Assembly (NCBI GenBank): GCA_038874655.1
Contig: JAVZBY010000002.1
Span: forward strand, 210,044 to 274,043
Length of the DNA stretch: 64,000 nucleotides
Source of the DNA: Candidatus Woesearchaeota archaeon
GTDB lineage: Archaea; Nanobdellota; Nanobdellia; Woesearchaeales; GW2011-AR15
Direction: 5' to 3'
Every line of letters begins with the position of its first letter. Positions within the stretch are counted from its first letter, which is position 1. This document shows, piece after piece, positions 1-64,000 of the stretch. A model generated the notes under the pieces. The model saw only the letters and a list, made by a program, of their open reading frames with translations. It was not told the DNA's origin and did no database searches. The position numbers were made by a program, and so were the translations under genes.

Positions 1-1889
1 ATGGATTTGGCACATTAATGTTAACACAGCCAAAAGACATGAAAGGTGGTGTTTACTTAGAAATGCCTAAAAAATCATCAACCTTTTACAGATACTCTTT
101 GGACTTTGACACACCAAATAAATTGTCAACATCCAATACAGCAGATGACTTAAAAGGAAATTCTCTAGTTATACAAGGTAAAACTTATACAATCTCAGAA
201 GTAAGTTTTGACAGTGCTAATAAAGTACAAAAAATGAAATTGCTTGCAGGAGACAGTTCAGTTTGGTTAACTCAAGACCAACCCTATACATTAGGAGAAC
301 ATACTATAACTGTTGTTAGTGTTGAAGACAGTTCAAATCCAGCATGTGGCGTTAATGTAGATGGAGTCACAAAATGGATTGATCCAGGCACAACAGAAGA
401 ATTTAATGGTTTAAAAGTTGGTTTATTAAATGCAAAAGCAGTTAGATCAAAAGACTATGATAGAGATGTATGTGAATTATCCTTAGGTTCAAGTGAAATT
501 GTCTTAGAACAAGGAGAACCCGTAGAAGTAAATGGTTATGAAATAGATGGTTCATCAGTTTCTTTCCTAGGAAATGCATATGAATTTGATGGGTTTACAA
601 TTGATTTAAAAACAAACTACATGGATAAAAATATGTACTTGAAAGATGGACAAGCATGGACAGATCCTGTATTTGGTAACTGGAAAGTTGTTTATGCTGG
701 TACAACTTCTAAAACAGAAACCATCAAAGTTGAATCATTAGGAGATAAAGCAGTATTAACCTTCTATAATAGAGATGGTAAAAAAGTAGAAGTTCCATAC
801 TACTATGATGAAACAGCAGGAGCAGTATTCTTAGGTAATGATGAAGATGAAAGATTATTATTGCCAGGTGAATCACATACTTATACAGGAGACTATGATG
901 TAGAAGGAACATTGTTCTTGTATTCAACTCCAGGTGGAGATGTACACTTATTACAAATGACAAGCTTAAAATGTGACTCTTCATCAAAGAATACAACAAC
1001 AATTAAAGACTTAACATATGGAACAACAGTAGCAGAAAATGTTGAATTGGCAAATGACTGTAACAATGTTGCAGAAACAATTGACATGGGCTCATTAGGA
1101 CAATTAAAAGTAAATGTTACACCAAAATACATCTACTATGATCCAGCATATGGTTCAGGTAGCAGATTTACAAAATATGAAGGTAACTTTACCTTTATGA
1201 ACTCAACAACAGCAGTATTTACAGAAAAAGCAGGAGATGAATCTCAAGCAGGAGTATTAAGATATGATTTAACTTATGACAATGATGACGATGAAATAAA
1301 GATAAATGTTCCAACATCTTTAACTTGGGTAAACAATGACCAAGGGGACAGTGATACAAGATGGGCATTATTGGGAACAAGTGGACAAAGAAAAGGAAGT
1401 ATTGTTAAATATGACAACAAGAACAAATTATCATTAGAAATAACCTACCCAGAAGACGATGTCTACGCAAATGTCTTTGTAGCTCCAGTTGATGCAGAAC
1501 CAGTTGGAGGTTCAGCAGGTGGAGTAACAGCTGAAAAAGTCAATCCATTCAGTGTTGGATTAGCAGTATTAGACACAGATGCAGCAAGCATGACCAAAAA
1601 CATGATTGTTGTTGGTGGTCCATGTGCAAACACAGTTGCAGCTGAATTATTAGGCAATCCAACAAACTGTGGAGAAGGCTTTGAACCTGGAAAAGCAATG
1701 TTGAAATTCTTTGACAGAAAAGGAAAAGCAGCATTACTTGTAGCAGGTTATGAAGCTGAAGAAACATTAAACGCAGCTTATGTCTTAGCACAACATAACA
1801 CAAAATACAAAGCAGACTTCGCTAAATTAAATGACGAAGTTGAGCTAGTTGTTGCAGACATGAGCAAAGTTGTGTTCAACACAGCTTAA
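1..1889 (+). CDS. S-layer protein (5' truncated by window edge)
   Basis: Frame is open to the window edge. Acidic, Thr/Asp/Gly-rich protein with the C-terminal archaeal S-layer motif NMIVVGGPCANTVAAELLG...ALLVAGYEAEET. Confidence 0.85.
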   Translation, partial: GFGTLMLTQPKDMKGGVYLEMPKKSSTFYRYSLDFDTPNKLSTSNTADDLKGNSLVIQGKTYTISEVSFDSANKVQKMKLLAGDSSVWLTQDQPYTLGEHTITVVSVEDSSNPACGVNVDGVTKWIDPGTTEEFNGLKVGLLNAKAVRSKDYDRDVCELSLGSSEIVLEQGEPVEVNGYEIDGSSVSFLGNAYEFDGFTIDLKTNYMDKNMYLKDGQAWTDPVFGNWKVVYAGTTSKTETIKVESLGDKAVLTFYNRDGKKVEVPYYYDETAGAVFLGNDEDERLLLPGESHTYTGDYDVEGTLFLYSTPGGDVHLLQMTSLKCDSSSKNTTTIKDLTYGTTVAENVELANDCNNVAETIDMGSLGQLKVNVTPKYIYYDPAYGSGSRFTKYEGNFTFMNSTTAVFTEKAGDESQAGVLRYDLTYDNDDDEIKINVPTSLTWVNNDQGDSDTRWALLGTSGQRKGSIVKYDNKNKLSLEITYPEDDVYANVFVAPVDAEPVGGSAGGVTAEKVNPFSVGLAVLDTDAASMTKNMIVVGGPCANTVAAELLGNPTNCGEGFEPGKAMLKFFDRKGKAALLVAGYEAEETLNAAYVLAQHNTKYKADFAKLNDEVELVVADMSKVVFNTA

Positions 1890-1901
1890 ATAAAATAAAA
1901 C

Positions 1902-1926
1902 TTTTTTCTTTTTTTTTTATTTTTTT
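1902..1926 (+). terminator. Oligo-T archaeal terminator after the S-layer gene
   Basis: Near-continuous T tract directly after the stop codon. Confidence 0.55.
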
Positions 1927-2122
1927 AACAAATTCTAAATTATTACCTTGTTAATTCTTTAAACCTTTTTAGTAATGCACTTATTTTGATTAGTTTTAAT
2001 TAAAAATATAATTAGATTTAATTAAAGAATTGATATACTTTTTTATTAACTATACTTCCTATTTTTTAGAAATATATGAATTATAATGTATATTTTAGAA
2101 AAAATAATCCTTAAAATGATTT

Positions 2123-3355
2123 TTATAATAATGGCACACCAACAAAAACATTATCTTTATCTCTGATTAATTTAACTTTTATTTTTCCATTTGTTTTAGA
2201 ACAATTAATTACGCTAATGACTCTGTTTTTAGAAACAGCAATAACAGAATTTTTTAACCTATCTTTTGCCTTTAATTCCACTTCAATAATATCATTTTTT
2301 TTAAATGGCTTTTTTAAAGTTTCATCAGGAACAATTGTTAAATCAGATGTAATTTTAGTTAAATTAACATTAATATTGTATTTTTCATTAATTCTTTTTT
2401 CTAATTCATTTAATCTTTCATAAAAAACTTTAAAAGGAATCGCATTAACAGGTTTTTTTCCAAAATCATACTCTAAAAAATTTTGTATTCCTATATCAGC
2501 ATTAATTTTTTTAGCAAACAAAACAATTTGTTCTATATCTTCATCATTAATTCCAGGTAACCAAACAGGAACAATTAAACAATGCGCTTTTTTTGCAACA
2601 AATTCAGCAACTTCCATGACTTTTTCAACAGGATAAACAGAATTAGCTAAAAAAGAGGCTTTTTCTCTATTTAAGCTATGTATAGAAAAATGAAAATGAC
2701 TTAATCCTGCATTTATTAATCTTTCAGCTCTATCTTTTGTAATTAAAATGCCATTACTAACCATTGAAATTGCTTTAACTTGTTTATTCTCTCTTATTCT
2801 TTTTACTAAATATTCTAAATCACCATATAAACTAGGATCTCCTTGACTTCCAATATGTATAATAACAGGATTTTTTTTAATATCAATAACTTTATTTAAT
2901 TCTTCAATTAAATAATCTGCTTCAACAATAATATCAGAATTTCTTTTTGTATGATCTACAGAACAAAAAATACAATCAATATTACAAGTAGTTAATGGTT
3001 TAATTTCAATAGCATTAGTTTTTCTATCAATAATACCAAACTCATTTGAACCAATTAGAGGAATTCCAGAATTCTTATGCACATATAAAGCAGGTTTATT
3101 ATTCAATGAACATTTTAATTCACTAAACCCTTTATCCAATAAAAAATTAAACTTTTGTAAAACATTTGATTCTTTTTTTTCACTTCTAAAAACAAGAGAG
3201 TTATTATTATTTTTATCAATTTCAAAATTTCCAATTTCTAATAAATCCTTTTTATTCAAATAAAAATAATAAATATTCATAAAAATAACTCTAATCTTTT
3301 CATTTTTATCATTAGTTTCAGAAAACCTCAAATTTTCAAAACTTAATTTTACCAT
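2123..3355 (-). CDS. Radical SAM protein with C-terminal TRAM-like domain
   Basis: CNIDCIFC (CxxxCxxC) motif, GDPSLY motif and a beta-rich C-terminus; 2 bp gap to the RelA/SpoT gene. Confidence 0.85.
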   Translation of the reverse strand: MVKLSFENLRFSETNDKNEKIRVIFMNIYYFYLNKKDLLEIGNFEIDKNNNNSLVFRSEKKESNVLQKFNFLLDKGFSELKCSLNNKPALYVHKNSGIPLIGSNEFGIIDRKTNAIEIKPLTTCNIDCIFCSVDHTKRNSDIIVEADYLIEELNKVIDIKKNPVIIHIGSQGDPSLYGDLEYLVKRIRENKQVKAISMVSNGILITKDRAERLINAGLSHFHFSIHSLNREKASFLANSVYPVEKVMEVAEFVAKKAHCLIVPVWLPGINDEDIEQIVLFAKKINADIGIQNFLEYDFGKKPVNAIPFKVFYERLNELEKRINEKYNINVNLTKITSDLTIVPDETLKKPFKKNDIIEVELKAKDRLKNSVIAVSKNRVISVINCSKTNGKIKVKLIRDKDNVFVGVPLL

Positions 3356-3357
3356 TT

Positions 3358-5472
3358 TTAGCTTATACTTTTTTCTTCTTGTACATTAGTTATATGCTTA
3401 ATTTTCTTTAAAATATCTATAGTCTTTATAAGTTCTTCATTACTTTCTGCTTTTATTTTTAAAGATATTAAAATTGTTTTTTTATGTGGTTTTAAATTAA
3501 TAGACAGAACATTAATCTTAAAATTACTTAACTGATTTAAAATATCCTCAACAATTCCTAATTTATCTTCAACATAAACATTGATTGTTTTAATCTGTTC
3601 TTTTGGCACATTCCAACAGACATTTACTTTTTTAGTTTTATCTAACGCGTGTATATTTGGACATTTCTCTTTATGCACTGAAATTGTACCATCTTTCATT
3701 CTATAAGCAACAATGGCATCATTAAACTGAGGATTACAGCATTTAGATAACTTTAATTGTCCCTTTTCCTCACAATATATATATTTTGCCAAATTAATTT
3801 TATCTTGCTCTTCTCTTAATTGTTTAGGATCTCGCTCTATTTCAATTCCCAATGCACTTCTAATCTTTTGTTTAGCTTTATTTGTCACAACAAAACTGAG
3901 CCAATTTCTTGATGGTTTTGCGTTTGGATTAGTAATAATATAAACAACATCCCCGCTTTTTAATTTATAATCCAATGGAACCAATTTCTTATTAACTTGT
4001 GCTTTTGAACAAGTTTCTCCTATTTTTGAATGAACTTCAAAAGCAAAATCAACAGGAGTGGCATTTTCAGGTAAAATTATAGGATCTCCTTTAGGTGTAA
4101 AAACAACAATCTCATTCTCAAACAAATCAACCTTTAAAGAATCTAAAAATTCACTAGGAGCATTCTTTTTCCATTCTAAAACTTGTTCAAGCCAAGCAAT
4201 TCTTTTATCAAAAGCTTTATCTCTCTCAGTTCCTTTATAACGCCAGTGTGCAGCAACCCCATATTTAGCTACTTGATGCATTTCTAGAGTTCTTATTTGA
4301 ACTTCACAAATAGTATTAAAAGGAGTTACAACATCAGTGTGTAATGATTGATAACCATTTGACTTTGGAACTGCAATATAATCTTTAAATCTACCTGGAA
4401 TTGGTTTCCATAATTGATGTATCTCAGCTAAAACCCTATAACAATCTGGTATAGTTTTAACAATAATTCTGACAGCAATTAAATCATAAATCTCTTCAAA
4501 GCTTCTTTTTTCTAATATCATCTTCCTATAAATGCTATAAAAATACTTTGCTCTACCACTAACTTCTAAAAACTCAATATTAGATTCATTTAATTTCTTT
4601 TTAATCATATCCATAATAAGCTTTGCTTTTTTTTCTCTTTCAGCTCTTTTTTCATTAACTTTATTTTTTATATATTGATAAATATCTGGTTTTAAATACC
4701 TCAGAGATAAATCTTCCAATTCACCTTTCAAATTATACAATCCTAATTTATGAGCAATTGGAGCATAAATCTCTAGAGTTTCTTTAGCAATTCTTTGCTG
4801 TTTATCTTCTCTTAAATATTTCAATGTTCTCATATTGCTTAATCTGTCAGCCAATTTAATTAAAATAACTCTAAAATCTTTTATAGTAGCTAAAAGAAGT
4901 TTTCTCCAATTTTCAGCTGTATAATCCTCTGGACTTTCAAAACTAGCTTTGTTTGTTTTTGTTTCTCCTTCAACTAAAGAAGCAACTTCTTCGCCAAACT
5001 CTTTTTTTATATCCTCTAAATTATATTCTGTTTCTTCAACAATGTCATGAAGCAAAGCAGCACATATAGTAGCAGTATCAGGCTTATACTCTAAAAGAAT
5101 TTTAGCAACAGAAACAGGATGCTCGAAATAATCTTTTCCAGATTCTCTTTTTTGTCCTTGATGGGCTTTTCTTGCAAAATTATATGCTTTTTCAATGAGC
5201 TTTAAATCTGCTTTTTTATCATAAGAAGCAACCTCATTTAAAATAAACTTTAATTCTTTATCAAAATCCATAGGGATATCCTTTCTTTCAATTTCATCTA
5301 AAATTAAATCAACTTCATCTTTTTCTTTTAATAGATTATCATTCTCATTATTATTTTGGCTATTATTTAAACTATTATTTTCCTTATTTAATTCAGATTT
5401 ATTAATTTCTTTTATCTCATCTATGTTATTACTTATACTTTTATTTAAATCATTGTTCATATAAATAGGCAT
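3358..5472 (-). CDS. rel: Long RelA/SpoT homologue, (p)ppGpp synthetase/hydrolase (HD-SYNTH-TGS-ZFD-ACT)
   Basis: AHQGQKRESG, ALLHDIVEET, IKLADRLSNMRTL, RFKDYIAVPKSNGYQSLH, EVQIRT, TGS VFTPKGD...TPVDFAFEVH, SKCCNP and an ACT-like C-terminus. Confidence 0.95.
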   Translation of the reverse strand: MPIYMNNDLNKSISNNIDEIKEINKSELNKENNSLNNSQNNNENDNLLKEKDEVDLILDEIERKDIPMDFDKELKFILNEVASYDKKADLKLIEKAYNFARKAHQGQKRESGKDYFEHPVSVAKILLEYKPDTATICAALLHDIVEETEYNLEDIKKEFGEEVASLVEGETKTNKASFESPEDYTAENWRKLLLATIKDFRVILIKLADRLSNMRTLKYLREDKQQRIAKETLEIYAPIAHKLGLYNLKGELEDLSLRYLKPDIYQYIKNKVNEKRAEREKKAKLIMDMIKKKLNESNIEFLEVSGRAKYFYSIYRKMILEKRSFEEIYDLIAVRIIVKTIPDCYRVLAEIHQLWKPIPGRFKDYIAVPKSNGYQSLHTDVVTPFNTICEVQIRTLEMHQVAKYGVAAHWRYKGTERDKAFDKRIAWLEQVLEWKKNAPSEFLDSLKVDLFENEIVVFTPKGDPIILPENATPVDFAFEVHSKIGETCSKAQVNKKLVPLDYKLKSGDVVYIITNPNAKPSRNWLSFVVTNKAKQKIRSALGIEIERDPKQLREEQDKINLAKYIYCEEKGQLKLSKCCNPQFNDAIVAYRMKDGTISVHKEKCPNIHALDKTKKVNVCWNVPKEQIKTINVYVEDKLGIVEDILNQLSNFKINVLSINLKPHKKTILISLKIKAESNEELIKTIDILKKIKHITNVQEEKSIS

Positions 5473-5610
5473 AATTTAAGAATATTAAAACTTTTGCTAT
5501 CTTACTTAAAAAAGCAGAATATTGCTAAAATTAAAAATAATAATTAAATAACTAATTAATTTATAAATAATTAAAAAATTATTTAAACCAAACAATCCTT
5601 TATTAATATA

Positions 5611-6909
5611 ATGCCCATTCATAAATTAAAAAACAAACCAAAAAAACAGAAATCAAAAAAGTTATATAATTTTAAAAATAAAACTATTAAAAATAGTAAA
5701 AAAAGAGCAGTTTCTCAACTAGATTGGGTAATGAGTTTAGCATTATTTTTATTATATCTAGCATGGTTTTTTTCATTTATTTTACCAAATCTAAATTTTC
5801 AAAAAAACAAAAATACAAATCTTTACATACTAAAAGAAAATTTTATTACAGATTTTTCTTATATAACAACAAAAACACCTCTATTTATTATATCAAATAA
5901 AACTTTTAATAACAAACCAATAATAATAGATTTCCCTTATTCATATAACCTTTTTTCAGAAGAAGATATTATATTTTATGAAAACAAGCTTTTGCTTTTA
6001 ACAAATATCACACAAAAAAAGATTATAAATTTTTATGAGAATCTTAACATATCAAAAAATAATAACTTCTATAATATACAAAGTGATGAAGAAAAAACAT
6101 CTGTTAATAATATGGTAGTATATTTTTCTAATAGCTTACCTAAAAAAATAATATATAAACAAAATTCTAAAATCTTAGATATAAATTACAAAATAAATAG
6201 TATCTCTTTTAACCCAAGCAATTTCTCACATGAAAAAGATCTTTTTTTATCTTCTTATAAAGCAAAAACAGGTAATATAAATTTTTCAACACTTATATTT
6301 TCAGATAATCATGAAATTTACTTTTTAATCACCAATCCTGAAACAGAAAAATATGAATTAGAATTAGACTTGGATTTAGATAATTATGCATCATACTACT
6401 CAGATAATCTTCATTTTGGAAACTTTTCTTATTCATCAGAGAAGCAATATATTAGATTTTTTAGTGATAAAATTACTTTATATAATAATAATGATAAACT
6501 AACCTTATTTATAGAAAATTCACAATTTAATATCACAAACTTTAACGATACTTTAAAAATTAACATAAAAACAGAAATAAATAATAGTTTATTTAAAATT
6601 TCTTTTGATTCTGATCCTTTTAATCCATTAGATATTAATAAAAAAGATTATGATTATTCTTTTGGAATTAAAGAAATAGAATCTTTCATATTATTAGACA
6701 AAAATGAAAATTCAAATTATACATTTTATAAAAATAAAATTGATTTTGATTTTTATATTTCCATTTATAATGAAACAAACTCAGAAATTTTCTATGAACT
6801 AGGAATCAATAATCCAAAAAAAAGACAAGTTTATGCAGAAACAGAGTCATACATGGCTTTAAAAGAAAACAACATCTTCCCTGTCTTAGTAAATTTTAGG
6901 ATATGGTAA
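5611..6909 (+). CDS. Secreted/pilin-like protein with class III-like signal peptide
   Basis: KKRAVSQLDW followed by a hydrophobic helix; many NxS/T sequons. Confidence 0.6.
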   Translation: MPIHKLKNKPKKQKSKKLYNFKNKTIKNSKKRAVSQLDWVMSLALFLLYLAWFFSFILPNLNFQKNKNTNLYILKENFITDFSYITTKTPLFIISNKTFNNKPIIIDFPYSYNLFSEEDIIFYENKLLLLTNITQKKIINFYENLNISKNNNFYNIQSDEEKTSVNNMVVYFSNSLPKKIIYKQNSKILDINYKINSISFNPSNFSHEKDLFLSSYKAKTGNINFSTLIFSDNHEIYFLITNPETEKYELELDLDLDNYASYYSDNLHFGNFSYSSEKQYIRFFSDKITLYNNNDKLTLFIENSQFNITNFNDTLKINIKTEINNSLFKISFDSDPFNPLDINKKDYDYSFGIKEIESFILLDKNENSNYTFYKNKIDFDFYISIYNETNSEIFYELGINNPKKRQVYAETESYMALKENNIFPVLVNFRIW

Positions 6910-6948
6910 TTATAATATAACTAATATAAAAAAATAAAAACTAAAAAA

Positions 6949-7329
6949 ATGAGAAAACAAAAAAAAGCACAAGAAAATATCTCAAATAAAAAAGCATTCA
7001 TAAAAACAGTTGAAATATTATTAGTTATAATAATTACAACTATTCTATCTATCTCTTTAATTCAAAGACAAGAAAGGATTTCATCATATGATTTAGATAA
7101 AAACTATTTAATAAATATTGAAAAAAACAAAGAATTCAGACAATTTGTTATTGAAAATAATGGTTGTTATGCAAGCAAAAATCTTTCCTTTATAACAAAA
7201 CCAAATATTTTAATTTGTATTGATACAATAAATAATGACTTTAATGCACAATACTTAGAAACAATATTTTTTACAGGTAATGAAACAACAATTTCATACA
7301 AAAGAATTTATCTTTATTCATTAAAATAA
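6949..7329 (+). CDS. Small pilin-like protein with class III-like signal peptide
   Basis: KKA|FIKTVE followed by hydrophobic ILLVIIITTIL. Confidence 0.55.
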   Translation: MRKQKKAQENISNKKAFIKTVEILLVIIITTILSISLIQRQERISSYDLDKNYLINIEKNKEFRQFVIENNGCYASKNLSFITKPNILICIDTINNDFNAQYLETIFFTGNETTISYKRIYLYSLK

Positions 7330-7473
7330 TAAGTTAGAAAAAAATAAAAAAATTATAGTAAATAAAATATATGCTATTAATCAAAAAATTAATAAATTGC
7401 ATTTTATTTAATTTATTAAAATATTAATTTCCTTTTATAAAATTAATTAGTTATAATATAAAAAAGAGGTAAA

Positions 7474-8733
7474 ATGCTTCCTATTGAAACCTTTGAATTA
7501 TTGTATAAATTTTTTTTATCAATTGCCTTAGGTGCTTTAATAGGTGCTGAAAGAGAAAAAAGTCATCAACAGCACTTAGGAACTGATTTCGCAGGAATAA
7601 GAACATTTATGTTAATAACTTTTTTAGGCACATTATCAGCATATCTCTCTAATCTTTATTATGATTGGCTTTTGGCAGTTATCTTTTTTTGTTTTGTAAT
7701 TGCGGTTTTAGCTGGATATATATTAAGCTCATATTTTAATAAAGAAGTTGGGATGACTACAGAATTATCAACATTAATAGCATTTATTATTGGTGTTTTA
7801 GTTTATTCTATTACAGAAATTATTCCTATCATTTTAGCTATAAGTTTAACTTTAATATTATCTTTTAAAAATTATTTACATAGATTTGTTTATAATTTAA
7901 AGTCAAATGAATTCTTTGATACACTAAAATTTTTAGTAATTGCATTTGTAATACTACCTTTATTAAGAAACATAGAACCATTTGGTCCTTATAATTCTAT
8001 TGATCTTTATGAGATATGGATTATGGTTGTTTTTGTTTCTGGGTTAAGCTTTTTTGCGTATGTTTTAGTTAAAACATTTGGTTCTAACAAAGGAACATTT
8101 ATAACAGGAATGTTAGGAGGCATATTATCTAGTACAGCAGTTGTTTCAACATTAGCAGAAAAATCTAAAGAAACAGAAAATTCATATCCTCTAGTTGCTG
8201 CTGCAGCTGTTGCATGCTCAGCAATGTTTATTAGAGTTTTAATAGAAGTTTCAATATTAAACTTTTCTATATTTGAAAAATTAGCATTTCCTATGATAAC
8301 ATTATCCTTTATTGGTTTTATAAGTTCATCTTATCTATGGAAAAAACAAAAAACATATCAAGAAACCTCTATAAATTTTACCTCCCCTTTAATGTTAAAA
8401 CCAGCATTAAAATTTGGCCTTTTTTATGCAATTGTTTTAATTGCAGCCACAATATTAAAAGAAATCTTTGGCTCACATGGAATTTTAATAGCTTCTTTAT
8501 TTAGTGGTATTGTAGATTCAGATACAATTGCAATCTTTATCTCAAGGCATCCAGACATAATAAATAATTTAGCGATTGCTGCTATTGTATTAGCTTCTTC
8601 TATTAATACAATCACAAAAGTAATTATTGCAAAATCCTTTGGTTCAAAAGAATTCGGTAATAAATTCTTTGGTTTAATGTTTCCAGTTATAATTGTTGGA
8701 TTTGCTTTTGTTTTCTTTTTGATGAATTTTTAA
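7474..8733 (+). CDS. MgtC/SapB family (DUF4010) membrane protein
   Basis: LGALIGAERE...FAGIRTF and GMTTE motifs; multiple TM helices; GAGGT RBS. Confidence 0.9.
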   Translation: MLPIETFELLYKFFLSIALGALIGAEREKSHQQHLGTDFAGIRTFMLITFLGTLSAYLSNLYYDWLLAVIFFCFVIAVLAGYILSSYFNKEVGMTTELSTLIAFIIGVLVYSITEIIPIILAISLTLILSFKNYLHRFVYNLKSNEFFDTLKFLVIAFVILPLLRNIEPFGPYNSIDLYEIWIMVVFVSGLSFFAYVLVKTFGSNKGTFITGMLGGILSSTAVVSTLAEKSKETENSYPLVAAAAVACSAMFIRVLIEVSILNFSIFEKLAFPMITLSFIGFISSSYLWKKQKTYQETSINFTSPLMLKPALKFGLFYAIVLIAATILKEIFGSHGILIASLFSGIVDSDTIAIFISRHPDIINNLAIAAIVLASSINTITKVIIAKSFGSKEFGNKFFGLMFPVIIVGFAFVFFLMNF

Positions 8734-8790
8734 ATTTCTTTCTTTAAGTAATCTTATCAAAACAACATTTATTTTTAAGATACCTCTAAG

Positions 8791-8982
8791 AAAAAAGCGC
8801 CGCGGGTGAGATTTAGGAACCAATCCTTTTTACAAAAGCATTGATGGAAAATACTTTTTACTCTGTAGAAAGGTTTTGCTTTGTAAAATAACAACTTTGC
8901 AAAACAATAACACCTTAAAAGAAAATAAAACAGAAAGATAAAAAGCAAAAGAAAAATAAAAAAAGCGCCGCGGGTGAGATTT
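8791..8982. repeat. 24-bp direct repeat of the tRNA-Ser 3' end (att-like)
   Basis: aaaaaagcgccgcgggtgagattt occurs at both 8791-8814 and 8959-8982. Confidence 0.85.
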
Positions 8983-9091
8983 GAACTCACGTATCCTTAC
9001 GGACAGCGGATTTTTGTAGGCTATTTATGGAAATCTTAAAGACAAATGTCCTTAGCAATCCACCGCAATAGCCGGACTATGCGACCGCGGC
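8966..9091 (-). tRNA. tRNA-Ser(GCT) with a 41-nt intron at 37/38 (9012-9052)
   Basis: Acceptor GCCGCGG/CCGCGGC, discriminator G, anticodon arm GTGGA-TTGCTA^A-TCCGC, long variable arm, T-arm GTGAG-TTCAAAT-CTCAC. Confidence 0.9.
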
Positions 9092-9161
9092 ATAAATACG
9101 CAAATAGTATAATTTTATATAGAAAAATAAAACCTTTTTAAATATTTTCTTGATAATTACT

Positions 9162-10742
9162 CTAATTAAAAGTATATTCGTAAATTTCAATATCCTCTAT
9201 CTCTTTCAATAACTTAAACTTAGTATTAGATTTTAACCAATTTTTATCAATAGATTTTAAAGAATCTTTATAATTAATAAAAAACCCGTTCTTATTCATA
9301 TACCTTATATAATATTTATAAAAATAATCATTGTCATGAACAATAATTGGCATCACTGTAAAATTTGTGTAATAACCATATACAGGAAAATACTCTCTCA
9401 CATAAACTTTATAATCTTTTTTTTCAGGATATTCTTTCACATGATCCATTAAAAATTCAGAAACTTTTACTTCTTTACTTTTAAAAGAGTCAATAAAATT
9501 ATTAGATTTATCGAAACTTTCTTTTGAAAAAAACATAAAAAGAACAATCAAACCTATTATAAACAAATCTGAAGCTATTTTAATTTTCATTATGTTAATC
9601 TTCTTTTCTAGGAACTTATTTAAAATATAAAAACCTTTACTAGAAAGAAAGAAAAATGGTAAAAAAATAGGCAACAAATATCTTAATTCTTTATGGGGGA
9701 TAATTGAAATATAAAAGATATATGAAATAATCCAAAAGAGAAAAACAAAATCTTCATTTAACCCTTTTGAAAACTCTAAATTATTCAAATTAAATGCTAT
9801 TTCTCTTTTAAATCTTTTTTTTAATAAAAAAATATCTAAATAGTAATAAACTAAAATTGAAATATATATCAAAAAACCTATATTAATTATTACATTATAA
9901 ATATTAAAAAAATTAATAACATAGAATAAATTATTCTCATTAAAATCAGAAACATAATTATATGCATTAAAAAAGGGATAAAGAAAAAAACCAAACCTTA
10001 CTTGAATCCAAACAAAATAAGGTATTAAAATTAAAAAAAATCCTACAAAAAAGTAAAAAAATTTCTTTAGAAAATCAATAAAAAAACCTAAAATATAACT
10101 TAAAAATTTTAAATTTACTTCAAATTTAATCTTTCTAAATTTTTTCTCATAAAAACCAATAAGAAAATATAAAATCAAAATAAAAAATAAAAATAAACTA
10201 GTGAATCTTGTCAATAGACTAATCCCATAAAATAAACCTGATAAAAACAAATATTTGTTTAATTTTTCTTTTCTTTTAACTCCAATGACAAGTAAATAAA
10301 AAGATATCATAAAAAAAGTCATACTTGGAATTTCTGTTAAAATTAATTTTGATATACTTACTATAAAAGTTGAAAAACCATAAAATATGGAACTTAAAAA
10401 ACCAATCTCTTCATTATACAATTCTTTTCCTATTAAAAAAACCATTAAAAAACCAATGCTTCCTAATAAAGCAACTATAAACCTTGCAGTTAAGACATTA
10501 TGATAGATGAAATAACCAAAATAAAAAATTAAAGATAGAAAAATTGGTCTATAATTAAACTCATTATAATTATTTTTTCCAGAAAAGAAAAATTCAGAAT
10601 GCTGCAAATAAACAGATTCATCCCAACCATAAGAAACTCTTATAGGAAAAAATCTCAAAACAAAAACAATAATAAATAACAAAAAAAACAATAAATAAAA
10701 AAAAATTTTTTTATTTTTAACTAAATTTTTAATTAATTTCAT
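9162..10742 (-). CDS. GT-C fold membrane glycosyltransferase (PMT/ArnT-like)
   Basis: WDESVY, YRPIF and KELRYLLP motifs; many TM helices. Confidence 0.85.
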   Translation of the reverse strand: MKLIKNLVKNKKIFFYLLFFLLFIIVFVLRFFPIRVSYGWDESVYLQHSEFFFSGKNNYNEFNYRPIFLSLIFYFGYFIYHNVLTARFIVALLGSIGFLMVFLIGKELYNEEIGFLSSIFYGFSTFIVSISKLILTEIPSMTFFMISFYLLVIGVKRKEKLNKYLFLSGLFYGISLLTRFTSLFLFFILILYFLIGFYEKKFRKIKFEVNLKFLSYILGFFIDFLKKFFYFFVGFFLILIPYFVWIQVRFGFFLYPFFNAYNYVSDFNENNLFYVINFFNIYNVIINIGFLIYISILVYYYLDIFLLKKRFKREIAFNLNNLEFSKGLNEDFVFLFWIISYIFYISIIPHKELRYLLPIFLPFFFLSSKGFYILNKFLEKKINIMKIKIASDLFIIGLIVLFMFFSKESFDKSNNFIDSFKSKEVKVSEFLMDHVKEYPEKKDYKVYVREYFPVYGYYTNFTVMPIIVHDNDYFYKYYIRYMNKNGFFINYKDSLKSIDKNWLKSNTKFKLLKEIEDIEIYEYTFN

Positions 10743-10776
10743 TCTTTAATAATTAAATCTAATTCATTTTATAATA

Positions 10777-11841
10777 TTATTTTTTTAATATTATTGTGTT
10801 TGTTGGGTATGCAAAATTTATTTTTTCCTTTTTGAATGCTTCTTTTAACATTAAATTAATTCTTTCTTGTGTATCCATATAAACTTTATAATCCCTAGAA
10901 TTAATAAAATAAACTATTTCAAAAATCAATGAAAAATCACCAAAAGTTTTAAAATGTGCTCTATCTAATTCAGCATTATCTATTTTTTTAAATATATCAT
11001 TTATGATCTTTTTTATTTTTTTAATTTTCTCAACACTTGTATCATATTCAACACCAAAAGTAAAAACAATTCTTCTTTTCTGCATTTTTTTATAATTATG
11101 GATTCTTGCTGTAGTCATTTCTTTATTAGATATGACTAACTCTTCACCTTGTAATGTTCTTATTCTTGTGCTTTTTATTCCAATGTGTTCAACAGTTCCA
11201 GCTTCATTATCAATAGTAATAAAATCTCCTTCTTCAAAGGGTTTATCAAAATAAATACTGAATGAACTAAAAATGTCTTCTAAAATTCTTTGTAAAGCAA
11301 AAGCAACAGCAATACCACCAACACCTAAACCAGCAATAAGAGAAGTAATATTAATACCTAAATTTGCTAATGCTGTTAATATGGCAATAACCCATATAAA
11401 AATTTGCAATATTTTGCACATTACTTTTAATAAAGAGCTATCTTTATTATCTTTCTCTTTTCTTTTTTTTATCTCTAAATCAAAAAAATGTCCTATTGTT
11501 TTATTAACAGCTAAGGTTATAAAAAACACAAACATAATAAACATCATTTTATGTAAAACTAAATCTACATCACCTGGCAGAATTAAATACATAGCAGCAG
11601 CATAAAAAGAAATAAATGCATAAAAAAACCAAGGAATATCTTCAATAAACTCAAGTATCATATCATCAAAAGTAAATGTTGTTTTCTTTGCTATTTTTTT
11701 TAATGAATTAATAAAAATATTTTTAAATAGATACAATAAACCAAAACAAAGCATAAAAATTGAAGCAGCAATAATATAACTTTGTCCAGTATTGTTGAAA
11801 TAAACACCTTTTAAAAATTCATCTGTAATCATTTTAAACAC
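10777..11841 (-). CDS. mscS: MscS small-conductance mechanosensitive channel
   Basis: SLIAGLGVGGIAVAFALQ, DKPFEEGDFI and GTVEHIGIKSTRIRTLQGE motifs. Confidence 0.93.
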   Translation of the reverse strand: MFKMITDEFLKGVYFNNTGQSYIIAASIFMLCFGLLYLFKNIFINSLKKIAKKTTFTFDDMILEFIEDIPWFFYAFISFYAAAMYLILPGDVDLVLHKMMFIMFVFFITLAVNKTIGHFFDLEIKKRKEKDNKDSSLLKVMCKILQIFIWVIAILTALANLGINITSLIAGLGVGGIAVAFALQRILEDIFSSFSIYFDKPFEEGDFITIDNEAGTVEHIGIKSTRIRTLQGEELVISNKEMTTARIHNYKKMQKRRIVFTFGVEYDTSVEKIKKIKKIINDIFKKIDNAELDRAHFKTFGDFSLIFEIVYFINSRDYKVYMDTQERINLMLKEAFKKEKINFAYPTNTIILKK

Positions 11842-11944
11842 CTTTTTTTATTTATTATTTCTATAACTTTTTGATTTTTTTATTTGTAAATAATGCTAAT
11901 TACAAATAATTACCTTTAAATAAATTTCTATTATTTATAACAAT

Positions 11945-12184
11945 ATGCATGGTAGTGATAGAATAATAAAAGAGAAAAAAGCAGATAGTATTCTAAGAAC
12001 AAAAAAAGCTCAAACTAAAAAAAATTCAAAAAAATCTTTTTTTATTAGGTTAATTTACATCGTATTAGTAATTTTATTAATTTTAAATATGATTCTATTT
12101 GCATTAAGAAAAACAAATGATCTAATATTTTGGTTTGTTATACTATTCTCATTTATTTTAATGCAGATTCTTAAAAAACACTAA
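11945..12184 (+). CDS. Small two-TM hypothetical membrane protein
   Basis: Two hydrophobic segments; TATA-like sequence upstream. Confidence 0.5.
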   Translation: MHGSDRIIKEKKADSILRTKKAQTKKNSKKSFFIRLIYIVLVILLILNMILFALRKTNDLIFWFVILFSFILMQILKKH

Positions 12185-12260
12185 ACAAATAATCAAAAGA
12201 ATAAAGAATTAAAATTATTATTAGATAAAATTTATATATACACATTATTTTAGATTAGTC

Positions 12261-12635
12261 ATGGGTGGCGGCGGTTTTTATCCAGGAGCACAACAAGGTC
12301 ATCAAGGTTTAAAACATGCTGACGATCATGGTCATGTGCCAGAGGAAGAATTATTAAAAGATGTACCTCCAAGAGCATATAAACTAAAACCACATGAAAA
12401 AAAAAATTTAGAGTACATTGAAAAAAAATTAAAAAGTGGTGAAATTACAAAAAAGGAATTGCATGATATATTACACTTCTTAGAACATTTCTCACATGAA
12501 CTAAAAGAAATTTTGGAAGTAGAGAGAGAAGAACACATTGTTAATATGGAACTGGAAAAAGAATTAAGAAAAGTTGCCCAACTAATGGGTGAAGTTTCTT
12601 TTATGTTAGAGGGATCTTCTTCAACACAACATTAA
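12261..12635 (+). CDS. His/Glu-rich hypothetical protein
   Basis: Clean ORF; TTTATATA about 30 nt upstream; helical and His-rich. Confidence 0.7.
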   Translation: MGGGGFYPGAQQGHQGLKHADDHGHVPEEELLKDVPPRAYKLKPHEKKNLEYIEKKLKSGEITKKELHDILHFLEHFSHELKEILEVEREEHIVNMELEKELRKVAQLMGEVSFMLEGSSSTQH

Positions 12636-12759
12636 TTAAACTAATGTTAAACTAATTAAAAATCTCTCATTTAAAAAACCTGAAAAAAATAATCAATATA
12701 CTAAAAAATTTATAAATAATAATATAAAATATTGCAAAAAAATAATTCTTATTAAATAA

Positions 12760-13878
12760 TCAAGATAACTGATCAAATATTTTTTTTAACTCATTTGCTG
12801 TTTTCTCCCATGTATAATTTTCTATAATAGTTTTTCTTGCATTTCTTCCTATTTCAATTATTTTATCTGGGTTTTCTCTTAAATAACATAGCTTTTCAAA
12901 TAATGCAATAGAATTCTTTTTTGGAAATAAAAATCCATTAACACCTTCGTCTATATACTCTTTTATAAAACCAACTGGTGTTGCAATAACAGCTAAGCCA
13001 GTTGCCATTGCTTCCATAGTTGTTAAAGAAGTTGTTTCAACTAAGCTAGGATGCACATAAATATCCATAGCCTGAAAATAAGGAGCTAAATTATTTTTTA
13101 ATCCTGTTAAAACAACATCTTTTTTACTTAAAAATAAATTTTCTAATTCTGGTCTTCCACCGCCAGCTATTAATAACAAAGAGTCTCCATATTTTTTATT
13201 AAATCTAACAAAAGCTCTATATAATGTTTTTATATCCTTTTCTAAACTTACCCTACCAGCATATCCTATAACAAATTTATTTGTATCAATACCTATTTCT
13301 TGTTTAGCTATAGTTTTAGCAACAGGTGGCTTAAATTTTTTCACATCAACACCTAAATGAACAACTCTTTTTTCAGATTTTACTCCTAAAATATTTAATA
13401 ATTCAGCCTGTTCTAATGATGGCACAATAATAACATCACATTTTTTATATAACTTTAAAGAAAAGAATTTCGTTATAATATTGATAGGCACTTTAAGAAA
13501 ATTTATTCCTTGGCTCTGTGGAAAAACCTCCCACTCAATCATATGATTATACATAACGACCTTTTTTTTAAAATGTTTGCCTAAAATTATACCCCAAATT
13601 CCTATAGGACCTAAACATTGCACAAAAACAATATCATTTTTTTTTATTTCATTAGCCATTATTTTTAAATTAACCTTACTAGCAAAATAATTATCACCTA
13701 ATCTAATTTTAATAGTATTAAATTTTATAATCTTTGCTTTATAACTATAATTGTAATCTCCTAAATTTGGAGCAATTATAGTCAATTCATAATCATCTTG
13801 TATTATAACATTAAGAAAACTAGCAATACCATCCCATCTTGGTAAAAAACCATCAGTAGCAATTAAAATTTTTTTCAT
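12760..13878 (-). CDS. Glycosyltransferase family 4
   Basis: KILIATDGFLP, YAGRVSLEKD and ETTSLTTMEAMATG (EX7E) motifs. Confidence 0.9.
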   Translation of the reverse strand: MKKILIATDGFLPRWDGIASFLNVIIQDDYELTIIAPNLGDYNYSYKAKIIKFNTIKIRLGDNYFASKVNLKIMANEIKKNDIVFVQCLGPIGIWGIILGKHFKKKVVMYNHMIEWEVFPQSQGINFLKVPINIITKFFSLKLYKKCDVIIVPSLEQAELLNILGVKSEKRVVHLGVDVKKFKPPVAKTIAKQEIGIDTNKFVIGYAGRVSLEKDIKTLYRAFVRFNKKYGDSLLLIAGGGRPELENLFLSKKDVVLTGLKNNLAPYFQAMDIYVHPSLVETTSLTTMEAMATGLAVIATPVGFIKEYIDEGVNGFLFPKKNSIALFEKLCYLRENPDKIIEIGRNARKTIIENYTWEKTANELKKIFDQLS

Positions 13879-13929
13879 CTTATTAAAAACTTTATTTTTT
13901 CATGTTATTTTTCAATTTTTTAAATTTAT

Positions 13930-14640
13930 TCATCTAACTTTATAAAAAACTTCTGCATACTTCATACCATTATTTATACCATTTAAAATAGCTTGTAAAT
14001 AAATATTCCACATTAAGGATAAAATAGCAGCTTTCTGACTTTTATGTTCATTAAATGCCTTTATCTTTATATCAAAAGTATCACTAATATCAACAACTAA
14101 CTTTGGTTTATCTCTATTTCTAAAGTTAATAAATAGATTCCATACATTGAAAGAATAAACATCACACTTATATTTCATTATATCTAATAAATTTATTATA
14201 AACTCATAAGTTGCTCTATGATCTGGATGAGGATCATCAATAGAATGTGTAAATATTTTACTAGGTTTTACTTTTTTAATAATCTTTTTAATTTTTTCAT
14301 AAATTTTTTTTTCTTGAAATTCTTTTTTAAAATTGCCTTCTTTTAATCCTAGATAATATATTTCACTTTCACCTAAAATTTTTGCAGCTTTTTTTGATTC
14401 TAAAACCCTGGTTTTTTTACTTATTTTTTCTTGTAAATGAGGTAATGATGTTTCTCCAAAAGAAAATATAATTGTAATAACTTTCTTTCCCTCTTTAGCA
14501 TATTTTGCTAAAGTGCCTCCAGCACCTACAATTTGATCATCATTATGAGCACACAAAAATAAAATAGATTCTTTCCTATTATCGGTTTTTAGATCTTCTA
14601 CAGAAGTATTATCTCTTTCTCCTTTTTTAATTAACCCCAT
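13930..14640 (-). CDS. PIG-L family deacetylase
   Basis: AHNDD...GAGGT and DPHPDH motifs. Confidence 0.9.
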   Translation of the reverse strand: MGLIKKGERDNTSVEDLKTDNRKESILFLCAHNDDQIVGAGGTLAKYAKEGKKVITIIFSFGETSLPHLQEKISKKTRVLESKKAAKILGESEIYYLGLKEGNFKKEFQEKKIYEKIKKIIKKVKPSKIFTHSIDDPHPDHRATYEFIINLLDIMKYKCDVYSFNVWNLFINFRNRDKPKLVVDISDTFDIKIKAFNEHKSQKAAILSLMWNIYLQAILNGINNGMKYAEVFYKVR

Positions 14641-14803
14641 AATAAATCAAATATCTTTTTTATTATATAAATCTTGTTTTTATAAGGTTTTGTTATACAA
14701 AAATTAGGAAAAAATACATAGGAAAAAATATATAAAAAAGTCCTAGTTCTTTAATAAATAACTTAAAAATTATAATTAAATTGTGTAAAACAACTATCTA
14801 TTT

Positions 14804-14945
14804 GCGGATGTGCCGGAGTGGTCAAACGGGATAGGCTTAGGTGTGATGAGCCATATACTAAATTTTTAAATCAAAAAATAAGGGCAATGACATTAAGACA
14901 CCTATTGGCTTAGTGCCTGCGCAGGTTCGAACCCTGCCGTCCGCA
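14804..14945 (+). tRNA. tRNA-Leu(TAG) with a 58-nt intron (14842-14899)
   Basis: Acceptor GCGGATG/CGTCCGC, anticodon stem ATAGG/CCTAT, canonical BHB (CTTA/TAAG helix, 3-nt bulges), variable arm, GGTTCGAACC T-arm. Confidence 0.92.
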
Positions 14946-15053
14946 TATTTTTTATCTATTTAGTAATCATTTAGCAATCTTTATAAAGAACCATCATTTC
15001 TTTAATTTTACGAGAGAAAGAGAATAGATTTTTCTCTAGTGGCGGACAAATCC

Positions 15054-15455
15054 ATGAAAGGAAAACCACTATTACCAACATTAAGGCAAAAAAAAAGATA
15101 TGTTGTTTATGATTACATATCTGAAAAAGAATTAGATGATAATAAAGTTTTTTATGCTATATTATCCTCTTTCAAAGAATTGTTTGGTAAGCTTGAGCTT
15201 GTAAAAGCTAACATAAAAAAAATTCAATTATTAGAAAAATCACAAAAAAAAAAGAAAAATAATATAACTAATGAAACAAAAATAATAAACCTTAAAATAT
15301 TAAGAATCAACAATAAATATCTGAATCATTTAAGATTAGCAATGGCAAATGTTTATGAAATAGATGGTATAAAAATTATAATATATACTACAAAAACATC
15401 AGGGTTAATTAATAAAATTAGAAAATTTTTAAAAAATAAAAAAAAGGAAGATTAA
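15054..15455 (+). CDS. rnp2: RNase P protein component Pop5/Rpp14
   Basis: LLPTLRQKKRYVV N-terminus and TSGLINKIR C-terminus; canonical position upstream of psmA. Confidence 0.85.
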   Translation: MKGKPLLPTLRQKKRYVVYDYISEKELDDNKVFYAILSSFKELFGKLELVKANIKKIQLLEKSQKKKKNNITNETKIINLKILRINNKYLNHLRLAMANVYEIDGIKIIIYTTKTSGLINKIRKFLKNKKKED

Positions 15456-15556
15456 AAATAAAAAGATTGGGTTAAATAAATATTTTATAAAAATTGTAAT
15501 CTTAAAAGAAAGTGAAATTAAAAAACCTATAAAATAAAAAAACGGAGGAAGAAAAA

Positions 15557-16282
15557 ATGCAACCATTACAGCATCAAATGATGGGTTATGATAGAGCCAT
15601 TACAATGTTTTCACCTGATGGAAGATTACTTCAGGTAGAATATGCTAAAAAAACAGTTAGACAAGGTAGTACAGCAATTGGAATTTCATGTAAAGATGGT
15701 GTTGTTTTAGTAACAGATAAAAGATTAGTAGATAAATTAGTAGTTTCAGAATCTGTTGAAAAAATCTGGCAAATTGACGAACATGTTGCTGCAACAGCAT
15801 CTGGCATAATAAGCGATGCTCGTGTTTTAATAGAAAGAGCACAAATTTTAGCACAACAACACAGGGTTACTTATGACACACCAATTGATTTATTATCAAT
15901 TGTTAAAGACATTTGTAATTTAAAACAAATTACCACACAATCAGGCGGCTATAGACCTTTTGGTGTTTCAATTTTAGTTGCAGGAGTTGATAATGGTATT
16001 CCAAAATTATTTGAGACAGATCCTACAGGAATTTATTTTCAATATAAAGCAACAGTAATAGGAGAAGCAGAACCAGAGATAGAAGAAATATTATACAAAG
16101 AATACAATGATAATATAACTATAGAAGAGGGTTTAAAATTAGCAATTAATGCTTTGAAAAAAACATTAGACAAAAATTTTGATCCTGAAAGAATAGATGC
16201 AGCAATTGTTAGTATCAAAGATTCAAAATTTAAAAAATTATCAAAAGAAGAAATTTTAGCTTACTCAAAAGGTAAAAAATAA
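15557..16282 (+). CDS. psmA: Proteasome alpha subunit
   Basis: GYDRAITMFSPDGRLLQVEYA signature. Confidence 0.98.
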   Translation: MQPLQHQMMGYDRAITMFSPDGRLLQVEYAKKTVRQGSTAIGISCKDGVVLVTDKRLVDKLVVSESVEKIWQIDEHVAATASGIISDARVLIERAQILAQQHRVTYDTPIDLLSIVKDICNLKQITTQSGGYRPFGVSILVAGVDNGIPKLFETDPTGIYFQYKATVIGEAEPEIEEILYKEYNDNITIEEGLKLAINALKKTLDKNFDPERIDAAIVSIKDSKFKKLSKEEILAYSKGKK

Positions 16283-16307
16283 TTAAAAATAAAAAAAGGT
16301 AGTAAAA

Positions 16308-17030
16308 ATGAAAAACCCAAAAACATTTGACCAAGAAAAGATTTCTCTAAACTTGGCAAAATTAAAAAAGGGTTCTGAGCATTTTGAGGTTATAATAAAC
16401 CCTGACAAAATAATAGAATACAAAAAAAATCCAAATATGGATGTTAGAGAAGTTATTTTATTTGAAAAAATTTTTAGTGATGCTAAAAAAGCATTAGAGG
16501 CTTCTCATGAAAAAATGAAGTCTATTTTTGGAACAGATGATGCATTGAAAGTAGCAAAGATAATATTAAATGAAGGAGAAATACAATTTACACAAGAATA
16601 TAGAGATCAAAAAAGAAAAGAAAAAAGAAATAGAATAATTGATATCATTGTTAGAAATGCAATTGATCCAAGAACAGGATTACCTCATCCAAGAATTAGA
16701 ATAGAAAGTGCAATGGAAGAAGCAAAAGTTAGAATTGATGATTTAAAAGAAGCAGAAGATCAAGTAAATGCTATTGTTTCTGCATTAAAGCCAATTCTTC
16801 CAATAAAATTATCAACAAAAGAAATTGAATTAAAAATTCCTTCGCAATTTGGAGCAAAAGCATATCCTGTTGTAGAAAGATTTGGAAAAATAGTATCAGA
16901 TAATTGGCTTAACGATGGTTCCTGGTTATGTGTTGTAGAAATTCCTGCTGGTTTGCAAACAGAATTATTTGATGCTTTAAACAAATTAACTAAAGGAGAT
17001 TTTGATTCAAGAGTAGTTAGGGAAAAATAG
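16308..17030 (+). CDS. sdo1: Ribosome maturation factor SBDS/Sdo1
   Basis: HFEV, IFSDAKK and IDPRTGLPHP..RIE motifs; superoperon context. Confidence 0.95.
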   Translation: MKNPKTFDQEKISLNLAKLKKGSEHFEVIINPDKIIEYKKNPNMDVREVILFEKIFSDAKKALEASHEKMKSIFGTDDALKVAKIILNEGEIQFTQEYRDQKRKEKRNRIIDIIVRNAIDPRTGLPHPRIRIESAMEEAKVRIDDLKEAEDQVNAIVSALKPILPIKLSTKEIELKIPSQFGAKAYPVVERFGKIVSDNWLNDGSWLCVVEIPAGLQTELFDALNKLTKGDFDSRVVREK

Positions 17031-17088
17031 GATTTTAAGAAAAAATAACAAAAAAAATTAAAAAAATAATCAAAGATAGGTGAAATTT

Positions 17089-17832
17089 ATGGAAAGTGAG
17101 TTAAAAGTTAAAGAAAAGGATATTGTATGTCCTGGCGAGATTTTAGCAGAAGGTATGTCCTATTTACCAGGACAAGGTATGTATAGACAAGGAAATTATA
17201 TAATTGCTTCAAGATTAGGGTTAATAAAAATAGAAGGTAAAGTTATAAAAATAATACCTTTATCAGGAAAATATTTGCCTAAAACAGGCGATGTGATTAT
17301 AGGTAGAATTAAGGATGTAAATATTAATGGTTGGGTTGTTGATACAAATTCAGCATATCCAGCAATGCTATCAATGAAAGATGGGACATCTGATTTTATA
17401 AGAAGAGGTTCTGATTTAACAAGATATTTTGATATCGGTGATTACATATTAACAAAAATAATCAATGTAACAAGTCAAAACTTAATAGATTTAACAATGA
17501 AAGGCCCTGGATTAAGAAAATTAGAAGATGGTAGAATTCTAAAAGTTGCTGCATCAAAAGTTCCAAGAATTATAGGTAAGCAAGGTTCAATGGTTAGTAT
17601 GTTAAAAAAAGCAACTAATTGTAATATTATTGTAGGCCAAAATGGGATAGTTTGGATAAAAGGAATAAATCCTAAAGACGAAATATTAACTGTTGAAACA
17701 ATACAAAAAATAGAAAGAGAAAGTCATTTATCAGGTTTAACTGATAGAATAAAAGAATTCTTAGAAAAAAATGGTAAAAAAGTAGATTTATCAGAACTAA
17801 AAGAAAATAATGGTGATAATGATGAGTTATAA
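17089..17832 (+). CDS. rrp4: Exosome RNA-binding subunit Rrp4
   Basis: S1 and KH domains (KVPRIIGKQGSM, IVGQNGIVW); AGGTGA RBS. Confidence 0.95.
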   Translation: MESELKVKEKDIVCPGEILAEGMSYLPGQGMYRQGNYIIASRLGLIKIEGKVIKIIPLSGKYLPKTGDVIIGRIKDVNINGWVVDTNSAYPAMLSMKDGTSDFIRRGSDLTRYFDIGDYILTKIINVTSQNLIDLTMKGPGLRKLEDGRILKVAASKVPRIIGKQGSMVSMLKKATNCNIIVGQNGIVWIKGINPKDEILTVETIQKIERESHLSGLTDRIKEFLEKNGKKVDLSELKENNGDNDEL

Positions 17833-18541
17833 AAAAAGATTAGATGGAAGAAAATTTGATGAATTAAGACCAATTGAAGCAAAAGTAGGAATAATAAAAA
17901 ATGCAGATGGATCAGCATATTTTAAAATTGGAAAAACAATTGCTTATGCAGCTGTTTATGGACCAAGAGATTTATTTCCAAAATTTTTACAAAATCCTGA
18001 AAAGGGATTATTAAGATGTAATTATAATATGATGCCTTTTTCTGGCTCTGGTGAAAGAGTAAAACCAGGCCCAAGTAGAAGAAGCAGAGAAATTTCTTAT
18101 GTTACAGAAAATGCATTACTTCCTGTTTTAAATTTAGAAGACTTTCCAAATGCAGTAGTTGATGTTTTTATTGAATTAAGTCAAACAGATGCAGGTTCAA
18201 GATGTGCTGGAATCTGTGCAGCATCAATGGCATTAGCAGATGCGGGTTTAATAATGAAAGATTTAGTAGCAGCAGTTTCAGTTGGAATTGTAGATGGTCA
18301 AGTTTTACTAGACTTAGATTATAATGAGGAATCTTATCCTGAGGGTGATGTGGCAGACATTCCAATTGCTATAATCCCAAGTACGGGACAATTTAGTTTA
18401 TTACAAATGGATGGAAAGATTTCTAAAGAAAACCTAATGAAAGCATTAGAATTAGGAAAAAAAGCAATTCCAAAAATAATAGAAATTCAAAGAATAGCTC
18501 TTAAAAAGAAATTTGAGTTAGTAGAATTAAATAAACTATAG
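17822..18541 (+). CDS. rrp41: Exosome subunit Rrp41
   Basis: RLDGRKFDELRPI, ADGSAY, AVYGPR and DAGSRCA motifs. Confidence 0.95.
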   Translation: MSYKKRLDGRKFDELRPIEAKVGIIKNADGSAYFKIGKTIAYAAVYGPRDLFPKFLQNPEKGLLRCNYNMMPFSGSGERVKPGPSRRSREISYVTENALLPVLNLEDFPNAVVDVFIELSQTDAGSRCAGICAASMALADAGLIMKDLVAAVSVGIVDGQVLLDLDYNEESYPEGDVADIPIAIIPSTGQFSLLQMDGKISKENLMKALELGKKAIPKIIEIQRIALKKKFELVELNKL

Positions 18542-18555
18542 AAGTAGGTGAAAAA

Positions 18556-19320
18556 ATGGCTAATGATCACATATTAAATTACCTTAAAAATAATATAAGA
18601 TTTGATGGTAGAAAAAATTTAGAATATAGAAAAATTGAAGTAGAAACAGGATTAATTGAAACAGCAGAAGGCTCTGCAAAAGTAAAAATTGGTGATACAG
18701 AAGTTATAGCAGGTGTCAAATTTGAAGTTGGTAAACCCTATCCAGATCTACCAGATGAAGGTACAATAATGGTAAATGCAGAATTGTTGCCAATGAGCAA
18801 TCCTGAATTTGAATCTGGGCCGCCAGGAATTCAAGCAATTGAATTAGCCAGAGTTGTAGATAGAGGAATTAGAGAAGCAAAAGCAATTGATACAAAAAAA
18901 CTATGTATCACACCAGGTGAATTAGTTTGGACAGTAGTTATAGACTTGATCCCTATAAATGACAATGGAAATTTATTTGATGCATCAGCATTAGCAGCAA
19001 TGTTAGCATTAAAAAATGCACGATTTCCAGAAATAGAAGGAGAAAAAATTGACTATAAAAAACATACAAATAAAAAATTGCCTATCTTAACAGAACCAGT
19101 TTCAATAACAGTTTTAAAAATAGGTGATTTTTTTATAGTTGACCCACTTCCACAAGAAGAAGCTGTTTTAGATGCAAGATTAACAGTAGCAACATTAGAA
19201 GATGGTACAATTTGTGCTTTACAAAAAGGAGGTAGCACACCATTAAGCCAAAATGATATTAGTAAAATGATTGATTTAGCATTTGAAAAATCAAAAGAAT
19301 TAAGAAAGTTTTTAAAATAA
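18556..19320 (+). CDS. rrp42: Exosome subunit Rrp42
   Basis: RFDGR, AEGSA, ELARVVDRGIRE and ALQKGG motifs. Confidence 0.95.
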   Translation: MANDHILNYLKNNIRFDGRKNLEYRKIEVETGLIETAEGSAKVKIGDTEVIAGVKFEVGKPYPDLPDEGTIMVNAELLPMSNPEFESGPPGIQAIELARVVDRGIREAKAIDTKKLCITPGELVWTVVIDLIPINDNGNLFDASALAAMLALKNARFPEIEGEKIDYKKHTNKKLPILTEPVSITVLKIGDFFIVDPLPQEEAVLDARLTVATLEDGTICALQKGGSTPLSQNDISKMIDLAFEKSKELRKFLK

Positions 19321-19369
19321 AAATTTTTTCATAACTTTTATAAATTTTTATAAAAATCATGGTGAAAAA

Positions 19370-19609
19370 ATGGAATATACAAAATATGAAAAAGCAAGAT
19401 TAATAGGTGCTAGAGCATTGCAGATCTCAATGGGAGCTCCTTTTGTTATAAAATTATCAAAAGAGCAATTAGAAGAATTAAGATATGATCCTGTAAAAAT
19501 AGCAATGAAAGAATTTGAAAATGGTGTTTTACCTATAGAAATAAAAAGAGTTTATCCAGATACTAGAAAAAAATTAGAGAAGGATTTAAATAAAGATGAT
19601 AAAGAGTAA
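19370..19609 (+). CDS. rpoK: RNA polymerase subunit Rpo6 (K)
   Basis: TKYEKARLIGARALQISMGAP signature. Confidence 0.97.
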   Translation: MEYTKYEKARLIGARALQISMGAPFVIKLSKEQLEELRYDPVKIAMKEFENGVLPIEIKRVYPDTRKKLEKDLNKDDKE

Positions 19610-19712
19610 AAATAAGTAATAAAAAAATAAATCTTAAAAAATAATCTTTTAATTTTGTTTTCTTTAAACTTTATTTTTATAATACACTATTTAAAAATTT
19701 TTTATTTGAAGA

Positions 19713-20861
19713 TTATTTTTCTTTAACAAAAATTAATATTGCAAATCCAATTATCATAGAGACAATAGCAAAATAAAAAGTTATTATATATCCAAATTTT
19801 AGCCAAAGAAAACCAGCTATAGTTGAACTTGGTAAAGCAGATAAACCAGTTATTAATTGAAAACTTCCAATACCCGTTGCTTTTAATTTTTTAGGACTTA
19901 ACTGTGCAGATAAAGTACTCATAGATGTTTCAAAAATTCCTTTTGAAATACCATAAACTAAAAATAGCATAATAAGAATGATTAAACTATTCTCTAATAA
20001 ATATATTTTTGTAAATAAAAATAGCATTACTACATATAAAAATATTGCAAAATATATTACCTTTTTTTTATATTTATCAAATAATCTTCCACTTGGATAT
20101 GATGCAATAGCAGCCATAAAAGTAAATAATAAATAAAATAATGGTAAAATTTTCTCACTTAATCCATACTCTTTTACAAAAATCAAAAAAAAAGAATAAC
20201 TAAAACTTCCTAATGTAATAAAAAAAGATGAAATCAAAAAAATCTTAAAATTTTTGTCAAAAAGATTAAGTGAAATTTTTTTTATTTTACCTCTTTTGCC
20301 TTCTTTTATAAACAATAAAACTAACAATACAGAAATTAAAGAAGGAAATGCAGCAATATAAAAAATAGTTTTAATATCAACAAAATTAATTAAAATTAAA
20401 CAAAGAATTACTCCAAAAAAAGCACCTAAATTATCCATAGATCTAATTATACCAAAATTTTTTCCTTTTTCTTTTGATATTTCAGAAACAATTGCATCTC
20501 TAGGTGAACCTCTTATTTTTCCAAACCTATCTAGGATTTTAAATGGAATCAGATGAATCCATGTTTTTGAAATAGCATAACCTAATCTAGAAAAAAAAGC
20601 CATTAAATAACCTAACCAAATAAAAACCTTTCTTTTTCCAGTTTTATCAGATAAATACCCTGATAATGCTTTTGAAATAGCAACAATAGCATCACCAATA
20701 CCATCTATTAAACCTAAAATAAACATATTTGCATTCATAACAGATGTTATAAATAAAGGCCATATAGGATAAATCATATCAGAACCTAAATCATTAAAAA
20801 AAGATGCTAAACCTAAACTTATTAATTCCCTTTTTTTAATATCTTGTCTAACTTTATCCAT
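19713..20861 (-). CDS. MFS transporter
   Basis: GYLSDKTGKRK motif A and DRFGKIRGSPRDA; about 12 TM helices. Confidence 0.9.
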   Translation of the reverse strand: MDKVRQDIKKRELISLGLASFFNDLGSDMIYPIWPLFITSVMNANMFILGLIDGIGDAIVAISKALSGYLSDKTGKRKVFIWLGYLMAFFSRLGYAISKTWIHLIPFKILDRFGKIRGSPRDAIVSEISKEKGKNFGIIRSMDNLGAFFGVILCLILINFVDIKTIFYIAAFPSLISVLLVLLFIKEGKRGKIKKISLNLFDKNFKIFLISSFFITLGSFSYSFFLIFVKEYGLSEKILPLFYLLFTFMAAIASYPSGRLFDKYKKKVIYFAIFLYVVMLFLFTKIYLLENSLIILIMLFLVYGISKGIFETSMSTLSAQLSPKKLKATGIGSFQLITGLSALPSSTIAGFLWLKFGYIITFYFAIVSMIIGFAILIFVKEK

Positions 20862-21061
20862 TTTTTATGCGTATAATCTTTTTTTACTATTTATCCTGTT
20901 TATGTTTCTTATATTTAAGTTAACATTTAATTTAACCTAGATTTTTTTGCCTTTTAAATAATTTGTTAATGCTTACAAAGATATAATAAACACAAAATTA
21001 ATACTTAAAAATTAATCAAATAATAATTAACTTTAAATTTCATTTAATTTTTTATAAATTC

Positions 21062-21862
21062 ATGTTAAATAAGTTTGAGAATTTTTTATTAGTTTATCAA
21101 AAAGATAGTCATTATCTAGAAGAAATATTAAATTTTTTAGAAAAAAAGTCAAAATGCTTATGTGTTGAAAGAGATTCATTATTAGAAGAACATTATAAAA
21201 ATATAGATCTAATAGTTGTTTTAGGAGGCGATGGCACATTTTTAAGAGCTTCTCATTTAAATAAAAATATTCCTATTATAGGAATTAATCCTAATCCAGA
21301 AAAAAAAGAAGGTTTCTATATGCAATTAACTTTAACTAATTATAAGGAGAAAATTGAAAAAATAATCAAAGGCAAACTAAATGAAGATTATTCTATTCTA
21401 AAACTTTTGAGATTGTCAGCAAAGATTAATAATAAAAAACTACCACAATTAATTTTAAATGAAGTTTATATTGGTGATGAAAAACCTTATAATGTTTTTA
21501 ATTATATTATACAAATTAAAAAAAATAATAAAATTCAAGAGGAATTCCAAAGAAGTTCAGGCATACTAGTAGGAACACCTTCTGGTAGTCATGCGTGGCT
21601 TTCAAGTGCAGGCGGAAAAAAACAAAAAATTACAGATAATAAATTTCAATTTGTTGTAAGAGAATTGTATGAAGGCAGACTAACAAAAAACTATAAATTA
21701 AAAAATGGTTTTTTAGAATCAAATAAAGATAATAAAATTATAATAAAACCTAAAAGTAAAGGCATTTTAGTTATAGATTCAATTTCACCGGAATATGAAC
21801 TAAATATAGATGATGAAATTGAAATATTTACAGATGAATATTTAAATTACATAATATTTTAA
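21062..21862 (+). CDS. NAD(+)/NADH kinase family protein
   Basis: GGDGTFL, LNE and GTPSGS motifs. Confidence 0.85.
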   Translation: MLNKFENFLLVYQKDSHYLEEILNFLEKKSKCLCVERDSLLEEHYKNIDLIVVLGGDGTFLRASHLNKNIPIIGINPNPEKKEGFYMQLTLTNYKEKIEKIIKGKLNEDYSILKLLRLSAKINNKKLPQLILNEVYIGDEKPYNVFNYIIQIKKNNKIQEEFQRSSGILVGTPSGSHAWLSSAGGKKQKITDNKFQFVVRELYEGRLTKNYKLKNGFLESNKDNKIIIKPKSKGILVIDSISPEYELNIDDEIEIFTDEYLNYIIF

Positions 21863-21919
21863 TTTTTAGAATTAGTTTATTTTATATTTTATTTTTTTAT
21901 ATGGACTAATGGTGTAAAA

Positions 21920-23371
21920 ATGGAAAAAAAATCTACTTTGGGATTAACAGCAAAAAAAGATGAAAATTTTTCAGAGTGGTATACACAACTAATACAAAAA
22001 GCTGACTTAGCAGATTATAGTTCTGTTTCAGGTTGTATTGTTTTTAAACCTTATTCATATGAAATATGGGAAAAATTACAAAAATTTTTAGATGAAAAAT
22101 TTAAAAAATCAGGCGTAAAAAATGCTTATTTTCCAAGTATGATTCCAGAAAATTTACTTAATAAAGAAAAAGAACATGTTGAGGGATTTACTCCTGAAGT
22201 TGCATGGATAACACATGCAGGTAATCAAAAATTAAATGAAAAGCTAGCATTAAGACCTACATCAGAAACAATAATTTATGATTCTTACTCAAAATGGATT
22301 AGAAGCTACAATGATTTACCTTTAAGATTAAATCAATGGTGTAATGTAGTTAGATGGGAGTTTAAATATGCAATTCCTTTTTTAAGAACCCGTGAGTTTT
22401 TATGGCAAGAAGGTCATAGTGTTTTTGCAACAAAAGAAGAAGCAGATAAAGAAGTTTTAGAAATTTTGGATTATTATGCAGAAGCATTTGAAGAATTGCT
22501 AGCAGTTCCAGTAATCAAGGGAAAAAAAACAGAGAGAGAAAAATTTGCAGGCGCTCTTTACAGTACAACAATTGAAACATTTTTGCCTATAGGAAAAGCA
22601 ATACAATGTTCTACATCACATTGTTTAGGACAAAATTTTTCAAAAGCTTTTGAAATTACCTTTTTAGATAATAAAGGCAATAAGCAATATGCATGGCAAA
22701 ACTCATGGGGATTTTCTACAAGAGCAATAGGAACTATGATAATAATGCATAGCGATGACAAAGGATTAGTATTACCTCCAAAAGTTGCTCCTATTCAAAT
22801 AGTAATCATTCCAATTTTGTTTGAAAACACTAAAGAAAAAGTTTTATCAAGTGCAAAAAAAATAAAAGAAGAATTAACACAAGAATACTCTGTTTATTTG
22901 GATGAAAGAGAGCAATACACACCCGGATGGAAATTTAATAATTGGGAATTAAAAGGAGTTCCATTAAGAATAGAAATAGGGCCAAAAGATTTAGAAAAAG
23001 ATCAAATAACCATAGCTAGAAGAGACACAAGTGAAAAATATCAAATACCTATTTCTAATATAAAAACCAAAGTTAATGAACTCTTAACAGAAATTCAAAA
23101 AAATCTATACCAAAAAGCAGAAAAAAGCATTAAAAAAAGCATAGTAAAAATAAAAACATGGCAAGAATTTTTAAAAGCTGTTGAAGAAAAAAAATACATA
23201 AGAGCTGAGCATTGTGGCTTAATTGAATGTGAAGATGAAATAAGAAATAAAACAGAGGGAGTAAAAACAACATGTATCCCTTTTGAACAAGCACAAAAAG
23301 AAAAATTAGGTAATTGTTTTCATTGTGGAAAAAAAGCTCAATATGAAGTTTTATTTGCGAAAAGCTATTAA
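21920..23371 (+). CDS. proS: Proline--tRNA ligase (archaeal/eukaryotic type)
   Basis: LRPTSET, LRTREFLWQEGH, QNSWG and C-terminal FAKSY. Confidence 0.98.
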   Translation: MEKKSTLGLTAKKDENFSEWYTQLIQKADLADYSSVSGCIVFKPYSYEIWEKLQKFLDEKFKKSGVKNAYFPSMIPENLLNKEKEHVEGFTPEVAWITHAGNQKLNEKLALRPTSETIIYDSYSKWIRSYNDLPLRLNQWCNVVRWEFKYAIPFLRTREFLWQEGHSVFATKEEADKEVLEILDYYAEAFEELLAVPVIKGKKTEREKFAGALYSTTIETFLPIGKAIQCSTSHCLGQNFSKAFEITFLDNKGNKQYAWQNSWGFSTRAIGTMIIMHSDDKGLVLPPKVAPIQIVIIPILFENTKEKVLSSAKKIKEELTQEYSVYLDEREQYTPGWKFNNWELKGVPLRIEIGPKDLEKDQITIARRDTSEKYQIPISNIKTKVNELLTEIQKNLYQKAEKSIKKSIVKIKTWQEFLKAVEEKKYIRAEHCGLIECEDEIRNKTEGVKTTCIPFEQAQKEKLGNCFHCGKKAQYEVLFAKSY

Positions 23372-23624
23372 TAAAAAATAATTCTTGGTTTTTATTTTTC
23401 ATTCTTTTTTATTTTTCAATTTTAACCATTCTTTTTCATTTTCATTCTATTTTTTGATATTATAAATGATAAACTATTTAAATGAGTATATCTCTTTAAG
23501 ATACTAAATAAAAAACAATAAAAAAATTTTTTTAAAAAATTCAATAAAAAACTAATTATGAATATAAAAAATAGTCTATAACTTTTATTTAGAAAATAAA
23601 TTTCAAAAAACGGAGGGAAATTAT

Positions 23625-25892
23625 ATGCCTGAAGAAAAAGCTTTTGATCAATCAGCTTCTCTTAATACATTAAATAAAAAAGATAAACCCATAGATATAA
23701 AATTTGAAAATAAAAAAGTTGATGCTAACCCTAAAAATGATAATAATAAAAACAATCTTTCTTTAGATTTACCAGAGCCGCCAAAATTTAATTTAGATGA
23801 TTTACCAGAGCCGCCAAAATTAGATATAGATGAATTTAAACCAACCTTGGAAAATAAAAAAGATGTAAATTTTAATGATCAAAAAAACAACTTAAAATTA
23901 GATGATTTACCAGAAATGCCTAAAATAGATATAAAACCAATTCAACCAAGTGAGGAAACAAAAAAAGAGAAAAAAGGTTTGTTTTCATTTTTATTTAAAA
24001 AGAAAAAAGAAGAGAAAGTAGAATTATTCCCAAAAATAGAGCCACCCAAAGTAGAAATGCCTCAACCAGAACAATCAGATAAAAAAATAACAGATTTATC
24101 AGAATTAGAATTTGCACCACCTTCTTTGAAACCAATATTAAATGAAAATTTACCAAATCAAACATTGGAAAAAAATTCTATTGATAATTTAAAATTAGAA
24201 AATAATCAATTAGAAAATATTAAAGTGAATTCAGATACAAGCAAAACAGATATTAATCAAAAAATAGATATTAATCAAGATATTAATGTCAAACAAGATG
24301 AAAATGAACAACTTAACAAAAAAGCACAATTAAGTGATCTTTCAGTTGAACCATTAAATAAAGAAATTCAAAAAATAAATCTATCTGAAAAAATAGATAA
24401 TAAATATTCACTAGATACATCATTTGAAACAGTTAATAAAGAAACAATTGATGAATCAGATAAAGATCTTACTAAAAATGAAAAAACAATGCTTCAAGAA
24501 GGAGAAGCATATTTAAAAAGTAATTTAGAAGAAAAGGTTCAAGATGAAATATCTTCAGAAAAAGAGCAAGAAGTAAAAGAAATCCCAATCTCAGAGGTTA
24601 AAGGTATTGGTCCTAAGAGAGAACAAAAATTAAAAAAGTTGGGTATAAAAACAGCACAAAAAATAGCAGAATTATCTTTCAAAGATTTAGCAAAAAAATT
24701 AAAAATTCCAGACAAAGAAGCAAAGAAAATAATAACAAATGCTAGAAAAATAACTAGAATAAAAAAGAAATTAAAACAAACAAAAGTGCAAGAAGGAATT
24801 ACAGATGTAGTTAAAAAATTAGAAAAAGAAAGAAAAAAAATAGAAGTAATGCAAAAAGTTTCAAAAATAAATGAAAACAAATTAATTGAAATTGAAGGAC
24901 ATGCAGAATTAGTAAAAATACTAGAAGCATTAGAAAAAAAGAGACTTGAATTAGAAAGACAAGAACAATTGTTAAGAGAAAGAGAATTAAAATTATCTTC
25001 GCATGATGAAACATATAAAAGAGAAGTTGAGCAAATAGAGAATTTAAGAAGAAAACTTGATCAAGATATAAGAGAAAGAACAGAATATTTAATAAATCTA
25101 GAAAAAGATTATTTCCAACGAGGTCAAATCTTAGCAAAAAAACAAGCAGAAATAGAAATAAAAGAAAAAGAATTAGATGAAAAATATAAACTTTTAAAAG
25201 AACAAGAGGAAAAATTAAAAATAAAAGCAAATGAATTAGAAGATAGAGCAATTACTTTAAATGCAAAAGAGAAAAATTATGAAAAAATTGTTAAGGAATT
25301 AGAAAAACAAGATTTAGTTTTAAAGGAAAAAGAAGAAGATTTATTGAAAAGAGAAGCAGAATACATGAAAAGATTAGATTTATTAGAAAGTCATGAAAAA
25401 GAAATATTAAAAAATCTAGAGGAAAAAAGAAAAAAATTAGAACAAAAGGAAAAAGAAATTGAATTAAAAGAACAACAATTAAAGAAAAAAGAAAAATTAG
25501 TAGATAAAAAATCAGTTGCATTGGAATATGAAAAAGATATTATAGAAACACAAAAAGATAAATTAGTTGATGATGAATTTGAACAATATCTACATGAACA
25601 ATTAGGATTAGTTAGAAATTCAGGAATTAATATTGATGACATAAATTTCGTAAAAAATATAAAAGAGCCAACATTTGAAAATACCGCAGGAAAAATACAT
25701 GTACTTTATCAAATGATAGATACTTGTAGAGATTTATTAAAAAACAATAAAATAACAGATGCAAAAATATTCTACAATCAAATTAGAGACAAATATTATG
25801 AAACTACTTTTAATAATCCAAAAGAAAAAGAAAACATCCATAATATGTTAAGAACATTATATGATGAGATTAATTTGGCTGATATAAAATAA
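23625..25892 (+). CDS. Large protein with Pro-rich repeats, helix-hairpin-helix and long coiled coil
   Basis: DLPEPPK repeats, VKGIGPKREQKLKKLGI HhH motif and a long E/K heptad region. Confidence 0.75.
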   Translation: MPEEKAFDQSASLNTLNKKDKPIDIKFENKKVDANPKNDNNKNNLSLDLPEPPKFNLDDLPEPPKLDIDEFKPTLENKKDVNFNDQKNNLKLDDLPEMPKIDIKPIQPSEETKKEKKGLFSFLFKKKKEEKVELFPKIEPPKVEMPQPEQSDKKITDLSELEFAPPSLKPILNENLPNQTLEKNSIDNLKLENNQLENIKVNSDTSKTDINQKIDINQDINVKQDENEQLNKKAQLSDLSVEPLNKEIQKINLSEKIDNKYSLDTSFETVNKETIDESDKDLTKNEKTMLQEGEAYLKSNLEEKVQDEISSEKEQEVKEIPISEVKGIGPKREQKLKKLGIKTAQKIAELSFKDLAKKLKIPDKEAKKIITNARKITRIKKKLKQTKVQEGITDVVKKLEKERKKIEVMQKVSKINENKLIEIEGHAELVKILEALEKKRLELERQEQLLRERELKLSSHDETYKREVEQIENLRRKLDQDIRERTEYLINLEKDYFQRGQILAKKQAEIEIKEKELDEKYKLLKEQEEKLKIKANELEDRAITLNAKEKNYEKIVKELEKQDLVLKEKEEDLLKREAEYMKRLDLLESHEKEILKNLEEKRKKLEQKEKEIELKEQQLKKKEKLVDKKSVALEYEKDIIETQKDKLVDDEFEQYLHEQLGLVRNSGINIDDINFVKNIKEPTFENTAGKIHVLYQMIDTCRDLLKNNKITDAKIFYNQIRDKYYETTFNNPKEKENIHNMLRTLYDEINLADIK

Positions 25893-25996
25893 AATTTAAT
25901 TTTTTAATTAAATCTCAACTTTTTTCAAATTTTTAATAGAAACTTTTTTATATAATTTATTTCTTTTTTATAAAAATTTATTTAAATTAAAATTTA

Positions 25997-26389
25997 ATGG
26001 TTAAAATGACATTAGAAACAAAAGCAGAGGAATTTTATATTTTTCAGGTTAATACAAATGCTGTTTTTGATTTGTATTCATTAGCTATTTATTTAGCACA
26101 ATTTTTACCAAATTTTTATTTAGAGCAAAAAAGAGAAAATTTCCTAAATACATTTAGAATATATTTCACAGATACTAAAAATAGAGAAAATAGTGAAAAA
26201 CACCTAGGTCTTATTTTAAGATATAATGCAAAAATTTCAGTTCTTGAACTATTTCTTTCTGATAAAACACCAAACTATAAAGATATTATAAAATCTCTAC
26301 AACAGTTATATCAAGGAACAGATTTTTTTGAAAATGGTAGTATAGTTATTCCAAAAATTACTCCTCCAATTTTTTTTAAAATATTTTGA
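25997..26389 (+). CDS. Hypothetical protein
   Basis: 130-aa ORF filling the intergenic gap. Confidence 0.6.
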   Translation: MVKMTLETKAEEFYIFQVNTNAVFDLYSLAIYLAQFLPNFYLEQKRENFLNTFRIYFTDTKNRENSEKHLGLILRYNAKISVLELFLSDKTPNYKDIIKSLQQLYQGTDFFENGSIVIPKITPPIFFKIF

Positions 26390-26440
26390 AAAAATAAGAT
26401 TAAAGATTAATTAAATTATAAATTAATATTTTATATATTC

Positions 26441-27538
26441 CTAACTCAAAAACCTTTCAATCACATATTCATTAGCCTTATAATGCCCAGTAATTTCACA
26501 TTTATAAGAGCCGCCAAATAATGCTTTATAAATTAATAATTGATCTCCTAAATATGAATCAACATCAAAAACAGATTCAATTTGTTTTATTAAATTTTCA
26601 GCACATTCTTTTCCAACAATTTCTGCTCTTTTTCCTTTTTCTCCTAATGAATCAGAGCCAAGTATAGTGCCAATCTTTATTTCATCATTACTTATTTTTA
26701 AATTATTAAAATTATCTTCTTTTGAATTAAAAAAAGCCCATAATGTAATTCCAGAGCCAGTTGATAATGTTTCATTATAAATAGTTTGTATTTTTATAGG
26801 CACTTCTAACTTATTATTTAGGAGGTAATTACTTAAAACAAATTTAGCGTATTTTGCCTGTCTCTCAGAAACTTTATTTTTTATTAAATCCATAGAAGAA
26901 TGACTTATGCCTTTTATATAAATTAAATTACCTTTTTTAGCAATTATTTTTTTATTTTGTTCTTTTAAAAAATTATAAAACTCTGAGAACGATGAAAAAT
27001 CTTTAAAACTAAAATTAAATTTTGGTTTTATTTTTAAAATAAAATCACCATTCCCTTTTGGATAATAACCTCTTTTTAATAATTCTGTCTCATAATCAAT
27101 AATCTCTTTAAAAAATGGAAGAAACACATTAATAAAATAATCAATTGAAGGACTATGACTAACATCAGTGCCTCCTTTAATTCTTACTTTTATGGGTTTG
27201 TCAGAAAAAATTAAAACAGGCATTAATGCTTGTAATAAAAGTGTAATTGAACCAGCAGTTTCAATATCAATATTCAAATTTTTAAATTCAGTTTCATTAG
27301 GATAAAATTCTAAATTTTCACTTCCAATAAAATTCCCTTTAACCTCAGCATTACAAATTTCTTTAATTACATTTACTGCAATTAAATGTTGTTGTTTTAA
27401 CCCTTTCTGAGGTCTATTTTTTCTAATATTTTTAATAACAAAACCTTTTTTAGTTAAAGCAGATAAAGCTAATGCAGTTCTTAAGATTTGACCTCCACCT
27501 TCATAAAGAGAGCCATCTATTTCAATAAAATTAGTCAT
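26441..27538 (-). CDS. rtcA: RNA 3'-terminal phosphate cyclase
   Basis: IDGSLYEGGGQILRTAL, GSITLLLQ, GGTDV, RGYYPKG, DQLL and TGH motifs. Confidence 0.95.
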   Translation of the reverse strand: MTNFIEIDGSLYEGGGQILRTALALSALTKKGFVIKNIRKNRPQKGLKQQHLIAVNVIKEICNAEVKGNFIGSENLEFYPNETEFKNLNIDIETAGSITLLLQALMPVLIFSDKPIKVRIKGGTDVSHSPSIDYFINVFLPFFKEIIDYETELLKRGYYPKGNGDFILKIKPKFNFSFKDFSSFSEFYNFLKEQNKKIIAKKGNLIYIKGISHSSMDLIKNKVSERQAKYAKFVLSNYLLNNKLEVPIKIQTIYNETLSTGSGITLWAFFNSKEDNFNNLKISNDEIKIGTILGSDSLGEKGKRAEIVGKECAENLIKQIESVFDVDSYLGDQLLIYKALFGGSYKCEITGHYKANEYVIERFLS

Positions 27539-27608
27539 ATAAATTAGATTTTTTAATAAATTAAAAATTTAAGCAAATTTTATAAATAAAAAATTCTTTA
27601 TTGAATCA

Positions 27609-28175
27609 ATGGCATTAAAAGAATATGCAATTGTTATTGCAATAATGATTTTATTTACTTCTTTTATTATGTTTTCTATTGAGGCAATTTATCCAAGACC
27701 CGATTTTAATTATTACTGCAATACTACTTATGATAATTCCTTTAATTATGAAAAAAATCAAGAAAATTGTACTTATGATTATAAAAAAGAACAAGAGTGT
27801 TTTAAAAATCAAGGCATTGTTAAATATGACTATGATGAAAAAGGTTGCAGATATGTTTCAGAATGTGATTATTGCCAAAAAAACTACAATAATGCTTTAA
27901 AAAATTATAATTTAGTTTTATTTTACATATTAGCTATAATAGGTGTAGCAGCAATAATTTTTGGTATTTATTATAAAATAGAATTTATCGGAACAGGATT
28001 TATGTTTTCAGGAATATTTTTATTATTTTTTGGAACCACACAAACCTTTAATGATTTAAACAGATATCTTAGACCGATTGTTTTATTTTTAGAACTATCT
28101 TTAATATTGTTTATTGCATATAAAAAAATAGTGAAAAATTCACTCAGCATAGAAAATAAGAAAACAAGAAAATAA
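27609..28175 (+). CDS. Four-TM membrane protein with a Cys-rich external loop
   Basis: One TM, then a loop with six Cys, then three TM helices. Confidence 0.7.
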   Translation: MALKEYAIVIAIMILFTSFIMFSIEAIYPRPDFNYYCNTTYDNSFNYEKNQENCTYDYKKEQECFKNQGIVKYDYDEKGCRYVSECDYCQKNYNNALKNYNLVLFYILAIIGVAAIIFGIYYKIEFIGTGFMFSGIFLLFFGTTQTFNDLNRYLRPIVLFLELSLILFIAYKKIVKNSLSIENKKTRK

Positions 28176-28228
28176 ATTTTTTTGTTCTATTTTTTGTATC
28201 TTCAATTTTTTTATTTTAAACTTAATCT

Positions 28229-29044
28229 TTATACATTTTCTTCTATAAACTTTTTTAATCTATTAACATAGTCCTCAGCTTCTTTATAATATTTGTCATA
28301 ATCTTTTCCAGATATTTCATTTATTTCTCTATATTCTATTTTTTTACTTAAATCATAAAATTTTTTTACCACATCAGCATATTTCTTTTCTATTAAACTA
28401 GTATCAACTAATTTTTCTTTAACCATATCAGCTACATGATTAGGTGTTGGAGGAATTTCATTAATTTTCATTAATGCAGCATGACTTGCATCAATAACAG
28501 CCCAATATAAATCCATTACAGCAGAAATCATTTTAAATTTTGATTCTTGCAGCATTTGTGGACTTTTATAATAATAAGTCCAAACAGATTCTTTACTTGG
28601 TCTTATTCTACCTTGATATAAAAGAACTTGCAATGGCCTAAAAAATTCTCTATCTACTATTGGAACACCATCTCTTAATATATTGATGACAATAGGATCA
28701 CCTAATCTAACCATTTCCCAAAAATAACTATATTTAAAAGTAGTTATATGTAATCTTTTAGAAATTTTAGCAATCAAATTATCTACAATAATTCTATATG
28801 TTTGCACTAATTCTTTTGTCCAATAAACAGTTAAATCATCTACAATTATTAAAATATCAATATCATGACTTGGCTTTTTTTTTCTTGCAGTGCTTCCAAA
28901 TAAAACAATACCTTTTAATAATTTACCCATTTCTTTAGAAATTTCAGCAGAAAAATGATAAGCAATGTCTAAATCATCTTTAGGATACTCATTTTTTTTA
29001 TCAATTTCCTCTTTTTTTTTAATTTCTGCTTCCATTAAGCTCAC
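28229..29044 (-). CDS. Nucleotidyltransferase (pol-beta/MNT)-HEPN fusion protein
   Basis: LFGS...DIDILIIVDD motif; C-terminal HEPN-like helices (LYWAV..ASHAAL...PNH). Confidence 0.8.
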   Translation of the reverse strand: MSLMEAEIKKKEEIDKKNEYPKDDLDIAYHFSAEISKEMGKLLKGIVLFGSTARKKKPSHDIDILIIVDDLTVYWTKELVQTYRIIVDNLIAKISKRLHITTFKYSYFWEMVRLGDPIVINILRDGVPIVDREFFRPLQVLLYQGRIRPSKESVWTYYYKSPQMLQESKFKMISAVMDLYWAVIDASHAALMKINEIPPTPNHVADMVKEKLVDTSLIEKKYADVVKKFYDLSKKIEYREINEISGKDYDKYYKEAEDYVNRLKKFIEENV

Positions 29045-29139
29045 CTTTTTTTATCGTTAATTTAATCTTTATATGATTAGGTTTTTATTTTTTTCTTTTT
29101 TAATTTTCTTGTTTATTATTAAATAAAATAATATACTTT

Positions 29140-31170
29140 TTATTCCATACTTAAACCAGAGTAAAACGGAGCTCCTTTATAGTCTTCACTTGGTGCAGTA
29201 TCTCCAACCAAATATCTTGGTCCTTCTGTTCTTCCAAAATAACTTCTGTAAAAATTGTTCCATCCATAGGGTGTTTGTCCAATACTTGGCTCTGTCCATG
29301 GATCAATCTTAAAACCTGGAACATGCAAATTATAAACAGAACTATCAAAGTGCATCCAAGTATCTGGTAATGAAGTCATCGGATTAAAAGAGCCACTTTC
29401 AACAATAAATTCACTTAACCCAGCATCTTTTGCAGCTTTTATAAATTCTTTCAACGGAACATTTCCATCACCAGCTGTTAAATGTTCATCATGAAAACCA
29501 AAATTATCACTGACATGAATATGACCAACAATTCCATCTTCAATTAATTTTTTAGCTTCTTTTACAAGCCATTCATTAAATCTTTTATCTCTCTCTTCTA
29601 GAGATTCACCAGGTTTACTAACAAAATACTTTCTCCATATATTTGCATGACTTATGTCAAAAGTTGCTTTTATGTGTTCTTTTGCTAATTCTTTTGCTTT
29701 TTCTTCTGAAATTTTATATTTTTCTTTTAATTCTTTTTCCATTTCTTTTCTACCAGATTCAACTAATCTTCTTAATTCATCTGGATGGCTGCCATAAACT
29801 TCAGGAAATAAATTCTCAGGAGCAATATAAATGGGATGCTTTAATTTTAGCATACCATTTTCACCTTGCCCTTCTTTTTTTGCTTTTTCAGTCATTTGCC
29901 AAGCATAAATGCCTAATTCTGCCATAGACTTTGCAGATTGTTCAACAGCAAAATCTTCAGCTAATTCAGATCTTTTAACAACATCTAACTGCTCAGATGC
30001 AGTTCTCCTACCATGTAACGCCAATTCTTTAATATAAGCAATATTTCTTTCATTTTCTAAAAGCATTTCTTTTAGTATTTTTATAGGGTCTTTTGTATCA
30101 GGAGGCAATAAATTATATTGTCTGTCATATTGTATTTCTTTTTCATATCTCCACCATTCATCTTTAGGAACCTTTTCTTTAAGTTGTTTATAAAAATTAT
30201 ATGTTTTGATTATTTTTTCTCTTTGTTCCAATAATTCTTTATATTGTTTTTCATGTCCAATTCCAAAATATAAACTATACATTACATCAACAAACTTTTG
30301 TTGATAAAAGAAATCTTTAGCTAATTCTTTTTCACTAGGTTCTTTTTTTTTTAAATCTATATACTCCTTTCTTCTTCTCTCTCTAAAAGTATTAAAATCT
30401 ATAATCTCAGTCTTTATATTTCCCTCTTCATCAGTTTCGTAAAGAGGTACTTTTCCTTCATGGATTGTGTCATAATCTTTTAAGGTTGGATCAATAACAT
30501 AATTTCCATTTTCATCTTTTAAATATTGTATTCTTCCATTTTCATCTCTTTTGTATATAGGAACAGCTAATCTATCAATATCACTAACCTGTGCTACTAA
30601 TCTTTTACTAATAGGATCAACTAAGAAAATTTTTCTTCTTTTTTCCTCTTCTGGGAAAGCCATAAACATAGGGTTACCTTTTTCATCTTTCATATAATCT
30701 TTACCATACATATACCTTGGAGCTTCACCTGTATGAAAAACAACAGCTCCACCAGTAGTAGCTTCTGCTGCAAAATGAATTGCTCTTTTAATTTCATCAA
30801 TTGCTTCTTTTCTATGTCTATCATCAAAAGAACCACTTTGCATATCCAAACCAGACAAGCCAGTAATCCCAACTGTTGCATGAGTTGTAGTTTCAACTTC
30901 ATTTATCTCTGCTAGTTCTCTCATATCCATTCTTTCTCTTTTTCCAAAGCTTTCTGGAGTTGCTGCTTCTTTTCTACCTTTTCCAGCTCCAAAGAATTCA
31001 AATTCTATTCTATTAGCACCATGAAATATTCTAGCTTTCAATGCTTGAGTTTGATGTTCAAAAGGATTTGTAGTTGTTCCCCAAGAATCAATACCAATCT
31101 CTGTACTTCTATCTATCTCTTTCATTACAGGATTTTTACTTTCTGTTTTAGGGATATAATAATCTGTCAT
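29140..31170 (-). CDS. Xylose isomerase/AP-endonuclease-2-like TIM-barrel protein with a large insertion
   Basis: TTHA, VVFHTGE, APEN, TFDISHAN, HIHVSDN.G..DEHL..GDG and IVE metal-binding motifs. Confidence 0.75.
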   Translation of the reverse strand: MTDYYIPKTESKNPVMKEIDRSTEIGIDSWGTTTNPFEHQTQALKARIFHGANRIEFEFFGAGKGRKEAATPESFGKRERMDMRELAEINEVETTTHATVGITGLSGLDMQSGSFDDRHRKEAIDEIKRAIHFAAEATTGGAVVFHTGEAPRYMYGKDYMKDEKGNPMFMAFPEEEKRRKIFLVDPISKRLVAQVSDIDRLAVPIYKRDENGRIQYLKDENGNYVIDPTLKDYDTIHEGKVPLYETDEEGNIKTEIIDFNTFRERRRKEYIDLKKKEPSEKELAKDFFYQQKFVDVMYSLYFGIGHEKQYKELLEQREKIIKTYNFYKQLKEKVPKDEWWRYEKEIQYDRQYNLLPPDTKDPIKILKEMLLENERNIAYIKELALHGRRTASEQLDVVKRSELAEDFAVEQSAKSMAELGIYAWQMTEKAKKEGQGENGMLKLKHPIYIAPENLFPEVYGSHPDELRRLVESGRKEMEKELKEKYKISEEKAKELAKEHIKATFDISHANIWRKYFVSKPGESLEERDKRFNEWLVKEAKKLIEDGIVGHIHVSDNFGFHDEHLTAGDGNVPLKEFIKAAKDAGLSEFIVESGSFNPMTSLPDTWMHFDSSVYNLHVPGFKIDPWTEPSIGQTPYGWNNFYRSYFGRTEGPRYLVGDTAPSEDYKGAPFYSGLSME

Positions 31171-31190
31171 TTTTAATTTTCTTTTTTGAA

Positions 31191-32852
31191 TTAAGCTTCT
31201 ACCCAATATAATGTGCTTGCAGGTCCCATCTTATATCTATAATAAGTTTCCCATGCTGCTTCTGCAGCAAAATGTACTGCTCTATGTTCTTCTACATGTT
31301 CTTTATAACCATGACTATGTTTCTCAGATTTTTTTTCAGGTTTTTTTTCAGCAGGTCCTTTAGGTGGACTAAAAGATGTAAATATCTCTTTAAAACCATC
31401 TACAACATCCATAAAAGGAGCAAATAATTCAAACCTTTTTTTCTTTTCTTCTTTTTTTTCTTCTTCTTTTTCATCACCAAATTTCAAACTTGGATCAGCT
31501 TCTTTCAAGTATTTTTTTAAATCATCTCCTAATGCATCCATAGCATCTTGAACAGATTTATCAATAAGTGTCATTAAGTCTATATCATCTTCTTGTCTAT
31601 ATTTTATATAATTTTTAATCTTTTTATCATCCCAAGCATATGCTCTTAAAGTTATATCAGCCATACCAGTATAAATCGGACCTTTATGTTGATATTCATA
31701 ACTATGATATGCCAATTCTGGTTTAACTCTGTAAAAAATATGTAATGATAACACAGGATATGCAACCTTAAAATCTTGTCTTATAAATAATGTTTCAATC
31801 TCAATAATTTGAGTTTCAAATGACTGTATAATATGAGGATTATCCATATTTTTTTCATATAATTTTAATCTTCTTAAATTTCTTAAATATGGCTTAACCC
31901 AAGACATATACATTCTTATTGTTTCATAATGTTGTTTCATATATTTTATTTCAAAATCTCTTCTAACCAATAATTCCTTTTTTGTTCTTCTTTTCCATTC
32001 ATAATACTGCCTTAATTTTCTCTTTAAAACCTCTCTAACTTTAGCATTAAACTTTAATTTATCCACTGTTGATTCAATTTCACTAGGATCTTTTACTTGA
32101 ACTCTAAAAAATAAATCAGGCAGTACACTAAAACCAATTGTATTTGCTAATCCATAAACAGAAGCTGGATTTTTTGCACCGCCTTCTACTTGATCAATCC
32201 ATAAACCTTTTAAAACAATCTCAGAACTTAAAGCACTATTTTTATCTCCTTTTGGATCGCCATCACTGTCATAATAATATTGTAATCTTTCATCTAAAAT
32301 TCTTAATTCTCTAACCATCTGAAACAAACCCTTAATCATATCACTAATCCCTTTAAGATATTGACTAACTTGTGCTTGTTGTGCTCCAATTCTATTTTGC
32401 ATGTTTCCAAACATGCTAGAAGCAACACTATAAGCCATTGTATCAATAACTTTTTCAACCTTATCAAAACCCCATGTTTCACTGATAAATCTCAAAAACC
32501 AGTAATAATGTTGTTCAATATTAAAATTAGGATACTCTAATACTATTCTAAATCTTCTTTCTGGTTTTGGAAACTCAGTTTTCACTAATCTATGTTGAAA
32601 TTTTTCAAACTCTTCTTGTCCACTTTTTTTTACTATCTCTCCTTTCTTATCTGTTTCTACTTTTAAAAATTCATATTCATATAATCTTTTTTCAATAGCA
32701 TCTAATTTCTCTTTTATAACATCTTTCTCACTTTTTAATTTATTTTGTAATTTTCTTAAATCATAATCTAACTCTTTTATGTGATGCTCTATCTCATGAA
32801 TTTCTTCCTCTTTGCTCTTCTTTTTTTTCATAAAAGGCAACTCTAAAGCCAT
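31191..32852 (-). CDS. Hypothetical helical protein
   Basis: 553-aa ORF with GGAGG RBS; first gene of the minus-strand three-gene run. Confidence 0.8.
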   Translation of the reverse strand: MALELPFMKKKKSKEEEIHEIEHHIKELDYDLRKLQNKLKSEKDVIKEKLDAIEKRLYEYEFLKVETDKKGEIVKKSGQEEFEKFQHRLVKTEFPKPERRFRIVLEYPNFNIEQHYYWFLRFISETWGFDKVEKVIDTMAYSVASSMFGNMQNRIGAQQAQVSQYLKGISDMIKGLFQMVRELRILDERLQYYYDSDGDPKGDKNSALSSEIVLKGLWIDQVEGGAKNPASVYGLANTIGFSVLPDLFFRVQVKDPSEIESTVDKLKFNAKVREVLKRKLRQYYEWKRRTKKELLVRRDFEIKYMKQHYETIRMYMSWVKPYLRNLRRLKLYEKNMDNPHIIQSFETQIIEIETLFIRQDFKVAYPVLSLHIFYRVKPELAYHSYEYQHKGPIYTGMADITLRAYAWDDKKIKNYIKYRQEDDIDLMTLIDKSVQDAMDALGDDLKKYLKEADPSLKFGDEKEEEKKEEKKKRFELFAPFMDVVDGFKEIFTSFSPPKGPAEKKPEKKSEKHSHGYKEHVEEHRAVHFAAEAAWETYYRYKMGPASTLYWVEA

Positions 32853-33150
32853 CTAAAGACCCTCCAAATTTTATAACTAACTTTTAAAATAAATTGATTT
32901 TTATATCTTAAATTTGCATACACAATTAAAATCTAAATTAAAGCCAAATATACTTTTTGCTATACTATTATATTATTATAATAAAAAAGGGTATATATAC
33001 TTTTCGCTTTTATATAAATTAAAAAATTTTTTGAAAACTAAAAGGTAGATTATTCATTTTTTATTAAGTTTTCAAAAATTATAAAAAGATAAGAGACATT
33101 CTAATCTAAATTTGAAATTAACTAAACTTAAAAATGCGTTAAGATCTAAA

Positions 33151-34692
33151 ATGTCAAATGAAATTAATATAATTTCTAAGTTTCATCCGTTAGAAAGAAA
33201 AGTTTTTCCTCTTTTAGCTAATGATATCTCTTTAGAAGAACTTTTCTCATTAGCAAAAAATGAAGATCTAAAAGATGTTGAAGTAATGAGAGCAATACAA
33301 TGGCTTGAAAACAAAAATATTTTAAGAACAGAATCAACAGAAAAAGAACTTATCTTCTTAGATAAAAATGGTATTATCTATAAAGAGAGAGGTTTACCTG
33401 AAAAAAGATTTTTAAATGCAATCAAAGATAGTGAGAAAAAATTAAGTGAAATAAAAAATTATTTAGATGAAAAAGAAATAAACATTTCAATAGGAATATT
33501 AAAAAGAAACAATTTAATAGAAATTAAGAAATATGATGAAATGCATTTTTCAATAACAGAATTAGGAAAAAAATATTTATCAGAAAAAACACAGGAAGAG
33601 AAATTCTTAGAAAAAAATTTTCCACTGGATTTTGAGTCATTAACAAATGAAGAGAAACAAATTGCTGACTTACTATTAAAAAGAAAAGAAATTTTAAAAA
33701 AAGAAAAAAAAACATTGAAAAAAGTTTTTTTAACAGAGTTGGGAATAGAATTGAAAAAATTAAAATTAGAAAGTATAGAAATAATAGATAGATTAACACC
33801 TAACGACTTAAAAGAAAAAACATGGAAAAACAAAACATTTAGAGAATATGATGTTGAAATTAATGTTCCAAAAATAAGTGGGGCAAAAAGACACATAACA
33901 TTACAAGCAGTTGAATACATAAAAAGTATTTGGTTAGAATTAGGTTTTAAAGAAATGACAGGGAATTGTGTTCATACTTGTTTTTGGGATTTAGATGCTT
34001 TGTTTGTGCCGCAGGATCATCCTGCAAGAGAAATGCAAGATACTTTTTATTTAAAGCAACCGAAATCAGGAGAAATTAAAGAGAAAGATATTTTAGAGAG
34101 GGTTAAAAAAACACATGAAAATGGTTGGACAACTAATTCCTTAGGTTGGCAAAATCCTTTTTCAATAGATAAATCAAAAGAAAATTTATTAAGAACTCAT
34201 ACAACAGTTTTGAGTGCACAAACACTAGCAAAATTAAAAAAATCAGATTTGCCTGCAAAATTTTTTGCAGTTGGAAAATGCTTTAGAAATGAGACATTAG
34301 ATTGGAAACATTTATTTGAATTTTATCAAGTTGAAGGCATTGTTGTTGATGAAGATGCAAATTTTAGTAATCTTTTAGGCTATTTAAAAGAATTTTTCAA
34401 GAAAATGGGCTACCTTGATGTAAGAATAAGACCAGGCCATTTTCCTTACACAGAACCAAGTGCAGAGGTTGATGTTTATCATCCAATAAGAAAAGAATGG
34501 GTTGAATTAGGAGGCGCAGGAATCTTTAGGCCAGAAGTTGTGAAACCATTAATGGACTTTGAAGTTCCTGTTTTAGCTTGGGGGTTAGGTTTAGACAGAT
34601 TAATAAAAGAATACTGGAAAATAGAAGATATTAGGGATTTATACAAAAATGATTTAAAACAATTAAGAGAATTAAAAATTTGGTTGAAATAA
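33151..34692 (+). CDS. pheS: Phenylalanine--tRNA ligase alpha subunit
   Basis: PQDHPAREMQDTF, LRTHTT, FRNE and FPYTEPS motifs. Confidence 0.98.
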   Translation: MSNEINIISKFHPLERKVFPLLANDISLEELFSLAKNEDLKDVEVMRAIQWLENKNILRTESTEKELIFLDKNGIIYKERGLPEKRFLNAIKDSEKKLSEIKNYLDEKEINISIGILKRNNLIEIKKYDEMHFSITELGKKYLSEKTQEEKFLEKNFPLDFESLTNEEKQIADLLLKRKEILKKEKKTLKKVFLTELGIELKKLKLESIEIIDRLTPNDLKEKTWKNKTFREYDVEINVPKISGAKRHITLQAVEYIKSIWLELGFKEMTGNCVHTCFWDLDALFVPQDHPAREMQDTFYLKQPKSGEIKEKDILERVKKTHENGWTTNSLGWQNPFSIDKSKENLLRTHTTVLSAQTLAKLKKSDLPAKFFAVGKCFRNETLDWKHLFEFYQVEGIVVDEDANFSNLLGYLKEFFKKMGYLDVRIRPGHFPYTEPSAEVDVYHPIRKEWVELGGAGIFRPEVVKPLMDFEVPVLAWGLGLDRLIKEYWKIEDIRDLYKNDLKQLRELKIWLK

Positions 34693-34730
34693 AAAAATTA
34701 TAATTTTAAATTTAAATTAAAAAGATTAAA

Positions 34731-36506
34731 ATGCCAACAATAAAGATTAATAGAAAAGTATTAGAAAGTTTGATAGGAAAAAAACTATCAACAGAGGAAT
34801 TAAAAGACAGAATCTCAATGATAGGAACAGCTCTAGAAGATATAAATGAAAATGAAATTATCGTAGAGGTTTTTCCTAACAGGCCAGATATGTTATCTGA
34901 ACAAGGCTTTGCTCGTGCATTGAGTAGTTTTTTAGGTGTTAAAGGAAAATTTGGCTTAAAAAAATATAAAGTAAATAAGCCATTAAAAGATTACAAGGTC
35001 TATGTTTCAAAAGAAAATTTAAATGTCAGACCTTATACGGCATGTGCTATTGTTAAAAATTTAAAGCTGAATGATGAAAAAATAAAAGAAATTATTCAAA
35101 TCCAGGAAAAATTGCACATAACCTTTTGCAGAAGAAGGAAAAAAGCAGCTATTGGAATTTATCCATTGGATAAAATTAAATTGCCAATTTATTTTGAAGC
35201 AAAAAAACCAAATGAAATTAAATTTAAACCATTAGACACAAATGCTGAGATGACAGCTCTAGAAATTTTAGAAAAACATGATAAAGGTAAAGAATTTAAG
35301 CATTTAGTTGATGGCTTAAATAAATACGCAATATTTAGAGATTCAGCAAATAATATATTAAGTTTTACACCTATAATTAATTCTGATTACACTGGAAAGG
35401 TAGATGAATCAACAAAAGAAGTTTTTATTGAGGTAAGTGGCTTTGATTTAAGAACAAATGTATATGTTTTAAATATTTTAGTTTGTGCATTAGCAGATAT
35501 GTCAGAAGATGTTGAAATTTATCAAATGGAAGTTATTTATCCTTCTAATTATATGGCAATAAAAGCAGAAAACTTTGAAATGAAAAAATCAAAAAACGAT
35601 TACTTATTAATAACACCAAATTTAAAGCCAAGGAAATTAAAATTTGATTTATCTTTTGTTAATAAGTGGCTTGGATTAAGTTTAAATGAAAATGAAGTAA
35701 AAAAATTGCTTGAAAAAATGGGATATGGTTATGAAAAAATAACTAAAAAAGGAAAGATTGAACATATTGCTTTAATTCCTGCTTATAGAGCAGATATTTT
35801 ACATCAAGTTGATTTAACAGAAGATATTGCAATTGCTTATGGCTATGAAAATTTTAAACCTGAAATTCCAAAAAAAGCCACAACTGGAAATGAGGATAGT
35901 TTTGAAAAATTCAAAAAAAAAATTGCATATCTTTTAATTGGATTGGGCTTAATGGAAACAAGTTCATATCATTTGACTAATAAAGAAATTCTTTTAAAAA
36001 TGAATTTAGATGAAAATGATATGAAAGATATTGTTGAGATAGCTGACTCTAAATCAGCAGAACACAATATTTTAAGAAAATCATTATTGCCCAATCTTAT
36101 GGAAATTTTATCAAAAAACACACATAATGAATATCCGCAAAATATTTTTGAAATTGGTATTGTTTTTAATCAAGATAAAAATGAAGAAACAGGTGTCAAA
36201 GAAAAAACAGATTTGGCTGTAGCAATTTCAGATATTAATGCAGATTACACGAAAATAAGGCAGATTTTAGAATATTTATTAAATTCAATTGGATTTAATG
36301 AAAATAACTATCAAATAAAAGAGGCAGAACATAAATCATTTATAAAAGGTAGATGTGCAAAAATAATTCTTAAACTAAATCAAAATGAGCAAGAAATCGG
36401 CTTTTTAGGAGAAATACATCCTAGTGTTTTAGAAAAATTTGGAGTTGAGATGCCTGTTTCTATGCTTGAGATTGAATTAGGTTTTTTATTTACATTTATA
36501 AATTAA
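34731..36506 (+). CDS. pheT: Phenylalanine--tRNA ligase beta subunit
   Basis: PNRPDMLS, RADILHQVDLTEDIAIAYGY and GEIHP motifs. Confidence 0.97.
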   Translation: MPTIKINRKVLESLIGKKLSTEELKDRISMIGTALEDINENEIIVEVFPNRPDMLSEQGFARALSSFLGVKGKFGLKKYKVNKPLKDYKVYVSKENLNVRPYTACAIVKNLKLNDEKIKEIIQIQEKLHITFCRRRKKAAIGIYPLDKIKLPIYFEAKKPNEIKFKPLDTNAEMTALEILEKHDKGKEFKHLVDGLNKYAIFRDSANNILSFTPIINSDYTGKVDESTKEVFIEVSGFDLRTNVYVLNILVCALADMSEDVEIYQMEVIYPSNYMAIKAENFEMKKSKNDYLLITPNLKPRKLKFDLSFVNKWLGLSLNENEVKKLLEKMGYGYEKITKKGKIEHIALIPAYRADILHQVDLTEDIAIAYGYENFKPEIPKKATTGNEDSFEKFKKKIAYLLIGLGLMETSSYHLTNKEILLKMNLDENDMKDIVEIADSKSAEHNILRKSLLPNLMEILSKNTHNEYPQNIFEIGIVFNQDKNEETGVKEKTDLAVAISDINADYTKIRQILEYLLNSIGFNENNYQIKEAEHKSFIKGRCAKIILKLNQNEQEIGFLGEIHPSVLEKFGVEMPVSMLEIELGFLFTFIN

Positions 36507-36512
36507 TTTATT

Positions 36513-37251
36513 TTAATATTTTTTGAATTGCTCTAAGATATTTTCTGCTACAAAGTTACCAAAATTTCTTATTTTATTTCTTGGTGTTAAATATAATCTT
36601 TGTAAAACTTCTACATTAGTTAATCCTGAAGGTAAATTATCATACATATCAAGCCATTCTTGACTTGCTTGTTCCAGTAAATTATAATATTCTTGTCTAT
36701 CTTTAGAATTAATATTAAATGGATAACTATGAGTTTGATAAGGAATAGTATTTTGTAATAATCTAAAAGTTCTTCCATTACCATCCATAAAAGGATGAAT
36801 TCTGACTCCTGCAAAATGAACTAAAATAGATTTTTCTAAAGGATTGATATTTTTCTTGTAAAATCATTTCAATATATTGCATATGGTAAGGAACTTTCTC
36901 AGGAGAGGGAACAGAAACATTTGAGCCTTGTATAAACACTCTTTTATCTCTAAAACCTTCTCCAAATTGTCCTTGCGTTATTATATAATTTACTTTAATT
37001 ATGTCCTCAACTGTCCAAGTAGAATATTGTTTTTGATTCAAATATAAAAAAGCCTCTTCAGCAGCTTTATAACCCTGTTTTCTAAATTTTTTGTTAGTTT
37101 CTTCAAAATCTTCTGATTTTTTATTTGCAGCTTCAATTGCTTTTTCTAACCTGTTTCTTATTAAAAGACATCTTTTATTAGATAGCCCTTTTATATAAGA
37201 CAAAATATCCTGATAAATTTTATTATCAACAATACCTATATAATTCCACAT
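36513..37251 (-). pseudogene. Fic-domain protein split by a one-base frameshift near 36850
   Basis: The upstream ORF carries FRDKRVFIQGS..VP.PEKVP. The +1 frame continues INPLEKSILVHFAGVRIHPFMDGNGRTFRLL. Deleting one A from an A5 run joins the two frames. Confidence 0.85.
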
Positions 37252-37375
37252 TTTTTTTGAAAAAAAATTAAGTTTTTTTTAAAAATATAGGTTGGTTTCT
37301 TTTTTTAAATAAATAATATTATACTAATCAATAATGATAACATTTAAATATAAATACTAATTACTAATTAGTATT

Positions 37376-38653
37376 ATGGAAAAAGAAATATTAAGGCAAA
37401 TTGTGTATAGGCAAAAAAACCAAATTTCAAATTTAAATAAAGAGAATTATGTTGAGAGAGAAATATTAAAACAAATTATTACTTTTTTAAATGATGATAG
37501 AATATTAATTTTAACAGGCATAAGAAGAAGTGGAAAATCTACAATACTAAAATTAATTATGGCTCATTTAAAAGAAAATTTAAGTTATTGTTATGTTAAT
37601 TTTGAAGATGAAAGGTTTATTAATTTTAAAGCAGAAGAATTTGAATTACTAAATGAAGTTCTAATTGAGGTTTATGGCAATTCTAATTATTATTTTTTTG
37701 ATGAAATTCAGAATATAGAAAAATTTGAATTATTTATAAGAAGACTTCAAGATGAAAATAAAAAAATAATTATAACTGGTTCAAATGCTTCATTATTAAG
37801 CAAAGAATTAGGAACAAGGTTAACAGGCAGATATAAATTATTTGAAATATATCCCTTTTCTTTTATTGAATTCTTAAGATACAATAACTTTAAAATTTTT
37901 CCTAAAAATGAGCAACTTTATAATATTGAAAAAAAAGTGCAATTGCAAAAATTATTTCAAGAATATATGATATTTGGAGGTTTTCCTGAATATTTAAAAA
38001 ACAAGGATAAGGATTATATTAAAACCCTTTTTGAAAATATATTATATAGGGACATTATTGTTAGATATTCACTAAAAAAAGAAAAGATATTAAAAGATCT
38101 AATAAATATATTATCAACAAATGTCTCTTCATTAATAACCTATAATTCTCTAAAAGAAACATTAAATTTAGCGAATGCTATAAGTGTAAAAGAATATATT
38201 AATTATTTAAGCAATAGCTATTTATTCTTTGAAGTACTAAAATTTTCTTTTTCATTAAATAAGCAATTAAAAAATCCAAGAAAAATATATCTAATAGACC
38301 CAAGTTTTATTGAAATTTTTGGCTATAACTTTTCAAATAATTTTGGAAAAATATTTGAAAACATTATATTTTTAGAATTAAAGAGGCAAAACAAAGATTT
38401 ATTTTATTTTTCAAATAAACATGAATGTGATTTTGTTGTAAAAGAAAACAAAAAAATAACAAATCTAATTCAAGTATGCTATACTCTAAATGAGGCAAAC
38501 AAAGAAAGAGAAATTAATGGCTTATTAGAAGCAATGAACTTTTTTAATATAGAAGAAGGATTAATTATAACATTAGAGCAATATGATGTTTTAAAAATAA
38601 ATAATAAAAAAATTAAAATAATTCCTTTTATAAAATGGATTTTTAGCAATTAA
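37376..38653 (+). CDS. AAA_14/DUF4143 ATP-binding protein
   Basis: GIRRSGKST Walker A, FFDEIQ, ITGS, GGFPE and C-terminal ECDFV..IQV. Confidence 0.92.
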   Translation: MEKEILRQIVYRQKNQISNLNKENYVEREILKQIITFLNDDRILILTGIRRSGKSTILKLIMAHLKENLSYCYVNFEDERFINFKAEEFELLNEVLIEVYGNSNYYFFDEIQNIEKFELFIRRLQDENKKIIITGSNASLLSKELGTRLTGRYKLFEIYPFSFIEFLRYNNFKIFPKNEQLYNIEKKVQLQKLFQEYMIFGGFPEYLKNKDKDYIKTLFENILYRDIIVRYSLKKEKILKDLINILSTNVSSLITYNSLKETLNLANAISVKEYINYLSNSYLFFEVLKFSFSLNKQLKNPRKIYLIDPSFIEIFGYNFSNNFGKIFENIIFLELKRQNKDLFYFSNKHECDFVVKENKKITNLIQVCYTLNEANKEREINGLLEAMNFFNIEEGLIITLEQYDVLKINNKKIKIIPFIKWIFSN

Positions 38654-38693
38654 AAGGTTTAATTTTAAATATAAGTTCTATTCTTTAAAAAAA

Positions 38694-39041
38694 ATGAATT
38701 TAATCCAAATTATAGAAGATTTAACTTCTAATTATGCAACCGAGTTAGATAGAACTTGCAATCCAAACAGAATAGAGGATTTTGATTGCGATAAATTTAC
38801 ACAAGGTTTTTATAAATTACTTAAACAAAATGGAATTGATAGTTTTATTTACTGGACAGATAAAGATGGAGAAGGTTTCATGTATTTTGTTAATGTTGTT
38901 CCTTTAGGTAATGATACATATAGAATTTATGACTTTACAAGAGAAAATCCATTAGTAGCAATCTTAAATAAAGATCAAATAACAAATTTTCTGCATGATA
39001 AATATGGTGGAAATTGGCAACCACGAGAAGGAATCTACTAA
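38694..39041 (+). CDS. Hypothetical protein
   Basis: 115-aa ORF with TTTAAATATA 30 nt upstream. Confidence 0.65.
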   Translation: MNLIQIIEDLTSNYATELDRTCNPNRIEDFDCDKFTQGFYKLLKQNGIDSFIYWTDKDGEGFMYFVNVVPLGNDTYRIYDFTRENPLVAILNKDQITNFLHDKYGGNWQPREGIY

Positions 39042-39068
39042 AATAATTAACAACTTGTAATAATTAAA

Positions 39069-39842
39069 CTACCCAATATAACTCACATCCTCTTTCTTAC
39101 TTTTTCCAACTTTCAATAATTCATCTGCAATTTTTAATTTGGATTCAAATGCTTTTATTTCAGAATCTAAGTTTTTCATATTCAATTTTAATTCAAATTT
39201 TTTTTCTAAAATATTTAAAATATTTTTAGCTCCTTTTAAACCAACATACATAGGATGCCCAAAAGTTTCAGATAATAAACAGATTCCTTTTATTTTTCTT
39301 TCTTCAGCTAAACCTAATAAAACACCGGAAACACCAATAATAGGCCCAACAACACCATAAACATCTTTTTTTAATTCTTTTTCTAAATCTTTTGAAAATT
39401 CCTCAATTTTTTCTTTATTGTTTCCTGTAATATAAACTTTCGGATTTTTAGGAATGTTTTGTAATCCAATCCCTCCTAATGTTATAATAAAGTTTCCTTT
39501 ATTCTCAACAAAATAATCCAAGACACTATCACAAAAACTATAACAACCAATTTCATCAATCGGTTGGCTGTCTCCTGTTAATATTAGAAAATTTAATTTA
39601 CTCTTTTCTTTATAAAACATCTCAATTTTAGGCATCTCAATTAAATTATTTTCATTTACAAAAACAGAATTAGGCATTCTATATGAAAAAAATTCAACAA
39701 TTTTTTTAGCTTTTAATTGTTCAATCAAAACATCAGCAACAACTTTTCCAACATTCGCTATTCCTGGCAAGCCAACTATTAAAATGGAATTGCTTATATC
39801 TGTTTTCTCAATTTCTTTAACTAACCACTCATTTTTGTTCAT
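39069..39842 (-). CDS. PAC2 family proteasome assembly chaperone
   Basis: GLPGIANVGK, GDSQP, ITLGG, IIGVSGVLLG and C-terminal YIG. Confidence 0.9.
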   Translation of the reverse strand: MNKNEWLVKEIEKTDISNSILIVGLPGIANVGKVVADVLIEQLKAKKIVEFFSYRMPNSVFVNENNLIEMPKIEMFYKEKSKLNFLILTGDSQPIDEIGCYSFCDSVLDYFVENKGNFIITLGGIGLQNIPKNPKVYITGNNKEKIEEFSKDLEKELKKDVYGVVGPIIGVSGVLLGLAEERKIKGICLLSETFGHPMYVGLKGAKNILNILEKKFELKLNMKNLDSEIKAFESKLKIADELLKVGKSKKEDVSYIG

Positions 39843-40019
39843 TTTAATTTTTATTAAAATTAATCATTTTAAATAGATTTCTATATCTAAAATCAAAAAA
39901 TTTATAACCTTTAACAAAAAATTTAATAATCATTGTTATTTTATTTAATAGCAATCTTATTTATAATTAAGAAATTTGTATTTAAAAAAGTAATGTCTAA
40001 AAAAGGTTTGGGTGGTTAG

Positions 40020-40277
40020 ATGGCTAAAACATATACATTACAACATGATAGAGTTAATTGTATTGGTTGTGGTGCATGTGCAACAATTGCTCCTAAATTT
40101 TGGGAAATGAATGATGATGGTAAATCTGATATTATTGGAGGAAAATCAAAAGAAAATGGATGGCAAGAAAGGAAAATAAATCAAGAGGACTTTGATATTA
40201 ATTTAGAAGCAGCAGAAAGTTGTCCTGTTGAAGTTATTCATTTAATTGATGATGAAAGTGGTAAAAAAATCATATAA
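40020..40277 (+). CDS. Monocluster ferredoxin
   Basis: CIGCGAC...AAESCP motif. Confidence 0.92.
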   Translation: MAKTYTLQHDRVNCIGCGACATIAPKFWEMNDDGKSDIIGGKSKENGWQERKINQEDFDINLEAAESCPVEVIHLIDDESGKKII

Positions 40278-40335
40278 TAAAATTTCTAATAAAGGAAATT
40301 TTCATAAAAAAATTATAAAAAAAGAGGATGATAAA

Positions 40336-42081
40336 ATGATTAATAAAGTAGCTTTAAAAGCAGGTGGTCCAGCAGGAAGTGGTGTTTTTACTATTGGTGC
40401 AATGTTTGCTCGTAGTGTTCAAAAAATGGGATTATATGTTTTTTACACAGCAGAATATCCTTCTTTAATTAAAGGTGGTCATAATTCTTGTTATGTAAGA
40501 GCAGAAGACGAAGAAGTTCATAGTCAAATAAAAACCTGTGATATTTTAGTTGCATTAGATAAGATTACAATAGATAAACACTTTAATGAACTAACAAACA
40601 ATGGGGCTATAATCTATGATTCTGAGTTAATAAAAAAAGAAGAAATAAACATAAATAGAAATGACTTAATTTTATTGCCAGTTCCTTTTTATTCATTAGG
40701 GAAAGAATTAGGAAATAAACTTTATGGTAATATTGTTGCTTTAGGTGTCATTGCTGGCTTAATAAATATAGATTTAGAAAAGATAAATATAGCTTTGGAA
40801 AAACAATTTGAAAAAAAGAAAGGTTCTGAAATAGCAGAGATAAATAAAAAAGCAGCTAAATTAGGTTATGACTATTTCATGAATAATTTTAAAATTGATT
40901 TCAAAGTTAAATTACAGAAAATAAATAGAGAACCAACAATTTTGTTATCAGGAAATGAAGCTGCCTCAATTGGCGCAATAAAAGCTGGCACAAAATTTGT
41001 TGCAGAATATCCAATGACTCCCTCTTCTGGTGTTTTACATTTTATGGCTGCACAAGAGCATAATTATAATATTGTTGTTAAACATACTGAAGATGAAATT
41101 GCAGCAATAAATATGCTTACAGGTAGTTCAATGGCAGGAGCAAGATCTTTAACTGCAACTTCAGGTGGTGGACTTTCTTTAATGGTTGAAGCTCTTGGAA
41201 TGGCTGGCTTAAGTGAAACACCTTTAGTTATAATTGAAAGCCAAAGAACAGGCCCAAGTACAGGAATGCCAACTTATACAGAACAATCAGATTTAAGATT
41301 TGTTTTACATGCATCGCAAGGAGAATTTCCAAGATTAGTTGTTGCCCCTGGTGATCAAGAAGAAGCCTTTTATGAAACCTTTAAAATGTTTAATTTAACA
41401 GACAGAGTTCAAACACCAGGCATAATTTTATTGGATAAACATGTTTCAGAATCCTCTAAAACAATAAAACCATTTGATACAGCTAATCTAAAAATAGAGA
41501 GAGGAAAATTATTAAAATATGAAGAAGCAGAAAAACAAATTGATTATAAAAGATATAAATTAACAGAAGATGGCATATCTCCAAGATCAATTCCAGGACA
41601 GCCAAATTGTTTTTATGTTTCAACAAGTTATGAGCATGATGAAACAAGTTTTAGTTGTGAAGAAAGTCATAATAGAATAATGCAAGTTGAAAAAAGAGCT
41701 AAAAAATTAAAAGCAATAAAAGATGAAGAAATAGCACCAAAAATATTTGGTGATGAAAAACCAGATTTAACAATTGTTTCCTGGGGTTCTAATAAAGGCA
41801 TGATACTAGAAGCAATGAAATGGCTAAAAAATGATGGTTTTAAAGTAAATTTTATGCATATTCTTTGGATAAATCCTTTTCCAGTAAAAAAAGTTTCAGA
41901 GGTTTTATCAAAAGCAAAAAAAACTTTAATAGTTGAAGGAAATAGTGAAGCACAAATGCGTGGCTTAATAAGAGAAAAAACTGGCTTTTTCATTGAAAAC
42001 ACATTATTAAAGTATGATGGAAGACCTTTTGATCCAGAAGAAATTTATCAAAAAGCAAAGGAATTATTATTGAAAAAATAA
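40336..42081 (+). CDS. 2-oxoacid:ferredoxin oxidoreductase alpha (gamma-fused) subunit
   Basis: GGPAGSG, YPMTPSS, EDEIAA, TATSGGG and RTGPSTGMPT motifs. Confidence 0.95.
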   Translation: MINKVALKAGGPAGSGVFTIGAMFARSVQKMGLYVFYTAEYPSLIKGGHNSCYVRAEDEEVHSQIKTCDILVALDKITIDKHFNELTNNGAIIYDSELIKKEEININRNDLILLPVPFYSLGKELGNKLYGNIVALGVIAGLINIDLEKINIALEKQFEKKKGSEIAEINKKAAKLGYDYFMNNFKIDFKVKLQKINREPTILLSGNEAASIGAIKAGTKFVAEYPMTPSSGVLHFMAAQEHNYNIVVKHTEDEIAAINMLTGSSMAGARSLTATSGGGLSLMVEALGMAGLSETPLVIIESQRTGPSTGMPTYTEQSDLRFVLHASQGEFPRLVVAPGDQEEAFYETFKMFNLTDRVQTPGIILLDKHVSESSKTIKPFDTANLKIERGKLLKYEEAEKQIDYKRYKLTEDGISPRSIPGQPNCFYVSTSYEHDETSFSCEESHNRIMQVEKRAKKLKAIKDEEIAPKIFGDEKPDLTIVSWGSNKGMILEAMKWLKNDGFKVNFMHILWINPFPVKKVSEVLSKAKKTLIVEGNSEAQMRGLIREKTGFFIENTLLKYDGRPFDPEEIYQKAKELLLKK

Positions 42082-42098
42082 ATAAAAGAGGTGTAAAC

Positions 42099-42956
42099 AT
42101 GGTTTCTGTTAATGAATTAGGTAATAAAAATCAAATTCAATGGTGTCCAGGTTGTGGTGATTTTGGAATTTTAATGGCCATAAAACAAGCAATTTCAAAT
42201 TTGAATTTAAATCCAAAAGATGTTGTAGTTGTTTCTGGAATAGGTTGTTCTGGAAAATTACCGCATTACATAAAAACCTATGGTTTAGAAAGCATACATG
42301 GAAGAGCAGTAGCAGCAGCAACAGGAGTTCAATTAGCAAATCCTAAACTAACAGTAATTGCAGTTGGCGGTGATGGTGATGGTTATGGTATTGGTTTAAA
42401 TCATTTTCTACAAGCAGTTAGAAGAAATGTTAATATAACTTATATAGTTCATAATAATGCTGTCTATGGATTAACAAAAGGACAAGCTGCACCAACAGCT
42501 CAAAAAGGAACAAAAACACCAAGTACGCCACATGGTTCAATAGAACCACCAATAAATCCATTAGCATTAGCATTAGCAGCTAATGGGACATTTGTGGCAA
42601 GAGGTTTTGCAGGCGAACTAAAACATTTAACAAATTTGATTATGCAAGGAATTAAACACAATGGCTTTTCTTTTATTGATGTTTTACAACCTTGTGTTTC
42701 ATATAATCCATGGCAAACTTTTGAATACTATAGAGAAAGAGTTTATGATTTGCAAAGTACAGATTATAAAACAGATGATTTTTTAGAAGCATGTAAAAAA
42801 GTTTGGGAATGGGAACCAAAAATACCAATTGGTTTATTCTATAAAACACAAAGACCAACTTACTCTGATGAACTACCACAAGATAAAGATATCCCTGTTG
42901 CTTTACAAGATATAGAAAATATAGATATTAAGCCATTGTTGGAGAAGTATTATTAA
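42099..42956 (+). CDS. 2-oxoacid:ferredoxin oxidoreductase beta subunit
   Basis: WCPGCGD, SGIGCS and GGDGD...NNAVYGLTKGQ TPP-binding motifs. Confidence 0.96.
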   Translation: MVSVNELGNKNQIQWCPGCGDFGILMAIKQAISNLNLNPKDVVVVSGIGCSGKLPHYIKTYGLESIHGRAVAAATGVQLANPKLTVIAVGGDGDGYGIGLNHFLQAVRRNVNITYIVHNNAVYGLTKGQAAPTAQKGTKTPSTPHGSIEPPINPLALALAANGTFVARGFAGELKHLTNLIMQGIKHNGFSFIDVLQPCVSYNPWQTFEYYRERVYDLQSTDYKTDDFLEACKKVWEWEPKIPIGLFYKTQRPTYSDELPQDKDIPVALQDIENIDIKPLLEKYY

Positions 42957-43028
42957 CAGCTTTTTTTTTAGTTTTTTTAAATTATTAATATAAAAAATTA
43001 AGATAGAAAAAAAGAATAGACAAAGAAA

Positions 43029-43352
43029 TCAAAAATCAAAATCCTCACTTTCTTTAATTAGTTTTTCAGCAGTAGTGGTTTTTTTAATTGAAATTGAACC
43101 TTCTTTACCGCAATAAGGACAAGATGTTACTAAAAATGATTTTTTTCTTCTAAAATTATAACCACAACCTCCACAGATATATTCAATTGTTTCTTCTTTT
43201 TTTACTTCTTTTTGTTCTAATTTTTTTGTCATCAAATCTTCTCTTGGTTTTACACCTAAACAATAAACACATGCAAATTTATTTGTATTAGTAAATCTAA
43301 TTTCATGGGCATCATACTCTCTATTACATTTATAGCAATGATATTTTCCCAT
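43029..43352 (-). CDS. Double zinc-ribbon small protein
   Basis: Four CxxC motifs; GGTGA RBS. Confidence 0.8.
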   Translation of the reverse strand: MGKYHCYKCNREYDAHEIRFTNTNKFACVYCLGVKPREDLMTKKLEQKEVKKEETIEYICGGCGYNFRRKKSFLVTSCPYCGKEGSISIKKTTTAEKLIKESEDFDF

Positions 43353-43622
43353 TTTTTCACCTTTTATTATAGTTTTTAAAAGTTTAAATATCTAAGTTTA
43401 AATATCTAATTAGTATAAAATACTTAAAAATTAATTTTTTTATGTTTTTATAATTTTCTATGAGAGTTCCTATTAATAAAAAAATTAAGTATTTTTTTTA
43501 CAATGACTAAATTATTTTAATTTCTGTAAGTCATTAACTAAACTTTTAAACAAAAGTTTAATCAAAAATAAAATTGCTATGCAATTGGTTTTGCTTCACA
43601 AAGCACAAATAAAAGAAAAATA

Positions 43623-43696
43623 TGGGGTCCCTGGGATTTGAACCCAGATCACAAGATCCCGAATCTTGTATTCTAGCCAAGTTAAACTAAGACCCC
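43623..43696 (-). tRNA. tRNA-Pro(CGG)
   Basis: GGGGTCT/GGACCCC acceptor, CAAGA-TTCGGGA-TCTTG anticodon arm, CTGGG-TTCAAAT-CCCAG T-arm. Confidence 0.92.
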
Positions 43697-43782
43697 TTTT
43701 ATCAAACATTTTTTAAAAATAGAAATAAATATATAAAAAATATTTATAAAAAATATTTTATAATACTAGCTTTTTTAACTAT

Positions 43783-44478
43783 TTAACCTAACTCAACATA
43801 AATAAAGTAAGTAGCAAATCCAGTTAATTTATCAACAGGAACTAATAATTGGAAATCTACTTCTGTGCCATTAAAACCGATTCTGTCATTTTCCATTAAA
43901 ACTGTGTAAATTGTATTTGTTTCATTAGTGTTTAGTAATACATTCCAAAAAACAGCTTGTGCATTTGTACTATTATGTGTTCTTGTTGCCCTACAATTTG
44001 ATAAAAATTTTCCAGCTATATCAAAACTAGGATGATTTGTGTAAATAAAAGTATCATTTATTCCATCAGAAGTTTCATTCATGATATTTAATCTTTCTTC
44101 TTCTAAATAAATTTCTGTTTGATTTGTGCATTTAACATTACTCCAGTCATTAACAAAATTTCTTGTTGCAATTATTTCTCCAATAGCATCAACAACATTC
44201 CAATCATAAAAAATATCTCCATTAGCATTTTCTAAAACAATTCCACCAGAAACTCTACCAAAAAAACCTTGCCATACATTTGTTATTTGTGTTAAATCAG
44301 CATTAACCCAAGTAATATTTCCGTTTTGTGCTGTTAAATTTGTTGCATTTGAAATTGGTCTTCTTGAGGATTCTCCAATAATTAAATTAGCTCCAGAAGG
44401 TTCAGCAAATATATTTTTTATAAAAAAAACCAACAATAAAAAAACAAAAAAATATTTTACTTTATTTAATATATTCAT
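43783..44478 (-). CDS. Secreted beta-rich glycoprotein (hypothetical)
   Basis: Signal peptide, many NxT/S sequons and WQGFFG motif; ATGA overlap with the upstream gene. Confidence 0.75.
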   Translation of the reverse strand: MNILNKVKYFFVFLLLVFFIKNIFAEPSGANLIIGESSRRPISNATNLTAQNGNITWVNADLTQITNVWQGFFGRVSGGIVLENANGDIFYDWNVVDAIGEIIATRNFVNDWSNVKCTNQTEIYLEEERLNIMNETSDGINDTFIYTNHPSFDIAGKFLSNCRATRTHNSTNAQAVFWNVLLNTNETNTIYTVLMENDRIGFNGTEVDFQLLVPVDKLTGFATYFIYVELG

Positions 44479-45029
44479 AATCCCACCCTCTTTAAAAAAT
44501 TGTGATAATTGCCAATTTGAAATTTATTAGCAGAAAATTTAAAATTCTGTAAAATTTGAAAAACTCTAAACTCACTTAAATCTAAATTTTTTGCAATATT
44601 TTCAATAAAAACACCATTCAAATAAGCATGTAAAACATGATAATATCTCAATTTTATAGGATTGAAATTTGAATCATAATCTTTTGTGTAGTATCTTATA
44701 ATTTGATTTACTCTTTTTTCAGAAATATTTTTACCTTGTCTTGAAAAAAACAAAAAATCTTCTTTTGCTAGTTTATTTCCTTCTATGAATAATGATAAAT
44801 CCTTAGCTAATTTTCCACTGATTAAAACAAACCTATTATTTAATCTTATTTTATTGCCCAAAATATCTTTAATTTTTATATTAACTAATTCATTTGGCAA
44901 GCAACCTGTCTCATAAAGAACTCTAAAAATCAAATTATCTCTGGCATTTTTAATATTTGAAATTATTTCTCTAATCTCTTTCATAGATAAAAAAATTTCT
45001 TTGTTGTATGATTTTATGACAGGAACCAT
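44475..45029 (-). CDS. Degenerate tyrosine recombinase/integrase-like protein
   Basis: RDNLIFRVLYETGCLPNELVNIKIKDI (box I with R replaced by L); KLRYYH in place of HxxRH; no LGH motif. Confidence 0.75.
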   Translation of the reverse strand: MVPVIKSYNKEIFLSMKEIREIISNIKNARDNLIFRVLYETGCLPNELVNIKIKDILGNKIRLNNRFVLISGKLAKDLSLFIEGNKLAKEDFLFFSRQGKNISEKRVNQIIRYYTKDYDSNFNPIKLRYYHVLHAYLNGVFIENIAKNLDLSEFRVFQILQNFKFSANKFQIGNYHNFLKRVGL

Positions 45030-45474
45030 TTTCTTTTTTTCTGTTTTTATTTTATTTTTTATTTATTTAATTATAGTTTTATATGCTTTTTATACAAAAG
45101 TGATATTAAATTGTTTTTTAGGCAAATAATATTCTTTTTTTATTTACCAATATATTTTTTTGTTTATTAGTATTTAATTAGTATTTTTATGTATATTAAT
45201 GGAAATTATTTCTAAATAATTATATATAAAAAGAAACTGATATATAAATGTTTTGTTTTTATCAATTAGTATATAAAAAAGTATACTATTTGTAATATTT
45301 CATTATTTTTCCTTTAAAGAATAACCTGAGAGGAATAATGAAGTATTTTATCGTTGATGAAACGGAAATAAAAATAAAGATGAAAATCCTAATTAAATAT
45401 TGACACATTAGAATATGAAAAAAATTAGAATATGAAAAAATGAAACAAATAAAAGAATACAATGAATAATTGTA

Positions 45475-45549
45475 TAGCGGGGGAAAGATTTGAACTTCCG
45501 ACCTTTGGGTTATGAGCCCAACGGGCACTCCTAGCTGCCCTACCCCGCT
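45475..45549 (-). tRNA. Initiator tRNA-Met(CAT)
   Basis: A1-U72 pair, anticodon stem TTGGG/CCCAA with three G-C pairs, CTCATAA loop. Confidence 0.95.
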
Positions 45550-45717
45550 GCATCAATAAACTACTAATATCTAACAAATAATATCTAATAATTAATATTC
45601 ATTAAAATATTTATCGATTAATTAGTTGAAAATAGACTGAATTTATAAATATTTTTAAAAAAACATGCTATAATTTTATGAGTTAGTTATTTTTATTTAT
45701 TAATAAGATTTTTTTTA

Positions 45718-46353
45718 ATGTTTTCTGATTTTGAAAAAAAATTTTTAAGTAATAGAAGTAAAAAAGGTATTTACACTGATTTAGAAAAATTCTTAAAAAA
45801 TAATTATAAAAAGGGACATAGATTATTAGATGTGGGTGCAGGAACAGGGATTTATTCAAAATTAGCAAAAAAAATAGGTTATGAAGTATATGCTATTGAT
45901 TATAATCCAGAAATATGTAAATTTAAAGAAATAAAAATACTTTTTTGCGATTTAAATACACAAAAATTACCCTTTTTAGATAATTACTTTGATGTAGTTA
46001 TCATGACAGAGGTCATTGAGCATTTATATAACACTGGATTCATACTTTCAGAAATAAATAGAGTTCTGAAAGAAAAAGGAATTCTATATTTAACAACACC
46101 AAATTTGGCTAATCTAAAAAATAAATTATGGTTCTTATTTTTTTCATATTTTATTACACATAAAAAAAATCCAGGATTAGGTGATCACATTAATCATATA
46201 ACCCCTCTTTTTCTAAAATATTTTTTGGAAAGAACCAATTTTCAAAAAATTAGAATATCTTATTTAAATTCGTTTTTTCCTTTTACTAAAATCAAATTAC
46301 CAAATTCAGAATTTTTTTCTGATACTGTAAAACTGATAGCATATAAAAAATAG
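45718..46353 (+). CDS. Class I SAM-dependent methyltransferase
   Basis: LLDVGAGTG, FDVV..EVIEH and RVLKEKG..LTTPN motifs. Confidence 0.9.
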   Translation: MFSDFEKKFLSNRSKKGIYTDLEKFLKNNYKKGHRLLDVGAGTGIYSKLAKKIGYEVYAIDYNPEICKFKEIKILFCDLNTQKLPFLDNYFDVVIMTEVIEHLYNTGFILSEINRVLKEKGILYLTTPNLANLKNKLWFLFFSYFITHKKNPGLGDHINHITPLFLKYFLERTNFQKIRISYLNSFFPFTKIKLPNSEFFSDTVKLIAYKK

Positions 46354-46535
46354 TAAAAATGATATTACTAAATTTTCATTTATACAAAATAATTTAAAAT
46401 TCAATTATTATTAAAAATAAGAAATTTTATAAATCTAATTCATTCTTAAAAATATAATTTATAATAAAAAATATCTTTAAAAACTAAATATTAATATTAA
46501 ATTATTAATATAAAAATAAATAAAAAAAAGGTGAA

Positions 46536-48656
46536 ATGATGAATTCAAAAGAAGAAAAACAATATGATTTAAGAAAGCAAGAAAATTCAAACAATAAATA
46601 TGAAAAAACAAAAGAGTCTTTTTCTGAAGGTCAAAGTCAGCAAAATATCCCATTAACTTTAAATGATTTAGACCTATCAAAATTAAACTTACCAAAAGAA
46701 ACTAAAGAAAGATTAGAAGAAATAAAGAAAAAATTAGAGAGATTTCAAAAAGAGGTTTTAGAAAAATTTGATAAATATATAATGGGAATAGCATTATTAC
46801 CTCCTAGAAAACAAGGAGCACAAAATCCTTTAGGTAATTTGCCTTTACCTTTGCCTAATATACCAAATTTACCGAATTTTGGATTACCAAATCAAAATTT
46901 ACCAGGATTATCACCATTAATTCCAGGAATACCAAATTTTATGCCATTTACGCAATCAACTTTACAAACACCAGCTAATTTACCAAATTTAAACAATTCA
47001 CCTACTTTAAATCCAACACAAGGTCCTGTAGTACAAGAAAATAAAAATGAACTTAGAACATTAGTTTTAGTAGATGATAGTGATAGTCAAAAGATGACTA
47101 AAATAGAATTAAAAGCAAAATTATCTCAAATCATAATAGGAATTGCAAATAATATTGACAAAAACATTTGGGTTGAAACCTTATTGTTAAGTGAATTATG
47201 GGAAAATTGTTATGATGGTAAATATGAAACATTAAGTTTAATAGCTTCTGGAACACCTGTTTATGATACAGGGATGTTAGCAGCAATAAAAATAGCAGAA
47301 GTCCATAAGCAAATGGTTTTAGCAAAGTTTGAAAAATATATTGTTTGTTATGTTCTAGCTGGTAGCCTAGTTCAAGGAAAAGCAACAAAAGATTCTGATA
47401 TTGATGTTTTTGTAGTAATTGATGATACCGATGTTAAAAAAATGTCTAGATTTGAGTTAAAAGAAAAATTAAGAGCAATCATTATAGGAATGGGTTTAGA
47501 AGCAGGAGAACTAACAGGAATAAGAAATAAAATTAACATTCAAGTTTATATCTTAACAGATTTCTGGGAAAACATAAAAGAAGCAAATCCAATAATCTTT
47601 ACATTTTTAAGAGATGGTATTCCTTTTTATGACAGAGGAATTTTCATGCCTTGGAAACAATTGTTAAAAATGGGTAAAATAAAACCAAGTCAAGAGGCAA
47701 TTGATATTTTTATGCAATCAGGCGATCAATTAATGAAAACAGTTGATTTTAAATTAAAAACAATAGGTATGGAAGATACATTTTATGCAATATTAACTCC
47801 AAGTCAAGCAGCAATTATGTTATATGGTATTGCTCCTCCAACACCAAAAGAAACACCAGAAATAATGAGAGAAATTTTCGTTAAAAAAGAAAAATTACTA
47901 GAAGAAGAATATGTGGAAATTTTAGAAAAGAACATAAAAATTAGAAAAGACTTAGAACATGGAACAAAAAAAGAATTAACAGGAAAAGAAGTTGATGAAT
48001 TAGTTGAAAATGCAAAAAAATACTTAAAAAGAATTGAGAAATTATTTAAGCAAATAGAAAAAGTAAAAGAAGAAGAATCTCTTATTAATACTTATGAGAC
48101 AACATTAACAATTGTAAAAGATGTCTTAAAATTAGAGGGCATAGAAAAAATAAAAGAAAAAGAAGTTTTGGAATTATTTGAAACAGCTTTAATAGATACA
48201 GGAAAAATACCTCATAAATATTTGAGAGAATTAAAAGATATCATAAAAGCAAAAGAAGATTATGATAATGGCAAATTAACAAAAACAGATATTTCAAAAG
48301 TTAATAAATCAAGTAAGGAATTTCATAATTTCTTAATAGAATACATACATAAAAAAAGAGGCGCAGAATTAGAAAAAGCAAAAATTAAAGTAAAATATGG
48401 TGATAAATTTGGTGAAGTTATTTTACTAGACAAAGTAGCATTTATAATACATGATATAGACTCAAAAGATAAAAAAATTAGTAAAGCAGACCTAGAAAAT
48501 GGTAATTTAATAAATATAAGAGAGACTACACAAGAAGAATTAGAAAAAGCATTGGCAGAAATGAAAATTCCAGAAAATGTATTTTTAAAAAATAATTTAT
48601 TTAACAATTTAAGTGAATTATTTGGTAATGATGTTGAGATATTAGTAAAAAATTAG
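46536..48656 (+). CDS. Tandem nucleotidyltransferase-HEPN multidomain protein
   Basis: Degenerate first NT domain with a Pro/Asn/Leu insertion; second NT domain LAGS...SDIDVFVVIDD; HEPN with RKDLEH. Confidence 0.8.
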   Translation: MMNSKEEKQYDLRKQENSNNKYEKTKESFSEGQSQQNIPLTLNDLDLSKLNLPKETKERLEEIKKKLERFQKEVLEKFDKYIMGIALLPPRKQGAQNPLGNLPLPLPNIPNLPNFGLPNQNLPGLSPLIPGIPNFMPFTQSTLQTPANLPNLNNSPTLNPTQGPVVQENKNELRTLVLVDDSDSQKMTKIELKAKLSQIIIGIANNIDKNIWVETLLLSELWENCYDGKYETLSLIASGTPVYDTGMLAAIKIAEVHKQMVLAKFEKYIVCYVLAGSLVQGKATKDSDIDVFVVIDDTDVKKMSRFELKEKLRAIIIGMGLEAGELTGIRNKINIQVYILTDFWENIKEANPIIFTFLRDGIPFYDRGIFMPWKQLLKMGKIKPSQEAIDIFMQSGDQLMKTVDFKLKTIGMEDTFYAILTPSQAAIMLYGIAPPTPKETPEIMREIFVKKEKLLEEEYVEILEKNIKIRKDLEHGTKKELTGKEVDELVENAKKYLKRIEKLFKQIEKVKEEESLINTYETTLTIVKDVLKLEGIEKIKEKEVLELFETALIDTGKIPHKYLRELKDIIKAKEDYDNGKLTKTDISKVNKSSKEFHNFLIEYIHKKRGAELEKAKIKVKYGDKFGEVILLDKVAFIIHDIDSKDKKISKADLENGNLINIRETTQEELEKALAEMKIPENVFLKNNLFNNLSELFGNDVEILVKN

Positions 48657-48750
48657 TAAAAACTTAAAAACAATAAATTGAAAAAGTATAAAATAGAAAA
48701 TTAAATCATCTTTAAAAAATATTAAAAATATATTTCATTTTTTTATTTTT

Positions 48751-49443
48751 ATGAATTTGACAGATTTAAAAGAAAGAATATTTGGTAATAAATTCAATTT
48801 AGACAATACTTTTTTAAAATCCTTTTATGAAAATTATTTTTTCAACAATGAAATAAAAAATAGTTTTTTTCATAATATTAATGAAAAAAACAGAGATAAT
48901 TCTTTACTTGAAGAGATTTTAGAAGAATTAGTAAAAGAAAAAACAATTGTTTTTAAAAATAACAACTTCTTGGAGGAAAATTTAGAAGAAAAAACATTGC
49001 AAGAAAAAATTTCAAAATTAAATAACACCGTTTTTATAATTGAAGAGGAAAAATTAGATGATAAACGAATCTTTTTATATGAATTCTTTCCAAACACATA
49101 TTATGTTTATCTAAAAAGAAAAATAACTGAAGATGATAAAAAAGAACAAAATAAAAACAATAAAAAACTAAATGAAGATATATATGGCTCTTTTGGATAC
49201 TTTAGCTTATTTGTTCCAACAGGGGTTATTGTTAATAGAGTTCCTCAAAGTGTTTTAGGAAATGGTGTTTTAGGAAGGGCTTTTATTTATAGTAATTATA
49301 TAGAGATATTGGATTCTTTAGTAGGAAATGAATATATTGAAGTTTTAACTCATGAAGTTTTACACATATTATATCCTGAAAAAAAAGAAATGGAAATAAG
49401 AATGATTACTAGGAATTATTTAGGGAATACAGTTTATAATTAG
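48751..49443 (+). CDS. Hypothetical protein with C-terminal HExxH zincin-like motif
   Basis: VLGRA...VLTHEVLH..YP...E motif. Confidence 0.7.
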   Translation: MNLTDLKERIFGNKFNLDNTFLKSFYENYFFNNEIKNSFFHNINEKNRDNSLLEEILEELVKEKTIVFKNNNFLEENLEEKTLQEKISKLNNTVFIIEEEKLDDKRIFLYEFFPNTYYVYLKRKITEDDKKEQNKNNKKLNEDIYGSFGYFSLFVPTGVIVNRVPQSVLGNGVLGRAFIYSNYIEILDSLVGNEYIEVLTHEVLHILYPEKKEMEIRMITRNYLGNTVYN

Positions 49444-49486
49444 AATTTATTTTTTGAAATATTTTATTTTACTTATTATTACTCTT

Positions 49487-49509
49487 AAATAACAATATCT
49501 TTAAATATA
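49487..49509 (+). promoter_or_regulatory. Archaeal BRE/TATA promoter
   Basis: AAATAACAATA-tc-TTTAAATATA, with the TATA 30 nt before the ATG; same motif and spacing at 52932-52954. Confidence 0.65.
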
Positions 49510-49529
49510 ATTTATTTTTTTTTTAACTT

Positions 49530-51125
49530 ATGTCATTAGAGGAAAGAGTTGCAAAAGCAGCATTAAAAATTATAGGTAAAACTATAAGAAATTTAGTTAT
49601 TGGAGGGACAATAGCAGTAGGATTATTATATGGTGGTTATAGGTTAGGTTTGATTAAAGTTCCTTTATTAGATCAATATAATCAACCATCAATATCAACT
49701 GTTGAACAGATGCAAAAGCAATTTTCTCAAGAAATAGAAAGTTTAGGAAATTTAATGACAGGAAATTGGGACTATGGTAATAGTCAAGAAGTAACATTAC
49801 CAAGTGGACAAACAGTTGAATTAAAACAATTAGAACCAATTACTTACAATGTAATAGATATATTTAACAGTTCTGCTCAACAAAGTATACCTATTGCAAT
49901 AAGTAGCAGTAATCCTGGTGCTTGTCAACAACCTTCTTTATGTATAATTTTTTATACAAATATACCTACACAACCACAAAATTATTTTTTTTTACCTTCA
50001 TTTGCAAACACTATTCTAAGTTATTGGAAAGGTGATATTGGACTTTTAGATTTTTTGAATAATTTATATAAATCACCAATCCCGGGCTTAAAAGATATAT
50101 TAGATTCATTTAATTTATTAATAGTTAATTTAAAGGGTGGGGAAGAAATTAAATTTGTAACTTTAATTCAGCCAAATGGTAACATAAATTTACAAGAAAT
50201 TGGAAGTACAGAAATTAATGAGATAGCATTACAGAATGGAAAAAATTATTATGAGATTCCTGGTGTTGTTTTAGAAACAAAAGTAGGTTTTCCTTTAAGT
50301 AGTATATCTGCAAACACAACTGATGCTTATAATGGAAATGCTATTATCTCTTTTCAAACATTAACTGTATTACCTAAAAATCTAAGACCTGAAACTTATT
50401 TTTCAAAACCTGCTTCCACTCCGGAAGAACATGAAAAAAGATTAGTAAATTATATCCAAGAGATTAGCAAATATGGATTAGTATCAATATCAATAAAACA
50501 AGAATATGAAGCAAACAGGCAAGTTGTTATAGTTTTTCCTGAATCTGGAATTGATGTTTCACAATTTGATATGTTAGGAAGATTCCCAAATGCAGTAGAA
50601 TTAATTTATTTAAATGATGGTGATCCTAATAATCCAAATAGAAATAACGAATTATTAAAATATTGGAGAAGTTCACAAGGTCCAAATAAACAAACAACAC
50701 TGGTTTCTGCTTATCAAGATTTGAGAAATTTAAGACAAACATCTTGTCAAGTTGCTCAATGGTTAAAAGAGGATGGCTTTAATGTTCAACCAGGAATTAG
50801 TGAGCCATGTTATGAGCCAAATGGACAAATTCAAAGGCCTGATTGGCTTGATTTATATGAGCAAAGATTAAAAGAAGAACAAGCAAAATTAGTACAACAA
50901 TCAATAGAAACTATTACTAATGCTATTCCTCAAATGCCTGATTTATGCGCAATGTGGACAGACAATGCAAGAAATTTATTAGGTCCTGATTGCAAACAAA
51001 CTAATTCACAAACATTAAAAGTCTATGTTCCTGAGAATATGGTATCTTTATTACAAGCTTGGGCACAAATGTATCAAGCAACTTTTGGCGGCACAATTGA
51101 AATTTTACCATTGCCTCAACAATAG
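49530..51125 (+). CDS. Membrane-anchored Q/N/P-rich orphan protein
   Basis: N-terminal TM helix and a large external domain with several Cys. Confidence 0.75.
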   Translation: MSLEERVAKAALKIIGKTIRNLVIGGTIAVGLLYGGYRLGLIKVPLLDQYNQPSISTVEQMQKQFSQEIESLGNLMTGNWDYGNSQEVTLPSGQTVELKQLEPITYNVIDIFNSSAQQSIPIAISSSNPGACQQPSLCIIFYTNIPTQPQNYFFLPSFANTILSYWKGDIGLLDFLNNLYKSPIPGLKDILDSFNLLIVNLKGGEEIKFVTLIQPNGNINLQEIGSTEINEIALQNGKNYYEIPGVVLETKVGFPLSSISANTTDAYNGNAIISFQTLTVLPKNLRPETYFSKPASTPEEHEKRLVNYIQEISKYGLVSISIKQEYEANRQVVIVFPESGIDVSQFDMLGRFPNAVELIYLNDGDPNNPNRNNELLKYWRSSQGPNKQTTLVSAYQDLRNLRQTSCQVAQWLKEDGFNVQPGISEPCYEPNGQIQRPDWLDLYEQRLKEEQAKLVQQSIETITNAIPQMPDLCAMWTDNARNLLGPDCKQTNSQTLKVYVPENMVSLLQAWAQMYQATFGGTIEILPLPQQ

Positions 51126-51249
51126 TCAATCAATTAAAGTATTTTTTCTTCTCTTCATATTAATAAAATAAAGTTAAAAAACAAATACTTATAATGTTAT
51201 TACTAATAAATAGTAAAATTTATATAATGGTTTTTATTTTTTTAAAATA

Positions 51250-52920
51250 ATGAAAAGAATTAAAGGATATTATAATTCTAGCAATAAAGGAGTAGAATCA
51301 AGATTATTGCAACCTTTGAGAGTAAAACCAAAAAGAAGAGAAAAGCAATCAAAAGAACAATTAATAAAGAGAGACCATTTACCAATAAGAATTGAGAATC
51401 CTCCTTATGAAATACAAGGTAATTTAAATCAATGGTTATATTCTTGGGCTTTATATTTAAATGAAAATTTGATTAATTTAGTTTGTGAAATAACAAATAC
51501 AACACAACCACCAGGAGATATAAATGAAATAATTAGTAATACCCAATTAAATATGGAAGAGGTTATTGAAAGATTATTAAATTTTAGAGAAAATTTACCA
51601 AAACCACCAGAATTTTTAAGATCTTATTTAACAGACCAACAAAAAAGAAAACATCAAAGATGGATTAATTATTATAATGAAAGATGGAAAAATGCAAGAA
51701 ATACTGTTGATAATTTATTATATGGTTATGGACTCTTTGAATGGAGAAACTTTGCAAATGCATTTAATAAATTTTATAATCCTCACCAGACTAATTTACA
51801 AATACAAAATCCAGAGCATAATCAAAAATTTAATAATATATACAACCACTTTTTTAATTGTTTAAAAATAAACCTAAGCCTTGCCTCAAGAAATAATATA
51901 AGATATAGGGGTATAAATTATGCAGAAAAAAGCAGAAATAACTTATTAAACTTAGTTGATATTTATCACCAAAGAATTTTGCCTGAAGGAATTAAATTGA
52001 ATAAATTAACTTTAGATAATTTCTTTGATGTTTTTGATGCTATATTGGATGAACATTCTTTAAGAAGGGAAAAAGGACAAAATAAACATTTCTTAGAGGA
52101 ATTAGCTTCAAGATTTAGTAATTATTATTTTAGTGAGTTTGCTTTTGCTTCTATGGTTTTAAATATACAAATACCAAGTCAAATATCACCAGAACAATAT
52201 GAACAGATAAAAACAAATTTAACTTCTGCATATGCTCTTGTTCATAAAGTTTTAGAAAAGGCAATTGAATTAAAAAAAAGAGAAAAACATAAAGAGTTTT
52301 ATGGAAAAATTGCTGATTTTTTTATTTCTTATGGCTTAGATATTTTAAGTAAGTATTTTTCACAATTTTTAAATTTTAATGCTGTTGATATTGAAACAGC
52401 TGTTAGCAATTATTTATTTTTAATTCAAGCTTTACCTGAAAAAAAGAAGGAGATCTCTACAATTATTGATAAAAGTTTATATTTTGAAATTCAAAGATTA
52501 ATTGATTATAATACCCAACTAAATAAAGAATTTAAACCAGAGTTTTATAATGCTGTTTTAGATTATGCAAGAAAAACAAAAAATGCATTTGATAAATTAA
52601 AAGAATATTGCCTAAATAATGAAAATAATAATGAATCTAATTTAAGCATTATTGTAAAAGGAGGAGTTTTAGGATTAACTATTCAATATATACAAATTGC
52701 AGGATTAGGTATTGTTAATAATTTGATTGAAGTTAATGAAGTTGTTCAATATATTAAAAGCATTATTGAAGAGCCTTTTTTTAATCAAGATGAGAGATTT
52801 ATGCAAAGATTTAATGATCTGTTATTACAAAGCACAACTTATTTTGCACAATTAGGTGCTAGATATCCTGAGACACATTCTAAATTTGAAGAATTTTACA
52901 CTAAATTACAAAAAGTTTAA
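51250..52920 (+). CDS. Helical orphan protein
   Basis: 556-aa ORF; TTTATATA 31 nt upstream; no signal peptide. Confidence 0.75.
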   Translation: MKRIKGYYNSSNKGVESRLLQPLRVKPKRREKQSKEQLIKRDHLPIRIENPPYEIQGNLNQWLYSWALYLNENLINLVCEITNTTQPPGDINEIISNTQLNMEEVIERLLNFRENLPKPPEFLRSYLTDQQKRKHQRWINYYNERWKNARNTVDNLLYGYGLFEWRNFANAFNKFYNPHQTNLQIQNPEHNQKFNNIYNHFFNCLKINLSLASRNNIRYRGINYAEKSRNNLLNLVDIYHQRILPEGIKLNKLTLDNFFDVFDAILDEHSLRREKGQNKHFLEELASRFSNYYFSEFAFASMVLNIQIPSQISPEQYEQIKTNLTSAYALVHKVLEKAIELKKREKHKEFYGKIADFFISYGLDILSKYFSQFLNFNAVDIETAVSNYLFLIQALPEKKKEISTIIDKSLYFEIQRLIDYNTQLNKEFKPEFYNAVLDYARKTKNAFDKLKEYCLNNENNNESNLSIIVKGGVLGLTIQYIQIAGLGIVNNLIEVNEVVQYIKSIIEEPFFNQDERFMQRFNDLLLQSTTYFAQLGARYPETHSKFEEFYTKLQKV

Positions 52921-52931
52921 TTACTACTATA

Positions 52932-52954
52932 AAATAACAATAAATTTAAATATA
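52932..52954 (+). promoter_or_regulatory. Archaeal BRE/TATA promoter
   Basis: AAATAACAATA-aa-TTTAAATATA, with the TATA 30 nt before the ATG at 52975. Confidence 0.65.
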
Positions 52955-52974
52955 TTCTTTTTTTTATCCTTAAA

Positions 52975-55110
52975 ATGCTCTTTTCATTAAAAAGAATTGT
53001 TCAAGTAGGTTTGTTATTAAGTGGATTATTTATTTCACTTTATAATACGGGTTTAGCAAACTCTTTTGATTTAATTAATCCACAATCTCAACAGCCACCT
53101 GCATGTGAAATTTTTCAAAATTATGATCCAAAATCAGCACCAACAGAAATTAACGAAATTTTTTCAGATCCTAATTTTCAAAACGCAATTTGTTCTTTAA
53201 AAGGAAGTGTGCTTATAGTTGATAGTGAAGGTAAGGAAGTAAACTATTTAGATTTTAATCCATATGGAGAGACAGGAGGATATAGATATTTAACAGTTAA
53301 ATTTCCTAAAATAGTTTTGACACCATTGATTAATTTTGAGTCAATACCTCCTTCTTTTGAAAATAAGGCAATAGGTCCATCAGGATTTCATATGGGCGCA
53401 GATTATACAAGTATTTTATATGATCCTACAGGAGAGTATACAATTATAGATTCAAATGGAAATAAAATTCCAATTAACATTCATAGAATGCAAGCATTCT
53501 TTAAAAGACCAGAGGGATTAGAAGCAACAATAGTAGAAGAAACATGGCCACAGGGTTATGGTAAAAATGGAATATTAATAAAACTTGGTAGTTATAATGA
53601 TTGGGAATTACAATTAAGAATTGGACATGGGATTTTTCCTAATCAAAATGCTTTAATTGAAGATGAAGATGAAATAAAACAAATATTAGATTATTTAAAT
53701 CAACAAATTAAAGAAAATCCAGAAAAATTTGTTCATGTAGCTGATTCAGGAATGGAAGGTGCAGCAAATGGACATCCTCATTATCATGTAGAGCTTTCTT
53801 TATTAAATCCTAAAACAGGAAGACGTGTTTTTTTAGATCCTACCTTTACTGTAATTTTAAATCAACATCCTGAAAACGTTTCTTCAATAAATAATTTAGT
53901 AGAACAAAAAAAACTTTCAGATAATGATTTAGTTAATGAATATATTGAATTTCTAAGACAAAGCCCTGAAGCAAGAGCACTTTTATTAACTATTGCGAGA
54001 AATGAAAGTGGATATAACTTTGATGCTAAAAACCCTAATTCAAGTGCTTATGGTTTTTTTCAAATTATTGATTCAACAAATCAAGAACTTAATAAAAAAG
54101 GTTTTCCAGATAATAATAATAATAAAGAAACACAATTAGCAAAAGGTGCTTATCTTTTGGAGAGTAGAATAAAATTATATACTACTAAAGACCCAACAAC
54201 ATTTTTAAAAGAATTAACAAAAGAAGAACTTATTGATTTTTTAAATAAAGAATTACAGTGTGAATGGGCAGGAACACCAGGCACTTGTTTACAATCTAGA
54301 GGTTTTAATAATCAATATTATCCAGAAAATTATGGTTTTTCATCTTGGGAAAAAGCTCAAGAAGAATTCTGGGAAACTTACAAAATACATTTAGAAATTT
54401 CTAAAAAAGGAGAAGATTTAATATCAACATTAATAGGAGAGGTTCAATTACCAAATGAAAGAGAAAGTGCATCTGAAATATCTTTAATAGATTATCTCAA
54501 ACAACATCCAGATTTAGTTTTAGTTAATAACACTTTTAGAAAACAAGGTGTAAAAGGTCCTGAAGAATGTAGAGAGGGAGAACTTTGGTTTATGGAAGGG
54601 AGTTTAAGACAAACACCTTTACCAGAAAAAGCAAATGCTTATACTTGTAATAAGGGACATTGGGACGAAATTCAAACTTTTAATCTAGAAGGTGTTAATT
54701 TAGAAGACTATACAAATAAAAGAGTACTACCTGATACACAGCAACAACAGTATAAACTTCCAGATTATTTAAGAAATAGTCTTCAAATAAGTGGTGATGG
54801 TAGTGTTATATTTAACCCAAAGGAGCAATGGTTTCCAAATTATGAACAAAATCCTTTTTCATTTTTCTTGATTCCTGAAATAGACCAAGAAGGAAAAATA
54901 CCTTTTTATCAAATACAAATTGCACCAGGTGTAATCTTAACTTTTAGAAAAGAAGAAGGCTCATTTAATCTTTCAGAAATTTTTGATTTACAAAGAGAAA
55001 TTTATTCCTCTTTAATGAATAGAGAAAATATTGAATTAAACTATGGAAGGTTAGTCAAAATTGAATTACCTTATAGTGAATTTGAAGAATTAATATTAAA
55101 AAATCCATAA
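52975..55110 (+). CDS. Secreted M23 peptidase plus lysozyme-like (lambda-R/SLT) predicted peptidoglycan hydrolase
   Basis: Signal peptide. M23 motifs: HMGAD (HxxxD), GYG, GHPHYHVE..LDP (HxH). Lysozyme-like motifs: ARALLLTIARNESG, SSAYGFFQI, EWAGTPG. Confidence 0.8.
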   Translation: MLFSLKRIVQVGLLLSGLFISLYNTGLANSFDLINPQSQQPPACEIFQNYDPKSAPTEINEIFSDPNFQNAICSLKGSVLIVDSEGKEVNYLDFNPYGETGGYRYLTVKFPKIVLTPLINFESIPPSFENKAIGPSGFHMGADYTSILYDPTGEYTIIDSNGNKIPINIHRMQAFFKRPEGLEATIVEETWPQGYGKNGILIKLGSYNDWELQLRIGHGIFPNQNALIEDEDEIKQILDYLNQQIKENPEKFVHVADSGMEGAANGHPHYHVELSLLNPKTGRRVFLDPTFTVILNQHPENVSSINNLVEQKKLSDNDLVNEYIEFLRQSPEARALLLTIARNESGYNFDAKNPNSSAYGFFQIIDSTNQELNKKGFPDNNNNKETQLAKGAYLLESRIKLYTTKDPTTFLKELTKEELIDFLNKELQCEWAGTPGTCLQSRGFNNQYYPENYGFSSWEKAQEEFWETYKIHLEISKKGEDLISTLIGEVQLPNERESASEISLIDYLKQHPDLVLVNNTFRKQGVKGPEECREGELWFMEGSLRQTPLPEKANAYTCNKGHWDEIQTFNLEGVNLEDYTNKRVLPDTQQQQYKLPDYLRNSLQISGDGSVIFNPKEQWFPNYEQNPFSFFLIPEIDQEGKIPFYQIQIAPGVILTFRKEEGSFNLSEIFDLQREIYSSLMNRENIELNYGRLVKIELPYSEFEELILKNP

Positions 55111-55143
55111 TCTTTAAATATAAAAATTTACTACCACTATAAA

Positions 55144-56706
55144 ATGACAGATTATTATTTTTTGGCAATACCTGTTGAATTAATTTTGGAAAAAAAAAAT
55201 GAATTAAATGAGCAGGATCCAGTTAAATTTAATTCACTTGACTCTTGCGTTAGTCAAGAGGAAACATTTAACTCTTGGGTTAGTGGAAGAAAAGGTGCTG
55301 GTTTAAATTTAAAACAAGATCCATATAATCTTTGGTGGAGAATATTTTCTTTGTTAAATCTTTTACCAGATAGTTTTATCCCAATAGCAACCTTAAGAGT
55401 TATTACATCTGAGAATCGAAATCCATTTTTACCAGAAAGAGGGAATTATGTTGGTGTTATAATTAAAAGTGAAGAAAAACCGACTTTTGAGTCTGATAGA
55501 ATAAAGGTATATGGCTTAGAAAGTGCTGGTATTGTAGTTGATGAAAAAGTAGATGATAAAAGAAACCCACATTTAACAATTTTACATTCTAATTCTAGTA
55601 GATTAGATAGTGGGAATGACTTACTAAATTTATTAAAAATATATGTAACTAATTTTGGGATTTCTTCTGTTAATGATGGAAATTTAGCAGAAGTTATCAA
55701 AAGAATTTTAGAAATAAATGCTGGAGTTCAAAAGAGAGATAGTGAGGGTAAGAATATTTGGCAAATAAAAGTTCCTGCCACAATAAGAGAATATGAAAAA
55801 ACTTTGAATAAAGAAGCTTATTTGTGGAATAAATTAATTGAAAATTCTAATTTTCCAATTGAATATGTTCAAACAAAAAAGCCACGAATTACTTTAAAAA
55901 GTATTGGGTTAGAATTGATTTTAAGTGAAGGAAATAAAACTTATGTAGCACTTGTTGATACTATTAGGAGCATTACAGAAAAACATGCTATTCCTTCTAT
56001 TACAATTGAAAATGGTTTTGCTTTTATTGATGTAAAAGTAGAAGATCCAAAAGATAGTTTGGGAAATAGGATTAAGGATTATTGGAATAAAGCAGAACAA
56101 TTTTTTAATGGAGTAGGTACACTTTTATTAGAATTGATAGTTGCTGGAGTAGTTTTATATTTCGGTTATCAAGCATTACAGAAAGCAGGTGTTCAAATAC
56201 CAAATATTCAAATATCAAATTATTTCTCTACACCTGCAGCAGTAGAAACAACACCTTATCCTTCAACAACACCTCAAGGTTTAGAAACTAAACTAACAGA
56301 AACACATGACCTTTATAAAGTAAAACCTACAGAAACACCTACACCTACACCTACAACATTACCCTATCCAGTACCACAATCAACACCACCATCATATAGT
56401 TTAGAGAGAGCATGCAAAAAAGAAGATGTGCCTAATGTTGTTTATGGATCTAATGGACCATTTACTTTAAAATTTGATCCAGAGGGAAATTTTGTGTTTG
56501 TAGGAAATTCGCCAAACGGAAAATTAGTAAATTTTGGTAATGCTTCTAGTGGACAACAAAATATAGCTACTAACATTAGTACGCCAGAGGGCACTGACCC
56601 TGGATCTCAACTAGTTAAGGGGTATTTAAATGCTGAAAAAATGACTATTCCAGAAGGAAGTCCTTTATCTGAGTTATACCAAAACTTACCATTTTGTGAA
56701 AAATGA
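55144..56706 (+). CDS. Single-pass membrane protein with a Pro/Thr-rich stalk
   Basis: Internal TM helix followed by TETPTPTPTT and a C-terminal domain with two Cys; TTTAAATATA 31 nt upstream. Confidence 0.75.
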   Translation: MTDYYFLAIPVELILEKKNELNEQDPVKFNSLDSCVSQEETFNSWVSGRKGAGLNLKQDPYNLWWRIFSLLNLLPDSFIPIATLRVITSENRNPFLPERGNYVGVIIKSEEKPTFESDRIKVYGLESAGIVVDEKVDDKRNPHLTILHSNSSRLDSGNDLLNLLKIYVTNFGISSVNDGNLAEVIKRILEINAGVQKRDSEGKNIWQIKVPATIREYEKTLNKEAYLWNKLIENSNFPIEYVQTKKPRITLKSIGLELILSEGNKTYVALVDTIRSITEKHAIPSITIENGFAFIDVKVEDPKDSLGNRIKDYWNKAEQFFNGVGTLLLELIVAGVVLYFGYQALQKAGVQIPNIQISNYFSTPAAVETTPYPSTTPQGLETKLTETHDLYKVKPTETPTPTPTTLPYPVPQSTPPSYSLERACKKEDVPNVVYGSNGPFTLKFDPEGNFVFVGNSPNGKLVNFGNASSGQQNIATNISTPEGTDPGSQLVKGYLNAEKMTIPEGSPLSELYQNLPFCEK

Positions 56707-58058
56707 GACTTCTAAAATCATTAGAAAATATATTAGCCACAAGCTTATTAAGCAGTGGTTTATTTTTAACTTTAAAAAATTTTGTTGATATGCAAGATTT
56801 AACACTTTTTGGATTAACTACCTTAGGTAGTTATGTTTTAGTTAAAGGATATAACTATTTAAAACCAGAAGCAAATTTTTCAAAAATAGCATTTTCATCT
56901 GTTTTAATTTTAGGACAATTATTTTCTAGATTACTTCCTGGATATGATTTTAATATAAATGAAAGAGTAATAACAGAACAAAATAAACCAACTATTTCAG
57001 CAGAAACTAATTCACAAATTAATACTATTTATTTACCTGTTGTATTGAATAATGCTAAAGAGGGAGATTTTTTTTATAATGAAAAGAGTTTAGAAGGTAT
57101 TCCGATTACAGAAGTTCCTCCAATTCAAACTACTACAAAACCTACTGAAACTTTAATTCCTGTTATGCAAACTCAAATGCAAAAACCACAAAACACACCT
57201 ACAATTACACCAACACCTTATTCTTGTAAAGATTATTCTTCACAAGGTTTTTCAGTAATTTCAAAAGGTATTTGGTATAAAAAAGTGCCTTTTACAACAA
57301 ATAGTGAAAATGAATATGTCGGGACAGCATGTTATTTAAAAAATTGTAATTATCATCTTTTAATAGTTGATTTAAATCAAAATGGAATTACAGTAACTTC
57401 TGATATTTTTGGTTATGGAAGAACAACAAAAGAATTTGTAACTAGTAAGAATGGTGGAAATGAAAATATAATTTTAGGCATTAGTGGAGATGAATGGGAT
57501 GAAAGAAGTAATTCCTTTAAACCTCTGGGACTTCATGTTTATAATGGAAAAATCTTAAATCCTCCTAGTGAAGAGCAATGGTCTCCTGTTTTATATGTTT
57601 TTAAAGATGGACATGTTGAAATAGGATATGAAAAAGATTTTGAATCAATACAAGAAGATATTTTGCATGCAATCTCAGGTATTTCTTTAATTGTTGAAAA
57701 TGGATTACCAAATCCAGAAAAATTTAATAATCCAAAATCCTCTTATAATTCAATAGTACCAAGATCAGCAATAGGCATAAGTAGTGATGGAAAAACTTTA
57801 TTTGTCTTTGTAAGCGATGTTGTTTTCCAAAGTGGCTATCAAGAAGGCATGACATTAAGATTTGTAGCAGAAAGGTTAGCTGAATTAGGTGCAAAAAGAG
57901 CTTTTACATTATCAAGTGGAGGGGGTTCTAGTTTTTTTTCAGAAGAAGGATATAAAAACTATGTTTCATTAGCATCTGGTTCTTCTGAGCAAGTAAGGTC
58001 TAATAATATTGGAATTTTTCCTTATGAAAATGGTAGTTGTGTTGATTTTTTAAAATAA
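56703..58058 (+). CDS. Membrane-anchored phosphodiester glycosidase (NAGPA-like) protein
   Basis: GLHVYNG, PRSAIG...G.TL..L..LGA..A..L.SGGGSS motifs; N-terminal TMs and P/T stalk; ATGA overlap with the upstream gene. Confidence 0.8.
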   Translation: MRLLKSLENILATSLLSSGLFLTLKNFVDMQDLTLFGLTTLGSYVLVKGYNYLKPEANFSKIAFSSVLILGQLFSRLLPGYDFNINERVITEQNKPTISAETNSQINTIYLPVVLNNAKEGDFFYNEKSLEGIPITEVPPIQTTTKPTETLIPVMQTQMQKPQNTPTITPTPYSCKDYSSQGFSVISKGIWYKKVPFTTNSENEYVGTACYLKNCNYHLLIVDLNQNGITVTSDIFGYGRTTKEFVTSKNGGNENIILGISGDEWDERSNSFKPLGLHVYNGKILNPPSEEQWSPVLYVFKDGHVEIGYEKDFESIQEDILHAISGISLIVENGLPNPEKFNNPKSSYNSIVPRSAIGISSDGKTLFVFVSDVVFQSGYQEGMTLRFVAERLAELGAKRAFTLSSGGGSSFFSEEGYKNYVSLASGSSEQVRSNNIGIFPYENGSCVDFLK

Positions 58059-58120
58059 TTTCCTTCTAATTACTAGAAAATCAAAAATTATATAAACCAG
58101 TATACATATTAATATACTAT

Positions 58121-58636
58121 ATGGACACAAGTTTAGCAGATTATAGTAAATATGGATTTCATAGAATAATTAGGTATAGTGGTGTTTTTGATTTTGATGG
58201 TTTCTATAAATTTATGGTTAAATGGATTAAAGATCATGATTTTGATTTTTATGAAACAAAAATCATTGATAAAAGTCCCTATAGAATTTATAAAATGATG
58301 GGTAGAAAAAAAATTAGTTTTTATTGTATGTTTCAATTATTACCAGAAATATGGTTATGGGATGCAAAACCTGTTGAAGTTTTTAAGGATGGTAAATTAA
58401 AACATTTAACAGAAGCAAGGATGAAAGTTGTTATTAATGGTGGCTATATTCTTGATTATGATGGTGATTTTGAAAAAGATGAAGGAAAAAAGAAAATGGA
58501 AAACTTTCTCAATAATAAAATCCTATACCATGAAACATTATTAAAATATTTTGATTATTTAGATTATTACTTATATGGTTTTATGCAAGATGTAAAAAAA
58601 TATTTAGAAATGGAAACAGCAACAAACGCTTATTAA
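58121..58636 (+). CDS. Hypothetical protein, paralog 1 of tandem triplet
   Basis: YSGVFDF..FY..M..W motif shared with the two downstream genes. Confidence 0.8.
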   Translation: MDTSLADYSKYGFHRIIRYSGVFDFDGFYKFMVKWIKDHDFDFYETKIIDKSPYRIYKMMGRKKISFYCMFQLLPEIWLWDAKPVEVFKDGKLKHLTEARMKVVINGGYILDYDGDFEKDEGKKKMENFLNNKILYHETLLKYFDYLDYYLYGFMQDVKKYLEMETATNAY

Positions 58637-58672
58637 AAAATCATGATTTAAGATAAAACTAAAAAAAAGAAA

Positions 58673-59188
58673 ATGGTAGAATTTTATACACCAGTTGTTG
58701 GAGAAACATTAAACTTTGAAGGATTATTTAGTATGAGAGAAGTATTTAGAATCATAGATAAATATTATAGGACAAAAGGTTTTGATAAAAAAATAATATT
58801 TGATGAAGAATATAACACAGAAAAAGGTAAATATGTTCATGTAAAAGCAGAGTACTATAAAAAAACAGATTCTTATGTAAGAATATCTAATAGATTATGG
58901 ATATATGGTTATGATTTAATTGAAGTTGAAAAAGAAGTAGATGGTCAAAAAGTAAAAACAAATCAAGGCAAACTAAATATTATTTTTGATGGTTTTGTCC
59001 AAACAAATTACTTTGGCATTTTTGATGATTCAAAACCATGGAGATTTATGTTTATGATTGCATATGAAAAATGGTTTTACAAGAGTAAAATTGAATATTG
59101 GTTAGGTGTAGTAAGACATGTAATCAATGAACTAAGAACAGAATTAGCTGGTTATCTAAACATAAACAAATTTGTTTATGAAAGATAA
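58673..59188 (+). CDS. Hypothetical protein, paralog 2 of tandem triplet
   Basis: FEGLFSM..VF..ID.Y motif. Confidence 0.8.
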   Translation: MVEFYTPVVGETLNFEGLFSMREVFRIIDKYYRTKGFDKKIIFDEEYNTEKGKYVHVKAEYYKKTDSYVRISNRLWIYGYDLIEVEKEVDGQKVKTNQGKLNIIFDGFVQTNYFGIFDDSKPWRFMFMIAYEKWFYKSKIEYWLGVVRHVINELRTELAGYLNINKFVYER

Positions 59189-59215
59189 TTATTAAAGATT
59201 AATTTTTAAATCAAA

Positions 59216-59722
59216 ATGATACGAGATGAAATTCAAGAAGCAGCGTTAGGCATGGCTGTTAATTATGAAGGTATATTTAATCTAAATGATTTACTATTTT
59301 TAATAGATTCTTTTTTTAGAAAAAGGGGTTATGTAAAAAAAGTTGAAACCCATAATGAAAGTTATACAGAAAAAGGTAGAAATCTTCTTTTAAAAATAAG
59401 ACCTTTTAAAAAAGTAAAAAATAACACATTAGAAATACAAGTTACTATGAATTTTCAAAACATTATTGAAATAACAAAAAAAATTGATAATATAAATGCT
59501 TTGCTCAATAAAGGAAAAGTAAGTATTACTATTGATGCTTTTGTATTAGAATCAAGAAGAGGTGCCTGGGATACAAGACCTGAACAAGTATTTATAAAAA
59601 CAATCTTTGACAAATTTTTATTAGGCAGCAGTGGAAAAGATTATGCAGGTATGGTAGTTGGTGAAGCAAAAGAATTAAAAAATGAAATAAATGCATTTTT
59701 AAATTTGTATAAATTCATATAA
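59216..59722 (+). CDS. Hypothetical protein, paralog 3 of tandem triplet
   Basis: YEGIFNL..LL..ID.F motif. Confidence 0.8.
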   Translation: MIRDEIQEAALGMAVNYEGIFNLNDLLFLIDSFFRKRGYVKKVETHNESYTEKGRNLLLKIRPFKKVKNNTLEIQVTMNFQNIIEITKKIDNINALLNKGKVSITIDAFVLESRRGAWDTRPEQVFIKTIFDKFLLGSSGKDYAGMVVGEAKELKNEINAFLNLYKFI

Positions 59723-59775
59723 CTTCAAAAATCTTTAATTTATATAAAAACTAAAAATAATTTAGGGGTTGGGAA

Positions 59776-60777
59776 ATGGAAAATAAGCTAATAGATAAAT
59801 CTAATATGATAGAAGTTTTAAGAAATTTTCCTAATATGTTTGAAGAAGCAATTAATTTAGGAGATGATATTACTTTTCCAAAAGAATTTGTTGAAAACAT
59901 TGCAATTTTAGGTATGGGTGGTAGCGGTTTCACAGGTGATTTAATAAATACTTATTTGAATGAACTTCCAATGAAAATCTTTGTAATAAAAGATTATGAT
60001 TTGCCAAATTTTATACAAAAAAAAAGCTTAGTTTTTGCCATATCTTATTCTGGAAACACAGAGGAAACAATAACAGCATATAGAGCAGCAATAAGAAGAG
60101 GTTGTAGAGTAGTTGCTATTTCTTCTGGTGGGAAATTAGAAGAATTATCTAAAATGAATAAAAACCCATACATAAAAGTTCCAAAGGGAGTTCAACCAAG
60201 ATTAGCTATTCCCTATTTACTAGTTAGTATTTTAAATGTTTTAAGTTATTCTGGAATCATTGATGAACAAGAAGAAACTATAAAAAAATTGGTTTCTTAT
60301 TTAAAAAGAATTTCAATTGAAGAAGAAGCAAAATTAATTGCAAAAAAATTAAAAAATAAAGTTCCTATAATTTATTCTTCTCAAAGATTATTTTCTATAG
60401 CTGAAAAATGGAAAACAGACATAAATGAAAATGCAAAAACCCATGCATTTTACAATGTTTTTCCTGAGTTTAATCACAATGAAATTTGTGCTTATGAAAA
60501 CAATATAACTGACTCACATATAAAAACGCATTTAATACTAATAACAGATAAAGATGATTACTTAAAAATTAAAGATAGAATTAATGTCTTTAAAAAATTA
60601 TTAAATCAATATAAAGTTAGTTTCACAGAATTAGGTTTAGTTGGAGATAATTTTCTAACTAGATTGATTGTTGGTGTTTGGACAGGATTATTTGTTTCTT
60701 ACTACTTAGCTTTAGAGTATGAGAGAGATCCTACTCCTGTTAATATAATTGAAAAATTCAAAAAAGAATTGAAATAA
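59776..60777 (+). CDS. Bifunctional phosphoglucose/phosphomannose isomerase
   Basis: GMGGSG, SYSGNTEET, QPR, NENAK and PEFNHNE motifs. Confidence 0.93.
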   Translation: MENKLIDKSNMIEVLRNFPNMFEEAINLGDDITFPKEFVENIAILGMGGSGFTGDLINTYLNELPMKIFVIKDYDLPNFIQKKSLVFAISYSGNTEETITAYRAAIRRGCRVVAISSGGKLEELSKMNKNPYIKVPKGVQPRLAIPYLLVSILNVLSYSGIIDEQEETIKKLVSYLKRISIEEEAKLIAKKLKNKVPIIYSSQRLFSIAEKWKTDINENAKTHAFYNVFPEFNHNEICAYENNITDSHIKTHLILITDKDDYLKIKDRINVFKKLLNQYKVSFTELGLVGDNFLTRLIVGVWTGLFVSYYLALEYERDPTPVNIIEKFKKELK

Positions 60778-60805
60778 ACAATTTTTTTATTTCTCATTTA
60801 ATTAT

Positions 60806-61153
60806 TTAAAAAAGTATTAAATTAATTCCTATTAAACTCAATCCAAATAAAAAAACGAATAGATAAAATATTGCTAAAAATAATAATTGCAAAAGCCAAA
60901 CTAAAAATGCCTTATACCATTTTAATCTAAAAATCTCATGATAAAGCCAAATAGTTATCAAAAAAGATAAAAAACTACCAAATAATTTGAATTTCAGATT
61001 AATTGCTGAAACTATAATACCTATCATAAAAGAAACAAACATAGCTTTTAAAAATGTGATTTTTCCTTTCATTAATTTAACTGAGTAGTATAAAGGTAAA
61101 GAGCTAAGTAAAAATAAAAAAATTATTAATAAAATTTTCATTACAATAATCAT
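60806..61153 (-). CDS. Small multi-TM membrane protein
   Basis: Four hydrophobic segments. Confidence 0.65.
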   Translation of the reverse strand: MIIVMKILLIIFLFLLSSLPLYYSVKLMKGKITFLKAMFVSFMIGIIVSAINLKFKLFGSFLSFLITIWLYHEIFRLKWYKAFLVWLLQLLFLAIFYLFVFLFGLSLIGINLILF

Positions 61154-61331
61154 AGTAAGGAAAAAGTTTTTATAGTATATAAAATTATTCCATTCTAAAA
61201 AAATTTTTTAAAAATAAATTTAAATAAACTTTTAATAGTAAAATAGTAAAAAATTAGATAAAAACTATAATTAAATAAAAAAGAGAAAACTTAAATGTTT
61301 TATTAGTTAACTTATTAGTCAAGGTGAAAAT

Positions 61332-62348
61332 ATGCCAATACATAAAGATCAAAGAGTAGGTGTTTTTGTAGATATACAAAATATGTACTATAGTGCTAAA
61401 CAATTCTATAATTCAAAGGTAAATTTTGGGCACATTTTAAATAAAGCAGTTGCAGGTAGAAAATTAATTAGAGCTATAGCTTATGTCATAAAAGCAGACA
61501 TAAAAGAAGAGGAAAACTTTTTTGAAGCACTAGAAAAATTAGGTTATGAAGTAAAAAGCAAAGATTTACAAGTTTTTTTTGGTGGAGCAAAAAAAGGTGA
61601 CTGGGATGTGGGGATTGCAATGGATATAATGAGAATGGCTTCAAAATTAGATGTTGTTGTTTTAGTTTCTGGAGATGGTGATTTTAAAGATTTAATTGAA
61701 CATGTGAAAGCATTAGGCTGTAGAGCAGAAGTAATTGCTTTTGGAAAAACAGCATCCTCAAGAATTATCTCACAGGCAGATGAATTTATTGATTTAGATA
61801 GAGACCTAGATAGAGTTTTGATAAAAGACAAATTTTATGAGCAAAAACAAATAAGAAAAGAAATAAAACAAATAGCAGATGATAAAAAAGAAAAATTTTC
61901 AAAAGAGAAATCATTTAAACAACCTTTATTAACAAAAAAAGAATATAAAGAAAAGCATTCTCACTATAATGAAAATAATGAGCAAGATAAAATTTCATTT
62001 TTACAAAAAATTAATATGGAACAACCTATTTTAAAAACCGAATACCCTGAAGAAAAAAAAGGACTAGAAGAAAAAGAAACTCTCTCAAAAAAACCAATTC
62101 AAAAGGAAAATTTAGAAACAAAGAAATTTGAATTTGTTGAACCAAAAAGAGAGATAAAATTTGAATTTGTTGAACCAGAGAAAGAAGAAAAAAAAATTTG
62201 TGATAAATCCAATATAGAAAAAGTTGATGAAAAAAAAGAAATAAAGAAAAAAGACAAATCAAAAGAAGAAAAAAACATAAAAGAAAGCAAAAAAAAGAAA
62301 AAAGGAATTTTAGATAATGTTTTTTCAAAAATAAGCAAAAAAAATTAG
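61332..62348 (+). CDS. NYN domain (LabA/DUF88) protein with charged C-terminal tail
   Basis: VFVDIQN, KGDWDVGIAMD and VSGDGDF motifs. Confidence 0.92.
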   Translation: MPIHKDQRVGVFVDIQNMYYSAKQFYNSKVNFGHILNKAVAGRKLIRAIAYVIKADIKEEENFFEALEKLGYEVKSKDLQVFFGGAKKGDWDVGIAMDIMRMASKLDVVVLVSGDGDFKDLIEHVKALGCRAEVIAFGKTASSRIISQADEFIDLDRDLDRVLIKDKFYEQKQIRKEIKQIADDKKEKFSKEKSFKQPLLTKKEYKEKHSHYNENNEQDKISFLQKINMEQPILKTEYPEEKKGLEEKETLSKKPIQKENLETKKFEFVEPKREIKFEFVEPEKEEKKICDKSNIEKVDEKKEIKKKDKSKEEKNIKESKKKKKGILDNVFSKISKKN

Positions 62349-62409
62349 TTTTTTAATTTTATATCTTTTATAATATAATAATTAAATTATAAAAGTTGGA
62401 GGTAAAAAA

Positions 62410-62655
62410 ATGGTTAGATATAAAATAATATTTGACAGAGAAAATTGTATTGGAGCTGGAGCATGTGCAGCAATGGCACCAGAATTTTTTAAAATGGTTT
62501 CTGATGGAAAAGCAGAATTAATAGGCGGAAAAGATATAGGCGATGGTAAATTTGAACTAGAAACAGAAGCAAATGACAATCTTATAGAAGCAGCCAAGGC
62601 ATGCCCTGTTTTAGTTATAAAAATAAAAAATGATGAAGGAAAAGATTTGGTTTAA
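62410..62655 (+). CDS. Monocluster ferredoxin, probably [3Fe-4S]
   Basis: CIGAGAC...AAKACP motif; GGAGG RBS. Confidence 0.9.
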   Translation: MVRYKIIFDRENCIGAGACAAMAPEFFKMVSDGKAELIGGKDIGDGKFELETEANDNLIEAAKACPVLVIKIKNDEGKDLV

Positions 62656-62774
62656 TCCTAATTTTTTAATAATCCTAATTTTTTAACATAATTTATGATT
62701 TTTTTATTTTATTCTTTTTTTAATTTTTAAAAATTGCATAAGATTTAAATATAAAAAAATTAGATTTTATATTT

Positions 62775-62987
62775 ATGAGAATATACATAAAAGCAAAAGA
62801 TAATATTCCTTCAGATTGTCCATATGAAAGAACTATGATGAGCTCTGTTGATTTAAAAAACATATTTTTTAAACCATTTCAAAACACAGACGGAACAATA
62901 ATGTGTAATAATTGTGGTAGGATAATAGGTTGGAGTAAAAAAAGAATAGATAATGCAACAATCAGAGATGATAATGTATGTCCATAG
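62775..62987 (+). CDS. Small Cys-containing protein
   Basis: CNNCG and CP motifs; TTTAAATATA 31 nt upstream. Confidence 0.55.
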   Translation: MRIYIKAKDNIPSDCPYERTMMSSVDLKNIFFKPFQNTDGTIMCNNCGRIIGWSKKRIDNATIRDDNVCP

Positions 62988-63136
62988 ACAAATCAAAAGA
63001 AAAAGAGATGGTTATAAAATCAACTTTATATCCGTATAGTAAATGTTTAAACTGTGTTGTTAAAGCAGAAAAAAATTTCTTAATTAATAGATGGTGTAAT
63101 TTCTGTAATCAAGAAAGTAGAGTTTATGAAAGATAA
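62978..63136 (+). CDS. 52-aa zinc-finger microprotein (not in the ORF track)
   Basis: MSIDKSKEKEMVIKSTLYPYSKCLNCVVKAEKNFLINRWCNFCNQESRVYER has two CxxC motifs and overlaps the upstream stop. Confidence 0.55.
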   Translation: MSIDKSKEKEMVIKSTLYPYSKCLNCVVKAEKNFLINRWCNFCNQESRVYER

Positions 63137-63181
63137 TATTAGTATTTTTAATTTTAAAAAGTAGGTTATTAAAATCCTATT

Positions 63182-63223
63182 TAAATTCTAAATTTATATA
63201 AATAAATTCTAAATTTATATAAA
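63182..63223. repeat. Perfect 21-bp tandem duplication in the nth promoter
   Basis: taaattctaaatttatataaa repeated twice. Confidence 0.85.
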
Positions 63224-63245
63224 GCCAATTTTTTTCTTAAACAAT

Positions 63246-63872
63246 ATGGATAAAAAAGTTAGAGATATTTTTTTATTATTAAAAAAGAATTATCCCTATG
63301 CAAAAATCTCATTAAATTATTCTAATGAATTAGAATTATTAATAGCAGTAATATTATCAGCACAATGCACAGACGAAAGAGTAAATAAAATTACAAAAGA
63401 ATTATTTAAAAAATACAAAACAGCAAAGGATTATGCAGAAGCAGACATAAATGAGTTAAAACAATACATAAAAAGTGCAGGTTTCTATAATTCAAAAGCA
63501 AAATACATAAAAGAAACCTGTAAAATAATATTGGAAAAACATAATGGAAAAGTTCCAAATACAATGCAAGAATTATTAAAATTGCCTGGAGTAGCTAGAA
63601 AAACAGCAAACATAGTTTTATCAAATGGATTTAACAAAAATGAAGGAATTGCTGTAGATACACATGTTAGAAGATTATCATATAGATTAGGTTTAACAAA
63701 AAACAAACAACCAGAAAAAATTGAAAAAGATTTGATGAAAATTTTTCCTAAAAATGAATGGAATACAATAACTTATTATTTAATAGAGCATGGTAGAAAA
63801 ATTTGTAAAGCAAGAAAACCTAAATGTAAAGAATGTTTTTTAAATCATATATGTCCTAAACGAATTATTTAA
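63246..63872 (+). CDS. nth: Endonuclease III
   Basis: ILSAQCTD, LPGVARKTA HhH, VDTHV and CKARKPKCKECFLNHIC Fe-S motif. Confidence 0.97.
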   Translation: MDKKVRDIFLLLKKNYPYAKISLNYSNELELLIAVILSAQCTDERVNKITKELFKKYKTAKDYAEADINELKQYIKSAGFYNSKAKYIKETCKIILEKHNGKVPNTMQELLKLPGVARKTANIVLSNGFNKNEGIAVDTHVRRLSYRLGLTKNKQPEKIEKDLMKIFPKNEWNTITYYLIEHGRKICKARKPKCKECFLNHICPKRII

Positions 63873-63913
63873 TTCTTATAATGCTTATTTAAATAACTTT
63901 TAAATATAACCTT

Positions 63914-64000
63914 TTAATCAATCTTCTCAACTGCCATATTTTGTGCTAAAATATAATTTTCAGCTAACAATCCCCAATCAGCAGTATCAGCCAATCTTTT
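63914..64000 (-). CDS. C-terminal fragment, possibly a GT3-type glycogen synthase
   Basis: KRLADTADWGLLAENYILAQNMAVEKID* resembles the RLSxxxDWxxLxxYYxxA tail of GT3 synthases; only 28 aa visible. Confidence 0.45.
   Translation of the reverse strand, partial: KRLADTADWGLLAENYILAQNMAVEKID

What the first reader, a model, noticed from the sequence alone, without database searches (positions are those of the whole stretch)
49487..58058. Archaeally-promoted island of secreted orphans centred on a peptidoglycan hydrolase: candidate anti-bacterial or bacterial-host invasion system
Seen: five co-oriented large genes with Q/N/P/T-rich products, unlike the K/E-rich neighbours. Four products have a signal or TM segment. 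The island includes an M23-lysozyme fusion, a NAGPA-like protein and Pro/Thr stalks. Four of the genes have their own TATA box 30-31 nt before the ATG, and there is no visible junction with the archaeal flanks. Known: archaea lack peptidoglycan; characterised DPANN hosts are archaea; isolated archaeal PG-hydrolase homologues have been reported. Inference: this is a multi-gene kit for attaching to and breaching a bacterial cell wall, implying a DPANN archaeon with a bacterial host or prey.
Basis: partly seen in the sequence, partly recalled or inferred. Interest (0 to 1): 0.9.

Follow-up and report, generated by a model that had tools for sequence, protein, structure and literature searches.

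The report
Archaeal island encoding bacterial-wall-cutting enzyme
A small-genome archaeon carries an 8.6-kb, lineage-specific block of five surface-protein genes, one of which looks like an enzyme that cuts bacterial cell walls; such enzymes are common in this archaeal phylum and the idea that they target bacteria is already published.

Summary
Five co-oriented genes (49530-58058) are Q/P-rich outliers. Four have a consensus TATA box 30-31 nt before the ATG, and four have a signal or membrane segment. Comparison with three congeners and one other genus shows a clean ~8.6-kb insertion between two genes that are adjacent elsewhere. Independent contigs bridge both borders, so it is not a chimera.

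Gene 3 has an SLT lytic-transglycosylase domain with its catalytic Glu. The N-terminal M23 reading rests on motifs and Atlas leads only; every profile test failed. Gene 5 is a NAGPA-family domain, but the family's invariant catalytic Asp (DGGGS) reads SGGGS, so it is more likely a binding head than an enzyme. Genes 1, 2 and 4 had no relative in any search.

The genome shows no murein-synthesis genes, so a foreign, bacterial wall is the likely substrate. That is not novel: SLT occurs in 209 of 401 and M23 in 139 of 401 genomes of this phylum, M23+SLT fusions in at least 9, and the bacterial-target hypothesis is in print (2021, 2022, 2025). A co-functioning "kit" is unproven. Partly new: the insertion, the divergent architecture, and recurrent NAGPA fusion to murein hydrolases in the phylum.

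The parts
49457..58076 (.). Lineage-specific insertion (about 8.6 kb) between gene g0 and gene s1
   Evidence: In G001, G002 and G003 (same genus) and G005 (same family) the order NTase-g0-s1-s2-s3-PGI is contiguous. In G001 g0 and s1 are 87 bp apart. Intergenic homology stops at about 49456 on the left and resumes at 58077 on the right.
49530..51125 (+). g1: 531-aa orphan with a weak N-terminal anchor (residues ~19-42) and a large, probably extracellular part
   Evidence: No Pfam, NCBIfam, PHROG or PADLOC hit. Only itself found in the 5.8-billion-protein search. None in 60 relatives. No usable Atlas hit. PDB sequence search gave nothing significant.
51250..52920 (+). g2: 556-aa orphan with a basic N-terminus, no signal peptide and one internal hydrophobic stretch (residues 473-489)
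   Evidence: No family hit above cut-off. None in 60 relatives. PDB sequence search gave nothing.
52975..55110 (+). g3: 711-aa secreted protein made of a signal peptide, an M23-like domain, an SLT lytic transglycosylase and an unknown C-terminal domain
53272..53904 (+). g3 residues 100-310: M23-like domain with motifs H139xxxD143, H218 and H269xH271
   Evidence: Motifs located. Atlas feature search: score 0.91, with 19 of 30 hits in M23 clusters. Atlas structure search: all 8 rows are M23 clusters, TM 0.41-0.45. Against: no Pfam M23 hit even at E<=10; an HMM built from the phylum's M23 domains gave E 0.12; hhalign gave probability 22%; my own AlphaFold model had pLDDT 42 and gave no PDB match.
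53923..54426 (+). g3 residues 317-484: SLT module (Pfam core residues 334-403, catalytic Glu E344 in the E-S motif)
   Evidence: Pfam SLT 31.7 bits against a cut-off of 21.3. P0002, a 233-aa stand-alone secreted SLT protein, is 45% identical over residues 317-484. The E-S and NPNSSA-G-x-x-Q blocks are conserved in the 6-sequence alignment. PHROG hits are to phage tail and tape-measure transglycosylases.
54442..55107 (+). g3 residues ~490-711: C-terminal domain of unknown fold, shared with P0003
   Evidence: P0003 (338 aa, a fragment) aligns to the HxH block and then directly to this C-terminal domain. It lacks the SLT module. No Pfam hit.
55144..56706 (+). g4: 520-aa orphan with an N-terminal ~320-aa domain without signal, a membrane segment (324-345), a Pro/Thr stalk (395-416) and a ~100-aa C-terminal head
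   Evidence: Only itself found in the large search. Its one weak relative covers residues 394-494 and lies just before the NAGPA domain of a G014 protein (E 1.4e-5).
56703..58058 (+). g5: 451-aa protein with N-terminal hydrophobic segments, Pro/Thr linkers and a NAGPA-family domain (residues 255-421). It overlaps g4 by 4 nt and has no TATA box of its own
   Evidence: Pfam NAGPA E 2.7e-19. PDB 3ohg (DUF2233) E 5.3e-16..
57915..57929 (+). g5 residues 405-409, SGGGS: the position of the family's invariant DGGGS motif, with the catalytic Asp replaced by Ser
   Evidence: Alignment to 3ohg. The motif and the D286 catalytic role come from PMC13474241 (passages read). 18 of 19 other NAGPA domains of the phylum keep Asp at this column, and 11 of 19 keep strict DGGGS.
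49500..49507 (+). TATA box of g1 (TTTAAATA, 30 nt before the ATG)
51219..51226 (+). TATA box of g2 (TTTATATA, 31 nt before the ATG)
52945..52952 (+). TATA box of g3 (TTTAAATA, 30 nt before the ATG)
55113..55120 (+). TATA box of g4 (TTTAAATA, 31 nt before the ATG)
51200..51216 (.). Perfect palindrome TTACTA-N5-TAGTAA directly upstream of the g2 TATA box: a candidate operator
   Evidence: It occurs 6 times in the genome, against a mean of 0.7 (next highest 3) for the 60 same-composition palindromes, and mostly lies next to TATA boxes.
49475..49520 (+). 46-nt promoter segment of g1, repeated at 52920-52965 (the g3 promoter) with 83% identity
   Evidence: family D1.

Best explanation
This is a lineage-specific, natively expressed island of surface and secreted proteins. 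Its one well-assigned activity is extracellular cleavage of bacterial peptidoglycan.

Shown:
- The island is an insertion of about 8.6 kb relative to four relatives. It is assembled contiguously.
- Its codon usage and TATA promoters match those of the host genome.
- g3 has a signal peptide and an SLT domain with the catalytic Glu.
- The genome showed no murein-building genes.

Inferred mechanism:
- g3 is exported by the Sec pathway. Its SLT module cuts the MurNAc-GlcNAc glycan of a neighbouring bacterium's wall.
- The M23-like domain, if it is active, cuts peptide cross-links.
- The C-terminal domain of g3 may target the enzyme.
- g4 and g5 are co-transcribed and membrane-anchored. Each holds a small head on a Pro/Thr stalk long enough to reach beyond the S-layer.
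- The g5 head is a NAGPA-fold domain that has lost the catalytic Asp. It more probably binds GlcNAc-phosphate-bearing wall polymers, acting as an adhesin, than cleaves them.
- g1 and g2 have no assignable role.

The data cannot tell whether the purpose is attachment to a bacterial host, killing of competitors or prey, or release of wall fragments for food.
For: Insertion. The order NTase-g0-s1-s2-s3-PGI is contiguous in 4 of the 4 relatives whose locus I fetched.

Not a chimera. In run X1, one contig covers 47500-51490 and another covers 55485-58636, each with 0 differences and an even depth of 5.2-7.4. Pieces identical to both the island and its flanks occur in X2. Diverged pieces of g1, g2, g3 and g5 occur in X3 and X4, which come from other studies.

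Native expression signals. 4 of 5 island genes have the consensus TATA box at -30/-31, against 52 of 904 genome-wide. GC3 is native.

Enzyme. SLT scores above the Pfam cut-off, and E344 sits in a conserved E-S motif.

Foreign substrate. The own genome (97% complete) gave no hit for Mur_ligase_M, Transpeptidase or FtsW/RodA.

Recurrence of the architecture. M23 and SLT lie in one ORF in 9 genomes, read from the listed rows. Two of these were verified with Pfam: G254 (M23 then SLT, the order seen in g3) and G088.

NAGPA linked to murein hydrolases. This holds for 4 of 19 other NAGPA ORFs of the phylum:
- G262: C39_2 + NAGPA + SLT.
- G355: Amidase_3 + C39_2 + VanY + NAGPA + deacetylase.
- G423: Metallophos + SLT + NAGPA.
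- G114: Metallophos + GH3 + NAGPA, adjacent to an SLT gene.

Precedent. Archaeal M23-type hydrolases have been shown to kill bacteria (PMC12352652; title, abstract start and passages read).
Against: - No activity, expression or partner organism is shown, and no RNA run was listed.
- The M23 domain was not detected by Pfam (E<=10), by a phylum-built HMM (E 0.12) or by hhalign (probability 22%). My AlphaFold models were of low confidence (pLDDT 39 and 42).
- g5 lacks the invariant catalytic Asp.
- g1, g2 and g4 are orphans, so co-function of the five genes rests on adjacency alone.
- Of the 36 strain differences listed inside the island, 32 change the amino acid. The neutral expectation is 81%, so constraint on the protein sequences is weak.
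- No pore-forming CorC_HlyC gene and no Amidase_3 gene was found in the genome.
- The g3 SLT domain is only marginally similar to the phylum's usual SLT domains (best 13.4 bits). The whole protein matched none of 400 phylum genomes.
Confidence: 0.55

Rival explanations
1. Scavenging rather than attack. The island's enzymes digest free peptidoglycan debris (necromass) in the hot-spring community. This supplies amino sugars and amino acids to an archaeon with little biosynthetic capacity, without any specific bacterial partner.
For: The genome is small (1.26 Mb). A Glucosamine_iso (NagB/Pgl-type) gene is present on C1. In G114 a NAGPA domain is fused to GH3, a NagZ-type domain, which fits processing of wall fragments. 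No pore-forming CorC_HlyC gene was found.
Against: Lytic transglycosylases release 1,6-anhydro-muropeptides (established knowledge), and no AnmK was found to use them. Membrane anchors and stalks keep the proteins on the cell, which suits contact better than diffusion. The fast amino-acid divergence fits an arms race better than housekeeping nutrition, though this is weak evidence.
Confidence: 0.2
2. A remnant of a virus or other mobile element. The island was delivered by a mobile element, and g3 is a virion-type or entry/lysis enzyme carried along with it. It has no present role in the archaeon's lifestyle.
For: The block is a clean insertion absent from 4 of 4 compared relatives. The g3 SLT module resembles phage tail-fibre and tape-measure transglycosylases (PHROG E 4e-7). 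Several distant hits are long proteins that I read as tape-measure-like. Amino-acid divergence between strains is near neutral.
Against: No integrase, capsid, terminase or replication gene is present. PHROG hits are confined to the SLT core. The listed repeats include no flanking direct repeats, and the insertion is not next to a tRNA. Nothing was found in viral contigs. Four genes carry the host's consensus promoter and GC3 is fully native. Five ORFs of 451-711 codons stay open in a 25% GC genome, and an indel in a related strain is in frame (15 nt).
Confidence: 0.1
3. A non-murein substrate. The SLT-like and NAGPA-like domains act on the archaeon's own surface glycans, or on those of an archaeal host (S-layer glycans, pseudomurein-like or chitin-like polymers). 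Bacteria are not involved.
For: All cultivated hosts of such archaea are archaea (stated in the abstracts of PMC8204110 and PMC11537232). g5 has lost its catalytic Asp, and the M23 domain is too divergent for its specificity to be inferred. The palindromic operator at g2 also sits before glycosyltransferase genes.
Against: The SLT catalytic motif is intact and matches that of murein-specific enzymes. In the phylum, NAGPA and SLT are fused to unmistakably murein-specific domains: Amidase_3, VanY and NlpC/P60. Pseudomurein has a beta-1,3 talosaminuronic linkage that lysozyme-type enzymes do not cut (established knowledge, recalled).
Confidence: 0.1
4. Assembly artefact: a bacterial or foreign fragment wrongly joined into an archaeal contig.
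For: The amino-acid composition differs from that of the neighbours. The island lies about 6 kb from the contig end.
Against: Independently built contigs bridge both borders with 0 differences and even depth. GC3, TATA position and promoter sequence all match the host's. The right junction retains the conserved s1 promoter.
Confidence: 0.02

Closest known systems
[quoted passage not shown] 2021, PMC8204110; passages read)
   Same: An archaeal, small-genome lineage. A secreted or anchored protein with an SLT domain. The proposed role is binding and degrading bacterial walls. In my survey SLT occurs in 209 of 401 genomes of the phylum.
   Different: g3 is 711 aa, not up to 3,000 aa. Its SLT domain belongs to a different, phage-tail-like subtype and is barely similar to the phylum's usual domains (13.4 bits). 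The whole protein matched none of 400 phylum genomes. It also carries an M23-like domain and an unknown C-terminal domain. I could not check membership of fam00969 because the supplementary tables are closed.
Modular archaeal peptidoglycan hydrolases that kill bacteria (Halogranum M23 + PG_binding_1 proteins; PLoS Biol 2025, PMC12352652; title, abstract start and passages read)
   Same: An archaeal M23-type hydrolase aimed at bacteria, with a patchy distribution among close relatives read as an arms-race pattern. That paper reports peptidoglycan hydrolases as prominent in Nanoarchaeota and M23 in four Nanoarchaeia genomes.
   Different: g3 has no recognised wall-binding domain (no LysM, no PG_binding_1). 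Its M23 part is not recognised by the Pfam model. It combines M23-like with SLT. No experiment exists for it.
M23+SLT two-domain proteins elsewhere in the same phylum (G254 598 aa, G088, G364, G056, G238, G397, G184, G059, G308)
   Same: The same domain pair in one secreted protein. G254 has the same order, M23 then SLT.
   Different: Those proteins score 88-92 bits (M23) and 71-75 bits (SLT) against Pfam. g3 scores nothing for M23 and 31.7 bits for SLT. g3 is not their orthologue.
NAGPA 'uncovering enzyme' / bacterial DUF2233 (PDB 3ohg; JBC 2026, PMC13474241; passages read)
   Same: g5 residues 178-411 align to 3ohg at E 5.3e-16. Like human NAGPA, its catalytic-type head sits on a stalk away from the membrane.
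   Different: The strictly invariant DGGGS motif reads SGGGS in g5. In the human enzyme D286A is the catalytic-dead mutant. The substrate of prokaryotic members is unknown.
Phage virion-associated lysins and tape-measure proteins with SLT domains (PHROG 3201, 4067, 6090)
   Same: The g3 SLT core best matches this subtype (E 4e-7 to 1e-2).
   Different: The island has no other phage genes, and it uses archaeal promoters and native codon usage.

Membership tests
SLT lytic transglycosylase (Pfam PF01464; GH23-type) | Profile match above the curated cut-off | tested here: met
   31.7 bits against a cut-off of 21.3, E 1.2e-7, residues 334-403. Whole-genome scan E 8e-9.
SLT lytic transglycosylase (Pfam PF01464; GH23-type) | Catalytic Glu in the E-S motif | tested here: met
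   E344-S345 aligns with the invariant E-S of five other SLT proteins. That this Glu is the catalytic residue is established knowledge, recalled.
SLT lytic transglycosylase (Pfam PF01464; GH23-type) | Activity on MurNAc-GlcNAc bonds giving 1,6-anhydro products | not testable with these tools
   Needs an enzyme assay.
Peptidase M23 (Pfam PF01551; LytM/lysostaphin type) | Profile match | tested here: not met
   No hit at E<=10 for residues 100-300 or in the genome scan. An HMM built from 30 M23 domains of the phylum gave E 0.12 and 2.4 bits. hhalign gave probability 22%, covering only the HxH block.
Peptidase M23 (Pfam PF01551; LytM/lysostaphin type) | Zn-binding and catalytic motifs HxxxD and HxH, plus a third His | tested here: met
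   H139-M-G-A-D143, H218, and H269-Y-H271 preceded by G-x-P. These motif definitions are recalled.
Peptidase M23 (Pfam PF01551; LytM/lysostaphin type) | M23 fold | tested here: inconclusive
   The Atlas's own model matches only M23 clusters (8 of 8 rows, TM 0.41-0.45), and 19 of 30 feature hits are M23 (score 0.91). My AlphaFold models had pLDDT 39 and 42, and Foldseek against PDB found nothing at E<=0.001.
NAGPA / DUF2233 phosphodiester glycosidase (Pfam PF09992) | Profile match above the cut-off | tested here: met
   70.4 bits against a cut-off of 25. PDB 3ohg E 5.3e-16.
NAGPA / DUF2233 phosphodiester glycosidase (Pfam PF09992) | Invariant DGGGS loop with the catalytic Asp | tested here: not met
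   g5 reads S-G-G-G-S at residues 405-409. 18 of 19 other phylum domains keep Asp. The motif's role is taken from PMC13474241.
Genomic island acquired by transfer | Present here and absent at the same locus in close relatives | tested here: met
   4 of 4 compared relatives have g0 directly followed by s1. g1, g2 and g3 were not found in 60 relatives; g4 gave only one weak partial match, in G014.
Genomic island acquired by transfer | Foreign composition, mobility genes or terminal repeats | tested here: not met
   GC3 is native. No integrase-like Pfam hit. No flanking direct repeats among those listed. No adjacent tRNA.
Multi-gene functional system ('kit') | Conserved linkage of the components in other genomes | tested here: not met
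   No homologue of g1, g2 or g4 was found to test synteny with. Only the NAGPA-SLT and M23-SLT links recur, as fusions or neighbours.

The most novel reading that the evidence does not exclude
The five genes together form a new kind of contact-dependent apparatus with which a small-genome archaeon docks onto and opens the wall of a living bacterium.

In this reading a stalked, catalytically dead NAGPA-fold head (g5) and the g4 head recognise GlcNAc-phosphate-linked wall polymers. g3 then cuts both glycan and peptide. The orphans g1 and g2 are novel structural or regulatory parts, wired into a small host regulon through the TTACTA-N5-TAGTAA operator.

The rapid amino-acid turnover between strains would then reflect an arms race with the bacterial partner. 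More broadly, NAGPA-fold domains would be an unrecognised component of the anti-murein toolkit of this phylum.
Probability: 0.2. Interest if true: 0.8.

Novelty: new variant of a known kind. Interest (0 to 1): 0.42.

Why it matters
All cultivated relatives of these small archaea live on other archaea. Whether some live on, or prey on, bacteria is an open question that several papers have raised from exactly this kind of gene. This locus does not answer it, but it offers three things.
- A compact, well-bounded and natively promoted candidate: a 711-aa enzyme that could be expressed and assayed on bacterial sacculi.
- A natural presence/absence contrast with congeners that lack the island.
- A lead that NAGPA-fold domains travel with murein hydrolases in this phylum. 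That lead suggests a role for wall-polymer (GlcNAc-phosphate) recognition or removal, which I did not find discussed: 0 papers held both 'DPANN' and 'phosphodiester glycosidase'.

Tried and rejected
**Homologue searches that found nothing**
- The search for homologous proteins for g3, g1 and g4 returned only the query itself. This search is limited by word matching and protein length, so it does not prove absence.
- The search for related loci found no confirmed relative. I tried the g3/P0003/P0002 alignment in genome, metagenome and viral contigs, then P0003 in metagenome contigs and P0002 in genome contigs. The genomic context of P0002 and P0003 therefore stays unknown.
- The protein-atlas search gave no usable hit for g1.
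- PDB sequence searches gave nothing for g3, its residues 100-300, g1, g2 and g4.
- PADLOC gave nothing for the five proteins. A defence-system reading was dropped.

**Structure**
- Single-sequence AlphaFold of g3 (pLDDT 39) and of residues 100-310 (pLDDT 42) was too poor to use. Foldseek against PDB on the second model gave no match at E<=0.001.
- g1, g2, g4 and g5 were not folded because the cap is two jobs.

**Sequencing runs**
- No RNA holder was listed, so nothing can be said about expression.
- The joints listed have sides of 20-24 letters in AT-rich sequence. I treat them as spurious.

**Promoter motif**
- ATTACT followed 8-16 nt later by a TATA box is not enriched genome-wide (11 seen, 8.8 expected).
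- Only the full palindrome is enriched.

**Genome-level co-occurrence**
- I did not test formally whether NAGPA and SLT co-occur in the same genomes. By eye, about 9-10 of the 16 other NAGPA genomes also have SLT, close to the 52% base rate.

**Rejected reading**
- An autolysin for a self-made wall is rejected, because no Mur ligase, PBP or FtsW/RodA was found.

**Not seen**
- Supplementary tables of PMC8204110 (family membership) and PMC12352652 (list of archaeal hydrolases) are closed. They may already list this protein or genome.

Full report
**1. What is at the coordinates**

The window is G000:C2:210044-274043, the last 64 kb of a 274-kb contig. The assembly is 1.26 Mb in 17 contigs, 97% complete and 24.5% GC. 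The genome is archaeal. It encodes a two-repeat TBP, which rings only in the four archaeal control genomes. The window also holds a 142-nt intron-bearing tRNA and an archaeal-type S-layer protein. The tools give no taxon name. That label is my inference.

Between 49530 and 58058 lie five co-oriented ORFs of 531, 556, 711, 520 and 451 aa, here called g1 to g5.

**2.

- Composition. Among 914 ORFs of at least 150 aa in the genome, the five sit at percentiles 94-99.8 for Q+P and 11-29 for K+E. Their GC3 (0.09-0.13) is native.
- Promoters. g1 to g4 each have TTTAAATA or TTTATATA starting 30 or 31 nt before the ATG. Genome-wide this octamer peaks sharply at exactly those distances: 38 genes at 30 nt and 14 at 31 nt, out of 904 ORFs. 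The island genes therefore carry this genome's own promoter type for near-leaderless mRNAs, at a rate of 4 of 5 against 52 of 904 (p = 5e-5).
- Operon structure. g5 overlaps g4 by 4 nt and has no TATA box of its own, so g4 and g5 are probably one transcript.
- Shared promoter. The g1 and g3 promoters are a 46-nt repeat with 83% identity.
- Topology. A crude hydropathy scan gives an N-terminal anchor or signal in g1 (weak), g3 and g5, and a mid-protein membrane segment in g4. Pro/Thr stalks are present in g4 and g5.

**3. It is an insertion, not a chimera**

The flanking genes were located in five relatives and the loci of four of them (three congeners, one other genus) were fetched. In all four the order NTase, g0, s1, s2, s3, PGI is contiguous. 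In G001 g0 and s1 are 87 bp apart. In the window, 8.6 kb separate g0 from s1.

Intergenic homology to the relatives stops near 49456 and resumes at 58077, which includes the conserved s1 promoter. The listed repeats include no flanking direct repeats, no integrase was found and no tRNA is adjacent.

Contigs built independently from public runs bridge both borders:
- In X1, one contig covers 47500-51490 and another covers 55485-58636, with no differences and an even depth of 5.2-7.4. X1 may be the source sample.
- X2 (same study) holds identical pieces of the island and of the flanks.
- X3 and X4 (two other studies, labelled hot springs metagenome) hold diverged pieces of g1, g2, g3 and g5 as well as of the flanks. 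One piece carries an in-frame 15-nt insertion in g3.

Related populations therefore carry the island. The GTDB congeners searched do not show it. g1, g2 and g3 were not found in 60 relatives, and g4 gave only one weak partial match.

**4. What the proteins are**

*g3.* Pfam finds SLT at residues 334-403 (31.7 bits, cut-off 21.3). E344-S345 aligns with the invariant E-S of other SLT proteins.

An exhaustive HMMER scan of 1.84 billion representative proteins returned 14 proteins at E<=0.001, the query included. Eleven of the other 13 match only the SLT region. The two closest are informative:
- P0002 is a 233-aa secreted stand-alone SLT protein, 45% identical over residues 317-484.
- P0003 is a fragment that aligns to the HxH block and then straight to the C-terminal domain, with no SLT in between.

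g3 thus looks like an M23-like plus C-terminal-domain protein into which an SLT module was inserted. That module is of a phage-tail-like subtype (PHROG tail fibre E 4e-7). It is barely similar to the SLT domains common in the phylum (best 13.4 bits).

The M23 reading is not secure.
- For it: the motifs H139xxxD143, H218 and H269xH271 are present. The Atlas gives M23 clusters for 19 of 30 feature hits (score 0.91) and for all 8 structure rows (TM 0.41-0.45).
- Against it: Pfam finds nothing even at E<=10. An HMM I built from 30 M23 domains of the phylum gives E 0.12. hhalign gives 22% probability. My AlphaFold models are unusable.

*g5.* Pfam NAGPA scores 70.4 bits and PDB 3ohg (DUF2233) matches at E 5.3e-16.

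A 2026 structure paper calls the DGGGS loop strictly invariant and uses D286A as the catalytic-dead mutant (PMC13474241, passages read). g5 reads SGGGS at that place. Of 19 other NAGPA domains in the phylum, 18 keep the Asp. g5 is therefore more likely a binding module than an enzyme.

*g1, g2 and g4.* No hit above threshold in Pfam, NCBIfam, PHROGs or PADLOC, and no significant PDB sequence hit. g1 and g4 also found only themselves in the large protein search. g1 gave no usable Atlas hit. The only lead is a weak match of the g4 head (residues 394-494) to the segment before the NAGPA domain of a G014 protein.

**5. Context in the phylum and in print**

In 401 high-quality genomes of the phylum (G000 included):
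- SLT occurs in 209 (the tally includes one unpublished genome, G276).
- M23 occurs in 139.
- NAGPA occurs in 17.

Matching contig and ORF length between the listed rows shows M23 and SLT in the same ORF in 9 genomes. This is a lower bound, because only 150 rows of each search are listed. Pfam confirmed two of them. G254 has the same M23-then-SLT order as g3.

Of 19 other NAGPA ORFs, 4 are tied to murein hydrolases:
- G262: C39_2 + NAGPA + SLT.
- G355: Amidase_3 + C39_2 + VanY + NAGPA + polysaccharide deacetylase, with weak Glucosaminidase and NlpC/P60 matches.
- G423: Metallophos + SLT + NAGPA.
- G114: Metallophos + GH3 + NAGPA, directly beside an SLT gene.

Among these 19 ORFs, five carry a phosphatase domain (Metallophos in G114, G423 and G231; a DSP-type phosphatase in two, including this genome's own paralogue on C3) and one carries a GDSL esterase. 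Eleven carry nothing else.

I offer one idea purely as inference. Lytic transglycosylases need a free MurNAc C6-OH, and wall polymers are attached there through GlcNAc-1-phosphate. NAGPA-plus-phosphatase modules could therefore clear, or recognise, that site.

The bacterial-target hypothesis itself is published:
- 'Vampiristic' Woesearchaeota with lytic murein transglycosylases (PMC9723730).
- Three DPANN genomes encoding a murein-like lytic transglycosylase, in an oxygen-deficient-zone survey (PMC10936187).
- Archaeal peptidoglycan hydrolases that kill bacteria, prominent in Nanoarchaeota (PMC12352652).

**6. Weighing the function**

The genome showed no Mur ligase, PBP or FtsW/RodA, so g3 is not an autolysin for a self-made wall. 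Surface display of a murein-cutting enzyme aimed at bacteria is the best reading (confidence 0.55). The purpose remains open: host attachment, predation, competition or scavenging.
- Against simple scavenging: no AnmK was found, and the proteins are anchored to the cell.
- Against active lysis: no CorC_HlyC-type pore former and no Amidase_3 was found.

Among the strain differences listed, 32 of 36 in the island change the amino acid, against 1 of 4 in the flanks (Fisher p = 0.013). The neutral expectation is 81%. The numbers are small, the list is truncated and the contigs are of low depth. Still, this points to weakly constrained or diversifying proteins, which also explains why they look like orphans. 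The frames nevertheless stay open over 451-711 codons in a 25% GC genome.

**7. Verdict**

The locus is a divergent new variant of a known kind, the extracellular murein hydrolases of small-genome archaea. It is embedded in an unusually well-delimited island whose other genes are unexplained.

The 'kit' is unproven, the M23 label is tentative, and the NAGPA-like domain is probably non-catalytic.

Interest is moderate (0.42). The headline inference is already in the literature and such domains are common in the phylum. The locus remains a clean experimental handle, and the link between NAGPA and murein hydrolases is a lead I did not find in print (0 papers held both 'DPANN' and 'phosphodiester glycosidase'; only the held library was searched).

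Noticed in passing
window 51200-51216; also G000 C1:191121, C2:31723, C7:25311, C8:12411, C12:16940: The perfect palindrome TTACTA-N5-TAGTAA occurs 6 times in the genome. The 60 same-composition palindromes average 0.7, and the next highest has 3. It nearly always abuts a TATA box. Downstream genes include g2, a GT9-like protein, a MazE/AbrB-like 179-aa protein, and secreted or unknown proteins. This is a candidate operator of a small regulon.
   Followed up: partly
window 58121-59722: Three tandem genes of 168-171 aa (s1, s2, s3) with no family hit. s2 and s3 are paralogues (27% identity). The trio is conserved in order in all four relatives compared.
   Followed up: partly
window 3358-5472 (- strand): A full bacterial-type RelA/SpoT protein (HD_4 + RelA_SpoT + TGS + ACT) in an archaeal genome.
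   Followed up: no
G000 C3:40313-42130 (L044:6313-8130, - strand): A second NAGPA gene in this genome, with an intact DGGGS motif, is fused to a DSP-type phosphatase domain. It overlaps by one base the end of a HerA/DUF87 ATPase gene on the same strand. G014 has a similar NAGPA + phosphatase protein.
   Followed up: partly
G000 C1:267971-268195 (L060:1315-2205, - strand): A canonical M23 gene (297-aa frame, 32 bits against a cut-off of 28.7) lies elsewhere in the genome. The archaeon therefore has at least one recognisable M23 peptidase besides the doubtful one in g3.
   Followed up: partly
L053:156-7436 (G355:C18): A 2,426-aa protein in a genome of the same order strings together Amidase_3, C39_2, VanY, NAGPA, fn3 and a polysaccharide deacetylase, with weak Glucosaminidase and NlpC/P60 matches. 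It is an all-in-one murein-dismantling protein in an archaeon.
   Followed up: partly
window 46536-48656: A 706-aa nucleotidyltransferase (Polbeta/NTP_transf_2) has a long Pro/Asn/Leu-rich low-complexity insert near its N-terminus. It is conserved in relatives at 65-81% identity, and a shorter paralogue lies at C2:238281-238817.
   Followed up: no
window 14804-14945: A tRNA gene of 142 nt is matched end to end by the Rfam tRNA model, which implies an intron of about 70 nt. ARAGORN missed it.
   Followed up: no

Follow-up and report, generated by a model that had tools for sequence, protein, structure and literature searches.

Gene content of the locus

The window, a stretch of 64,000 nucleotides of a Woesearchaeota genome, carries a gene coding for a predicted murein hydrolase, hereafter referred to as P0001. 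This gene belongs to a five-gene island that is missing in the four syntenic relatives examined, although the flanking genes are conserved there. The features of the locus are the following:

49530..58058, forward strand: five-gene lineage-specific island of 8.5 kb, missing between the conserved flanks of relatives
49530-51125, 51250-52920, 52975-55110, 55144-56706 and 56703-58058, forward strand: genes of the island
52920..52965, forward strand: AT-rich promoter-like element (..ACTACTATAAAATAACA..TTTAAATATA..), 10-55 nt upstream of the ATG, from repeat families D4 and D16
52975..55110, forward strand: ORF of the predicted murein hydrolase P0001, ATG start, stop codon included, 711 aa
56703..58058, forward strand: last island gene, 451 aa, coding for a Thr/Pro linker and a NAGPA phosphodiester glycosidase domain (Pfam PF09992, E 2.7e-19)

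The island encodes membrane or secreted proteins. None of them has a paralogue elsewhere in the genome or significantly resembles another island protein, and the P0001 gene is present in a single copy. The last island gene overlaps the preceding one by 4 nt. Copies of the AT-rich element are found upstream of two other island genes: one, 83% identical, at 49475-49520 upstream of the gene starting at 49530, and a related one at 55122-55149 upstream of the gene starting at 55144. The element may act as a promoter. The window further encodes sugar enzymes and a GlcNAc de-N-acetylase of the PIG-L family. A phage or type IV secretion context was considered and rejected: neither a gene of this kind nor any other secretion-system gene was recognised among the scanned window ORFs (Pfam and PHROGs; every island gene covered). 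The PHROGs search returned only SLT-type matches for P0001 and nothing for its nine neighbours.

Homologues of P0001 over its full length were found neither in 40 relatives nor among 1.84 billion representatives, and a word-based search recovered only the protein itself. Related loci were searched for in metagenome contigs (queries P0003 and P0001), in viral contigs (query P0001) and in genome contigs (query A1), without any match.

Archaeal genome setting

The genome of this symbiont-type archaeon (1.26 Mb, 24.5% GC) is 97% complete with an estimated contamination of 0.27%. The first-pass annotation had placed the enzyme in an archaeon, an attribution that the genomic context bears out. P0001 is encoded on an archaeal contig of 274 kb, the window contains a proteasome-alpha and exosome operon, an S-layer domain and an intron-bearing tRNA, and close relatives of a flanking gene are labelled Woesearchaeota or Nanoarchaeota. 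Bacteria and phages are the typical carriers of SLT and M23 domains, and the GC content of the island (27.8% vs 24.5% for the genome, z 2.06) is slightly high, as could be expected from bacterial contamination or mis-assembly. This explanation is nevertheless extremely improbable given the low contamination estimate, the archaeal markers of the contig and the synteny of both flanks with all four relatives. Moreover, both island junctions are spanned by contigs of sequencing run X1, possibly the source sample, pieces of run X2 are identical across the island, and three island genes are preceded by similar upstream elements. Joints observed in the read mapping (skips of 8-11 kb, sides of 20-22 letters) were interpreted as artefacts of low sequence complexity.

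Neither a Mur ligase (PF08245) nor a GT51 glycosyltransferase (PF00912) was found in this 97%-complete genome, the positive controls being detected, and the likely substrate of P0001 is therefore bacterial murein. A Methanosarcinales affiliation was considered and rejected: the genome measures 1.26 Mb, and McrA was not found in it, both methanogen controls being detected.

Domain organization of P0001

All the motif strings quoted by the first-pass annotation are present in the translation of the ORF: HMGAD (139-143), GHPHYHVE (266-273), LDP (287-289), PEARALLLTIARNESG (331-346), SSAYGFFQI (356-364) and EWAGTPG (430-436). The protein can be divided as follows:

52975..53061, forward strand: Sec-type signal peptide or N-terminal anchor, residues 1-29 (sequence reading and hydropathy scan)
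53272..53859, forward strand: probable M23/LytM-like metallopeptidase domain, residues ~100-295 (motif chain, alignment, ESM Atlas)
53389..53403, forward strand: H139-M-G-A-D143, an HxGxD motif with putative Zn ligands H139 and D143 (MAFFT with 21 M23 domains)
53626..53628, forward strand: H218 (in RIGHG), putative catalytic His following GYG (194-196) and a beta-hairpin (alignment)
53779..53787, forward strand: H269-Y-H271, HxH motif inside GMEGAANGHPHYHVE, followed by FLDP (286-289) (alignment, hhalign)
53923..54426, forward strand: SLT (GH23-type) lytic transglycosylase/muramidase module, residues 317-484 (Pfam, identity to P0002, PDB profile matches)
54004..54009, forward strand: catalytic Glu-Ser pair E344-S345 of the SLT domain (invariant in an 11-sequence alignment)
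54463..55107, forward strand: orphan C-terminal domain with C532 and C558, residues ~497-711 (common to P0003 only)

The N-terminus reads MLFSLKR, with basic residues K6 and R7, followed by a hydrophobic run of 16 residues and then GLA-NS. Residues 2-20 form the sole hydrophobic 19-mer of the protein exceeding 1.6 on the Kyte-Doolittle scale. A secretion-type N-terminus, as previously proposed, is thus predicted from the sequence. P0001 also contains three Cys pairs (44/73, 429/438 and 532/558), the last two of which are kept in P0002 and P0003. The signal-like N-terminus and the Cys pairs together suggest that P0001 is exported.

The SLT module

The SLT module is the best-supported part of the protein. 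Pfam SLT (PF01464) matches residues 334-403 with 31.7 bits against a curated cut-off of 21.3 (E 1.2e-7), and the domain is likewise above the cut-off in a six-frame search of the genome. In an alignment of 11 sequences, E344 and S345 are invariant and A341, S356, A358, G360 and Q363 nearly invariant. The E344-S345 pair and the downstream S-x-A-x-G-x-x-Q block align with ES..SSA.G.FQ of the phiKZ endolysin gp144. A profile of the domain retrieved gp144 (E 4.6e-9) and Escherichia coli Slt70 (E 9e-7) from the PDB, where 386 sequences matched at E <= 1; the best 60 of these 386 are GH23 enzymes and C-type lysozymes. Such matches to solved structures imply a lysozyme-like fold for the module. A phmmer search of PDB sequences gave no match at E <= 1.

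The glycan-cleaving domain of the lysozyme superfamily announced by the first-pass annotation is accordingly present, with its catalytic Glu-Ser and GxxQ motifs, but the likeness to the phage lambda R transglycosylase did not hold. The lambda R enzyme belongs to the GH104/Phage_lysozyme family. Pfam Phage_lysozyme does not match P0001 at E <= 1, the only lysozyme-type match at this threshold besides SLT being a weak Phage_lysozyme2 (E 0.074, below cut-off), and lambda lysozyme is absent from the best 60 of the 386 PDB matches. With phiKZ gp144 and Slt70 as its closest solved relatives, the module is of the SLT (GH23) type and not of the lambda R type. Lambda R resembles the SLT domain of P0001 in its membership of the lysozyme superfamily and in a catalytic Glu near the domain start. 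The sequence W-P-S-L-P-G-G, a look-alike of the lambda WASLPG motif, occurs in two of the matches (P0012 and P0014).

Twelve of the 13 non-self matches of the exhaustive search cover residues 301-484 only, and residues 331-484 are 47% identical to P0002, a stand-alone SLT protein. P0002 shares the C-terminal extension of the module with C429 and C438 (QCEWAGTPGTC). The GH23 lytic transglycosylases gp144 (PDB 3bkh) and Slt70 (PDB 1qsa) share the E-S motif and the S-x-A-x-G-x-x-Q block with P0001, but only ~90 residues of gp144 and Slt70 can be aligned and P0001 has its own Cys-pair extension. The module did not match any of 50,697 phage records by tblastn.

The M23-like domain

The same annotation described an M23 endopeptidase with intact zinc ligands upstream of the SLT module. 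The five His/Asp residues are indeed present. MAFFT, which takes no account of motifs, was used to align the region with 21 M23 domains of relatives: H139, D143, G162, H218, H269, H271 and P289 occupy invariant or nearly invariant columns, H139 falling in a nearly invariant His column, D143 in an invariant Asp column and H218 in the nearly invariant His column of 'YxH'. Six ordered hallmarks of M23 are in register: HxGxD, G-x8-G, GYG with its hairpin, the His at the hairpin end, GxxGxxxG-x-PHxHxE and the conserved Pro column (FLDP). The pattern HxGxD ... G-x(1-3)-HxH-[FVYIL]-[EQGK] was found in two of the 1378 genome ORFs of at least 100 aa, namely P0001 and the genome's sole Pfam-level M23 ORF, and in no ORF of any of 100 shuffled proteomes.

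Alternatively, the SLT domain could be the sole hydrolase and residues 100-295 an unrelated orphan beta-rich domain bearing M23-like motifs by chance. The ORF was picked for its motifs from a very large scan, which inflates chance matches, and the HMM and profile tests are all negative or marginal. Pfam Peptidase_M23 (PF01551) matched neither the whole protein (E <= 1) nor its sub-segments (E <= 10). An HMM built from the M23 domains of eight relatives scored -0.4 bits (E 85) on P0001 vs 24.1 bits on the genome's true M23. phmmer with the N-domain displayed no M23 enrichment (best M23 at rank 63 of 979), and homologues of this domain were not found in 400 genomes of the order, the best E of 0.005 being at chance level. 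Local hhalign against the 21 M23 domains gave a score of 19.69 (E 0.013) that none of 150 shuffles reached (best shuffle 19.3); it aligned just 13-21 columns around HxH to the M23 profiles, with a probability of 1-3%. In global mode, 34 of 100 shuffles scored at or above the observed value. The domain is very divergent: HxGxD and HxH are 130 residues apart vs 83 in a typical relative, and it is ~50 residues longer than M23 domains in relatives, a predicted helix at 231-247 being part of the excess.

Structure prediction was also used. For residues 95-320, the ESM Atlas returned a feature score of 0.90, a value that by its own caveat 4-10 in 100 shuffled proteins reach, a point in favour of chance resemblance; all ten family-bearing matches are M23. 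The eight structure rows are all M23 clusters (TM 0.39-0.51 over 96-320, seven of the eight within 96-298), compared with mixed families at TM 0.26-0.34 for the C-terminal region taken as a control. AF2 without an alignment modelled residues 31-325 with a pLDDT of 40.6, and the Foldseek rows of this model (tetracycline destructases and others, TM ~0.1) were discarded as meaningless. Given an M23 alignment, AF2 reached a pLDDT of 56.4 overall and 83-87 in two core hairpins, H218 sitting in strands at 83-84. The top nine VIA-align rows of the latter model are all M23/LytM structures (Z 5.3-6.5), a result that is circular because the alignment behind the model consists of M23 sequences. Foldseek retrieved M23 structures with neither model, and every row obtained with the alignment-driven one had an E value of 0.14 or above.

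The first-pass claim is thus supported by the five residues, their alignment with true M23 columns and the ESM Atlas matches, but no HMM or profile method gave a significant match and no confident independent model was obtained. The six hallmarks in register, the absence of the motif pattern from shuffled proteomes and the uniform M23 rows, set against the mixed control, argue against chance resemblance. Besides, fusion to another murein hydrolase raises the prior for M23. Residues ~100-295 are therefore quite likely an M23 domain, and an enzyme with the SLT activity alone appears unlikely.

It is also conceivable that the N-domain is LytM-folded and non-catalytic, regulating or targeting the SLT module as in EnvC, NlpD or PrgK. 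Non-catalytic LytM domains, those of DipM, EnvC and SpoIIQ, are among the top VIA rows, and the active-site groove might be blocked by the large insertions. Ligand residues are lost in degenerate LytM domains; in P0001, however, none of H139, D143, H218, H269 and H271 is missing, and P0003 retains the HxH block. PrgK, which has the same LytM-then-SLT order, is described in the cited portion of its report as carrying a degenerate, metal-free LytM domain, devoid of the ligand residues, that is inactive and down-regulates an 'SLT' domain with muramidase activity (PMC11323569). A non-catalytic N-domain is thus decidedly unlikely, and a catalytic M23-like domain is retained as the preferred reading.

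The C-terminal domain and module shuffling

Residues ~497-711 are common to P0003 only. No family was found for this orphan domain in Pfam, nor any usable feature match in the ESM Atlas. It is probably stabilized by a disulfide between C532 and C558, and is a candidate targeting module. No recognised cell-wall-binding domain (LysM, PG_binding, SH3b or similar) was found in P0001 by Pfam. The available P0003 sequence is devoid of its N-terminus. In P0001, the SLT module is placed as a cassette between the M23-like and the orphan C-terminal domains. Sequence comparison suggests that the protein arose by domain shuffling, a P0002-like SLT cassette having been inserted within a P0003-like scaffold made of the M23-like and C-terminal domains.

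Comparison with known murein hydrolases

P0001 adds one more case to a trait already known from archaea. Extracellular SLT proteins of Woesearchaeota have been published (PMC8204110, PMC9723730) and M23 hydrolases were reported in four Nanoarchaeia genomes (PMC12352652), as far as the cited parts of these articles describe them. Both domains are common in this archaeal order: of 40 relatives, 20 encode an SLT domain and 19 an M23 domain at E <= 0.001. The proteins of the same archaeal kind are fam00969 (Castelle et al. 2021, PMC8204110) and the GH23 genes of Vigneron et al. 2022 (PMC9723730). In the cited sections of these accounts they are characterized, like P0001, by an SLT domain, a predicted extracellular location and a patchy distribution, and their proposed role is the binding or degradation of bacterial walls. 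P0001 displays the fam00969-type traits: a Woesearchaeota-type genome, an SLT-like domain and an extracellular prediction. The published DPANN proteins reach 3,000 aa and the transglycosylase domain alone is named in those sections (PMC8204110, PMC9723730), whereas P0001 is 711 aa long and adds probable M23-like and orphan C-terminal domains.

The M23 and PG_binding_1 proteins of Halogranum salarium (Strock et al. 2025, PMC12352652) are, like P0001, secreted archaeal proteins with a murein-cleaving domain, and the archaeal hydrolases of that study share domain shuffling and a patchy distribution with it, according to the parts of the article cited. That screen required a recognised cell-wall-binding domain (PMC12352652, cited part). 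P0001 has the catalytic SLT domain but no such recognised domain, so it falls outside this definition; as its M23 domain escapes Pfam as well, the screen would miss it. Unlike these hydrolases, P0001 carries two predicted catalytic modules.

The closest architectural analogue is PrgK of the Enterococcus faecalis pCF10 type IV secretion system, a LytM-SLT-CHAP protein in the cited portion of its report (PMC11323569). Both proteins successively contain an N-terminal membrane or signal segment, a LytM/M23-type domain and an SLT domain, and the PrgK LytM structure (8s0u) is among the VIA matches of the alignment-driven N-domain model (Z 4.4). PrgK differs by its third CHAP domain, its degenerate metal-free LytM and its place in a conjugation machine (same portion of PMC11323569). 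In P0001, the five His/Asp residues are intact and no murein synthesis genes were found in the producer, which has no own wall to breach.

A single fusion of the two domains was found among the 40 relatives. This 522-aa SLT-M23 protein (L012:1369-2934, minus strand) is encoded by relative G035, from the same order as the P0001 host, and both its domains pass the Pfam cut-offs. As predicted for P0001, it would combine both activities in one polypeptide. The order is reversed (SLT 188-336, M23 388-478), the M23 domain is canonical and the C-terminal orphan domain is lacking. The whole P0001 has no match to G035 at E <= 0.01.

Proposed function

Taken as a whole, P0001 is fairly likely to be an exported modular murein hydrolase of a DPANN archaeon acting extracellularly on bacterial peptidoglycan and not on its own envelope. 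In the M23-like domain, Zn would be coordinated by H139, D143 and H271, with H218 and H269 assisting catalysis, and the domain would cut peptide stems or cross-bridges. The SLT domain would cleave the MurNAc-GlcNAc glycan bond through E344, as a lytic transglycosylase or a muramidase, while the orphan C-terminal domain (497-711) would set the targeting. The enzyme probably serves to penetrate or degrade bacterial walls, either those of a host, prey or competitor cell or those left as debris. The ORF with its motifs, the SLT family membership, the archaeal chromosomal location, the island and the failure to find murein synthesis genes are observations; the M23 fold and activity, the export, the substrate and this biological role are what we infer.

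The same chemistry is compatible with nutrient scavenging, in which an auxotrophic archaeon would live on free debris of bacterial walls broken down by P0001 and the NAGPA glycosidase. The small genome (1.26 Mb), the second glycan-processing enzyme of the island and the PIG-L de-N-acetylase and sugar enzymes of the window are in line with this possibility, and recycling of cell material is discussed for DPANN in the cited part of PMC9723730. The patchy, lineage-specific distribution fits, on the other hand, the arms-race pattern of weaponised hydrolases, as presented in the cited part of PMC12352652. A purely nutritional role thus has a small but real chance of being correct.

SLT/GH23 enzymes act on the beta-1,4 MurNAc-GlcNAc bond, a bond absent from pseudomurein, and the known pseudomurein endoisopeptidases are of a different family. 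Pseudomurein or another envelope polymer of an archaeal host is consequently a very improbable target.

A more ambitious interpretation extends bacterial wall degradation to the entire island, which would constitute a self-contained, horizontally mobile wall-breaching kit of a Woesearchaeote living as an episymbiont or a predator. In this scheme, both the peptides and the glycans of murein would be cut by the bifunctional M23-like/SLT enzyme, and secondary wall polymers linked through GlcNAc-1-phosphate, for instance teichoic acids, would be removed by the NAGPA glycosidase. The other three island products, orphan membrane proteins, would hold these enzymes at the contact site or bring them there. 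The C-terminal domain would then represent a new class of wall-targeting module setting the host range. This full interpretation is speculative and improbable; if true, the bacterial host of this hot-spring DPANN archaeon would be expected to be of the Gram-positive type.

Significance

P0001 extends current concepts and does not change them. It provides a documented case of cassette-style shuffling, in which a scaffold of M23-like and orphan domains has received an SLT module. With an M23-like domain that escapes Pfam and no recognised wall-binding domain, it also illustrates that domain-based surveys under-count such enzymes. Its location in a lineage-specific island beside a phosphodiester glycosidase provides a concrete gene set to study jointly. 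If both domains are active, P0001 would be a compact two-activity lysin of a hot-spring organism that may be of interest as an antibacterial enzyme, and the C-terminal domain could help to find the bacterial partner. Overall, murein hydrolases encoded by murein-less archaea are among the few genomic clues to archaea, notably DPANN, attacking or living on bacteria.

Reading frame, motifs and export signal

A secreted M23 endopeptidase fused to a phage λ R-type lysozyme/SLT-like domain had been proposed in the first-pass annotation. The open reading frame was recovered exactly at 52975..55110 on the + strand, with an ATG start, and codes for a protein of 711 residues, P0001. All motif strings previously quoted for it are present in the translation:

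Residues 139-143: HMGAD
Residues 266-273: GHPHYHVE, then LDP at 287-289
Residues 331-346: PEARALLLTIARNESG
Residues 356-364: SSAYGFFQI
Residues 430-436: EWAGTPG

At the N-terminus, basic residues are followed by a run of 16 hydrophobic ones and then by GLA-NS, and residues 2-20 are the sole strongly hydrophobic 19-mer of P0001 in a hydropathy scan. By sequence, this N-terminus resembles a Sec signal peptide or an anchor. The six cysteines fall into three local pairs (44/73, 429/438 and 532/558).

The SLT module

The lysozyme-like domain was retained as an SLT domain, Pfam SLT (PF01464) matching residues 334-403 with 31.7 bits for a cut-off of 21.3. The λ R-type label was rejected: P0001 has no Pfam match to Phage_lysozyme at E <= 1 and a weak one to Phage_lysozyme2 (E 0.074), and the closest profile matches are phiKZ gp144 (E 4.6e-9) and E. 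coli Slt70 (E 9e-7), followed by C-type lysozymes. In the 11-sequence alignment from which this profile was built, E344 and S345 never vary, and A341, S356, A358, G360 and Q363 are nearly invariant. When 1.84 billion representatives were searched exhaustively by phmmer, 13 non-self matches were returned, 12 of them confined to residues 301-484. Several are long proteins with an SLT domain close to the C-terminus that resemble phage tail or tape-measure-like proteins, and the PHROGs families found for P0001 are tail fibre, transglycosylase and tape-measure. The nearest relative, P0002, consists of a hydrophobic N-terminus and an SLT module only (233 residues); it is 47% identical to residues 331-484 of P0001 and shares its QCEW..PG.C extension.

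A probable and divergent M23 domain

Evidence for the second domain is divided. Motifs, ESM Atlas and alignment columns agree with M23, but Pfam, HMM and profile methods gave no significant match. Peptidase_M23 was not matched in Pfam by the whole protein or its sub-segments at E up to 10. An HMM of eight M23 domains from relatives, searched without any filter against the full set of 1378 ORFs in the genome, gave -0.4 bits for P0001 versus 24.1 bits for the one true M23 of this genome. With the corresponding 8-sequence profile, hhalign aligned 13 columns at HxH only (E 0.052), versus E 0.26 and 0.62 for two control regions. In a phmmer search with the N-domain, M23 sequences were not enriched at the top (best rank 63 of 979), and no homologue of this domain was found among 400 genomes of the order. 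AF2 without alignment gave no confident model of the N-domain (pLDDT 40.6), and the Foldseek matches of that model were noise.

Other comparisons point to M23. The chain HxGxD ... G-x(1-3)-HxH-[FVYIL]-[EQGK] occurs in two of the 1378 ORFs, P0001 and the true M23 of the genome, and in none of 100 shuffled proteomes. With residues 95-320, all ten family-bearing feature matches in ESM Atlas are M23 (score 0.90), as are all eight structure rows (M23 clusters, TM 0.39-0.51), which span residues 96-320, seven of them inside 96-298; for comparison, the C-terminal part gave a mixture of unrelated families (TM 0.26-0.34). When P0001 was aligned by plain MAFFT with the M23 domains of relatives (21 sequences), H139, D143, G162, H218, H269, H271 and P289 fall in invariant or nearly invariant columns, and GYGKNGILIKL is aligned with the GYGN-hhhh strand. 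Against these 21 domains, hhalign gave a local score of 19.69 (E 0.013) that none of 150 shuffles equalled (best 19.3).

AF2 supplied with the M23 alignment gave a pLDDT of 56.4 overall and of 83-87 in two core hairpins. Compared by VIA with 48,161 solved chains, this model had M23/LytM domains in all of its top nine rows (Z 5.3-6.5), which comprise DipM, EnvC, StM23, lysostaphin, the zinc peptidase 2gu1 of Vibrio cholerae, EnpA, LytM and SpoIIQ; by title, 19 of the top 21 rows are of this kind. This result is not independent, since the alignment driving the model was made of M23 sequences. Foldseek found no match for the same model. The domain is stretched: HxGxD and HxH are 130 residues apart in P0001 versus 83 in the M23 of one relative, and a helix at 231-247 is predicted by both AF2 models. 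We consider an M23 fold quite likely for the N-domain; an M23 domain is probable, not proven, and probably very divergent.

The five residues used by the M23 family are all present in P0001; by analogy with LytM, we take them to be the zinc ligands H/D/H and two catalytic histidines. The domain could be an active enzyme or a degenerate LytM module, and because all five residues are present the active enzyme appears more likely. A related strain in sequencing run X4, which comes from a different hot-spring study, has 15 nt inserted in frame behind 53429; the insertion falls in the loop that follows HxGxD, and this loop therefore tolerates length change. The only Pfam-level Peptidase_M23 ORF of the genome (G000:C1:267785-268675, - strand, 297-residue frame) is itself divergent: it scores 27.2 bits, rising to 30.9 when neighbouring matches in the frame are added.

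Architecture and C-terminal domain

The homologous protein P0003, a 338-residue fragment, begins at the position equivalent to M260 and matches P0001 in two blocks, residues 260-312 (57% identity, E 3e-12) and 503-642 (25%, E 3e-9). These are separated by 38 residues in P0003 versus 190 in P0001, the latter corresponding to the P0002-like SLT module. P0001 is therefore an M23-like/C-terminal scaffold into which an SLT cassette was inserted. The C-terminal domain (~497-711) had no family in Pfam, sub-segments included, or in ESM Atlas; its cysteine pair is kept in P0003.

A five-gene island

The gene lies among five genes of the same strand, starting at 49530, 51250, 52975, 55144 and 56703, the last two overlapping by 4 nt:

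46536-48656, + strand: upstream neighbour, 706 residues, Pol-beta-type nucleotidyltransferase domain at 266-315, otherwise no family
49530-58058, + strand: five-gene island, 8,529 bp
56703-58058, + strand: last island gene, NAGPA phosphodiester glycosidase domain (E 2.7e-19)
58121-59722, + strand: three tandem ORFs of ~170 residues each, no Pfam or PHROG family

Gene order, traced by tblastn of the window proteins, is shared with two genomes of the same genus (G002 and G003) and two of the same family (G005 and G011). In all four, the homologue of 46536 adjoins those of 58121, 58673, 59216 and the isomerase 59776; the homologue of 48751 is found at this junction in three and was undetected in G003. 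The two flanking groups are ~0.06 to 1.3 kb apart in these relatives, and all five genes of 49530-58058 are absent from the four genomes. The island thus looks like an insertion in the present lineage. Identity in the flanking isomerase ranges from 60 to 79% among the relatives examined. Genes 51250 and 55144 had no match in five relatives, and for the NAGPA gene G002 has only a weak domain match, at another place. The island has a GC content of 27.8%, which places it in the top 1.4% of equal-sized windows (z 2.06). It is not marked by any integrase, tRNA or flanking repeat.

A 46-nt AT-rich element precedes both 49530 and 52975 (83% identical), and a related element lies 5' of 55144. The sequence TTTAAATATA, 21-30 nt upstream of the ATG of 52975, resembles the TATA box that would be expected in archaea for a leaderless transcript.

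Both island junctions are spanned without difference by contigs from run X1, possibly the source sample. Identical pieces across the island were found in X2, from the same study. Two further studies contributed X3 and X4, in which short pieces are 90-99% alike; each of the four runs bears the label hot springs metagenome.

This small archaeal genome encodes two NAGPA domain proteins (56703-58058, +, and G000:C3:40870-41415, -). A Thr/Pro-rich linker is found in the former and, with TPTPTP repeats, in its neighbour 55144-56706. The 46536-48656 protein, just upstream of the island, is 65-76% identical in all four relatives. The three tandem ORFs directly downstream keep their order in the same four genomes, and the second and third are paralogues of each other, with 27-29% identity in a cross-match.

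The producing organism

The archaeal setting was borne out by a row of archaeal proteasome-alpha, SBDS, Rrp4, Rrp41 and Rrp42 genes, an S-layer domain protein and a presumably intron-bearing tRNA in the window, which is the final 64 kb of a 274-kb contig:

14804-14945, + strand: tRNA, 142 nt (Rfam, 43.6 bits)

This tRNA presumably carries an intron because it is detected by Rfam and missed by ARAGORN; introns are frequent in archaeal tRNAs. The genome (1.26 Mb, 17 contigs, 24.5% GC, 97.3% complete, 0.27% contaminated) is read as that of a Woesearchaeota-type DPANN archaeon. No Mur ligase (controls positive in 12 genomes) and no GT51 glycosyltransferase (controls positive in 10) were found in it, so that neither murein nor pseudomurein made via Mur-type ligases is expected from the cell.

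A search with the flanking phosphoglucose isomerase retrieved 20 close relatives, titled 'Candidatus Woesearchaeota archaeon' (4), 'Nanoarchaeota archaeon' (3), 'Archaeon GW2011_AR15' (1), 'archaeon' (4), 'uncultured Methanosarcinales archaeon' (7) and one bacterium (37% identity). A Methanosarcinales label was rejected for the present genome, which is tiny and in which McrA was not found (both methanogen controls positive). The seven Methanosarcinales records (L046-L048, L050, L054, L060, L063) group with Woesearchaeota/Nanoarchaeota records, and their titles look like mislabels. The window also encodes a long RelA/SpoT homologue (3358-5472, -, 704 residues) with HD_4, RelA_SpoT, TGS and ACT domains, a predicted bacterial-type (p)ppGpp synthetase/hydrolase architecture inside a DPANN archaeal genome.

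Proposed mode of action

P0001 would be exported from the producer cell. Its SLT module would cut the glycan strand with E344 as acid/base, either by transglycosylation or by hydrolysis, and the M23-like module would cut peptide stems or bridges. Either the C-terminal domain or the first 70 residues may provide targeting. Since the search of the producer genome gave no genes for murein synthesis, its substrate should be the wall of a bacterium, be it host, prey, competitor or debris. In PrgK, the 'SLT' domain is a muramidase and the LytM domain an inactive regulator (PMC11323569).

Place among archaeal murein hydrolases

Binding or degradation of bacterial walls was proposed by Castelle et al. 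(2021; PMC8204110), and five Woesearchaeota genomes with GH23 genes are described by Vigneron et al. (2022), who argue for predation (PMC9723730). Among 3,706 archaeal genomes, Strock et al. (2025) found 175 with modular peptidoglycan hydrolases, Nanoarchaeota being prominent; they also describe M23 in four Nanoarchaeia genomes, and the killing of a bacterium by two halophile enzymes (PMC12352652). Among 40 relatives, 20 carry SLT and 19 M23 (E <= 0.001), and one (G035) encodes a canonical SLT-M23 fusion of 522 residues. The literature search gave no printed account of an archaeal fusion of M23 with a lytic transglycosylase, which supplements may contain.

The observation on 52975-55110 is therefore confirmed and its interpretation supported in part. 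On sequence grounds, the gene product is a predicted exported murein hydrolase of a DPANN archaeon, a kind already known. It is distinguished by a probable M23 domain that is very divergent, by the insertion of an SLT cassette, by its orphan C-terminal domain and by its place in a lineage-specific five-gene island next to a NAGPA glycosidase.
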